Origin: Vermamoeba vermiformis | Taxonomy: Eukaryota | Assembly: GCA_045837725.1 (NCBI GenBank) | Contig: JBEWZL010000293.1 | Span: 1-33,616 of the forward strand | Length of the DNA stretch: 33,616 bases | Direction of reading: 5' to 3' | Shown here: positions 1 through 33,616 of the stretch, piece after piece | Numbering within the stretch: position 1 is the first letter of the stretch | How the letters are laid out: each line of letters opens with the position of its first letter | Notes under the pieces: generated by a model | The model's database searches: none | Told to the model about the DNA's origin: nothing | The model's input: only the letters and a program-made list of their open reading frames with translations | Program-made: the position numbers and the translations under genes

Positions 1-278
1 TGTTGCAAGAAGCTGCAGGCAATTGGAAATTGCACCAACATTTGGCCAAGTTGTTGAACGTCGATTGGACTGCACTCGAGTCGGCAAAACCGAAAGAAGT
101 TACCGACGATGCTTGGATGACGTTGGTTTGCATTGCTTATTTACACAATATTTGCAGCCAGCACAAGTCAGAATGGGAATTGATCGTGCAAAAGGCTGAA
201 AATTGGTTGAAAACTGTTGGTGCAAACAAATCTGAATGGAATCAACGAGCAAGACAGTTGATACAACAAAGTGTATGA
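1..278 (+). CDS. 3' end (last exon) of a VIT-VWA / VWA5A-like gene, truncated by the window start
   Basis: LQEAAGNW...WMTLVCIAYL...EWELIVQKAENWLK is the C-terminal helical region of VWA5A-like proteins and is paralogous to the ends of the genes at 7507-11178 and 23183-26842. Confidence 0.85.
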   Translation, partial: LQEAAGNWKLHQHLAKLLNVDWTALESAKPKEVTDDAWMTLVCIAYLHNICSQHKSEWELIVQKAENWLKTVGANKSEWNQRARQLIQQSV

Positions 279-364
279 AAGTAAACGTCCGGTATGTTGA
301 TTTTACCAAATAAGGCAATTTTATCGACCACTTCGCCACGTGACCAATTTCTCGTTCGTTGATC

Positions 365-447
365 GCATCGGTGCCCGAGTTGGTCTAAGGGGTTGGATTA
401 AGGCTCCAATATCTTCGGATGCAAGGGTTCGAATCCCTTCCGATGCA
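365..447 (+). tRNA. trnL-AAG: tRNA-Leu, anticodon AAG
   Basis: Acceptor stem GCATCGG/CCGATGC plus discriminator A; anticodon arm TTGGA-TTAAGGC-TCCAA; long variable arm; T arm AAGGG-TTCGAAT-CCCTT; T-run downstream. Confidence 0.96.
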
Positions 448-452
448 ATACC

Positions 453-457
453 TTTTT
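453..457 (+). terminator. Pol III T-run terminator of tRNA-Leu
   Basis: TTTTT 5 nt after the tRNA; a T6 run sits at the same place after the second copy (27017-27022). Confidence 0.65.
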
Positions 458-803
458 GCCCTCATTGCCTAGTGGTGGGCCGGGGGTTGCCAAGACGGCT
501 AGCTAAGTCACAAACAATTCCAGCGGGCAATCTTCGCCTTCAGCGTTTGCTCGCTTTTTGTTGGCCGTTATTATTTTACAATATTAATTATCACCGTAAC
601 AACAATGAACACATAACACTCGATATTAAATAGTAGAGAGACTTTCCCTTTTTAACTTCATACTTGGCTACCTAACTCAAGACAGGTTCGTGAAATCAAA
701 TCTGGCAATTAAATTAAAATCAAGTATTTTAATTAATTGGTACTTGCAACATTTTATGTGTAAATCTTTCATTATCGACTCATATTAATTTTAGGCAAAT
801 AAA

Positions 804-1454
804 ATGTCCAAAATCGATAATAAGGCAGAATATTATTTTGGAGCCAAACCGGTGCTAGAAAAAGGCGCTGATGAGGACGAATTCGACGGATCATTCACAG
901 ACCCCGTTGATTTAGAAAAATTAGAATTGATCCAAAGACTTAACTTGCCACCGTTTTGGGAACAAATCTGGATCGAGCTCGCAACGCTTCGTTGCGGAAT
1001 TGAAGTCAATGAAGGCTCAGGCACTATTATTCTAACCGATATATCGGAATTGGCTCGCGAGAAGAGCTTCCCGCAACAGCAGATTTGGTCCGAGAGCATT
1101 AATAGTGCAAGAAAAAAAGGTTGGGACTGGAGCGGCGACACTGATATATATGTTAAGACTCTTGATGGCCCTAAGAACCTCGCTGACGCCGTAATCTCGC
1201 TCATGATCTCGGAGCACTGCGGAGAATTCTGGATGGACCTAAGCACTATGGCCCACGCACCAAGTGAGCAATCAACGTACCAAAGCTGGTCAAGCTTTTG
1301 GAACGATGGTTGTAATTCATATGAGAACGATTTGCCTGCTTGGAAAGGCAGGCCAGAACGAGATGTGGTCCTGAAGAGCGACGGCAACACTAGAATCCAT
1401 TTGGCGCAAAAATCTGGTGGATCTTTTGTCACCGTATATTTTTATACCTCTTAG
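804..1454 (+). CDS. Intronless hypothetical protein, 216 aa, acidic and Trp-rich
   Basis: Uninterrupted ATG-TAG ORF in an AAAATG context with AT-rich flanks and higher GC inside; no family recognised. Confidence 0.75.
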   Translation: MSKIDNKAEYYFGAKPVLEKGADEDEFDGSFTDPVDLEKLELIQRLNLPPFWEQIWIELATLRCGIEVNEGSGTIILTDISELAREKSFPQQQIWSESINSARKKGWDWSGDTDIYVKTLDGPKNLADAVISLMISEHCGEFWMDLSTMAHAPSEQSTYQSWSSFWNDGCNSYENDLPAWKGRPERDVVLKSDGNTRIHLAQKSGGSFVTVYFYTS

Positions 1455-1590
1455 CGTCATGGATACTGCATCCTTTTTGTAAATAAATCGAATGGTGCTC
1501 GGTAGCCGGTCCGATCGCGTCAAAAACTGGTCAATTCAAATCCATAGATAGAACAAATCGTCTTTACTAAAACTATGCTATATTAGGATC

Positions 1591-2740
1591 TTATTTGCGG
1601 AAAAGAAGAGACAAAAAGTCGCTGGCGAAAGCGTTGGTGCAAGTCAACTTGGGGTTCACCTTGTTGGGAGGAGCCTAAGTACGAGAACCGTTAGAATAAG
1701 CGCGCAATAATTAAAATGTAGGGCACTTACGTAGATAGAGGGAGAGAAGGGACCCTTGACAGTATTGAAGAAGTTGAGTTGAAGATCTCCCAAGTACTCG
1801 ATCGATTCAACGTCGATTTGGACAATAGTAGTAGTCTTAGTAGACACCCAAATGGTAACGGGAGAAGAGACGCCAAAGACGGCAGCTAATTTTGAACGAT
1901 TAGAATTGCTTTTTAGAATATTCGCAGCGTGTCGGGTAGTCAGATCCGCGTTATAATCTTACCTTCAATCTCCCAGCCGGAGCATGATTGACCAGCGACG
2001 ACCTTGTTGCCGACAAAAGAAGCGTTGGAAGGCAATTGGAAGGGGAAGAAGATCAAAAGGGAGGCAGGGACAGAGCCTGAAAGTAACGGACTCACATTAG
2101 TTCATGAACGTCAAGATAAGGAACAAAGACAACTTCGTTCGAACTTTCCAATACACAAGAAAGCTTAACTAAATATCTAATATTAAGACTTACCGAAGTT
2201 CCAGCACAAAGGACCTTCGTACATGTAGCCTTTACGCGAGCAAGATTAGTTAATGAATTGTCGGAGTTTTCTTGATTAAGATTATGAATAATACCAGTAA
2301 CGGTGCCTTGACCAGCATCAGGAGAAGCAACGAGAGAGGTGTGGAAGGATAAAGGAACGTCTAAACAAAAGTGTCAAATCCGAAGCTGCAGATCCAAATC
2401 TGACACTTACACTATTCACCACCGACTTCCAAGAAAGAACCAGCGTTGATGTAATCCAAAGCAAAGAATCCCGAGACAAAGACAGGAGAATCAGTAGGAG
2501 AAACGTAACCAGGCAAGACAACTGTCAAAAATAGAAATCAATCGTTGATCTGAATATCTTTAATCGTTTATAGATATGACGAGCAAAAGTATATTTCATA
2601 TTTAAGGACAATTTTAATTATAAATTTTTAAACTTACGAGTGAAGTTGGTGTAGAATTGTTGAGGAAGTTTGGGCGGGGTTTGGCAGATGGCGGTGCCAA
2701 CGACGCAGAGAATAGCAGCGATGATAACAAGTGATCTCAT
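1591..2740 (-). CDS. Ependymin-related (EPDR-like) secreted protein, copy 1, 7 exons
   Basis: Signal peptide MRSLVIIAAILCVVGTAIC, then PPKLPQQFYTNF, GFFALDY, LCWNF, LPSNASFVGNKVVAGQSCSGW and FFNTVKGPFSPSIY..APP..C. This resembles the ependymin pattern as I recall it. Exon structure is shared with three paralogs. Confidence 0.75.
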
Positions 2741-3355
2741 GGTGGTTTTATAGTTAAACTAAACTAAAAAAAAGTGAAACCAAACAAGATTTTATGTCAC
2801 ATATTAATAAGTGGAAAGTTCTGACGAAGAGTTTTTGGCGTCGCTGGTCTCATTTAAGTTGCTTCACGTCACTTCATAAAGCACAAGGTCTTGTGTCATG
2901 ATTTAATATTTCACATCAAATATGATGCCTTGCAAGGCCAACAAAGAGCGGATTGGATTTGATCTCAAAATCGTAAGCACTTGTCTTTAAAGACATCGTT
3001 TAAAATTACTACCCTTAATCTGAATTTTCGCGGTTCATGTGACATTTTCAACCTTCGTGGTGCTCTTAGTCCTGACAAAATGTTACCGTTTCTTTAATTG
3101 TTAGTTCGCTAAATAACAACACGTTTCCTCGTGCAAGCAGAATATTTGCGTTTATGAGCTTGTATTTTGTTTGTATTTAAAGCTTGACGACCAACCAAGC
3201 ACAACGTTTATTTTTTATGCTGAAATATTCATAATTGTTGCGCAATATCGTTAAGATAGACGAATAAGGTACGTACCGAGAGATTTTTGGGCCCTGTGTT
3301 ACTACTAAAATATTTTAAATTAATAAAAATAAATAAAATAACTATTTTTTGCAGC

Positions 3356-4135
3356 ATGGAGCAGCTGGAAGGTCTTGTAGCCCAATACATTAGCTATTTG
3401 ATGCATTCGAATTATGATTGCTCGGAAATTAAAGCGCGGATTGAAGCAGCAGAATCAGTGGTGGATCGAGCAGTTCAATGCATTGTAGAATACCTTCGCT
3501 ATCACCCTGCTAGTACGCAATGCATAAAACTCTTTCCTGCTTTTATGAGCGTACCAGAAGTAGTCGATGCGTTAAAAGCTTGGCGTAACGAACACAACCA
3601 AACGATTGCAGATCTGCCCGCCGATGTTCTGTTTTATAAGTAAGCCTTTTCTAGCGTATTCCGCTTATTATCAACTATATTAATCATTAACTTGTTTAGG
3701 GACGTCATTCGGATAATAGACCCGGATAAATCTCAAAAACATTTCAAAGACTACTTTTTTCAACCAACATACGGCCGACCAACTGACTCATATTCAATTT
3801 CATCCCTCTTGGACCTCGATCAAGAAGATAAATTGAAAATCGAGGAAATTTGGAAAGAAATCAACAAAGAAAGCTACTACGCGTTCTCAAGAGACCGTGT
3901 CATTTGTGAAATGTGGTTAAGGGCAGCAAAGAAATATCCAGCAAGGTAAGCTCACCAAAAACTTTTTTTTAAAATTGTATTACGTCATTTCGTACAAGAA
4001 TGTATGCGGCGTTCAAATTGCAACGGATCCGATTCAACGCGAAGTATCAAATCTCGCGCAATCTCCCGCCCTACCTACGTCATTTAGCTCATTGTATTTC
4101 ATCACTTCATAATACACTCGGGGATTGCATACTAA
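3356..4135 (+). CDS. Hypothetical multi-exon protein with an F-box-like motif; 3' structure uncertain
   Basis: ATG at 3356; GT-AG introns at ~3640-3699 and from ~3946; TIADLPADVLFYKDVIRII resembles an F-box start. The gene may instead splice onward to the ORF at ~4283-4551. Confidence 0.5.
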
Positions 4136-4282
4136 CTTCCATATATGGAAGCCTTAGGTGACTTTCATACGGAGCTGTGGGTTGAGATATGGGGGTTCGC
4201 GTACCGAAAATTTTTAAGCTGCCGTTTTTTTTCTTTGGTTCTACACTGCGCGCGTGAATTAATACTAATAAATTGTATTACA

Positions 4283-4551
4283 GTAATGATGTTGAAATAG
4301 CGACGCAGATTATGATCAAAGAGCTCGACAAAAGATATCCCGACATTCATCCGATCGTGTACGATCTGTTAGAGACATTTCCAAATATGGATGTGAAGAC
4401 TATAGTATCTACTGTTAAGAATTGGCCGAATCCTTTTGCAAATTTAACGCGTAAATTTATTCGAAAAGATACAATTCCGAGCTGGCTCTTCAAAGGAATA
4501 TTAGGATTGCCCACTGTTGATGGTATGCCTATTAATCGATATTATATATAA
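4283..4551 (+). CDS. Probable terminal exon of an upstream gene (hypothetical protein)
   Basis: Open frame preceded by a branch-like CTAAT and a TTACAG acceptor; protein-like composition. The upstream partner exon is unresolved. Confidence 0.4.
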
Positions 4552-4566
4552 AATTGATAATAACGT

Positions 4567-6085
4567 ATGAATACAGATTGCAATTATCGCTGGATCCGAA
4601 AACAAGAAGCGAAGGAAAAAGACGTCACAACCGCATCATCGACCAACGAAGGAGCATCAAATTTTGATTTGAAAACTTTACCTAATGACGTCGTACACTA
4701 CATAATAGGGAATAATAATGAATGGATCCGAAACCAATTAGCGAAACAAAAAGAAACCACATCCGCGTTCAAGTTTGACTTGCAAGCCTTGCCTGAAGAC
4801 CTCATATACTACATAATACCTCATTTGCACTACGAACAAGTAATAATGCTATCCTTGACCAATAAGCGGTTCTACAAGTTGGTCAACGAAGGTCAACATG
4901 TTTGGAGACAAACCTCGAAGAGATATTTTACGAGTATATCGGTTACTACTGCAGCAGACTTCTATAAACAATATAGGTATGTTTATATTTATGAGTATAA
5001 TTGACGTTTAATTGATTCCGCTGGATGTAGATCCAAGTTTGAAACTGGAAAATTACTCCACCAGTATATCATTCCTATTGGAGGGAGTCCGGCATCGATA
5101 GAACTTAATGGAGACAAAATAATATTGACTCAACCATCGACGATAGAAATACTCGAAGCTCATTGCTTGGACAAGCCGCGGATGCAGAATCGTTTTCGCA
5201 AGAAATTTCGTGTCTTTCCCGTTGAAAGGGCAATGAACCGAACTGCTCGATTATATAATAATAAGATATTTACTCATGCGATGCATGGTGTTAATGAATA
5301 TTCAATATCGGTCATCAATGCAGAAACTGGATCTCTAGAAAGCGTGGCTCCATGTTCGCTTAATCTAATGGACGATTATTTATACTTTACTATTGATAAC
5401 AAGTCATTATTAGGAAGGGGTAAGTTTTTAATTAAGAACCGAAGCATTGCTAATTTTTTTTCAGGCTTTTCGATGGATCTTACAACACAACAAATCACCC
5501 AGATTGATTGGACAGCAGAACTATACAAATGGGTTATAAGTGACGATATATTATATGGATTGCAGAGAGTTAACTATTTGGAAGCCAATGAGTTGAAGCT
5601 ATTTGATCGAAGAACTTCCGAGAAAATTGTCGACGAATTGCCCTGCAATGACTTAAGATGTTTTAATGTCAAAGACAACGATATTTATACCGTTTCATCG
5701 CAAATTCTGCAATGGGACAAACGGTATTTATATCAACCGGTCAGAAAATCAATATCGATCCCTACTATCAATCAATATCTAATAAGAACGAGGTATGCAG
5801 TGCCTTTACTTATAGTAACATAACTAGTACTAATTTTTATATAGACTAAAGGTGAGCCAGCTATAGATTTGACAGCAATGAGAGTCATGGGACCAGATTT
5901 GGGATCTGACCGATTTTACTTGGGAGCTTGCCCAACTGCCTAGAGAAAAGTGCTATATAACTACTAATGGTATATTAGTCGCTTATTCAGTCGACGGAGC
6001 AATTAATGTTCGACAGAGCACGTGTACAGAGAGTCTGTCGAACACAATTTCAACTAGCCCAGAATTACGATGTAATGTTTTCTAG
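4567..6085 (+). CDS. F-box protein with a beta-rich (propeller-like) C-terminal part; last exon unresolved
   Basis: LQALPEDLIYYIIPHLHYEQVIMLSLTNKRFYKLV..VW is a clear F-box. Introns at ~4977-5030 and 5420-5464 keep the frame. After the intron at ~5793-5844 the frame stops at 5866, while another frame stays open to 6085. Confidence 0.7.
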
Positions 6086-6307
6086 CGCATCAAAATAGAT
6101 TTTCATAAGTGTAATTAAAATTAGCGGTCTCGGAGAACGTGGCTGGTTACGCTTACAGTTTAATTCATGAGTTAGACTTTTCGTTTTGGCGCAAAGCAGT
6201 ACACCACAACACGGTTATTTATCTTTAGTAACTTTTGTTTCATATTTGTGTATAAACAAGATTTCATAAGTAGGATTGTTAGCTCAAAGTAACTTGGGTT
6301 AGCACAG

Positions 6308-7397
6308 ATGCAGCAAGCGGCGATCGAGCAAAGTTACGGTTATTTTCCCTACGAAATTTTGGAAATAATTACAAAATATGCAAATGCACGATCTAAATCG
6401 GTACTATTGCAAACAGCAAAACTGTTCGCTCGAATAATGGATGAGGAAACTTGGAAAATATTTTATCTCCTTAGATGGCATTGGAAAAATCTATTCACGG
6501 ACAGGAATAATTATAGCGACGAGGGTAAGTTTATTTTAGGCATTAAATAACAATTTGGACCAAAATTTTAGATTTAATTCGTGAGATCGAGCAACATTTG
6601 AGCGTTCGTCCTAACGACTACGTGGAGGCACAATTTTACGACAAAAATGCTTGGAAAAATAGGTACAAATATAGAGCGCAATTAGAACTCGCTGGAGGGC
6701 CACTGGAGATGGATCTTGGCATGGACGTGCCGGATTTGTACGAAATTAATGCGAACTCGTTAGCTCTTTATAACATTGGAAATATGGAAAATATTCAATA
6801 CAGCAATCTTTCAAAAGTTGACGCACATGTCGAGCGAGAGTACAGAGGAGATGAGCATCTATTCAAATCTGATTACACAGAACGGATTGAAGCTAATTGC
6901 ACCGCACACCATGCCATAGTTATTGGTCACACAGGTGCTCCAGTACGAGTACGTGTCGAAATAAGGAACAGAGAGTCTCCGCAATGTAACAAAAAACAAC
7001 AAGTTCATTGTAACCTACGATTGCTAGCGTACAACAACGCAAGCCGAAAATGGGACGTAAGTACAAAATATAGGTCGGAAATAGTAGTAGAATTTCGAAG
7101 ATGATTTAAGCACATAGAACTAATATTTTGTTGCAGATCATCTCGGCTCAGTATTCCAGCCAGTTTATCGCAGAAGATATTCTTTATTATTATCGGCCTT
7201 ATTGCAAAATATTTTGTGATGCACTGATTCTCGAGGACGTGCTGGTGCCAGGCAAGAAGGAATCAAAAGATGAAAAATATATTATCGTCGATGTGTTCCA
7301 GTTGATTACGGCAGCTGTAGGGGCATTAGTTTATGATAGGCACTACAATGTAGATGCATATTTCACTCTTGATTCAGTCATGCTCGAGGACGACTGA
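6308..7397 (+). CDS. F-box-like protein, 3 exons
   Basis: FPYEILEIITKY...VLLQTAKLFARIMDEETWK is F-box-like. Introns at ~6525-6571 and ~7057-7136 join three ORF pieces in frame. Confidence 0.7.
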
Positions 7398-7506
7398 TTG
7401 GCAGATCTGCGGCGACGAATAAGAAGCACTTCTTCAGGACTACTTCTGTTTAAATTGGAAATAAATGCGTGCACGCATGGTTCACTAACGTTGACTGAAC
7501 AGCAGC

Positions 7507-10500
7507 ATGTCCCAAGGGTGTATTGACATCAAGAGTGGGCAGTTGTGCCCATTAGTTTCGCTGCACATCCGATCACTTTTTGTTGACCGCTTTGGTAAAT
7601 CCGAAAATTATATTATTAGTGTAGTTAATAATATAATTAACGTGATGTTTAATGGTAGGCTCAATTGAAGTCGTTCAAGAATACGAAAATTCTGGTGCAG
7701 CGCCGATAGAAGCAGTATTCACGTTTCCAAAAGACGATCAAGCAGCAATAACAGGATTCAAAGTGAAAATAAATGACAAAACATTGATTGGTCAAATCGA
7801 ATCGAGTGATGAAGAACAAGAGAAATACAGTGATGCGATTGCAGAAGGCAAAGGAGCATACTTACTCTCACAAAAACGCTCAGATATCGTCACACTTTAT
7901 ATTGGTAAGTTATAGTGAGCAATTAATTGCGGAAATTAAGATTCAGTGCTAAATCCATACAAATGATAATTTTTTAAAACTTTGACGGAAGCTAAAGTTA
8001 TTCTAATAATTCAATATCAGTAGTATTTATTAACGTTAATATTACGCACATTATTTCAAAATTATTAGTTGGCTCTGAACAAACATTGGATCGGGATCTT
8101 ACCATATTTGTACACAGGCAGCCTTTTACCAAAACAGAAGGTTCAAGTTGAGATCACCTGCGCTGCAGAAGCACAATGGGAAGGAGATTCGCTTCGAATT
8201 ACATTTCCAACGACCATTGCATCTCGTTACACGCCCGAGCAATTTCAACGAGACGAAGAACACCAGATCAACCCTGCTTATCATTCAAACGATAACACAT
8301 TGCCTTATGACTTCGAATTTGAGTCATTGGTGCAATTGACCCACGATAAGATCTCATTGTTTGAATCCCAACGCACAAATTTTCCGAGATCGACATCTCG
8401 CCAGATGGCACCGAAGTGAACGCGAGAGTGAAGGCAACGAAGGGAGATATCGTGTCTGATAGAGATATAGTGCTTATTGTCAATACGAAGGATAACTCGT
8501 TACAAAAAAGGCCAGTTATGATCGATGAAGTTGATGAGGACGGACACCACGCACTTTACCTCTCATTCATTCCAAAAATATTATGCAACGAAATTTCCAA
8601 GAACATAATGCACGAGATTGTATTTTTGATTGATAGGTAAGATTTCAGTTCTTATCTTAAGAAAGAAAAATTTTGATCTAATCTTGACTTCTCTTTAGGA
8701 GCGGAAGTATGGACGGTCAGCAAATGGTTTGTGCCAAAGAAGCTTTGCAACTATTTCTGCGATCATTGCCATCGTGTTATTTCGATATTGTAAGCTTCGG
8801 AAGCAATTACAGCCAATTGTTCGGAAATCCAACGCTCTATTCCAACGAGTCCTTATCAAAAGCCACGAAAGAAGTGAACAAATTTTCTGCCGATTTAGGT
8901 ACGTACATATCGCTAGGGTTAGGGTTTAGAATACTAAATTTGTTAGGTGGTACCGAGATCCTCGCGCCATTAAAGAAGATCTACTCGCGAACACCCACAA
9001 GAGGCAAACGAATAATATTCATATTAACAGGTATGTTATAATATTAAATAATAATAGTACGTTATTAATTAATACTGGCGTTCAGATGGCCAAGTCTCGA
9101 ACACGAGACAAGTGGTAGATCTAGTCAAACAGAATTCGGCTACAACTTCAGTATACGCATTGGGAATAGGTATCTCTGTTAGTAGAGACCTAGTCAATGG
9201 AGTATCGCAGGCTGGTAATGGCTACGCTGAGTATGCTACAGCGAACGAGCGATTACAACCTAAGATCATGTCATTTTTGACACTTTGCCACTTCATCATC
9301 GAATTTCTGCCGTTAGACATTTAAATCAGTCATTTGCCTAACACAATGATATTTCAATATTCTATATCATGATATCGGATTATTGAATTGGCTAAAGTAT
9401 TGACCATTCTGTACGATCAGTTGAAACGAGCGCTTGAGAATTTCTCGGTTCAGATTGATTGGCACTCAAACAAAATTGAACAATTTCCCGAACATATTTC
9501 TCCGATCACTGATGAAGACCCTTTGCACGTGATGGCGTTCGTTGATGACGCGTACCTTCAAAAGTAAGGATCATGACAAAAACACGCATTGTTTCTTAGT
9601 ACTGACGATATAACCTTATTACTAGGAATAAGAGCATAGAGATTAAAATAACGAGCAACAATACCCAAGAATATTCGATCGCGTTTGACTTATCACAAAT
9701 GAAGACAGTTCGGGGCAACAGAATTCATCAATTATTTGCGAAGAAGAAAACGGATGCGATGGCATCTGCGGACAAGAATCAAATTCGCAATCTGCAAATA
9801 TTGTGCAAGAAGTACAATGTACTGTCAAGTGTCACAAGTTTCGTTCTTGTGGAACCCCGAAAAGAAGCTGCAGCGACCAGTCCTGAACTTGTTAATGTTC
9901 CGCTTGCCAGGCCCAAGCCTCCACCAAGAACAGCGCAGACATTGGTGACGAACGGCACCGTGTCATTTGGCGGAAAGTTTTCGAACAGTTACAAAGCCAC
10001 TATTGGTGCAGATTTTGAAATGTGCAGAGTCTTAGTGAATAATCGCGAGATCAAAGTGCAACTTTGGGATCTTGGTAAGTTCGGTTCGTTCATGAAAGAA
10101 ATTTTCACTGAAACTAAAACCTTTTTTTTTCAGCTGGAGCAGAACGATTTGGGCACCATTTATCAAGGGCATTTGCTTCAGGTACTTCAGCAGTCTTATT
10201 AATGTACAGCGTGGCTTCTCGGTCTTCATTCGATAATGTGAAGACCTGGATGGACTCTTTGACTGAACAGATCGACTCCGATATTCCGGTGGTACTAGCA
10301 GGCAATAAGATTGATTGTGAAGGAGAAGTGTCAACGAAGGAAGGACAAGAATTGGCTGCTTCATTAGGCATTCCTTTCTTCGAAATTTCAGTGAAAGATA
10401 CAACGAACTTGGGTGACTTGGCCAAACTACTCTTCGTTAACATGATATTCAAACGACCTAACAGTGCTTTGCATAAAGGTAGGCCGGCACCTATTATATA

Positions 10501-11178
10501 TTATAGATACTAACGCACGTAACAGTTATTATTCTCGGAGACAGTGGTGTCGGAAAGACAAGTTTCAACAGACGAATGGTCGGATCCACAATTGACTTGG
10601 GCGAGTGCAATTTACCAATATCGACAATAAGCTCACAAAGTACCATTACGAATCAACCTCAAAACAATACTTCGGTACTTGGCAAAGTATGGCAAGGTTT
10701 CAAGAGCGTGGTTGGATACTTTAGCAAATCCGGATCTGGATCGGCAGTGCCAAACACTCCTCGTATCACGAGCCAACAGATACAACAATATAAGCCACAA
10801 GTTTCAAATCAAATAATAAGTGATATCATTTTGGCACAAAACGCCGAAGGCGCATTCATAATCGATGCAGCTCAATCTAATCAATTCTTTGGTGGCAATT
10901 ATACGGCTCAAATACCACAAGGAGCCACGCTGAATGTTTGGATGACCATCTTTTGCGTGACGTACTTGACGGTCAAGTGCGGTCAACACAAGTCAGAATG
11001 GGAACTCATCGTTCAAAAAGCTGAAAAATGGTTGAAGAGCGTTGGCGGCAATAAGCCTGAATGGAATCAACGTGCACGACAACTCTTTGCGGTACAATGT
11101 GATCCAGCCTGCTCACGATCGCTCGATATCCACGTTGAAGTAGCCAGGTATGAAATTCAAGACTGTGAGCTTACATAA
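7507..11178 (+). pseudogene. VIT-VWA (VWA5A-like) gene with an embedded circularly permuted Rab7-like GTPase, copy 1; disrupted as sequenced
   Basis: VIT (QEYEN..PIEAVFTFP), MIDAS DR|SGS, GGT and FILTDG, then GTPase motifs and the C-terminal helical domain. Relative to copy 2 it has a 1-nt frameshift at 8367-8369 and a 15-nt deletion removing a splice donor at ~9269. Confidence 0.65.
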
Positions 11179-11507
11179 AATTTAATTTGTTACATGTCAG
11201 CGGAATAATGTAGACTACTATCACGCACTTTGCTTCACGTCTGAAACAACTATTCTTAGTTCCCCAGCAATTTATGTGCGTAGATGGCGGGCTTTAAATA
11301 ATGGTGGCAAAAAGCATCATTAAGTCAGTGATCAGGTGTGTTTCAGCTCGGATCAGAGTTGTAAAATGGAGTTTACAATAGACGTTCAATAACTTAACTG
11401 GTTATTGCTCGGTTTAAGTAATGCCGTCTTGGTGAATCAGCAAATATATTTTTGTTTTGCGTGAGCGGTTGTAAGTTCTAACTTTACGTTAAGAAAGACC
11501 ACAGCTC

Positions 11508-14500
11508 ATGGGTAAGTAAAACCGCGGTTAAACTGATGCATAAACTAACCCAATTTGCAGAGAATAGAGCGACAGTGGATATTACGGCAAAGTACGAGGC
11601 ACTGACTGCTCATCTTCGAACTCTCCAATTTCACTTGCAGTCTCGGGGAATAGAGGCGCCAGAAGTTGACCGAGCTGTAGCAACACTAGCATATTATGAA
11701 AGACAAAATGCAACCGTCTTGTGTGGAGTGGCTGGAGCAGGCAAATCCACCTTGTTGAACATTTTACTGGGCTACAGCTACCTACCGACCACCAAGCCTG
11801 ATGAACCTGGACTCTCCGTCACTCCAATTGCTATAGAAGTCAGAAAAACGCGTTCTATAGGAGACAGAATCAAACTTGAAGTGCATTTGATTGACGACGT
11901 ATCTTGGAAAATCAAACGAGGAAGGAATATCTCTCCGGTAGAAGAGAAGAGCGAAGAAGTAACGGAAGCAAGTCAGAACTTTCTCAGCGCTGTTTTTGCC
12001 CAGCAGTCGGTTTTTGACTTCAATAACACATTCGACTGGAGTAACAACCTTGCTAACTTGAAAGAAGAGCAATTTGATGACCCGATTTCCGATTTCCTTC
12101 GTTCTACACGAGTGGTTACTGAATGGGATACAGTTCCTTCTGTTGTCAGCGACAAACTACAGAGCTATATTGATGATCGTCTGGCGCCATTGATCGTGCA
12201 GAAGATTGTCTTAATTGGAGCTTTCACCAACGGACACTTGCCAGAAGAAACAATTATATTTGATCTTCCTGGCAGCGGTGACATAAACGACGAAAAAGAA
12301 GACCAAAGACGAAAAATGCTAGTTAAAGCCCGGCGCGCCATTGTTGTGGTGCCACATAATACGAGATTTAAAAGCGTCAAAGATGCGGTCACCATGACTA
12401 ATGAGCTCTCCAACACCTACGTTGACAACACTGTCTCTCTTCAGGACCAGAGCTTGATAGTTTTCAATCGGGCATGGAGTAGAAAGAAGGGCCAGACCTT
12501 AGAATCAGCTTGGCAGGAATACCAGCAAAAAATCAGTGGTACGCAGCAATCAATATTGGCCAACTGTGCGTTTTTGGATGATAATGAAGTTGACCACACT
12601 GAATTCAACAAATTCTTTGACACGCAACTGGCTGTTATCAAGAGTTTTATTGCACAAATCAATCTCGAAAAAGAGAAAGCCTTCACACAAATTCTGGACC
12701 AATTGCGAATTGCTGCTTGGCGTCTTGGATCACAGAAAGCGCCATCACTTCCAGATATTCCAGAACAATTTAAGCAATTTCATGTGGGTCTATCCAAGCT
12801 AAAACATGCTTTAGTTGAGCAAGTATCCTGTGCACCAGCGAACGCAAGCTTGTTCAAAGAGACATTCGACAAGATTGTTCGCTGCTTCAGTCATAATTGG
12901 AAGTCAAGTGATGCCTTTGCTAGGTATCGTGGAGTGTATGGAGGACGTAAGTAAATTGACTTTTTTTTTCATCAATTATTAACAACACATCCGTAGGCTC
13001 AGGCAGTGCTGATGTACCACAAGACTTTGCTGATTTACTATTGGCAAGTCAGCAAATTGATTTTGGCTTATTGAATGAGCATCTGAGCAAAGTTTGGCAA
13101 ACCAATGCAACCAAGCAGTTCAACCAGTCTCTGAACAAAGCTATAAGGAATGCAATTCACTCCGTTATTTTGAACAATTATTCTGGATTTTTGTATGGCC
13201 CTTATTATGGCACTTCAAACTACATCAATGTCTTCATGGAAAGATTTTGGAGAGACTGGCCTACAATTAAGGAATTGGTCATTGCAGCAATTAAATTCCA
13301 GCTTAGTGAATTCAATACTCTGGTAGAGCAACGTGTCCTACTATTGACAACAATTCACCAGAATTCTCAACTAACGGTGGATCAAATGAAATCAGAAGTC
13401 TCTGCAACCCTTCCATTACCAAATCATCAAGCCATCCGTTGGATTATGAAATCTGTCTATCAACTATATAATATATGGATTCAATATCACCCTGGATACC
13501 AGTTTGCAGACTTGACAGCTGTAAAGCCAACTCAACTCTGGGAAAAGGAAGACAATGTTGAATACCTTAAACCAACCTTTACTTCATTTCTGCTGTTTGG
13601 CCAAGCTCTCCCATGGTTACCTCGATTTTCAACTCCAACAGTTATTGTCATACGCTACCTTGGTTTATCAAAGGAGCATGTAGAGGTATTGAAAAGATGG
13701 TTAGATCCACAGCTCAAACAATCACGAAAGTTGGAAATAACAGTAGATGTAACTGGAAATGACATTGATCAAGAATCATTGAACGAATTGAACTCCAAGT
13801 ATTCAGCATTGAAAGTTGAGTTCGTAGATTCCATCAAGTACACCGCAAGCTCTTTGGTTCCTGATGCTCCTAGCTGCCGAATTGGAATTGTCATTGGCAA
13901 TGCAAATTACAATGCTCCAATTGCTAGTTGTGCTAAGAATCAGCAGTCAGTACGCCAATTCCTGCAAGGCTTGAAGTTCACTATCTTGGAAACAAACGAA
14001 ATCAAAACACGTAATGAATGGAACTCGCTAATATTGCAACTGGAGGATCAGTTGAAAGAACAAACGTCACGAGCACTGATTGTATTCTACTACAGTGGCC
14101 ATGGGTGCATTGTCGAAGGAAAGCACTGCATAGTGTCCACAAGCAATGATATTATTCCGTTGACGAAGCTTTATCACATTTGCCAAACCAAAGATACCAC
14201 CAACATATTCATAATGGATTGCTGTCAAGCAGGCTTTAGTTCGGACCAAGTCGATGCTGCCATCGTTAAAGAAGCAAAAGACAAGTCCTTCCCTGCTCGC
14301 TTGCTTCGATCTTTTGCCAGCTGCCCGTTGAACTACGCCTATGCACCACTTGCAAACGTCAATACAGTATACACGCAGATCAATCTCAAGCATCTAGAGC
14401 GCGCTCATGCAACTAGACAATCGGTTGTAGAAGCATTGAGAGCTGCTGCCGATGAGTACGATCAATTGACAGATGTTCAGAAAGGTCAACCGTACATCTC

Positions 14501-14534
14501 CGTATCAGGAGCCTTCCCCTTTTTTAGCCTTTAA
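11508..14534 (+). CDS. Dynamin-superfamily (NUGGC/SLIP-GC-like) GTPase fused to a caspase-like C14 peptidase, ~975 aa, 3 exons
   Basis: Exons 11508-11511, 11561-12946 and 12997-14534 splice in frame. GTPase motifs: G1 GVAGAGKSTLLNILLG..LPT, G2 VT, G3 DLPG, G4-like FNR, plus HNWKS..A..RYRG. Peptidase motifs: IVIGNANY, FYYSGHG, FIMDCC, QPY. Confidence 0.85.
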
Positions 14535-14713
14535 GTTACAGCAATTGCAATGACAGTCATGACCGCTGTGCTTCCTTTCACTTTTCTTTCCCCTTAGTAA
14601 ACAATAAATCACTTCACGGCTTAACATCAAATAGTTCTCGTTCCAATCAATCTTGTTAGCATTATTTTAATATAAGTATAAAAAAAGATCGCAAACATAC
14701 ATGGCATCAGAGT

Positions 14714-16911
14714 TTAATTGAGGTAATCTCCGTCCAAAAAGTTTGCAGCTTCTTCATCCGTATCCACATGTTCATTTGTATCGTCATCAACGCTGATTGG
14801 CTTATCATAATCATTGCGAATAAGCACTAATATTAATACGGCCCCAATAGCGGTAATTATTCCGCCGAATATAAACACGAATTCGAAACTGTTCCATATT
14901 CTTAAGATTAGCGATGACGTGCCTGAATTAATCAACTGCGCAAAATACATCGCCAATGTGCTCGTTGCCAAATATAGACCTGTTAACCATATTTAGTAAT
15001 TCTTCATGGATTCAACAAATTCGCTCATAAAAAAACTTTACCTTTTTTGGCAGGAGTGTTCTGTACGCAAACAGCAGATATGCTCCAAGGAATAATGAAT
15101 AACTAAATATTACAAATATTAATATTATGGCACTAACAAATGGCTCGCTGAAGCGTTATGGATCTGCCTTGATTTTCAAGATATTGAATGCTTACCGAAA
15201 TAATGCTGGAACTCATCACCGCATTAATAACCAACGCTACAGGAAAAGATCTAACGAATAATGTAGCAAAGAAGGTCAAGGCCTTAAATTATCAAAATGA
15301 TTAGACGTCCAAAAACAACACTCTTGAATCATTAAATGACTTACGAATGATAGCTGAGCGAAGAAATAAACGGGCTTAACGCCAATCTTATTGACCATAA
15401 AGATCAATAACGGTGCATAAAAGAATGAAACGAGACTTCCAACAGCGGATCCGGTCGCAGCCAACATAACTCCGTTCTAATTATAAATAGGTTATTAATA
15501 TTCGCCAAAATGCGCGCTAGTAACTGTTAATGAAGCTTACGTTATATTTGTCGTGCGCTTCAGACCCATTAGGCGCGGATGGATCTCCACCAGCAATATA
15601 AATTCCGTACCAAGTCGATGAATAGAATGTCCAAGTAGAATAACCAAAGTACCCAAACAATTTAACGATAAAGTTTCTCTTCATTCGTCGAGGTAAGTTC
15701 GGCAACGCGAACACGACTTCCTAAAAAGGAAATAATTTGTAAGCGCCTGGATCTGCTTTGGTAGAATCGATAGAATAATGAATCTACGTTAAGTGCACTA
15801 TAATATGGATGTAATACTATATCTCTATTACGTTATAGACTTACCTTAATGCTGCCCCAAAATGAAATCTTCTTTGAAACCACGTTGTTTGTAGGTGGCT
15901 CCTTGACGAATATAATGCATAATAATGAGCATACTATGAGCAAGAATGACCCTAACGTCACCATCGCTCGAAGTTCGTTGCCCATAAACGGCAAGACCAT
16001 CATAATACTGAATGATACGTGCGGTATTTTGCCAGCAAGAAGTCCCGACAAAACTCCTCCGAGACTAGCAAAGCCTTAATAATACGTTATTAGCATTGAA
16101 CTTTAATGATATACGATTACTTACTGGCAATAAATCCATTGCCTGACTTTTGTTGCTGCGACGAAGCTCGATCCGCTAACAACGCGATAATTGCGGGCTG
16201 AAAGATACTCAAAGCGAAATCGAGGATCCAAAAGCTTGTTATAGCTAATGCTAGAGCAATAGCGGTCGAGTCTTCAGTGTCTAAGAAAATTATAAGCTCG
16301 TGTAACGGATTTGGATCGCGTTTTTTCGTACCACCGAGTAACGTTCCAAAATAATCAGAAAAGGCGAAGCATTCAAAGAATATGACAGTAGATATTGTGC
16401 CTAATACTATGAACGGCTTTCTTTTGCCCCATCTGTTACGCATGTGTCAGATTTTATTGCGGAAATTTAGCATAGAAATTTCCTTATTTGGATTTTACTT
16501 ACCGACCACGCCAATTATCGCTTACAGTTCCAATCAATGGCTGCGTTAGTATTCCTGATACTGGCCTACATAATTACGTTAATTCGATGCTCACTATTTT
16601 GAGAAGAATCAGAAAAAACGGATCTATTATTTCTCCGTTAATGCTTTGCTAAGCTAAGAAATTGATTATATTCAATAAATGTGGAGTATAATGAGGTCAT
16701 ATTATTTGCGTCGTGAGATTGCCGATAAATGAGAAAAAAAATTTTCGCTCGATCTACACTTACCCAGCGAGCCAGATCCAAGGCACGATCCAATTTTCTA
16801 GGCCCAAATTAAGTAATGTAGGTGTCGTAAATATCGATTGAATAGCGCGAACAAAAGCCCAGGCAAAGATCGGCAATGTTATTAAGAAGAGTTCTTTTTT
16901 GCTAGCCACTT
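14714..16911 (-). pseudogene. SLC45/SUT-family MFS sugar transporter, copy 1, lacking its start codon
   Basis: Same exons as copies 2 and 3 (WLAGPVSGILTQPLIGTVSD..RWGKRKPF). A ~300-bp deletion removes the ATG and first ~33 codons, and the frame has a stop just upstream of the junction. Confidence 0.7.
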
Positions 16912-18100
16912 TGTATCATATTGAATTGCCAGTTAACAATGCAAAATATGCACACTTGCTCAGGACTTCTCCACCATCAAGGAAAGCAGAGACGGATTCA
17001 CGTGGAACTTTTCTTCAAATGAAACATCAAACACTTCAAAAAAAATATTTGTTAGTAAGTAAAATACAAATATGCAAGCGTGCAGTATTATTGGGAAAAT
17101 AACTTGTTGGTGAACAAATCCAGATGGAAAACAATTAAACTTAATTTAATTGATTGTGTACCATCTCATTACTTACCGCATAATATTTTAAAGCCACCAA
17201 TACGCTATATTTAATAGTATGCAATATTTTAACGATTTTGTTGTGCCCAGTTCATCTCACCACCTTTTTAAACGGTCTTTAAGACCTTTAAACAAGCAAT
17301 TTAGCATCAAAAACTGCATTACAATCGTTTAATTTATCCTGCGTTGTTTGAGCGTTCGGCATTGTTTTCATTTTAAATTAATTTTTCGTGACCAGATGAA
17401 GAGAACACGCACGCATCTGATCACAAAAACATTAATTTAAAATGAAAACAATGCTGAACGTTCAACAACACAACATAAATTAAACGATTATAATGCACCG
17501 TTTGATGCTAAATTGCTTGTTTAAAGGTCTTAAAGACCGTTTAAAAGGTGCGATGAACTGGGCACAACAAAATCGTTAAAAAATTGCATACTATTAAATA
17601 TAGCGTATTGGTGGCTTTAAAATATTATGCAGTAAGTAATGGGATGGTACACAATCAATTAAATTAAGTTTAAATTTTTCATCTAGATTTGTTCACCAAC
17701 ACGTTATTTCCATAATACTGTACCGTAGTGTACGTTTGAATATTTGTATTTTACTTACTAACAAATATTTTTTTGAAGTGTTTGATGTTTCATTTGAAGA
17801 AAAGTTCCACGTGAATCCGTCGCTGCTTTCCTTGATGGTGGACAAGTCCTGAGCAAGTGTGCATGTTTTGCATTGTTAAATGGTAATTCAATTGTTACAT
17901 AATTCTAGTTCGTATTTACTTTTGTACGCTGCAACAATTACGAATGAAAAGTCAATTGAAATTATCAAATTCGCTGCGGCTGGCACAAATAATAGAATTG
18001 CAGAGCTAGAACAACTATTTATTATTAGTCTGCATCAGGAGACTACTGCAACAAATTTCTAAAAGAAGATCTAGGTTGACGAACGGGCATCTCGATCGTG

Positions 18101-20404
18101 ATGAGCCAGAAAAGCTACACGTTTGATACAGAACATATTAATTCAGATTTATATGAAGATAATCTCTTAAAATTTGATCGATATTCTTCGGGCCAAGAAC
18201 AAGTGGCCAGCAAAAAAGAACTCTTCTTAATAACATTGCCGATCTTTGCCTGGGCTTTTCGCGCTATTCAATCGATATTTACGACACCTACATTACTTAA
18301 TTTGGGATTAGAAAATTGGATCGTGCCTTGGATCTGGCTCGCTGGGTAAGTACAGATCGAGCAAAAAAACTTTTTTCTCATTTATCGGCAATCTCACGAC
18401 GCAATAATATGACCTCATTATACTCCATATTTATTATATTATCAATTTCTTAGCTTAGCAAAGCATTAACGGAGAAATAATAGATCCGTTTTTTCTGATT
18501 CTTCTCAAAATAGTGAGCATCGAATTAACGTAATTATGTAGGCCAGTATCAGGAATACTAACGCAGCCATTGATTGGAACTGTAAGCGATAATTGGCGTG
18601 GTCGGTAAGTAAAATCCAAATAAGGAAATTTCTATGCTAAATTTCCGCAATAAAATCTGACACATGCGTAACAGATGGGGCAAAAGAAAACCATTCATTG
18701 TGCTAGGCACGATATCCACTGTCATATTTTTCGAATGTTTCGCCTTTTCCGATTATTTTGGAACGTTGCTCGGGGGTGCGCTGAAAATAGTTAGATACAA
18801 ATCCGCTACACGAACTTAAAATTTGATTTAGATACCGAAGATTCGACTGCTATTGCCTTAACATTGGCTATAACGAGCTTTTGGATCCTTGATTTCGCTT
18901 TGAGCGTCTTTCAGCCTGCAATTATTGCTTTATTAGCCGATCGAGCTTCATCGCAACAACAAAAATCAGGCAATGGATTTATCGCAAGTAAGTACTAATA
19001 TCATATCTATATATAATATATAACGTTATATCATAAGGCTTTGCTAGTCTCGGAGGAGTTTTATCAGGACTTCTTGCCGGCAAAATACCGCATGTATCGT
19101 TCAGTATTATGATGGTATTGCCTTTTATGGGCAACGAACTTCGTGCAATGGTGACATTAGGATCGTTTCTGCTTATTATTTGCTCGTTATTGTGTATTAT
19201 ATTCGTCAAAGAGCCGCCAACGAACAACATCGTTTCGAAGAAAATTTCATTTTGGGGCAGCATCAAGGTAATGAATTAATACAACTATAGCTATAGTACC
19301 GTCATATTATAGTATTATTAATACGGAATTACTATTCTATTGCTAATTTCAATGTAGAAAAATGCTCTTACAAATTATTTCCTTTTTAGGAAGTCGTATT
19401 CGCGTTACCCAACTTACCGCGACGCATGAAAAGGAATTTTATCGTAAAATTATTCGGATATTTCGGATATTCGACTTGGACCTTCTATTCTTCGACTTGG
19501 TACGGCATTTATATTGCTGGAGGAGATCCATCCGCGCCCAACGGATCTGAAGCTCATGATAAATATAACGTAAGCATAATATAGACTAAATAGTATTATT
19601 TTATCGTAATTTAATGCTGTTTTATTTTTAGAATGGAGTTATGTTGGCTGCAACCGGATCCGCTGTTGGAAGTCTCGTTTCGTTCGTTTACGCACCAGTA
19701 TTGATTATTATGATCAACAAGATCGGCGTTAAACCTGTCTATTTCTTCGCACAGCTATCATTCGTAAGTCTATCGATCTTTTGCTGAAGTTTTGGATGTG
19801 GATCTGATATCGATGTATTTTACAGGCGTTAACATTCTTTGCTACGCTCTTTGTGAACTCTTTCCCCGTCGCTTTGATCATCAACGCACTAATGAGCATC
19901 AATATTATTTCAGTAAGTTTTCATCATAATCGAAAATTTGGTCGCGGATGCAGGTGCCAATCCGTAACTTCAGGAGAGCTAATATTGAATAATAATGCTA
20001 ATTTTGATTATTCGTAGCTATTTATTATTCCTTGGACCATATCAGCAGTTTGTGTTCAGAACACACCTGCCAAAAAAGGTAAAGTATTTTTACGATCAAA
20101 TTGAAATTCGACGAAGAATTACTAAATATGGTAATTAGGACTATATTTGGCAACGAGCACGCTCGCGATGTACTTTGCACAGTTAATTAATTCAGGCACG
20201 TCATCGCTCATCTTAAAACTGTTCAATAGTTTCGAATGGGTGTTTTTGTTCGGCGGAATAATTACCGCTATTGGCGCCGTATTAATATTAGTGCTTATTC
20301 GCAACGATTATGATAAGCCTATTAGCGTTGATGACGATCCCAGTGAGCTCGTGGATCCAGATGAAGAGGCGGCAAGATTTTTGGATGGCGATTACATCAA
20401 CTAA
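18101..20404 (+). CDS. SLC45/SUT-family MFS sugar:H+ symporter-like protein, copy 2, multi-exon
   Basis: Signature IWLAGPVSGILTQPLIGTVSD..GRWGKRKPF, FWILDFA..FQPAIIALLAD and GGDPSAP; multiple hydrophobic segments; GT-AG introns. Confidence 0.88.
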
Positions 20405-20451
20405 CGCAAACTTATAATTGTAATACTAAATAATATGCCCAGAGCAATTAT

Positions 20452-21175
20452 CTTCCCCGTCAGAAGCTTGAGGACGGAGTTTCGACCGGAGTTATAATTT
20501 CAATCAAAATTAATTATATTGGGGGTTTAAACTTTCACAAGGTGACTATATCGTTATAGTACCCTATTTGTACTACTTTCTTTATTAATTTTCGTCAGAT
20601 TCAACCTTCTAATTCAACAAACGCGGATCTGGTCGTTTTTTTTAGGGAGGCAAAATTTGCCGCCATTTAAGTAAGACCTCTGTTACAAAGCAAGTAATCG
20701 GGCGGTTGGCATATATATATTAATAGTTATTTAAATATCTATATTTTGAACCGAAAGGTCCTACTTTTTTTCGATCCGGTAAAAGTTAAACTCAAAATTA
20801 GCGGATCTGACCCAAAAAAGAGGGTCAAAAAAATGTGATTTTGCTTATATGAAAAAAAAAAGGGTATGTTTTCGGTTCAGATTGTACATATATGATATTA
20901 TATCGTAGTTCTTGGTTTTAATTTCCCAATAATCATTGCTGTAATGAGGACACTCATTCGGAAGCAACAATATTTTGTGCCCTCAATTTTGCGACTATAA
21001 TTAGAATGCAACCACTTGAGTACCAGTTGCATTCCGCTAAAATAATACGAACCATTATCTCCATCATTAAAATATAATTGCTAATAAAATTGGTGCTTAA
21101 ATTGCCCTCTTAATAAAATTTAATAAGAAATTTAACTCCGGTCGAAACTCCGTCCTCAAGCTTCTGACGGGGAAG
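20452..21175. mobile_element. Non-autonomous DNA transposon (MITE), 724 bp, 43-bp perfect TIRs, TTAT target-site duplication
   Basis: CTTCCCCGTCAGAAGCTTGAGGACGGAGTTTCGACCGGAGTTA at 20452 and its exact reverse complement ending at 21175; TTAT on both sides; empty site in the paralogous block at ~30551-30570. Confidence 0.92.
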
Positions 21176-21327
21176 TTATATTGAAATAATGTAGATATAA
21201 TTATTTAGCGAACATATAGCGATATCAAGTCTCGTCTTAACGATCAGATCGAGTCAAACTGCGCAACGTCAAATTAAGAGCAAAGTATATTTATGGGTCT
21301 AACAGTAAATGCAACTATATTAAGAGC

Positions 21328-22510
21328 TTATTTGCGCAAAAGAAGGGACAAAAAGTCGCTGGCGAAAGCGTTGGTGCAGGTCAACTTTGGATTCACCTTG
21401 TTGGGAGGAGCCTGAACAACAGCAACGTTAGTATTGCAGTGTAATTACTTAAGCGGATATTATCTTACGTAGATGGAAGGAGAGAAGGGACCAGAAACGG
21501 TATTGAAGAAGTTGAGTTGGAGATCTCCCAAGTACTCAATACCCTCAACGTCAATTTGGACAATAGTGGTGGTCTTAGTAGAGACCCAAATAGTGACAGG
21601 GGCAGTGTAGCCGAAGACAGCAGCTATTAACGAGAGTTAATAAGATGCTTTTTTTTTTTGATATTTCAAAACTCGTGTCAGATTGCAAGATCCGTGTCGT
21701 TTTCTTACCTTCGAACTCCCAGCCAGTGCAAGGTTTACCAGCGACGACCTTGTTGCCGACGAATGAAGCATTGGAAGGCAATTGGAAGGGGAAGAAGATC
21801 AAGAGGGAGGCAGGAACAGAGCCTAAAAGGTACGTGTTCGCATTAGTTCACGAAACAAAAACACAAAATACCGAACATTGGTAGGTTCACTGGAACTTTC
21901 CAAAATATCACAAATCGATCATATACTAATGCCTTAAAGCTTAATATGACTTACCAAAGTTCCAGCACAAAGGACCTTCGTACATGTAACCTTGAAACGA
22001 GCAAGATTAATTAAAGATTTGGCAAGTTTCTCATATTGGATTATGGCTCATACCAGTAGTAGTGCCTTGGCTAGCATCAGGAGAAGCAACGAGGTTGGTA
22101 TGGAAAGACAAAGGAACATCTAAATGTCAAGAATGTCAGTCTTAGCTCGATCGGATTTCGATCAGATTCTGCAACTTACACTCTTCACCACCGACTTCCA
22201 AGAAAGAGCCAGCGTTGACGTAATCCAAAGCAAAGAATCCCGAGACAAAGACGGGAGAATCAGTTGGGGAAACGTAGCCAGGCAAAACAACTGTCAAATG
22301 GTGAAATTAATTTCTGGATCTGAATCATCGCTTGTAATCTTGCCATACATTAAACTGCACGTTGCACAATTTAAGGACAATTTTATTATTATTATTTTTA
22401 AACTTACGCGTGAAGTTGGTGTAGAACTGTTGAGGAAGCTTTGGCGGGGTTTGGCAGAAGGCAGTGCCAACGACGCAGAGAATAGCAGCGATAACGATAA
22501 TCGATCTCAT
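21328..22510 (-). CDS. Ependymin-related (EPDR-like) secreted protein, copy 2, 7 exons
   Basis: MRSIIVIAAILCVVGTAFCQTPPKLPQQFYTNFT...; same exons and motifs as copy 1. Confidence 0.75.
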
Positions 22511-23182
22511 GTTTTAAGATTGTGGTTCAGTGCTTATCAATAAACAAATAAAATCAAGAATAAAATCTGTTTTTGTGCTTGCCAAACTCTTCGCAGGAAC
22601 TTTCTTATGGACCGGTGATGTCCACAAAAGTCCCTTTTCGGATTAATATTACGACCCTTATGCAAGGACTGAATCATGATTCAAGCATCTCGATAACCGG
22701 AATATACCTAAATGTAAAAGGGTGATAAATTCAGTCTTACCACCGAAAAAATTTATTATAATTATTATTATTATAATCATAAATATGGCAGTAATTAGTA
22801 AGTAAAAGCGAGTTCGAACGGAACAGATCGAGTACGTTGGGTGAGCTCACCATCAGACGAAGGCAGGATTAACAATACTCGTATGGTTTTGAAGCAAACA
22901 TGTTCATACGGGTATACCCTTACAGAAGTCTATTCAAATTCAACTGCATCCAGATGATTTAAACCACAGCTTATGACTTCGCGACTAGGCTTCGCTCAAA
23001 TACTTGAAGCTATTACACCGACGTACTGCTTAAGAAGCACCGCTCTATGACACATTTGTTACTTCTGGTGCTTCAGATCGACTGCTGGCCACCGAAATTT
23101 CAAATACACGTCACTTCTGGTCTATTCTATTGCCTTAAATAATCGCTAATTGAGTCTACTACTGATAATTTGAACATCAACG

Positions 23183-26100
23183 ATGGCACAACAAGGGTTT
23201 ATCGACATTAAGACTGGACAGTTATGTCCTTTAGTTTCTCTTCAAATCCGATCCGCCTTCATCGATCGTTTTGGTAATATTCTTGATAATATACAGCTGT
23301 ATAAATAACTTAGTAATTTTTTTTCCTTAGGTTCTATTGAGGTTGTCCAAGAATACGAAAACACAGGCAAAAATCCGATAGAAGCAGTATTCACGTTTCC
23401 AAAAGACGATCAAGCAGCAGTAACAGGATTCAAAGTGAAAATAAATGACAAAACGCTGATTGGTCAAATTGAAGCCAGCGATGAAGCACAAGAGAAATAC
23501 AGTGATGCAATTGCTGAAGGCAAAGGTGCATATTTGCTCTCTCAAAAGCGATCAGATATCGTCACTCTTTATATTGGTAAGTTTTATCGTGGTAAATTAC
23601 GCAAATCTTGTCATCTTTTGGATGCTGTGCTACATCTGGTCCCGAAAATATTTTCTAAATCTTACACGAACTTTAAAATAAATTAACTTAGCTTAAATTG
23701 GGTATAACAATTTATTCATGATTTTTCTCGACATTTATTCGATTTTTTGGTCTCGTCTAAGAAAAATCGGATTCGGATCTGACTTAACTTTTATTTAGGC
23801 AGCCTGTTACCACAACAAAAGGTTCAAGTCGAAATAACATGCGTTACAGAAGCTCAATGGGAAGGCAAAGCACTTAGAATAACATTCCCAACGACCATTG
23901 CACCTCGTTACACGCCTCAACAATTTCAGCAAGACGAAGATCACCAGATCAACCCTGTTTATCATTCAAACGATAACCAATTGCCATACGACTTCATATT
24001 CGAATCGTCAGTGCAATTAACGCATGATACAATTTCATCATTTGAATCTCCAACGCATAAATTTTCGGAGATCGACATCTCAGCGGATCGAACCGAAGTC
24101 AGCGCGAAAGTGAAGGCAAAGAAAGGAGATATTGTGGCTGATAGAGATATCGTTCTAATAGTTCATGCCAATAAGAGATCGTTGCAAAAAATGCCGATTA
24201 TTATTGATGAAGTAGATGAAGCCGGACACCACGCACTTTATCTCTCGTTCATTCCAAAAATAATTTGCACCAAAATTTCGAAGAAAAAAATGCACGAAAT
24301 TATATTTGTTATCGACAGGTAAGAAATTCAACGGTAATTATCATTTCAAAATTTTAAGATCCATATTTAAATTTTTATAGGAGCGGAAGTATGGACGGTC
24401 AGCAAATGAATTGTGCGAAAGAAGCTTTGCAATTATTTCTTCGTTCATTGCCCGCATGTTTCTTCGACATTGTCAGCTTTGGATCGAACTTTCAACAAAT
24501 GTTTGGATCTCCTGCTCAATATTCTAACGAGTCTTTGGCGCAAGCTACTGAACAAGTGAAGAAATTTCAAGCTGATTTGGGTACGCTGCAAATATTCATT
24601 TTTATATTTACTAAACGTGAGAATAAGGTGGCACGGAGCTTTTGCGGCCTTTAAGCCAGATCTACCAACAATCACCAAAAGGTGGCAAAAGAATCATATT
24701 CGTGTTAACAGGTACGTTATATGTTAAATCACATATATTAGTATTAATTAATTCTTTGCTTTAGATGGTCAGATCTCGAACACGCGTCAAGTGGTGGATC
24801 TCGTCAAAAAGAATTCGGCGACAACTTCAGTATTCACGCTGGGAATAGGCGATTCTGTTAGTAGAGACCTAGTTAATGGCATGGCGCAGGCGGGTAATGG
24901 TTACGCTGAATATGCAACGGGCAACGAGCGACTTCAACCTAAGATCATTCGACAGGTAAAAATGTCATTTATGACACTTTGACACTTTGACACGTGTCAA
25001 ATTGAAGTTTATTAAGTCACGCTATACAACCTTAGTACTACATTTAAATCGATGATAGTGTATTTTGAATACTATACTTAGCTATTTTATGAAATGACAG
25101 TTGAGGCGTGCCCTTGAAAACTTCTCCGTTGAGACTGATTGGCATTCACGAACGGTAGAACAGTTCCCAGAACATATTTCTCCGATCTCCGATGAAGATC
25201 CGTTGCACGTGATGGCATTTGTTGACGATAGGTACCTTCGAAGGTATAAATTTTATCCTTCTAAACGAGTTCCAGGAATTAATTCTTTTTTATTTTAGCA
25301 ACAAGAAGATTACGATCAAAATCAGTTGCGATGACAAAAATGAATATTCGATCCCGTTTGATCTCGCTCAAATGAAGACAGTCCGCGGCAACAAAATTCA
25401 CCAATTATTTGCTAAGAAAAAGGCTGATGCAATGAGTTCTGACGTTGCAGCCAACAATAAGAATCAAATTCGCAATCTGCAAATATTGTGCAAAAAATAC
25501 ACCGTGCTGTCAAAAATCACAAGTTTCATTCTAGTCGAACAACGAAAAATTGCTACAACGACAACACCAGAGCTCGTAAATATTCCGCTTGCCAGACCTA
25601 AGCCTGCGCCGTTGACAGCTCAAACAATAGTGACCAATGGCACGGTGTCACTTGGCGGAAAATTCTCGATGAATTACAAAGCGACAATTGGTGCAGATTT
25701 TGCCACGTGCAGAATAGTATTGGCTGATAGAGAAGTGAGAGTGCAATTATGGGATCCATGTAAGTATCATTCGTTCATGAACCAAATTTTCACTGAACTG
25801 ACTTCGAAATTTTTTCACAGCCGGATCTGAACGATTTGGTGGACCGTCGAGAATATTTTATAGTGGAACGTCTGCAGCTGTTATTATGTACGATGTGCAT
25901 TCTCGAACTTCATTTGACAACATGAAAGAATGGACGGAGAAATTGACCGTGCAAGCTGGATCCGACATTCCGATGGCTTTAGTGGGCAATAAGATTGATA
26001 CAGATGGTCAAAAAGTTTCAGCGGGAGAAGGCCAAAAATTAGCAGATTCATTGGGCATTGCTTTCTTCGAAATTTCCGTGAAAGATACCACGAACATGGG

Positions 26101-26842
26101 TGACTTGGTGAAACTGCTCTTCGCTACTATGATATTGAACGATCCGAATAATACTGTGCTTAAAGGTAGGCCGACACCTATAATAATAGTTAATAGATCT
26201 AACGGGGTTTTAGTTATTATCCTTGGAGATTCGGGCGTCGGAAAGACCAGTTTCAACACGAGACTTGCCGGATCCACCATCGACTTGAGCGACATTGATA
26301 CGCGAAACTTAATAGGCTCGCAAAGTACCTCTCAAAATGCCTCTCAAGCCCAGGCTACTAATGACTCGTTACTTGGAAAAGTATGGCAAGGCTTCAAAAG
26401 CGTGGTTGGTTATTTCAGCGGATCCAGATCTACAAATGACGCGTCAACTGCGACTACAAATACGAATAATACAAGCAATAATGTTAACACTATGCCCGTG
26501 CAAAAGTCACAAAATGTCATGGTGCAGTTGCCCCCGAAGCAAAAGAAGGTCGATTTGAATGCCATTATTTTGGCGCAAAACGCTGAAGGCGCTTGGAACA
26601 TCACCGCAGCCGAATCAGTTCAGCTTTTTGGATCGGATCTGACAGCTCAAGCACCGCAAGGCGTCAAACAAGATATTTGGATGACGATAGTTTGTATCGC
26701 TTATTTGGCGGTCAAATGTAGCCAGCACAAGTCAGAATGGGAATTGATCGTTCAAAAGGCTGAAAATTGGTTGAAAACTGTTGGTGCAAACAAACCTGAA
26801 TGGAATCAACGCGCAAGACAGTTGATACAACAAAGTGTTTGA
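23183..26842 (+). CDS. VIT-VWA (VWA5A-like) protein with an embedded circularly permuted Rab7-like GTPase, copy 2, apparently intact
   Basis: MAQQGFIDIKTGQLCPL start, VIT domain, MIDAS DR|SGS, GGTEL and FVLTDG. Then [44 protein letters not shown] and the C-terminal EWELIVQKAENWL domain. Confidence 0.88.
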
Positions 26843-26928
26843 AAGTAAACGTGCAGTACGTTGATTTTCCCAAATAAGGCAATTTTATCGACCACTTCGC
26901 CACGTGACAATTTTCTCGGTCGTTGATC

Positions 26929-27011
26929 GCATCGGTGCCCGAGTTGGTCTAAGGGGTTGGATTAAGGCTCCAATATCTTCGGATGCAAGGGTTCGAATCC
27001 CTTCCGATGCA
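26929..27011 (+). tRNA. trnL-AAG: tRNA-Leu, anticodon AAG, identical second copy
   Basis: Same sequence as 365-447, followed by a T-run. Confidence 0.96.
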
Positions 27012-27506
27012 ATACCTTTTTTGCGTTCTAGATCTCTCGAGGGTACGTGGCCTATTAATATTGTTGCGTAATTCCAGCGGATCAAACCAAGAAAACTGAG
27101 TAAATAATATTTTAATATTTACATTGTTGGGTGAAGCAAAACGCGAAAAACGTTCGTGTTCGCCTTCGTTTTTTTTAGAATCGCTACAAAATTATTGGCT
27201 AACTATTTTTAAAATGGACCAATGAGATTTTACCGGCACCCTATAAATATACCTGCCATTAGCGACCGCTAAAAGATTCAATAACACTGGTACTTAGTCG
27301 AGTTCAACGAGTTTGAGACGTTTTGGCGTATTCCATGGTTCCTTTCCATTTTTGGAGTTAGCCCTGTTACGCTATTGGTCCGCATTATTTTAAGAGCGGC
27401 CAAATAAATCACTAGGCACCTTCCTTAGAAGAACCTACCGATACCGACTTCGGCCAAGAAAAAATCGTTTTTTGGATCTTGTTTGTTGATAAGCACAATC
27501 TTCAAC

Positions 27507-28681
27507 ATGAGATCACTCATTATTATCGCTGCTGTTCTCTGCGTCGTTGGCACTGCCTTCTGCCAAACACCGCCAAAGCTTCCTCAACAGTTCTACACCA
27601 ACTTCACGCGTAAGTATAAAAATATACTAATAAAATTGTTTAAAATTAATAATAGCTAAATTATCCTTAATTTTACACACGATAATTTGCGTTGTTAAAC
27701 GATCGGATGATTAAGATCGAGAGTATTTATTTTTACGAATTTTGTACCAGTTCGTTTTCCTAGCTATTCTTCACCGACTGATTCTCCCGTCTATATCGCG
27801 GGCTTCTTTGCTTTGGATTATGTTAACGGTGGCGCTTTCTTGGAAGTCGGTGGCGAGGATTGTAAGTGCGGATCTGAAGCTGATCGCGCTGCAGACTAAC
27901 GTTCTCGCCTATTTAGATATTCCTTTGTCTTTCCACACCAATCTCGTTGCTTCTCCGGATGCCAGCCAAGGCACTACTACTGGTATGAGCCTTAATTTAA
28001 CTTACGAAACTTAATTAATCCTTGCTCGATTCAAGGTTACATGTACGAAGGTCCTTTGTGCTGGAACTTTGGTAAGTCATATTAAATCATATTATATGAT
28101 CTATTTGTTATACATTGAAATTCTGCCAATGTTCGTAATTTTGCGATTCATGAACTAATGCGAACACGTACCTTTTAGGCTCTGTCCCTGTCTCCATCTC
28201 GAGTTTCTTCCCCTTTGAATTGCCCTCCAATGCTTCATTCGTAGGCAACAAGGTCGTCGGGGGTCAGCCTTGCTCTGGCTGGGAATTGGAAGGTAAGAAA
28301 ACGACGCGGATCTGCCCGTGTGACACGAGTTTTGAAATCGTCAAAAAAAAGCATCCAATCATCTTATTAATTCTTGTAAAAGCTGCTGCTATCTTCGGCT
28401 ACGTTACCCCCATCACCGTTTGGATCTCTACTAAGACCTCTAATATTGTTCAAATTGACATTAAGGGTATCGATTACGTGGGCGAACTCCAAATCAATTT
28501 CTCCAACACCGTTTCTGGTCCCTTCTCTCCTTCCATCTATGTAAGATAATATTCGCCTACATTATGATATTGCATTGCTAACGCTGCCATAATTTAGGCT
28601 CCTCCCAACAAGGTGAATCCACAGTTGACCTGCACCAACGCTTTTGTCAGCGACTTTTTGTCTCTTCTTTTGCGCAAATAA
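27507..28681 (+). CDS. Ependymin-related (EPDR-like) secreted protein, copy 3, 7 exons
   Basis: MRSLIIIAAVLCVVGTAFCQTPPKLPQQFYTNFT...LTCTNAFVSDFLSLLLRK-stop; conserved splice sites. Confidence 0.75.
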
Positions 28682-28771
28682 GCTCTTAATATAGTTACGT
28701 GTACAATTAGACCATAAATATACCGACACTAACTCTTGATTTCGGTGACGTTTGATGAGCGATACGATATA

Positions 28772-28927
28772 TTTTTTTACTTTTTTGGCAGGTGTTTTGA
28801 ACACTGGTTACATGATCCAAGGAATTATAAACGGCTAAGTATATCCTTTAGCATTATATCTCAATAGTAGCTTTCTCGAAGTTGCGGATCGCCTGCATCC
28901 GTGAGAGTGCAGAACGTTAAAGCCTGT
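28772..28927 (-). pseudogene. Decayed fragment of the SLC45/SUT transporter gene
   Basis: TTTTTTGGCAGGTGTTTTGAAC..TCCAAGGAAT..GAAGTTGCGGATC..CTGCATCCG..GTTAAAGCCTGT aligns to ~30930-31195 with internal deletions. Confidence 0.75.
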
Positions 28928-29250
28928 GGATTCGATGTCGATTCCTTTTAAAATTAATTTGAAGAAGATTCAAGAGAGGAAAGTGACCTTGCGTTAATTG
29001 TGTTGACGAAAAAATATGAAGGGAGCACAATTTGAGCAGCAGCCACGGTACAACATTATTTATAGTCTTGGCTCCTTTCGATTGTTTTCCTATAATAATT
29101 ATCCTAGTAATTATTTAGAAGTACTTCGCTTAGGTTAACGTTAATTAATACGAAGGGAAAGTTCCTGCGAAGAGTAGGCAACAACCACAAAAATCTGATT
29201 TTATTCTTGATTTTATTTGTTTGTTAATACGCTGAACCACAAGCTTAAAC

Positions 29251-30408
29251 ATGAGATCGATTATCGTTATCGCTGCTATTCTCTGCGTCGTTGGCACTGC
29301 CTTCTGCCAAACCCCGCCAACGCTTCCTCAACAGTTCTACACCAACTACACGCGTAAGCTAAGCAATAATAATCATAACAAATTGTGTTCAATATGGCCA
29401 CGCGCAATACGCTTTCTAAACGATTAGAGATTATTTCCAGACCGAGTATTAATTTTACGAATTTTGTACCAGTTGTTTTGCCTACCTACGTTTCACCGAC
29501 TGCTTCTCCCGTCTATATCTCGGGCTTCTTTGCTTTGGATTACATCAATGCTGGCTCGTTCTTGGAAGTTGGTGGTGAAGAGTGTAAGTTGCAGATCTAA
29601 ATCTGATCGAGTTGCCGACCAACGTTCTTGCCACTTTAGATGTTCCTTTGTCGTTCCACACCACTTTCGTTGCTTCTCCTGATGCTAGCCAAGGCACCAT
29701 CACTGGTACGAGCTATATCTACCTAATGAAACTTTAATTAATCCTTGCTCGGCTTAAGGCTACATGTACGAAGGTCCTTTGTGCTGGAACTGGGGTAGGT
29801 TATATTAAACCATCGTATACGATTAATTTGTGATATATTGGAAATTCCGGCGAACCAGCCCGATGCCATTAATTTAGCGGTTTTTGCGGTTCATGAACTA
29901 ATGCGAACACGTACCTTTTAGGCTCTGTTCCTGCCTCCCTTTTGACATTTTTCCCCTTCCAATTGCCTGTTAATTCTTCATTCGTCGGCAGCAAGGTCGT
30001 CGCAGGTCAACCTTGCACTGGATGGGCGTTCGAAGGTAAGAAAGTGACGCAGATCTGACAGTCCGACGCGAATGTTGAAATGTAGAAAAGCCCTAATAAT
30101 TCTTGTAAATAGCTGCTGTCTTCGGATACACTGCCCCTGTCACTATTTGGGTCTCTACTAAGACCACCAATATCGTCCAAATTGACGTCAAGGCTGTTGA
30201 GTACTTGGGCGATCTCCAACTCAACTTCTTCAACACCGTTTCTGGTCCCTTCTCTCCTTCCATCTACGTAAGAAAATATTCGCCTACATTTTTATATTGA
30301 AATACTTACAATGCTGTTATTTAGGCTCCTCCCAACAAGGTGAATCCACAGTTGACCTGCACCACCAACTTCTTCGGCGGCTTTTTGTCCCTTCTTTTGC
30401 GCAAATAA
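29251..30408 (+). CDS. Ependymin-related (EPDR-like) secreted protein, copy 4, 7 exons
   Basis: MRSIIVIAAILCVVGTAFCQTPPTLPQQFYTNYT...FLSLLLRK-stop; conserved splice sites. Confidence 0.75.
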
Positions 30409-30609
30409 GCTCTGAATATAGTTGCATTTACTGTTAGACCCATAAATATACTTTGCTCTTAATCGATAGTTGCGCAGTTTGACTCGATCTGATCGTTAAG
30501 ACGAGACTTGATATATCGCTATATGTTCGCTAAATAATTATATCTACATTATTTCATATATAATTGCTCTCGGCATATTATTTAGTATTATTACAATTAT
30601 AAGTTTGCG

Positions 30610-32922
30610 TTAGTTGATGTAATCGCCGTCCAAAAATCTTGCCGCCTCTTCATCTGGATCCACGAGCTCACTCGGATCGTCATCAACGCTAATAGGCTTA
30701 TCATAATCATTGCGAATAAGCACTAATATTAATACAGCACCAATAGCGGTAATTATTCCGCCGAACAAAAACACCCATTCAAAACTATTGAACAGTTTTA
30801 AGATGAGCGATGACGTGCCTGAATTAATTAACTGTGCAAAGTACATCGCTAGTGTGCTCGTTGCCAAATATAGTCCTAATTACTATATTTAGTAATTCTT
30901 CGTCGAATTTCAGTTTGATCGTAAAAAATACTTTACCTTTTTTGGCAGGTGTGTTCTGAACGCAAACTGCTGATATGGTCCAAGGAATAATAAATAGCTA
31001 AATATATACATATTAGCGTTATAAATCAATATTAGCTCTCCTGAAGTTACGGATCGGCATCTGCATCCGCGACTAAATTTTTGATTTACGATGAATACTT
31101 ACTGAAATAATATTGATGCTCATTAGTGCGTTAATGATCAAAGCGATGGGGAATGAGTTCACAAAGAGCGTAGCAAAGAATGTTAAAGCCTGTAAAAGGA
31201 GACATCGAGATCAGATCCACAGCCAAAACTTTGCAGCAATAGATCGATAGACTTACGAATGATAGCTGGGCGAAGAAATAGACCGGTTTAACTCCGATCT
31301 TATTGAGCATAATAATCAATAATGGTGCGTAAAAGAACGAAACGAGACTTCCAACAGCGGATCCGGTTGCAGCCAACATAACTCCATTCTAAATATAAAA
31401 CCAGCATTAGATAACGATAACACAATACTATTTAGTATCGATTATGCTTACGTTATATTTGTCATGCGCTTCAGATCCGTTAGGCGCGGATGGATCTCCT
31501 CCAGCAATATAAATGCCGTACCAAGTCGATGAATAGAAAGTCCAAGTCGAATATCCGAAATATCCGAATAATTTTACGATAAAATTCCTTTTCATGCGTC
31601 GCGGTAAGTTAGGTAACGCGAATACGACTTCCTAATAAGGAAATAATTTGTAAGAGAATTTTTCTACATTGAAACTAACGATAGAATAATAATTTCTAAT
31701 GAATAGTACTATAGTATGACCGTACTATAGCTTTATAGTGGTATTAATTCTTTACCTTAATGCTGCCCCAAAATGAAATTTTCTTCGAAACGATGTTGTT
31801 CGTGGGCGGCTCTTTGACGAATATAATACACAATAACGAGCAAATAATAAGCAGAAACGATCCTAATGTCACCATTGCACGAAGTTCGTTGCCCATAAAA
31901 GGCAATACCATCATAATACTGAACGATACGTGCGGTATTTTGCCGGCAAGAAGTCCTGATAAAACTCCTCCGAGACTAGCAAAGCCTAATGATATATGTT
32001 AGATATTATATGTAAATATGATATTAGTACTTACTTGCGATAAATCCATTGCCTGATTTTTGTTGTTGCGACGAAGCTCGATCCGCTAACAAAGCAATAA
32101 TTGCAGGCTGAAAGACGCTCAAAGCGAAATCGAGGATCCAAAAGCTCGTTATAGCTAATGTTAAGGCAATAGCAGTCGAATCTTCAGTATCTAAATCAAA
32201 TTTTTAAGTTCGTGTAGAGGATTTGGATCTATTTTCAGCGCACCTCCCAGCAACGTTCCAAAATAATCGGAAAAGGCGAAACATTCGAAAAATATGACAG
32301 TAGATATCGTGCCTAGCACAATGAACGGTTTTCTTTTGCCCCATCTGTTACGCATGTGTCAGATTTTATTGCGGAAATTTAGCATAGAAATTTCCTTATT
32401 TGGATTTTACTTACCGACTACGCCAATTATCGCTTACAGTTCCAATCAATGGTTGTGTTAGTATTCCTGATACTGGCCTACATAATTGCGTTAATTCGAT
32501 GCCTACAATTTTACGAAGATAACAGAAAAAACGGATCTATTATTTCTCCGTTAATGCTTTGCTAAGCTAAGAAATTGATTATATTCAATAAATATGGAAT
32601 ATAACGAGGTCATGTTATTGCGTCGTGATATTGCCGAGAAATGAGAAAAAATTTTTTGCTCCATCTGTACTTACCCAGCGAGCCAGATCCAAGGCACGAT
32701 CCAATTTTCTAGGCCCAAATTAAGTAATGTAGGTGTTGTAAATATCGATTGAATAGCCCGAACAAAAGCCCAGGCAAAGATCGGCAATGTTATTAAGAAG
32801 AGTTCTTTTTTGCTGGCCACTTGTTCTTGGCCCGAAGAATATCGATCAAATTTTAAGAGATTATCTTCATATAAATCTGAATTAATATGTTCTGTATCAA
32901 ACGTGTAGCTTTTCTGGCTCAT
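30610..32922 (-). CDS. SLC45/SUT-family MFS sugar transporter, copy 3, multi-exon
   Basis: Near-identical protein to copy 2 (identical last-exon translation), with an intact start MSQKSYTF. Confidence 0.88.
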
Positions 32923-33616
32923 GACGATCGAGACGTCCTTTCGTCAACCTAGATCTTCGGTTAGAAATTCGTTGTAGTAGTCTCCTGATGCAGACTAATA
33001 ATAAATAGTTGTTCTAGCTCTGCAATTCTATTATTTGTGCCAGCCGCAGTGAATTTGATAATTTCAATTGACTTTTCATTCGCAATTGTTGCAGCGTACA
33101 AAGTAAATACGAACCATTTTAATTTTGTATCAATTTGAATTACCAGTTAACAATGCAAAATATGCAAACTTGCTCAGGACTTGTCCACCATCAAGGAAAG
33201 CAGCGACGGATTCACGCGGAACTTTTCCATCGTAGCATCCTTCAAACACTTCAAAAAAATATTTGTTAGTAAGTAAAATACAAATATGCAAACGTGCACT
33301 ACGTTATAGTATTATTGGTAAATAACGTGTTGGTGAACAAATCTCTTAGATGAAAAATTTAAACTTAATTTAATTGATTGTGTACCATTTGATTACTTAC
33401 CGTATAATATTTAAAGCCACCAAACGCTATATTTAATAGCATGCAATTTTTTAACGATTTTGTTGTGCGCAGTTCATCTCACCACCTTTTTAAACCGGCT
33501 TTAAGCCTTTAAACAAGCAATTTATCATCAAACGGTGCATTATATAATCGTTTATTTTATGCTGTGGTGTTGAGCGTTCGGCATTGTTTTCAAATTAAAT
33601 TAATTTTTTTGATTAG

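Follow-up and report, generated by a model that had tools for sequence, protein, structure and literature searches.

Canonical Rabs are free-standing small proteins in which the motifs G1–G5 follow one another in linear order and the C terminus carries prenylated cysteines; the Rab-specific stretches around switch I and switch II are known as RabF motifs. VWA5A and PARP4 are cytosolic VIT–VWA proteins, and to our knowledge no protein of this kind carries a GTPase insert.

The paper of Elias and Novotny (2008; PMC2430557) gives the motif order of the YRG GTPases as G4-G5-G1-G2-G3, and refers to an earlier survey (Anand et al. 2006) according to which only one natural circular permutation of the GTPase fold was possible. 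It presents cpRAS, the domain of the CPRas proteins, as a second natural permutation, shown later, with the order G3-G4-G5-G1-G2 and a cut between strands 2 and 3. As described there, cpRAS is of the RAS-family type with a TIE G2 motif, and lies either N-terminal to a zinc finger and VWA domain (the Sec23/24 trunk) or inserted among macroglobulin-like domains.

The locus described here encodes a Rab-like G domain with the motif order G2, G3, G4, G5, G1, a build for which a full-text literature search returned no described GTPase. The motifs place the cut after helix 1 and before switch I, unlike in YRG and cpRAS as described there. We assign a probability of about 0.8 to the reading that this is a single circularly permuted, Rab-derived G domain within a VIT–VWA protein, the two pieces of which would fold back onto each other and bind guanine nucleotide.

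Permuted G domain of copy A

The window, by which we mean the whole stretch of 33,616 bases analysed, contains two paralogous genes of this type, copies A and B. In copy A, three exons within 9942-10596 on the forward strand make up the domain:

9942..10074, + strand: N-terminal G-domain piece, with switch I/G2, strands 2–3 and the first half of G3
10075..10133, + strand: intron 1, 59 nt, phase 1, within the DxxG motif, GT..AG
10134..10478, + strand: middle exon, with the second half of G3, switch II, G4, G5, helix 5 and an 8-residue connector
10479..10525, + strand: intron 2, 47 nt, phase 1, GT..AG, with a TACTAAC branch-like site
10526..10596, + strand: C-terminal G-domain piece, with strand 1, P-loop/G1 and helix 1

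The upstream exon matches positions 22-55 of the Pfam Ras model (23.3 bits; cut-off 21.6) and the middle exon matches positions 55-152 (E 7e-23). The G2 string starts at 9975, with its core YKATIG at 9990-10007 and the longer YKATIGADF at 9990-10016. The G3 string WDLAGAERF is split by intron 1, between an exon end at 10074 and an exon start at 10134, and is followed by NKID of G4 (10304-10315) and EISVK of G5 (10382-10396). Intron 2 falls exactly on the seam that joins helix 5 to strand 1; if it were retained, the reading frame would shift and then run into a stop, as judged from the open reading frames. The P-loop GDSGVGKT (10537-10560) lies downstream of intron 2, in an exon that aligns with positions 2-40 of the Pfam Roc model at 20.1 bits, under the curated cut-off of 27. 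Every motif string quoted in the initial annotation was found in its place within 9975..10584. The permuted domain of copy A is a real feature.

In a six-frame translation of all 33,616 bases, GxxxxGK[ST] has only three matches, of which two lie behind the G5 exons of the two paralogues and the third in a dynamin-like gene; chance is therefore an implausible source of these P-loops.

The domain does not belong with cpRAS as defined in that paper. Because Ras positions 22-55 lie upstream of positions 55-152, and the part behind G5 consists of strand 1, the P-loop and helix 1 alone, the motif order is a different one, and so are the G2 type (Rab-like TIGADF or TIGVEF) and the position in the protein, C-terminal to VIT and VWA_2/VWA_3. 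The two share a eukaryotic origin, circular permutation, membership of the Ras superfamily and a P-loop segment directly behind helix 5; both are parts of large VWA-bearing proteins and neither has a known function. Placement in the YRG/YlqF group is likewise rejected, G2 and G3 preceding G4 in all four genes compared below. With the YlqF/YawG GTPases of that group the domain shares a natural circular permutation of the P-loop GTPase fold with all five G motifs kept; YRG is described as an ancient and universal family linked to the ribosome, whereas the domain here is a young derivative of a eukaryotic Rab.

Host gene and flanking domains

The gene of copy A encodes, in this order along the protein, a VIT domain, a VWA domain, the G domain and a conserved C-terminal domain:

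7507..11178, + strand: copy A gene (VIT, VWA, permuted Rab, C-terminal domain), from presumed ATG to stop with many short introns, delineated from open reading frames and self-blastn to copy B
7664..7912, + strand: VIT domain (Pfam PF08487, E 8.5e-21)
8699..9321, + strand: VWA domain (Pfam VWA_2 and VWA_3), interrupted by introns
10597..10821, + strand: low-complexity linker, variable in length, with 48% identity in an alignment of A and B that has several gaps
10822..11097, + strand: conserved C-terminal domain of about 90 residues, with 38 invariant columns in 7 sequences

The start codon is a presumed one, and the exon structure around 9270-9417 is provisional. The metal-site motif D-x-S-x-S of the VWA domain (D-R-S-G-S) straddles an intron at 8637-8698, and the same joint is present in a contig of sequencing run X5, a run whose assignment to RNA is a guess and whose contigs cannot show transcript ends. 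With its N-terminal VIT domain, a following VWA domain that bears D-x-S-x-S and no evident signal peptide, the protein resembles those of the VWA5A/PARP4 kind. In the linker, the X5 contig has 45 letters in place of 6 at 10761-10768. For the C-terminal domain, no covering Pfam family was found, nor a solved relative in a profile search (best E 0.15).

The idea that copy A is fused to the downstream dynamin-caspase gene is unsupported, the frame ending at the stop codon 11176-11178. The depth of X5 drops to 1.05 in the bin 11060-11303 and to 0 past that bin, contigs being no proof of a transcript end.

Copy B and related genes

The second paralogue has the same architecture:

23192..26842, + strand: copy B gene, with stop codon 26840-26842 and Pfam VIT, VWA and Ras pieces
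25627..26284, + strand: permuted G domain of copy B, with G2 at 25675-25701, introns at 25760-25820 and 26166-26213, and G1 at 26225-26248

The two genes are 72.9% identical in nucleotides over 3,319 columns (self-blastn), and the Pfam layout of copy B matches that of copy A, with permuted Ras pieces behind a VIT domain (E 6.7e-22) and VWA_2/VWA_3. The introns in the G domain of copy B, 61 and 48 nt long, are in phase 1 and interrupt the same codons as in copy A. The strings of G1, G2, G4 and G5 are the same in both copies, and G3 reads WDLAGAERF in A and WDPSGSERF in B; over the whole G domain the amino-acid identity is 68%, and the identities at the three codon positions are 0.78, 0.81 and 0.58. 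This bears out what the initial annotation had read from the two copies, namely a second paralogue with the same permuted order and intron positions, in which G1, G2, G4 and G5 are conserved while other sites have diverged.

Two further genes, L001 and L002, come from metagenome contigs of two different assemblies and both have the order G2-G3-G4-G5-G1; a third contig, L003, has the same sequence as L002. L002 is distant, with 30-39% amino-acid identity to the other members over the domain. All five G motifs (GxxxxGK[ST], the switch I threonine, DxxG, NKxD and a G5 of the S-A/V-K type) are present in permuted order in A, B, L001 and L002, and both phase-1 intron positions are common to all four. 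Because L001 and L002 share the motif order and the intron positions, the earlier suggestion that the permutation predates the duplication is supported.

The G2 motif is TIGVEF in L002 and TIGADF in the other three genes. In A, B and L001, G5 is SVK instead of SAK, a variant also known among the canonical Rab matches, and the catalytic glutamine of G3 is replaced by alanine, serine or aspartate; L002 retains it. The replacement probably makes for slow intrinsic hydrolysis in the three genes that carry it.

Among the best 26 matches of an exhaustive protein search, 4 are exon-sized fragments of the family (P0005, P0007, P0010 and P0012), and the other 22 are longer proteins whose Rab domains have the canonical order, mostly in tandem as judged by eye. 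Word-index searches yielded 2 matches from 259 candidates for the G3–G5 exon, only one of them a relative, and none that scored among 474 candidates for the G2-bearing exon or 236 for the VIT–VWA exon of copy B; no full-length annotated relative was found in them. A scan of viral contigs gave no relative among 246 pattern matches, and the ESM Atlas returned generic small-GTPase clusters alone (score 0.80).

Selection and phylogeny

Between copies A and B, dN/dS over the domain is 0.26 (bootstrap 0.16-0.38), and dN/K4 is about 0.38 with K4 at four-fold sites of 0.61. Measured against L001, dN/dS over the domain is 0.20 for A and 0.17 for B. Within the domain, constraint is strongest on the P-loop (G1) piece (dN/dS 0.12, 88% identity between A and B). 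The C-terminal domain gives 0.09 and the linker 0.38. These substitution rates indicate that the domain is under purifying selection, of moderate strength only. The claim of the initial annotation that nucleotide binding was under purifying selection holds to that extent; selection on the motifs is compatible with binding and is no demonstration of it. The comparison of the GTPase segment with the linker, which it had also proposed, places the domain below 1 but yields a weak contrast, since the linker is below 1 as well.

In a tree built from the G3–G5 exon and 40 canonical Rabs, a branch with an SH-aLRT of 80 sets the four permuted domains apart, and among them A, B and L001 group together with an SH-aLRT of 99. 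The tree lends modest support to monophyly of the four permuted domains.

Transcript and read evidence

Record 9 of run X5, a contig of 2,134 bases under another organism label, aligns with 8440-11011 at about 97-98% identity. It skips the window at seven places, six of them bounded by GT..AG, including introns 10075-10133 and 10479-10525 of the G domain. The contig corresponds to copy A (about 97-98%) and not to copy B (73%). Among the listed differences from copy A within 9626-11011, at least 11 are synonymous and at least 14 nonsynonymous, with 10 further differences unlisted; within the G domain the listed differences include at least four of each kind, and those four replacements are conservative.

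The possibility that the permuted order arose from an assembly mis-join or an annotation artefact is very hard to reconcile with these data. No mis-join was found. One contig of 5,050 bases spans 9779-14700 with 0 differences; the run it comes from is the sole DNA run covering the whole stretch and possibly the source of the window, so that it gives no independent support. The same order is, however, present in both paralogues of the window, in L001 and L002/L003 from two separate assemblies, and in the spliced contig from the run of another organism label, in agreement with the initial annotation, which had argued against an artefact. The arrangement is old and common to at least four genes, and it also occurs in a contig that is spliced like a transcript.

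Two RNA-seq runs that carry the species label of the DNA, each examined to about 46-48%, held no read matching copy A at 99% or above, and only 7 and 5 reads matching it at 95-99%. Of the latter, five of seven and five of five lie only partly on the stretch, around 10816-11059, and they probably derive from a paralogue. The lack of matching reads could mean that copy A is an unexpressed or decaying paralogue, that only other members of the family work, and that its motifs are intact owing to recent gene conversion by a functional copy. The two G-domain introns of A and B have identities of 0.75-0.76, higher than in any of 200 shuffles, as gene conversion would predict, and the finding that three of six intron pairs are at shuffle level fits a conversion that was local. 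Decay is nevertheless difficult to square with the exons, all of those checked being open with intact splice sites, with a dN/dS below 1 in every segment, and with a spliced contig that is far closer to A than to B and in which all four listed G-domain replacements, from a partial list, are conservative. We consider decay of copy A quite unlikely.

Predicted fold and Rab relationship

The closest solved chains by sequence are Sec4, Rab26 and Rab8A (E 4.5e-16 and weaker), Rab27 and Rab1A, and exocytic Rabs of this set (Sec4, Rab8A, Rab1A, Rab26/27) are the best matches of the domain in both sequence and fold. Rearranged into canonical order, the pieces align end to end with a Rab1-like domain, with 58 of 166 residues identical for copy A and 68 of 168 for L002. 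Around switch I and II, the region of the RabF motifs, L002 keeps IGVEF, a 13-residue stretch not shown, and YYRGA, and the L002 type shares with canonical Rabs a stretch of 20 residues (not shown) from G3 to switch II. In A and B, IGADF and the Trp-Asp pair are kept and the rest has diverged; compared with canonical Rabs, these two copies have other residues in place of the catalytic glutamine and in part of the switch II stretch typical of Rabs. Whereas Rabs stand alone, the domain here is internal and permuted, with a linker and another domain behind it.

An AlphaFold2 model of copy B, running from the G3–G5 exon through the in-frame intron 2 into G1, was obtained from a 20-row alignment with a mean pLDDT of 87.1 and a pTM of 0.82; it is without the G2 exon and includes 16 intron-encoded residues. 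In this model the G1 piece contributes a paired strand at 131-135 (block pLDDT 94) and, behind it, a helix at 141-148. The model leans on alignment rows from tandem Rabs, where the G1 segment is part of the following domain. The best Foldseek matches of the model are the Rabs Ypt51, Rab8a, Sec4 and Rab3D (r.m.s.d. of 1.6 over 106 columns with Rab8a, 3tnf_A). A first model from a 4-row alignment was uninformative (pLDDT 44.9).

When the three exon products were modelled as separate chains with GTP, the G1 piece reached an ipSAE of 0.50, against 0.21 for the best control, which the tool rates as weak support. Contact agreement between the runs was at least 93% and partner pLDDT at least 63. Of 78 solved complexes, 51 reach the ipSAE mark, as do 2 of 108 mismatched pairs; at 0.60 or under it is reached by only 5 of the 78 solved complexes and by all 4 passing mismatches of 180; Ras-fold pieces may also pass it through mere likeness to solved structures.

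The same exons could be read as a degenerate tandem Rab, in which the upstream part would be a pseudoGTPase without a P-loop and the downstream P-loop a vestige of a second domain, with no nucleotide bound and a purely structural role. Tandem Rabs are common among the nearest library matches, the catalytic glutamine is gone in A, B and L001, dN/dS exceeds what would be expected of a housekeeping Rab, and the prediction of the complex gives weak support only. A vestige would not, however, be expected to be the most constrained piece of the domain or to keep an intact G1 in four of four genes, the distant L002 included. Moreover, helix 5 is separated from strand 1 by 8 residues, no remains of a second domain stand behind helix 1, and in the AlphaFold2 model the strand of G1 is paired at high confidence. 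We regard a degenerate tandem Rab as improbable and favour the single permuted domain: because the motifs G1, G2, G4 and G5 are intact, as is the DxxG core of G3, we infer that the two pieces refold into one Ras-like fold that binds guanine nucleotide.

Proposed mechanism and origin

In the permuted domain the chain enters at switch I (G2) and passes through strands 2–3, G3, switch II, G4, G5 and helix 5, then through the 8-residue connector into strand 1, the P-loop (G1) and helix 1, which ends the domain. Both connections between the domain and the remainder of the protein would exit beside switch I, so that the ordering of switch I by nucleotide could be passed straight to the VIT–VWA module and the C-terminal domain, as in a built-in switch.

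The permutation may have originated by tandem duplication of a Rab, after which the first copy lost its P-loop segment and the second lost all that lay behind its helix 1; the seam would then be marked by the conserved intron 2. Many of the best library matches run from G5 straight into G1 of a next Rab domain, and the solved tandem Rab EhRabX3 (PDB 5c1s/5c1t) is among them. As in the domain here, G5 and helix 5 of tandem Rabs are followed by a P-loop segment on the same chain; their domains are complete and in canonical order, whereas here there is one set of G2–G5 and one G1. By this analogy, tandem Rabs are a plausible evolutionary intermediate. Were they so, they would be an obvious starting point for permutations, with a conserved intron exactly on the seam.

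More tentatively, and with somewhat less than even confidence, we propose that the family represents a third natural topology of the P-loop GTPase, derived from a tandem Rab and kept because both ends adjoin switch I, and that it serves as a self-contained GTP-gated adhesion or scaffold protein in which the nucleotide state of the inserted G domain is transmitted mechanically to the VIT–VWA module and the C-terminal domain. A third cut point, if true, would mean that the fold tolerates a P-loop and switch I that are apart on the chain. Relatives with and without the catalytic glutamine would offer a natural series for relating connectivity to nucleotide binding and switching, and a natural G domain with adjacent ends, hence insertable into a host protein, would be of use in protein engineering.

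The same proposal holds that the family is expanding in tandem. The tail of a third member lies at the start of the window:

3..275, + strand: tail of a third family member (L002/P0010 type), with the C-terminal domain and stop in the frame-3 translation, the rest lying beyond the window

Positions 113-457 of the window are 92.8% identical to the end of copy B plus the DNA beyond it.

Layout of the permuted G domain

Copy A, one of the two paralogous VIT-VWA genes in the window, lies in eukaryotic DNA (GT..AG introns of 47–64 nt, G+C approximately 0.39). Three of its exons (9942–10596, +) encode a Ras-superfamily G domain whose pieces are unusually arranged. The GTPase motifs run G2-G3-G4-G5-G1, and the motif strings quoted in the initial annotation were all found in copy A where it had placed them. 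Copy B (approximately 23192–26842) is 72.9% identical to copy A (7513–10737) over 3,319 alignment columns and possesses the same G domain pieces.

Features of the permuted G domains (all on the + strand)
Copy A, ends 10074: piece 1, with switch I/G2, strands 2–3 and the Trp-Asp that opens G3
Copy A, 9990–10016: switch I/G2 motif YKATIGADF
Copy A, 10075–10133: intron 1, 59 nt, phase 1
Copy A, 10134–10478: middle exon, with the remainder of G3, switch II, G4, G5 and helix 5
Copy A, 10304–10315: NKID
Copy A, 10382–10396: EISVK
Copy A, 10479–10525: intron 2, 47 nt, phase 1
Copy A, from 10526, ends 10596: piece 3, with strand 1, P-loop and helix 1
Copy A, 10537–10560: P-loop GDSGVGKT
Copy B, 25675–25701: G2
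Copy B, 26225–26248: G1
Copy B, 25760–25820 and 26166–26213: G domain introns, at the codons and phase of copy A

The permuted layout and the Pfam model coordinates agree: piece 1 matches Ras-model positions 22–55 (23.3 bits, cut-off 21.6), the middle exon matches positions 55–152 (E 7e-23), and piece 3 matches Roc-model positions 2–40 (20.1 bits, under the cut-off of 27). The P-loop pattern occurs three times in the six frames of the window, twice just 3′ of the paralogues' G5 exons. As had been proposed from the first reading, the introns interrupt the same codons in the same phase in both copies, and the G1, G2, G4 and G5 strings are identical; G3 reads WDLAGAERF in copy A and WDPSGSERF in copy B.

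Evidence for the order outside the window assembly

Four sequencing runs were aligned to window 7400–14700, a stretch that includes copy A. From X5, a run labelled as another organism and taken to be RNA by guess only, a 2,134-base contig aligns to 8440–11011 with approximately 97–98% identity and seven skips, six of them GT..AG; two coincide exactly with 10075–10133 and 10479–10525. This contig is the spliced form, with exons joined as G2, G3–G5 and G1. One DNA run spans the whole stretch with no differences and may itself be the source of the window. In two RNA-seq runs with the same species label, of which approximately 46–48% each was read, no reads of at least 99% identity fell on copy A; 7 and 5 reads had 95–99% identity, of which 5 of 7 and 5 of 5 overlap the stretch only partly (approximately 10816–11059).

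The X5 contig also skips 148 bases at window 9269–9418, with GT..AT ends and four other letters between the sides, so a single intron is too simple a description of what lies between the two VWA exons; a micro-exon or a strain difference is possible.

Of 180 pattern matches on metagenome contigs, three loci (L001, L002 and L003) were confirmed. L001 and L002 have the piece order and both phase-1 intron positions of the window copies; L003 has the same sequence as L002 but comes from a different assembly. The 3′ end of L003 (2605–3197) overlaps the 5′ end of L001 (1–210), which places L002-type and L001-type genes in tandem, with a short unrelated ORF between them, so that the family is tandemly arrayed in that organism too. 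Window bases 1–275 code for the C-terminal end of another member, the third of the family here, and an exhaustive protein search recovered further members as exon-sized fragments only (P0005, P0007, P0010 and P0012).

An assembly artefact as the cause of the permuted order was ruled out by three lines of evidence independent of the window assembly. The argument from shared order made in the initial annotation holds more widely than the two window copies, since copies A and B, L001, L002/L003 and the spliced X5 contig all have it. The observed permuted order is thus confirmed.

In contigs of X1, a DNA run, word depth over the VIT motif (window 7706–7782) is 1000–2400 against a baseline of approximately 160–170, and depth is about doubled in two other bins (window 8620–8863 and 9596–9839). 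Word depth is not copy number, but these values hint at many more members with near-identical short stretches in that genome.

Rab kinship and proposed origin of the permutation

By sequence, the G3–G5 exon is closest to Sec4, Rab26, Rab8A, Rab27 and Rab1A. With the pieces reordered canonically by script, the domain aligns end to end with a Rab1-like domain, with 58/166 identities for copy A and 68/168 for L002. The distant L002 still reads as a canonical Rab from G3 through switch II and has kept the catalytic Gln. This residue is Ala in A, Ser in B and Asp in L001, a loss that suggests slow intrinsic hydrolysis in these three.

A G3–G5 exon tree that includes 40 canonical Rabs places the four permuted domains together (SH-aLRT 80), with A, B and L001 forming a firm group (SH-aLRT 99). 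The four-domain grouping fits a single permutation event before the family diversified. The proposal that the permutation predates the duplication is likewise supported by the order and introns shared with L001 and the distant L002.

The best library matches are mostly tandem Rabs, among them EhRabX3, which has a solved structure. The permuted domain may have arisen from such a tandem Rab, whose first copy would have lost its P-loop segment and whose second would have lost everything beyond helix 1. The conserved intron 2 lies exactly on the permutation seam, and no remnant of a second G domain was found 3′ of helix 1.

PMC2430557 describes the permuted GTPase kinds YRG (G4-G5-G1-G2-G3) and cpRAS (G3-G4-G5-G1-G2). 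The cpRAS chain is opened between strands 2 and 3; its sequence is of the RAS type, with a TIE motif, and a region with a zinc finger and VWA lies on its C-terminal side. None of these defining features of cpRAS is shared by the present domain in cut, type or placement. Full-text searches of one literature library returned no description of the G2-G3-G4-G5-G1 order or of a 'permuted Rab', and only one, unrelated, paper for permuted, Rab, GTPase and VWA; titles and abstract openings of the matches listed for circular permutation and Rab GTPase held nothing relevant. We read the domain, a Rab-derived insert in a VIT-VWA family, as adding a third cut point to those of the natural circularly permuted GTPases; nucleotide binding and switching by the domain are predictions.

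Selection on the domain

Nei–Gojobori estimates of dN/dS were obtained between copies A and B.

dN/dS, copy A versus copy B
Upstream of the G domain: 0.16
G domain (183 codons, dS 0.89): 0.26 (bootstrap 0.16–0.38)
P-loop piece inside the G domain: 0.12
Linker: 0.38
C-terminal domain: 0.09

When L001 is the partner, dN/dS of the G domain is 0.20 (copy A) and 0.17 (copy B); comparisons with L002 are saturated. Four-fold sites of the G domain between A and B give K4 of 0.61 and dN/K4 of approximately 0.38, and identity by codon position is 0.78/0.81/0.58. Together these values indicate purifying selection on the G domain, of moderate strength only. Of the initial proposal that nucleotide binding was under purifying selection, the selection is thus supported, most clearly in the P-loop piece, and binding stays a prediction; the contrast it sought between G domain and linker is small, with both values below 1.

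Three A/B intron pairs (both G domain introns and the intron at 9031–9085) are 0.75–0.76 identical, above all 200 shuffles (maximum 0.63–0.69), whereas the remaining three pairs compared are at shuffle level (0.49–0.62). The raised identity could stem from gene conversion acting locally or from constraint on the intron sequences.

Predicted fold, host protein and proposed switch

Only eight residues separate helix 5 from strand 1. Intron 2 of copy B is in frame and open, so that translation can continue from the G3–G5 exon straight into G1. AlphaFold2 models of this read-through were uninformative with a 4-row alignment (pLDDT 44.9); with 20 rows including tandem Rabs, mean pLDDT was 87.1 and pTM 0.82, for a chain lacking the G2 exon and including 16 intron-encoded residues. 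The G1 piece forms a paired strand (131–135, block pLDDT 94) and a helix (141–148), and the best Foldseek matches are Rab structures, over 103–112 columns of the G3–G5 part.

When the three exon products were each modelled as a chain of their own, together with GTP, the ipSAE of the G1 piece was 0.50 against 0.21 for the best control, rated by the tool as weak support; Ras-fold pieces can pass purely through likeness to solved structures. In calibration, 51 of 78 solved complexes attained the mark, as did 2 of 108 mismatches; passes at 0.60 or under came from only 5 of these 78 and from 4 of 180 mismatches, these being every passing mismatch. Contact agreement between runs was at least 93%, and partner pLDDT at least 63.

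In the host protein of copy A, a VIT domain (E 8.5e-21) is accompanied by VWA with a D-x-S-x-S metal site; a signal peptide is not evident. A variable, low-complexity linker follows the G domain, leading to a C-terminal domain of approximately 90 residues with 38 invariant columns among seven sequences, for which neither a Pfam family nor a solved-structure match was found. The cut separates helix 1 from switch I, so the two points at which the G domain is connected to the remaining protein would both adjoin switch I. Ordering of switch I by GTP could thus be passed on directly to the VIT-VWA module and to the C-terminal domain, and the G domain is a putative internal switch of the protein.

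Neighbouring genes

Directly 3′ of copy A lies a seemingly separate gene joining a dynamin-family GTPase N-domain to a caspase-type peptidase C14 domain that has both its His motif, YSGHG, and its Cys motif, DCCQ; the gene has no depth in run X5. More open frames without a family match lie just 5′ of copy A. A small gene with a signal-peptide-like start occurs in four diverged copies (72–83% identical), interleaved with the VIT-VWA genes, and matched no Pfam family in the ORFs tested.

Other features of the window
1578–2741; 21315–22511; 27503–28694 (−); 29250–30421 (−): small signal-peptide-like gene
4564–5001 (+): F-box-like domain PF12937, E 6.8e-07
6293–7397 (+): open frames 5′ of copy A
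11482–14534 (+): dynamin–C14 gene, including the C14 domain (E 2e-14)
11725–11748 (+): P-loop of dynamin-family N-domain PF00350, E 1.8e-09
12947–12996 (+): intron joining the dynamin and C14 parts, 50 nt, GTAAGT..AG
14714–16911, 18201–20404 (−) and 30610–32822; 17424–20451 versus 30560–33611: duplicated segments

A membrane-protein gene that matches MFS_1 weakly lies in the large segmental duplications, which are direct and inverted and 83–93% identical; the entire window is pieced together from duplicated blocks.

Follow-up and report, generated by a model that had tools for sequence, protein, structure and literature searches.

A dynamin-like GTPase and a caspase-like protease predicted in one polypeptide from a three-exon gene of Vermamoeba vermiformis

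Introduction

Caspase-fold proteases are usually activated on a separate oligomerising platform (the apoptosome, the inflammasomes or the filaments of BCL10), and the coats formed by GBPs act as a platform for caspase-4. MALT1, which is a signalling protease and scaffold rather than an executioner, is recruited in trans into BCL10 filaments. Immunity-related GTPases (IRGs), which belong to the dynamin superfamily, assemble on membranes that enclose pathogens. For SLIP-GC (NUGGC), PMC12107551 describes a nuclear protein that guards genome stability in germinal-centre B cells. Conflict and apoptosis systems in which an NTPase or GTPase switch is coupled to a caspase-like effector, either by fusion or as a pair, are reported in PMC7159879 and PMC8195603; the GTPases named there fall into the AP-GTPase (Ras-like), GIMAP/AIG and DO-GTPase kinds. 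The word ‘dynamin’ occurs nowhere in PMC8195603 and PMC3417536, nor does ‘dynamin-like’ in PMC7159879, and we found no description of a fusion between a dynamin-like GTPase and a caspase-like protease in the literature searched.

Here, we analyse a 33,616-nt stretch of DNA (in its entirety referred to as the window) and conclude, with near certainty, that positions 11508-14534 of its + strand constitute one expressed three-exon gene. Its 975-aa product comprises a SLIP-GC/NUGGC-like G domain, a helical stalk, a two-repeat LRR-like linker and a protease closest to MALT1.

Gene structure and transcript evidence

Measured from stop to stop, the window's two longest frames adjoin on the + strand (11482-12954 with 490 codons, and 12960-14534 with 524 codons; the third-longest has 346), and a sequence-only reading of the locus had proposed that a 50-nt GT-AG intron joins them into a protein of about 975 aa. 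The proposal proved exact. Excision of this intron puts both frames in phase (the junction codon being split into one base on the 5' side and two on the 3' side), and an RNA-derived Logan contig (depth 52, with zero letters differing from the window, from a run whose RNA label is a guess) skips precisely these 50 nucleotides. The contig falls on the window in three pieces (11340-11510, 11560-12946 and 12997-14593) and, as it spans both halves, places the two frames on a single transcript rather than on separate RNAs. Its ends do not define those of the RNA.

The same contig lacks a further GT..AG intron of 49 nt, located directly after ATGG (joint 11510 to 11560, ‘cut +1’; canonical reading 11512-11560). 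The earlier gene structure stood as far as the 50-nt intron is concerned; the sequence-only reading had overlooked intron 1, the LRR-like segment and the missing Asp of G4 (see below). The spliced coding sequence (11508-11511 + 11561-12946 + 12997-14534) amounts to 2928 nt and translates into 975 aa with no internal stop, starting from the ATG that, in the spliced contig, is the earliest to open the long frame. The Met codon at 11536-11538 was considered as a start and rejected, since splicing removes it together with intron 1. In the best four runs 85-89 % of the sampled words were present, as expected for a sequence devoid of introns and flanks. Three runs of raw RNA reads under the same species label (X21-X23) yielded 0 reads each from a sample of approximately 6 % per run, a result that does not bear on expression.

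Table 1. Positions of the transcript, exons, domains and motifs of the GTPase-protease gene in the window
Feature	Position	Strand	Basis or detail
Spliced transcript contig	11340..14593	+	Run X1, record 2, 3155 nt
5'-leader uORF 1, 8 codons + stop	11366..11392	+	Opens with ATG at 11366 and closes ahead of the main ATG
5'-leader uORF 2, 4 codons + stop	11421..11435	+	Spliced contig reading
Coding exon 1, ATGG (start codon + one base)	11508..11511	+	Contig
Intron 1, 49 nt, GTAAGT ... ACTAAC ... CAG	11512..11560	+	Contig joint
Coding exon 2: N-terminal helices, G domain, first stalk half; aa 2-464 (first base of codon 464)	11561..12946	+	
Dynamin_N match, G domain with ~150-residue insert between switch I and G3	11716..12399	+	Pfam; hhalign
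P-loop / G1, GAGKST, aa 60-65	11734..11751	+	Sequence + alignment A1
G3 / Walker B, DLPGSG, aa 236-241	12262..12279	+	Sequence + alignment A1
G4-equivalent strand end, FNRAW, aa 303-307, without the Asp of N/TKxD	12463..12477	+	Profile alignments
Intron 2, 50 nt, GTAAGT ... TTAAC ... TAG	12947..12996	+	Contig joint 12946 to 12997, GT..AG
Coding exon 3: second stalk half, LRR-like segment, caspase-like domain, stop TAA (14532-14534)	12997..14534	+	
LRR-like segment of the RNI type (aa 682-741; about two beta-alpha repeats), ...D.TGN... motif at 13749-13760	13650..13829	+	Window's own model; profile
Caspase-fold domain (Peptidase_C14, paracaspase-like), aa 750-975	13854..14531	+	Pfam; own structure model
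Predicted catalytic His codon, His832 in SGHG	14100..14102	+	Aligns with GHG of MALT1
Predicted catalytic Cys codon, Cys873, second Cys of DCCQ, after Asp871	14223..14225	+	Aligns with LLDMC of MALT1

A dynamin-type G domain related to SLIP-GC

The P-loop GTPase proposed for the N-terminal half was recovered by the Pfam model Dynamin_N (PF00350), which scored 38.5 bits against a gathering cut-off of 27 and covered residues 52-279 in the translation of 11563-12945. In alignment A1 the P-loop is near-invariant throughout the GTPase-bearing rows (13/13; GxGK at four positions, followed by [ST]T), and the switch-I Thr is conserved in a ...S/TxT... strand. The guanine-specifying Asp of G4 is absent from the window and from all 13 of these rows (NRAW in the window versus TKID in Irgb10 and TKTD in the SLIP GTPase P0061). 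We stress that this absence leaves GTP specificity, and even hydrolysis, in doubt; confidence in the fold is unaffected.

The assignment to the NUGGC/SLIP-GC type, originally a guess, is supported by the family profile, whose best named matches (after the family itself) were avian ‘SLIP GTPase’ entries with E-values of 3.9e-15 and 4.6e-15. Profile-to-profile alignment by hhalign gave a probability of 98.5 % (E 2.4e-15) over 182 columns running from G1 to G3, after which the alignment with the avian sequences (partial entries) stops, and BLASTP placed the GTPase half of the window against P0061 around G3 (E 2e-5). The same profile search also returned Dynamin_N proteins with kinase (P0068), chromo (P0067) and TPR (P0070) domains.

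Among the sequences of solved structures, the family profile matched Irgb10 (E 1.1e-9, in two stretches covering G1 and G3-G4) and Irgb6/TGTP2 (E 2.8e-7). Membership in the IRGs was rejected, as the Pfam IIGP model (PF05049) had no match to the window halves at E <= 1 and the kinship to solved IRGs is present at the profile level only. Such profiles were required to reach the solved structures, given that phmmer searches with either half alone against the PDB sequences returned nothing meaningful. No STAND ATPase (NACHT, NB-ARC) was found by Pfam, the sole STAND match being nSTAND3 over the P-loop region (E 0.082; 13 bits versus a cut-off of 27.2).

Stalk and linker

Alignment A1 and the Pfam domain layout support the helical region that had been placed between the GTPase and the protease. 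The arrangement of a large G domain with a helical stalk behind it comes from Foldseek matches to the model of a full-length homologue (P0001, 49 % identical to the window protein, pLDDT 79.1), rather than from a model of the whole window protein. The best match of this model was SynDLP (7zw6, E 1.8e-11 over 846 columns), followed by BDLP, IniA, MxB, Drp1 and dynamin; these dynamin-superfamily proteins span E-values from 1.8e-11 to 2.6e-7 and 618-846 columns, among the best 50 of at least 500 matches, a set from which IRGs are absent. Matches to MALT1 and caspases sit on the C-terminus of the model (MALT1 Z 24.7), and its inter-domain arrangement is unreliable (pTM 0.50). The SynDLP sequence was also reached by the family profile across the whole G domain (E 3.1e-5).

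An aromatic-rich loop between two stalk helices (approximately aa 530-560 of the window protein) is conserved in alignment A1 and could serve as a membrane paddle. Pfam detected no transmembrane or known lipid-binding domain in the window protein, nor was a membrane-binding element, a death-fold adaptor or a signal peptide recognised in it.

Between stalk and protease, all full-length family members keep an LRR-like segment, which in the window's own model runs strand-helix-strand-helix-strand. The corresponding profile positions (562-641) match the LRRs of NLRP1 (E 2.3e-5) and GALA, as well as ribonuclease inhibitor. With about two repeats, the segment is too small for a ligand sensor of the NLR style.

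The C-terminal protease

The C14 domain announced for the C-terminal half passed the Pfam Peptidase_C14 scan (54.4 bits versus a cut-off of 21.4), and the His of SGHG and the Cys of DCC lie exactly where the sequence-only reading had put them (at 14100 and at about 14223; Table 1). The caspase fold itself was recovered by structure prediction: the model of the window's own C-terminal 294 residues (pLDDT 92.1) found its best match in MALT1 (3v4o_A; Z 24.9, rmsd 2.3 Å over 211 residues, 18 % identity, model residues 69-294), with further matches to caspase-9 (Z 21.8), GSU0716 (Z 18.4), metacaspase-9 (AtMC9; Z 18.0) and legumain (Z 15.6). In the 50 rows of alignment A3, H151, D190 and C192 are each kept in at least 90 %.

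At the profile level MALT1 was matched with E 7e-33 versus about 1e-11 for caspases, using a profile (A3) in which other caspase-like proteins, most of them unnamed, predominate; with the narrow family profile A4, MALT1 is reached at E 0.002 only. Of the three acidic positions that we take to line the S1 pocket of MALT1, one (that before the Cys) is kept in the window. The P1 preference is probably basic, as hinted at by Asp871, which precedes the predicted catalytic Cys by two residues in the manner of para- and metacaspases.

Family members and genomic neighbourhood

The family is extremely sparse, with 57 matches among 1.84 billion representatives. A domain-architecture check recovered the GTPase-protease fusion, in the same N-to-C order, in seven database proteins from other sources. 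Uninterrupted homologues of 962-966 aa are 43-49 % identical to the window protein and colinear with it, and three of them align gaplessly across the intron-2 junction of the window. Between the two closest homologues, P0001 and P0002 (85 % identical overall), the P-loop and catalytic blocks are 100 % identical, and identity is lowest in the mid-stalk (65-75 % over aa 401-520) and in the LRR region (72 %), as seen in this single pair of proteins. The homologue records looked up came from JGI, ENA, Logan and EukProt, four of them being wrongly labelled ‘EcfA2’ by JGI. Ordinary annotation would overlook this family because it is nearly absent from annotated databases and its records are unnamed or mislabelled.

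Scans of metagenome, viral and prokaryote-genome collections with alignment A2 produced pattern matches and 0 confirmed relatives, and no relatives of P0041 were found in metagenome contigs; as these locus scans rely on few exact peptide patterns, they are weak evidence of absence. No usable match to P0001 was returned by the ESM Atlas, and a word-indexed search with the window's GTPase half found none at ‘near’ lengths. PADLOC models gave weak matches to the P-loop or the caspase only. In BFVD, giant viruses were found to have dynamin-family proteins and caspase-domain proteins as separate entities, and none of the best 50 matches listed covers both domains.

Within the 33,616-nt window there is no second copy of the GTPase-protease gene, and no sign of an expansion within the lineage such as immune receptors typically show. 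The upstream VIT-vWA-Ras gene was considered as a fixed partner and rejected: behind its paralogue (23192-26842) come a tRNA-Leu and repeats, and no copy of the GTPase-protease gene.

Possible function and competing explanations

Here, we consider what such a chain may do in terms of its domains, from which we lean, tentatively and with somewhat less than even confidence, towards a single-chain switch plus executioner acting in cell death or in defence/incompatibility. The sequence-only reading had likewise proposed a sensor-oligomeriser-protease for defence or cell death, which the domains make a reasonable conjecture. At rest the protein would be a monomer with an inactive protease, as is the case for monomeric caspase-fold domains. 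A trigger sensed via the variable stalk/LRR region, or at a membrane, would lead the G domains to bind nucleotide; their pairing and the assembly of the stalks might follow (as in other members of the dynamin superfamily), setting the C-terminal proteases side by side and activating them by dimerisation (an induced proximity comparable to that of MALT1 and initiator caspases). The active protease would cleave cellular substrates and thereby give rise to cell death or to a defence or incompatibility signal, and NTP hydrolysis would reset the assembly.

A bolder version of this idea, which we regard as possible and yet rather unlikely, holds that SLIP-GC-like G domains are a so far unrecognised eukaryotic counterpart of the STAND/NLR switches, with interchangeable effectors and sensors, and that the present gene encodes the first single-chain ‘dynamin inflammasome’, firing its own caspase-fold domain. 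One core of GTPase and stalk would then serve a paracaspase-like protease in this protein and a kinase, TPR or chromo domain in the others found by the profile search. Its nucleotide-driven assembly on the surface of a pathogen, an organelle or non-self would bring about the caspase-fold dimer, and this would kill or alarm the cell.

The protein could instead be a dynamin-like remodeller of organelle or plasma membranes (in fusion, fission or repair, after the fashion of BDLP, SynDLP, IniA or mitofusins) with a housekeeping or developmental role, its protease processing a local substrate or the protein itself. Such a role would accord with the membrane-active nature of the best whole-chain folds of P0001 among the matches listed (SynDLP, BDLP, IniA and the Campylobacter DLP pair, together with Drp1 and dynamin), with the conserved aromatic-rich stalk loop as a candidate membrane paddle and with the single copy in the window. 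We hold it to be improbable, however, considering that Pfam finds neither a transmembrane nor a known lipid-binding domain, that so sparse a family is ill-suited to a housekeeping function, that the closest named relatives in sequence are SLIP-GC and IRG GTPases and not the dynamins of fusion and fission, and that an LRR-like piece combined with a caspase fold is a signature of death and immune proteins.

We are equally sceptical of a MALT1-like role in signalling, as protease or scaffold, in which assembly would switch on either the limited, specific cleavage of few regulators or a scaffolding function, and so alter gene expression or physiology and leave the cell alive. The protease is indeed closer to MALT1 than to the best caspase, both by fold and by profile (the values are given above). 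Yet similarity of fold does not demonstrate function, the better of the two profiles consists mostly of other caspase-like proteins (the E-value of the narrow one being that already noted), and the death and Ig domains of MALT1, with its CARD/BCL10 partners, have no counterpart here by Pfam.

That the locus is no functional fused gene at all (an artefact of assembly or annotation, two genes read through as one, or a pseudogene in decay) is highly implausible, its one foothold being the guessed RNA label, against which stand a contig that skips the two introns exactly at their GT..AG borders and shows no other difference from the window, the word content of the best four runs, the open frame of 975 codons, the seven database proteins of the same architecture and the conserved catalytic and nucleotide-binding motifs.

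The GTPase-protease fusion is a rare combination and a variant within the known NTPase-plus-caspase theme. Unlike the separate platforms on which caspase-fold proteases are commonly fired, it puts a dynamin-type assembly engine and a protease into one polypeptide, and thus offers a compact system in which to ask whether nucleotide-driven, dynamin-like assembly gates a caspase directly. The theme of an NTPase switch with a caspase effector, hitherto mainly one of STAND ATPases and small GTPases, is extended to eukaryotic dynamin-like GTPases, and the barely studied SLIP-GC/NUGGC branch gains a readable output domain. Should SLIP-GC-like G domains turn out to be modular switches, they would also hint at the origin of the unexplained vertebrate NUGGC.

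Comparison with known systems

With the vertebrate NUGGC/SLIP-GC the window protein shares a Dynamin_N G domain that bears a long insert between switch I and G3. The avian SLIP GTPase entries (partial, 576-626 aa) differ in having no Pfam caspase domain and in their canonical TKxD at G4, and past G3 no similarity was detected to these partial sequences. The IRGs (Irgb10, Irgb6/TGTP2 and Irga6) provide the best matches of the family profile among the sequences of solved structures; they differ in their length of about 400 aa and in having neither a long stalk nor a protease.

The best whole-chain folds among the matches listed for P0001 belong to bacterial dynamin-like proteins (SynDLP 7zw6/9em9, BDLP 2j69, IniA 6j72 and Campylobacter DLP1/2 5oxf), with Foldseek E-values from 1.8e-11 to 1e-7 over 690-846 columns and TM-scores of 0.22-0.31, kept low by the different pose of the stalks. 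These are proteins of membrane fusion or repair, and they carry no protease domain. The Eleos models of PADLOC (LeoA/LeoBC) had no match in the window halves and scored 14-20 bits with the homologues, over the P-loop only.

MALT1 is the closest solved fold to the protease domain, and its GHG and D-x-C motifs align with those of the window. Its death and Ig domains are absent, by Pfam, from the window protein, whose N-terminal 750 residues consist of G domain, stalk and LRR-like segment, and two of the three acidic S1 positions of MALT1 are not kept. Moreover, MALT1 finds its oligomeriser in trans, whereas the putative oligomeriser of the window protein lies in the same chain.

The logic of the chain is that of NLR inflammasomes, the apoptosome and prokaryotic NTPase-caspase systems, all of which couple a switch that oligomerises in an NTP-dependent manner to a repeat module and to a caspase-fold effector that proximity activates, and its linker resembles the LRR of NLRP1. 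It departs from these NLR and STAND systems in that its switch is a TRAFAC dynamin-type G domain instead of a STAND ATPase, and in that the protease is covalently attached.

Transcript and gene structure

The GTPase-caspase gene of Vermamoeba vermiformis encodes a single polypeptide: a dynamin-type G domain and stalk come first, then a short LRR-like linker, and last a caspase-fold catalytic domain that is intact. On the + strand two stop-to-stop frames, the longest in the window (the third-longest in its 33.6 kb has 346 codons), adjoin at 11482-12954 (490 codons) and 12960-14534 (524 codons), and fuse in phase when the 50-nt stretch between 12947 and 12996 is taken out. Public reads and contigs were compared with window positions 11300-14800, and a spliced contig (3155 nt, depth 52, zero differing letters) was taken from X1, a sequencing run whose RNA label is a guess. 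It consists of the pieces 11340-11510, 11560-12946 and 12997-14593, and thus lacks both introns. In the four best runs (all from a single study) 85-89 % of the sampled words were present, the share expected if spliced RNA alone is present. Three raw RNA runs under the same species label yielded 0 reads, a result that bears on expression neither way. The spliced coding sequence (2928 nt) specifies a protein of 975 aa and contains no internal stop; hence the 50-nt intron, the in-phase join and the product of about 975 aa that a sequence-only reading had proposed were all borne out, and its positions for the catalytic His and Cys proved exact. The introns of the gene share a GTAAGT donor, a CTAAC-like branch site and a length of about 50 nt, a form reminiscent of fungal introns.

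Translation of the main ORF may be held back by two upstream ORFs in the leader. An AATAAA motif lies at 14603-14608 (+), 69 nt past the stop codon and 10 nt outside the end of the transcript contig; as contig ends are not RNA ends, it does not amount to a poly(A) site call.

Homologues with the same architecture

When longer relatives were sought for the second half, two JGI proteins came up (962 and 964 aa, encoded on 3.1-kb contigs). Each has precomputed Peptidase_C14 and Dynamin_N matches, and both halves of the window protein are colinear with them (identity 47 % and 50 %). In a four-way alignment with the spliced product there was no gap at the junction, and the residue of the junction codon was that of the homologue P0003. 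Identity of the window protein was 49 % to the homologue P0001 (950 positions) and 43 % to P0003 (945 positions).

An exhaustive HMMER scan of 1,835,955,588 representatives with P0001 as query returned 57 proteins at E <= 0.001 (11 at <= 1e-10, 3 at <= 1e-30). The Pfam check covered 15 of the 57, and five of these (P0003, P0007, P0012, P0022, P0041) combined a Dynamin_N-type P-loop region with Peptidase_C14, both at E <= 0.001; Dynamin_N was under the Pfam cut-off in the four distant proteins, as, just barely, was Peptidase_C14 in P0022. Together with P0001 and P0002, seven database proteins have this architecture. The ten matches whose sources were checked (including six of the seven) came from JGI/IMG, ENA, Logan and one EukProt transcriptome, none from NCBI or UniRef. 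The JGI automatic name 'energy-coupling factor transporter ATP-binding protein EcfA2', found on four of these ten and on P0002 (P0001, P0003 and P0015 are among its other bearers), is wrong and has nothing but the P-loop behind it. The closest homologue pair, P0001 and P0002, is 85 % identical; its catalytic blocks do not differ at all, and divergence peaks in the mid-stalk and LRR region. Judged from this one comparison of sequences, the pattern would fit a sensing surface at the mid-stalk/LRR.

Protease domain, G domain and linker

The C14 domain and P-loop GTPase named by the sequence-only reading both held in Pfam scans of the window protein (Peptidase_C14, 54.4 bits, cut-off 21.4; Dynamin_N, 38.5 bits, cut-off 27). 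The predicted model of the C-terminal 294 residues (pLDDT 92.1) has a caspase fold: in a comparison with 48,161 chains, independent of Foldseek, the MALT1 caspase domain ranked first (Z 24.9; rmsd 2.3 Å over 211 residues), followed by caspase-9 (Z 21.8), caspases-8 and -3, bacterial GSU0716 (Z 18.4) and metacaspases (Z 18.0), and the P0001 model agrees on the fold (Z 24.7). His832 and Cys873 line up with MALT1's catalytic GHG and DMC and are near-invariant in 50 aligned relatives. The S1 pocket is only in part para/metacaspase-like.

G1 (GAGKST), G3 (DLPGSG) and a conserved Thr in switch I are all found in the G domain. Where Irgb10 reads TKID and an avian SLIP GTPase TKTD at G4, the family is NRAW-like and lacks the Asp, so a nucleotide different from GTP could be used. 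The SLIP-GC-type label of the earlier reading stood as well: the best matches of the family profile outside the family were two avian 'SLIP GTPase' entries (E 3.9e-15 and 4.6e-15), and hhalign aligned the family with one of them at 98.5 % probability (E 2.4e-15, 182 columns), from G1 through a long insert to G3. Among solved structures, the profile matched Irgb10 (E 1.1e-9), Irgb6/TGTP2 (E 2.8e-7) and, over the entire G domain, SynDLP (E 3.1e-5). Weaker E-values in the same search went to Dynamin_N proteins with other attached domains, whose G domains match the profile distantly: a scallop protein of 1036 aa (P0068) with a C-terminal protein kinase, confirmed with Pfam, and, from precomputed Pfam only, P0067 (chromo domain) and P0070 (TPR repeats). 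Such sequence matches hint that this SLIP-GC-like kind of G domain is modular.

In the AlphaFold2 model of P0001 (18-row alignment; pLDDT 79.1, pTM 0.50) the N-terminal three quarters best matched SynDLP (E 1.8e-11, 846 columns), and also BDLP, IniA, the Campylobacter DLP pair, MxB, Drp1 and dynamin, with low TM-scores (0.2-0.3) indicating that domain poses differ or are unreliable. Profile positions 562-641 match an NLRP1 LRR (E 2.3e-5), a GALA LRR and ribonuclease inhibitor; in the window's own predicted model this linker runs strand-helix-strand-helix-strand, and the motif, about two repeats in size, is kept in every full-length family member.

Genomic surroundings

Segmental duplications make the window a mosaic, and the GTPase-caspase gene, present once and flanked by duplicated blocks, is its sole large single-copy coding block. 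The vWA-Ras copies share 58-68 % protein and 74-81 % DNA identity, and the VIT-vWA plus Ras-like GTPase combination is itself an unusual, conflict-system-like architecture. The three MFS-transporter-like copies are 83 % identical in DNA, and an inverted duplication (17420-20451 versus 30560-33613, 93 %) forms part of large direct and inverted duplications. In the paralogous block, tRNA-Leu(AAG) and repeats occupy the place of the GTPase-caspase gene; hence no fixed gene partnership is seen, and the upstream vWA-Ras gene was rejected as a fixed partner, its paralogue having no GTPase-caspase neighbour. Each tRNA-Leu(AAG) lies about 100 nt downstream of a VIT-vWA-Ras 3'-end copy or fragment, and their flanks (113-457 versus 26677-27021) are 93 % identical.

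Features of the GTPase-caspase gene and its surroundings
Feature	Position	Strand	Remarks
Intron 1	11512-11560	+	49 nt, GT..AG, ACTAAC site; begins one base past start codon
Intron 2	12947-12996	+	50 nt; GTAAGT 5' end, TTAAC branch-like site, TAG 3' end
Upstream ORF 1	11366-11392	+	8 codons; in 168-nt leader of spliced transcript
Upstream ORF 2	11421-11435	+	4 codons; in same leader
vWA-Ras gene	~7513-11178	+	upstream, multi-exon: vWA, Ras-family, second P-loop exons, C-terminal region
its vWA domain	8688-9041	+
its Ras-family G domain	9606-10513	+
its second P-loop	from 10507	+
vWA-Ras paralogue	~23192-26842	+	additional VIT exon 23309-23686
vWA-Ras gene fragment	90-263
MFS-transporter-like gene	14714-16911	-	downstream of GTPase-caspase gene, multi-exon
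MFS-transporter-like, further copy	18201-20404		inverted
MFS-transporter-like, further copy	30610-32822
tRNA-Leu(AAG)	365-447	+	score identical to next
tRNA-Leu(AAG)	26929-27011	+
F-box-like ORF	4564-5004	+	exon-sized, E 6.8e-7
272-codon ORF	5005-5823	+	directly after F-box-like ORF; no Pfam match

Proposed mechanism and known systems

In dynamin-superfamily proteins nucleotide-bound G domains pair and stalks drive assembly, and dimerisation is what activates caspase-fold zymogens (e.g., MALT1 and initiator caspases); by analogy with both, an assembly-gated protease would be the simplest mechanism. Nucleotide-dependent assembly of the chains would bring the C-terminal protease domains together and so switch proteolysis on, and hydrolysis would act as the reset. 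Beside the dynamin-like matches of the N-terminal part stands a rival reading, a membrane-remodelling enzyme that carries a processing protease, and beside the closeness to the MALT1 fold another, a signalling protease of the MALT1 kind. With a spliced contig and colinear relatives at hand, an artefact instead of a true fused gene is practically excluded.

The architecture is real, rare and unannotated. In the main text of open-access papers, no paper paired Dynamin_N with Peptidase_C14, and co-mentions of paracaspase with dynamin, or of SLIP-GC with caspase domains, were in unrelated papers only; broader searches, judged by titles and the openings of abstracts, brought up no such dynamin-caspase fusion. 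The coupling of an NTPase switch to a caspase-like effector is an established theme (PMC7159879, PMC8195603, PMC3417536); the word 'dynamin' is absent from PMC8195603 and PMC3417536, and 'dynamin-like' from PMC7159879. Whereas the GTPases named there are Ras-like AP-GTPases, GIMAP/AIG and 'DO-GTPases', that of the Vermamoeba gene is a dynamin-type G domain.

Follow-up and report, generated by a model that had tools for sequence, protein, structure and literature searches.

A circularly permuted Rab-like G domain predicted within a VWA5A-like protein gene of Vermamoeba vermiformis

Locus and gene models

Vermamoeba vermiformis contig JBEWZL010000293.1 (assembly GCA_045837725.1) was analyzed over a 33,616-nt stretch of its forward strand, referred to here as the window. 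Two paralogous genes of the same architecture lie within it, gene 2 upstream and gene 1 downstream, each with a VIT domain, a VWA domain, and a G domain interrupted by an intron at its seam. The features are as follows.

7507..11178, + strand: gene 2, paralog with the same architecture (VIT, VWA, a 29-residue segment, SVK, seam intron, a 13-residue segment, STIDL)
10479-10525, + strand: gene 2 seam intron, 47 nt, out of frame
23183..26842, + strand: gene 1, VIT-VWA (VWA5A-like) protein, 10 exons, 965 aa
23183-23273, 23331-23576, 23799-24318, 24381-24580, 24628-24711, + strand: gene 1 exons 1-5
24765-24955, 25101-25231, 25299-25759, 25821-26165, 26214-26842, + strand: gene 1 exons 6-10
23331..23576, + strand: VIT domain, exon 2 (Pfam PF08487)
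24381..24955, + strand: VWA domain, exons 4-6 (Pfam PF13768, VWA_3)
25660..25759, + strand: new N-terminal end of the G domain, with KFSMNY, switch I/G2, beta2, beta3, and the start of G3 (WDP); Pfam Ras profile 22-54
25760..25820, + strand: intron 8, 61 nt, phase 1, inside G3 (joint 25759>25821)
25821..26165, + strand: exon 9, with the remainder of G3 (SGSERF), alpha2 to alpha5, G4, G5, and the old C-terminus; Pfam Ras profile 57-157
25988-25999, + strand: G4, NKID
26075-26083, + strand: G5, SVK instead of SAK
26166..26213, + strand: intron 9, the seam intron, 48 nt, exactly where the old C-terminus, past helix 5, meets the old N-terminus at beta1
26214..26287, + strand: beta1, P-loop (G1), helix 1, and exit motif STIDL; second HMM match, hmm 9-35
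26225-26251, + strand: P-loop GDSGVGKTS, the sole Walker A motif of the gene
26273-26287, + strand: STIDL, conserved exit motif
26288..26842, + strand: low-complexity linker and C-terminal VWA5A-type helical domain, stop codon TGA

The introns of gene 1 are all GT..AG, 47 to 222 nt long, with a GC content of 28% versus 43% in the exons. Introns 3, 4, 5, 6, 8, and 9 were found as GT..AG joints in the RNA-like contigs of X1, a single public run whose RNA nature is a software guess. Similarity of these contigs to the window ranges from 90 to 100%, with 20 of the 43 at 99% or higher, and a related strain may be their source. Raw-read RNA runs X21 and X22 contributed 0 reads, a result that carries no weight for or against expression. 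Intron 7 was represented in X1 by other cuts only, with skips of 59 and 55 nt versus the modelled 67 nt. The GT..AG joints of gene 1 were absent from DNA run X4.

The VIT domain was detected with an E value of 5.2e-22 (78.6 bits; cut-off, 26.5) and VWA_3 with 33.9 bits in exon 4 and 23.9 bits in exon 6; the 78.6-bit and 33.9-bit matches both exceed their own cut-offs, and the VIT precedes the VWA. MIDAS-type residues (DRSGS..GGT..TDG) can be read off the translation of the VWA. No signal peptide was seen in the 965-aa protein, judged by eye. In BLASTP, residues 1-569 matched an Anaeramoeba VWA5A-like protein, P0001, named VWA5A by its source (E, 4e-57), and residues 869-949 matched its positions 1210-1293 (E, 3e-8), which identifies a homologous C-terminal region. 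For the same region, metagenome ORFs P0002, P0004, and P0007 are 47 to 62% identical to the gene 1 protein. With PF08487 in exon 2, PF13768 in exons 4-6, and the C-terminal match to P0001, the placement of the G domain inside a VIT-VWA protein, as originally predicted, is borne out. The protein ends in ...RQLIQQSV and the G domain is internal, so the prenylated cysteine motif of Rabs is absent.

Order of the G-domain motifs

The G domain opens with a 14-residue stretch beginning at 25660, in which the G2 Thr codon occupies 25684-25686. G3 (WDP|SGSERF) straddles intron 8, whose GT..AG joint 25759>25821 was present in X1 at a depth of 19.1 in 2 contigs and absent from X4. The position of this intron is common to gene 1, gene 2, and two metagenome genes, L003 and L001. 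Splicing out intron 9 yields a 10-residue sequence across the seam, where a linker of about 8 residues after helix 5, NDPNNTVL, leads into beta1. All of the G1-G5 motifs are present in gene 1: a 9-residue motif, a Thr in a 12-residue stretch, NKID, and SVK.

Pfam Ras (PF00071) matched the end of exon 8 at profile positions 22-54 (E, 2.6e-4; 21.0 bits, slightly below the cut-off of 21.6) and the start of exon 9 at positions 57-157 (E, 4.2e-25). The combined match, 22-157, lies entirely ahead of the P-loop, and the order is thus not the canonical G1-G2-G3-G4-G5. The P-loop itself drew a weak RsgA_GTPase match in the Pfam scan (aa 128-171; 22.5 bits versus a cut-off of 30). A Rab HMM, built here from 40 single-domain hits, matched the exon 9-10 frame at hmm 64-177 (E, 2e-36) and then at hmm 9-35 (independent E, 1.1e-5). 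Helix 1 and switch I are separated by the chain break, which falls at hmm ~30/31. The Walker A pattern [GA]xxxxGK[ST] occurs once in the three + frames of 22800-26900, with no second copy, and therefore no P-loop stands ahead of switch I. Searched by itself against PDB sequences, the P-loop piece gave a best E value of 0.099, to ABC-type ATPases, with Rabs from 0.21; it is too short for significance, so its assignment rests on context, conservation, and fold predictions. The original prediction had given GDSGVGKTS at the coordinates found here, a G2-G3-G4-G5-G1 order with the old termini joined, a cut between helix 1 and switch I, and no earlier P-loop, and on these points it agrees with the results.

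The original prediction also called for transcripts that join the P-loop exon to the G2-G5 exons. One such contig, of guessed RNA nature, is present in X1: a GT..AG seam joint at 26163>26212 (cut +2), with a depth of 20.6 and a side of 53. The seam joint was not found in DNA run X4.

Gene 2 and relatives outside the window

The 47-nt seam intron of gene 2 must be removed to keep the reading frame. Gene 2 shares 66% amino acid identity with gene 1 over exons 8-10. Two deletions that look disabling, one of 1 nt in exon 3 near 8366 and one of 13 nt near 9268 that takes away the intron 6 donor, make it a possible pseudogene. Between gene 1 and gene 2, Ka/Ks is 0.27 over 175 G-domain codons (dS, about 0.9) and 0.24 over the 30 codons of beta1, P-loop, and helix 1. 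The G domain is under purifying selection between the two window copies.

A related-locus scan with the exon 9-10 protein of gene 1 gave 208 pattern matches, of which 0 were confirmed; with P0007 as the query, it returned L001-L003. L003, a full metagenome gene, is 51 to 79% identical to gene 1 by segment and has a stop inside its seam intron. In L001, also from a metagenome, the frame changes at the seam intron. More distant permuted members are P0112 (Trichosphaerium transcriptome), P0064 and P0125 (Pelomyxa schiedti), and P0131 (Mastigella eilhardi transcriptome), none of which has a P-loop upstream or a G3 downstream of the P-loop. In these four, the Rab HMM matched from hmm ~31-33 up to 155-175 and then at hmm ~5-32. 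P0059, a metagenome fragment starting at beta4, matched first from hmm 85, with an end in the same 155-175 range, and then at hmm ~5-32, and has no G3 after its P-loop. The break at helix 1/switch I is common to gene 1, gene 2, the two metagenome genes, and the Pelomyxa, Mastigella, and Trichosphaerium proteins, and the order is contiguous in the transcriptome ORFs of Mastigella and Trichosphaerium. The exit motif S-x-[VI]-D-[LVI] is found in genes 1 and 2, P0112, P0125, P0131, P0059, and P0004, with departures in P0064 (SLSVD), L003 (TINL), and L001 (SIYL).

The hosts vary. KAH3765890.1, a permuted member from Pelomyxa, is PARP4-like, with PARP, VIT, and VWA domains. P0125 has a VIT match of 25 bits, below the cut-off, and P0131 has no sub-cut-off VIT; neither has a VWA Pfam match, and a VIT-VWA host is confirmed for neither. 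A synaptobrevin motif lies just upstream of the permuted domain of P0131. By sequence comparison, the permuted domain is one member of a small family comprising the window genes, two metagenome genes, and amoebozoan proteins, including the PARP4-like one. The family range is under-sampled, since out of 17,194 representative hits the analysis covered the best 150. VIT+VWA proteins with Ras matches in reversed order had been proposed as a search target. Amoebozoan and metagenome members were recovered, but the word-index protein searches added none: one gave a single match, a canonical Rab-VIT-VWA fusion in Anaeramoeba and no further permuted member; another gave 7 matches, none permuted with VIT or VWA; and in a further one, 0 of 59 matches had a VIT or VWA Pfam family. 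In the ESM Atlas, the matches were generic small-GTPase clusters at 0.80, usable as no more than leads.

An assembly or gene-model artefact, in which unrelated exons or a mis-join create the apparent order, would draw on the seam intron of gene 1, which is in frame and without a stop, so that its splicing is not verifiable from sequence alone. The spliced contigs in X1 speak against this, as does the repetition of the order in gene 2, in two metagenome contigs of other assemblies, and in the Mastigella and Trichosphaerium ORFs. Contradicted by independent sequences, the artefact was rejected as highly improbable.

The catalytic Gln after DxxG is lost in three of the four window-lineage genes: gene 1 has Ser (WDPSGSERF) and gene 2 has Ala, while L003 has Asp together with a G3 that is one residue shorter. 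These losses, together with the G5 Ala-to-Val change and the apparently disabled gene 2, would suit a pseudo-GTPase whose fold is kept while nucleotide binding or cycling is lost in the window lineage, so that it would serve the VIT-VWA protein only structurally or as an interaction module. Against this, genes 1 and 2, L003, and L001 all retain GxxxxGK[ST], the G2 Thr, DxxG, and NKxD; the domain Ka/Ks is low, as given above; and WDTAGQER is kept in canonical form in L001, P0112, P0131, and P0064. Loss of the Gln alone leaves nucleotide binding intact in known Ras-like proteins. We regard the pseudo-GTPase explanation of the window lineage as unlikely, although, judging from the motifs, among them WEPGG in P0125, parts of the permuted family may be pseudo-GTPases.

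Predicted fold

The fold was predicted for the homolog P0112, for the intron-retaining exon 9-10 frame of gene 1, and for two chains of gene 1 together; the spliced domain of gene 1 was thus modelled in pieces. The AlphaFold2 model of P0112 has a pLDDT of 86 to 98 over about residues 251-420 (72 for 241-250) and the element order b2 b3 a2 b4 a3 b5 a4 b6 a5 b1 a1. Its best Foldseek matches are Rab1, Rab5, and Rab8, with TM(target) values of 0.70 to 0.78 and rmsd values of 1.5 to 2.8 over 130 to 149 columns. The AlphaFold2 model of the gene 1 frame, with the intron retained, has a pLDDT of 84.2 and a pTM of 0.81; beta1 and helix 1 reach about 90 to 93, and the retained seam-intron residues 114-121 are under 50. 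The two-chain prediction of the gene 1 pieces with GTP and Mg scored 0.78, versus 0.01 for the best of 3 controls, on a scale whose mark 51 of 78 solved complexes attain, as against 2 of 108 mismatched pairs; these counts are only rough with small molecules present. At least 86% of contacts agree between runs, and the partner pLDDT is at least 80. Residues 130-131 of beta1 contact 36-38 of beta3, as in Ras-like folds, and LAGSTIDL lies on beta2. The two chains are halves of one domain resembling solved Rabs, so a pass shows likeness to a solved fold. As had been anticipated for a C-terminal beta1/P-loop, the G domain is predicted to close in all three settings, with beta1 beside beta3.

These models bear on a further explanation, that the locus is the remnant of a tandem Rab pair, with a dead first domain lacking a P-loop and a downstream P-loop that is the stump of a decayed second domain. 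Many of the top matches, and the commonest of the strong ones, are tandem proteins of 2 to 4 Rabs that align collinearly across the seam (best 150 of 17,194 representative hits), and P0125 and P0131 have a further P-loop GTPase-like region downstream. That further region has its own P-loop, however, and the seam P-loop is thus not part of it. In the fold predictions, beta1 and helix 1 are confidently placed within the first domain, beta1 lying on beta3; the seam linker is short, the break point is identical in all members, and the supposed stump is under purifying selection. A decayed tandem pair is therefore very improbable. Tandem Rabs have two or more complete G domains; gene 1 has one Walker A and one G3-G5 set.

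Taken as a whole, including the function and origin proposed below, the reading we consider likely takes gene 1 to be genuine and transcribed and to encode a cytoplasmic VWA5A-like protein, with a permuted Rab-family G domain inserted in the linker that precedes the C-terminal domain.

Subfamily affinity

Among the PDB matches listed for the G2/beta2/beta3 and G3-G5 pieces, the closest relatives are Rabs, not Ras, Rho, Arf, or Ran. The 13 best matches of the G2/beta2/beta3 piece are all Rab7 (35.4 to 31.7 bits), with Rab6 next at 26.4. Every one of the 60 matches listed for the G3-G5 piece is a Rab, Ypt, Sec4, or EhRabX3 protein; here Rab5, Rab1, and Sec4 match about as well as Rab7, and the best scores are with Rab5 and Rab1 types. 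The domain had been called Rab7-like, a description that holds for the G2/beta2/beta3 piece only and not for the G3-G5 core.

Placement in a Rab phylogeny gave a divided result, in which the mixture-model tree and the AU test were given preference over FastTree. In a FastTree analysis (LG+gamma, 197 rows), the permuted rows are not a clade, and their common ancestor under midpoint rooting spans 176 tips. In a mixture-model tree, the 8 permuted rows need 2 changes, a value as low as which was reached in 0 of 500 shuffles. Constraining these 8 rows to a single clade improves the lnL by 45.6 over that of the free quick tree, with a p-AU of 0.92; the AU test here only fails to reject their monophyly. 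The smallest clade with all 8 rows also contains P0039, an Arcella protein with YKATIGADF. The trees were built without a named Rab reference set, and the description "Rab7-derived" rests on the G2 piece and this one neighbor of unnamed family.

Comparison with known permuted GTPases

YlqF/YawG (YRG) proteins are ancient, universal ribosome-assembly GTPases. Their order is G4-G5-G1-G2-G3, and their permuted P-loop GTPase fold still closes (PMC2430557), a likeness to the gene 1 domain. In gene 1, G2 and G3 precede G4, unlike in YlqF/YawG, which are also not Rab-like; sequence affinity between the two is limited to the weak RsgA_GTPase match on the P-loop. A 2006 survey, as retold in PMC2430557, held only the YlqF-type order to be structurally allowed, a view overturned by cpRAS. 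In cpRAS (Elias & Novotny 2008, PMC2430557), the order is G3-G4-G5-G1-G2, the cut lies between beta2 and beta3, the domain is RAS-type with a "TIE" G2 motif, and it either lies on the N-terminal side of a zinc finger plus a Sec23/24-trunk VWA or is contained in an A2M-like protein.

Membership of gene 1 in the published cpRAS family would account for what the two share: in each, a eukaryotic Ras-superfamily G domain is circularly permuted with helix 5 joined to beta1, each sits in large proteins with VWA-type domains, and each has a scattered distribution that includes Amoebozoa. The gene 1 order, however, is G2-G3-G4-G5-G1, with G2 first rather than after G1 at the C-terminal end; the cut is at helix 1/switch I; G2 is the Rab-type TIGADF, with best matches to Rab7; and the domain is C-terminal to VIT and VWA_3. 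PF04811 had no match in the gene 1 exon pieces scanned (Pfam, E up to 0.1). Identity with cpRAS was rejected on the defining motif order and has next to no probability. On motif order and domain content, the permutation in gene 1 is different from cpRAS and YlqF/YawG in break, subfamily, and host architecture, and the separateness claimed in the original prediction stands.

Canonical Rabs, of which Rab7 best matches the G2/beta2/beta3 piece, differ from gene 1 in order, prenylation cysteines, stand-alone domain, and catalytic Gln. Tandem multi-Rab proteins (EhRabX3, PDB 5c1t; Rotaria; Anaeramoeba; Tulasnella) resemble gene 1 in the collinear run of G2-G5, linker, and G1 across the seam and differ in having complete domains on both sides of it; they are plausible models for a duplication intermediate. 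VWA5A/BCSC-1, Dictyostelium Vwa1, and PARP4 share with gene 1 a VIT, a VWA, a C-terminal region, and the lack of a signal peptide. The Anaeramoeba VWA5A-like protein P0001 differs in carrying a canonical Rab at its N-terminus. The main text of a VIT-VWA paper, PMC10539598, has 0 occurrences of the word GTPase. A literature search outside subscription journals found no paper describing a G2-G3-G4-G5-G1 order.

Proposed mechanism and origin

On this reading, the chain enters the G domain just before switch I and passes through beta2-beta3, G3, G4, G5, and helix 5. After the seam of about 8 residues come beta1, the P-loop, and helix 1, and the chain exits via the conserved S-x-[VI]-D-[LVI]. The two new ends are next to each other, as befits a domain placed midway in a host chain. 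The domain is a putative GTP and Mg binder because G1, the G2 Thr, DxxG, NKxD, and an S-x-K G5 are present, and it may serve as an in-line nucleotide switch, with switch I attached directly to the VIT-VWA body. With the intrinsic catalytic Gln lost in this lineage, hydrolysis would be slow or would need a GAP giving Gln in trans. TBC RabGAPs supply Gln in this way. As to origin, the most likely route would be a Rab7-like tandem duplication, Rab-Rab, followed by trimming at either end.

A more far-reaching scenario is tentative, and we find it doubtful as a whole. In it, gene 1 would represent the third, independently arisen circular permutation of a P-loop GTPase and the first in the Rab family, with a single Rab7-like tandem-duplication origin in an amoebozoan-type lineage and a later spread among VWA5A-like and PARP4 (vault-type) VIT-vWA scaffolds. 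The domain would be an in-line mechanical switch with switch I as the tether and the conserved S-x-V/I-D-L strand after helix 1 on the beta2 edge, which it would occupy in cis; the beta2 edge is used for partner binding in other Ras-like proteins. If so, whether GTP or GDP is bound would control how the VWA MIDAS face and the C-terminal domain are arranged or how partners reach them.

A break at helix 1/switch I would mean that the Ras-like fold tolerates opening right beside its nucleotide sensor. It would also offer a natural design coupling switch I covalently to a host, of use for understanding and engineering nucleotide-gated domain insertions. Intracellular VIT-VWA proteins (VWA5A/BCSC-1, PARP4, and Dictyostelium Vwa1), which are poorly understood, would gain a testable regulatory input in some protists. 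Gene 1 and the tandem-Rab proteins jointly may provide a clean case for a duplication-then-trimming route to permutation, in which an intron marks the seam. The name "cpRab," as found in print, denotes a chloroplast Rab or the bacterial CprAB.

The permuted domain lies in an intron-bearing eukaryotic gene (gene 1), modelled with 10 exons and a 965-aa product. All 9 introns are GT..AG and 47 to 222 nt long, with GC contents of 28% in introns and 43% in exons. The features of gene 1 are as follows:

23183-26842 (+), gene 1, containing 25660-26272
exon 2 (+), VIT domain (Pfam, 78.6 bits)
exons 4 and 6 (+), VWA_3 domain (Pfam)
26166-26213 (+), seam intron, 48 nt, in frame and stop-free
26225-26251 (+), P-loop GDSGVGKTS, downstream of helix 5

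The VIT and VWA_3 matches bear out the host as a VIT-VWA protein. The Pfam Ras model hits twice in collinear order: the last part of exon 8 carries profile 22-54 (E 2.6e-4), and exon 9 opens with profile 57-157 (E 4.2e-25). A Rab HMM built from 40 single-domain hits matches the gene 1 frame at hmm 64-177 and then at hmm 9-35 (independent E 1.1e-5), and the Walker A pattern occurs once across the three plus-strand frames of 22800-26900. The G2-G3-G4-G5-G1 order read originally from the sequence is therefore real, and its stated coordinates are correct.

Because the seam intron, between helix 5 and beta1, is in frame and stop-free, its splicing is undecidable from sequence alone. The public run X1, whose RNA label is a guess, has contigs with the predicted splice joining the P-loop exon to the G2-G5 exons as a GT..AG joint (26163>26212, cut +2, depth 20.6, one contig, shorter side 53 nt). 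Joints of the same type occur at gene 1 introns 3, 4, 5, 6, and 8; in X1 every joint at intron 7 uses other cuts. DNA run X4 spans the region and has none of the X1 joints. As X1 contigs are 90 to 100% like the window, they may derive from a related strain.

The fold was judged from three substitutes for the spliced domain: a homolog from Trichosphaerium (P0112), the intron-retaining frame, and a two-chain job. AlphaFold2 modelled P0112 from a 30-row alignment including tandem Rabs, with pLDDT 86 to 98 over residues ~251-420 and 72 for 241-250, in the element order b2 b3 a2 b4 a3 b5 a4 b6 a5 b1 a1. The best Foldseek matches were Rab1, Rab5, and Rab8 (TM(target) 0.70 to 0.78, rmsd 1.5 to 2.8, 130 to 149 columns), scores near the ceiling of a sequential aligner on a permuted chain. 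Exon 9, the retained intron, and the start of exon 10 gave pLDDT 84.2 and pTM 0.81, with beta1 and helix 1 at ~90 to 93 and intron-coded residues 114-121 below 50; this model resembles Sec4, Ypt51, KRAS, and Rab8 over ~100 to 110 columns. The exon 8 piece paired with the exon 9-10 piece plus GTP and Mg scored 0.78 (best of three controls, 0.01), with contact agreement of at least 86% and partner pLDDT of at least 80. Among solved complexes 51 of 78 attain the pass mark, against 2 of 108 for mismatched pairs, counts that are only rough with small molecules. Since the pieces are halves of one Rab-like domain, this pass expresses likeness to a solved fold and is not an independent fact. Beta1 (130-131) contacts beta3 (36-38), and LAGSTIDL, after helix 1, runs along beta2 (24-29). 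The segment S-x-[VI]-D-[LVI] is kept in most permuted members (P0064 from Pelomyxa and metagenome contigs L003 and L001 depart) and is absent from the corresponding place in tandem Rabs. The models predict that the C-terminal beta1/P-loop closes the G domain.

The window holds a second copy with the same architecture:

7507-11178 (+), gene 2, VIT-VWA gene with permuted Rab domain
10479-10525 (+), seam intron of gene 2, 47 nt, containing TACTAAC, not a multiple of three

In gene 2, SVK precedes the seam intron and STIDL follows the P-loop segment. Exons 8 to 10 are 66% identical to those of gene 1, and Ka/Ks is 0.27 for the G domain and 0.24 for the 30-codon stretch from beta1 through the P-loop to helix 1, at a dS of ~0.9, near saturation. 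Relative to gene 1, gene 2 lacks 1 nt in exon 3 (near 8366) and 13 nt including the intron 6 donor (near 9268), and it may accordingly be a recent pseudogene or reflect errors in the assembly. Metagenome contig L003 contains a complete gene of the same order, 51 to 79% identical by segment, with a stop codon within the seam intron. Contigs L001 and L002 represent a further type with canonical WDT|AGQERF and the P-loop exon in another frame. The 3' end of L002 (2937-3196) repeats the L003 gene start (369-778), so canonical-Gln and Gln-less copies are tandem neighbours in that metagenome organism. The intron within G3 and the seam intron occupy identical positions in 4 of 4 genes (both window copies and the metagenome types).

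Searching 1.84 billion representatives by HMMER with the protein encoded by exons 9-10 produced 17,194 matches. Among the best 150, most strong matches have two to four tandem Rab domains (Rotaria, Anaeramoeba, Tulasnella, Bolivina); their alignments start in one domain's G3 and extend into the following domain's P-loop. Five other proteins among these 150 share the permuted order, lacking both an upstream P-loop and a G3 beyond the P-loop they have:

P0112, Trichosphaerium sp. transcriptome fragment, permuted domain and end of a VWA domain
P0064, Pelomyxa schiedti KAH3765890.1, named PARP4: PARP_reg, PARP, VIT, VWA, then permuted domain
P0125, Pelomyxa KAH3743917.1, permuted domain
P0131, Mastigella eilhardi transcriptome, permuted domain
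P0059, metagenome fragment starting at beta4 (upstream part outside the fragment), VWA5A-type tail

The Rab HMM breaks at ~hmm 30/31 in all five, and the named relatives are amoebozoans. P0125 and P0131 have a second P-loop GTPase-like region, and a VIT-VWA host was not confirmed for either. Residues 749-803 of P0131, ~60 residues upstream of the permuted domain, match a synaptobrevin (R-SNARE) motif (45.2 bits), hinting at a link of that host protein to membrane traffic. Word-index protein searches found no further permuted members, and the family's range is poorly sampled. Separately, the VWA5A-like P0001 of Anaeramoeba flamelloides (1310 aa) has a canonical N-terminal Rab (Ras profile 1-161), then VIT and VWA; if the gene model has not fused two genes, Rab and VIT-VWA are combined here in another, distinct way.

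The original Rab7-like assignment stands for the G2/beta2/beta3 piece, whose top 13 PDB sequence matches are all Rab7 (35.4 to 31.7 bits; next Rab6, 26.4). It does not extend to the G3-G5 piece, for which Rab5-type, Rab1, Rab3, Sec4, and Ypt7 score within a few bits and 60 of the 60 matches listed are Rab-type. For trees, permuted domains were un-permuted by script (P-loop piece to the front) and aligned with 189 canonical domains, all of them drawn from the hits. In a mixture-model IQ-TREE tree (104 rows by 169 columns) the eight permuted rows need two changes (0 of 500 shuffles as low), and the smallest clade with all eight also includes P0039 (Arcella intermedia, YKATIGADF) and another protein, P0138. 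Holding the eight together gave a tree 45.6 lnL above the free short search (p-AU 0.92), whereas a FastTree tree of all 197 rows left them ungrouped. Judged from these alignments, the data allow and favour a single origin without proving it.

The published cpRAS domain is RAS-type, cut between beta2 and beta3, and precedes a zinc finger and Sec23/24-type VWA in the chain (PMC2430557); YlqF/YawG GTPases have their own order, G4-G5-G1-G2-G3. The gene 1 domain differs from both definitions, and its permutation is a different one. Full-text literature searches, covering main texts and few subscription journals, yielded no description of the G2-G3-G4-G5-G1 order. CPRas is the only permuted form mentioned in the accessible part of a 2026 small-GTPase survey, and the word GTPase is absent from the main text of a paper on Dictyostelium Vwa1 that deals with intracellular VIT-VWA proteins (PMC10539598). 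We rate this as a third site at which the GTPase chain has been opened by permutation, and as the first such case in a Rab.

With G1, the G2 Thr, DxxG, NKxD, and S-x-K kept, the domain would be expected to bind GTP and Mg. The intrinsic catalytic Gln is lost in the window lineage, where Ser, Ala, or Asp replaces it; WDTAGQER is kept in L001, P0112, P0131, and P0064. If it does bind nucleotide, the domain could act as an in-line switch, since the host chain runs into it directly at switch I and out of it alongside, after helix 1. It likely arose when a tandem duplicate of a Rab lost sequence from each end: proteins with tandem Rabs are known and can be aligned over the seam, parts of the helix 1/switch I connector survive at the two new termini (GGKFS..., ...AGSTIDL), and the seam coincides with an intron.

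Other features of the window are as follows:

365-447 (+), tRNA-Leu(AAG)
26929-27011 (+), tRNA-Leu(AAG), 87 nt past the gene 1 stop codon
~22020-22510 (-), 27507-28550 (+), and 29242-30100 (+), intron-bearing small-protein genes, at least three copies, flanking gene 1

Directly downstream of gene 2, two adjacent long open frames (11482-14534, +) match a Dynamin_N-type GTPase (38.3 bits) and, in the next frame, a Peptidase_C14 caspase (54.3 bits), and may together form a single gene for a dynamin-like GTPase fused to a (meta)caspase. The gene upstream of gene 2 encodes an F-box-like domain (4564-5004, +, 29.4 bits). As Dictyostelium Vwa1, a VIT-VWA protein, is reported to act with an F-box protein (PMC10539598), this proximity may, by analogy, not be accidental. 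The small-protein copies around gene 1 are a local gene family, whose products start with the signal-peptide-like MRS(I/L)I(V/I)IAA(I/V)LCVVGTAFCQTPP(K/T)LPQQFYTN.
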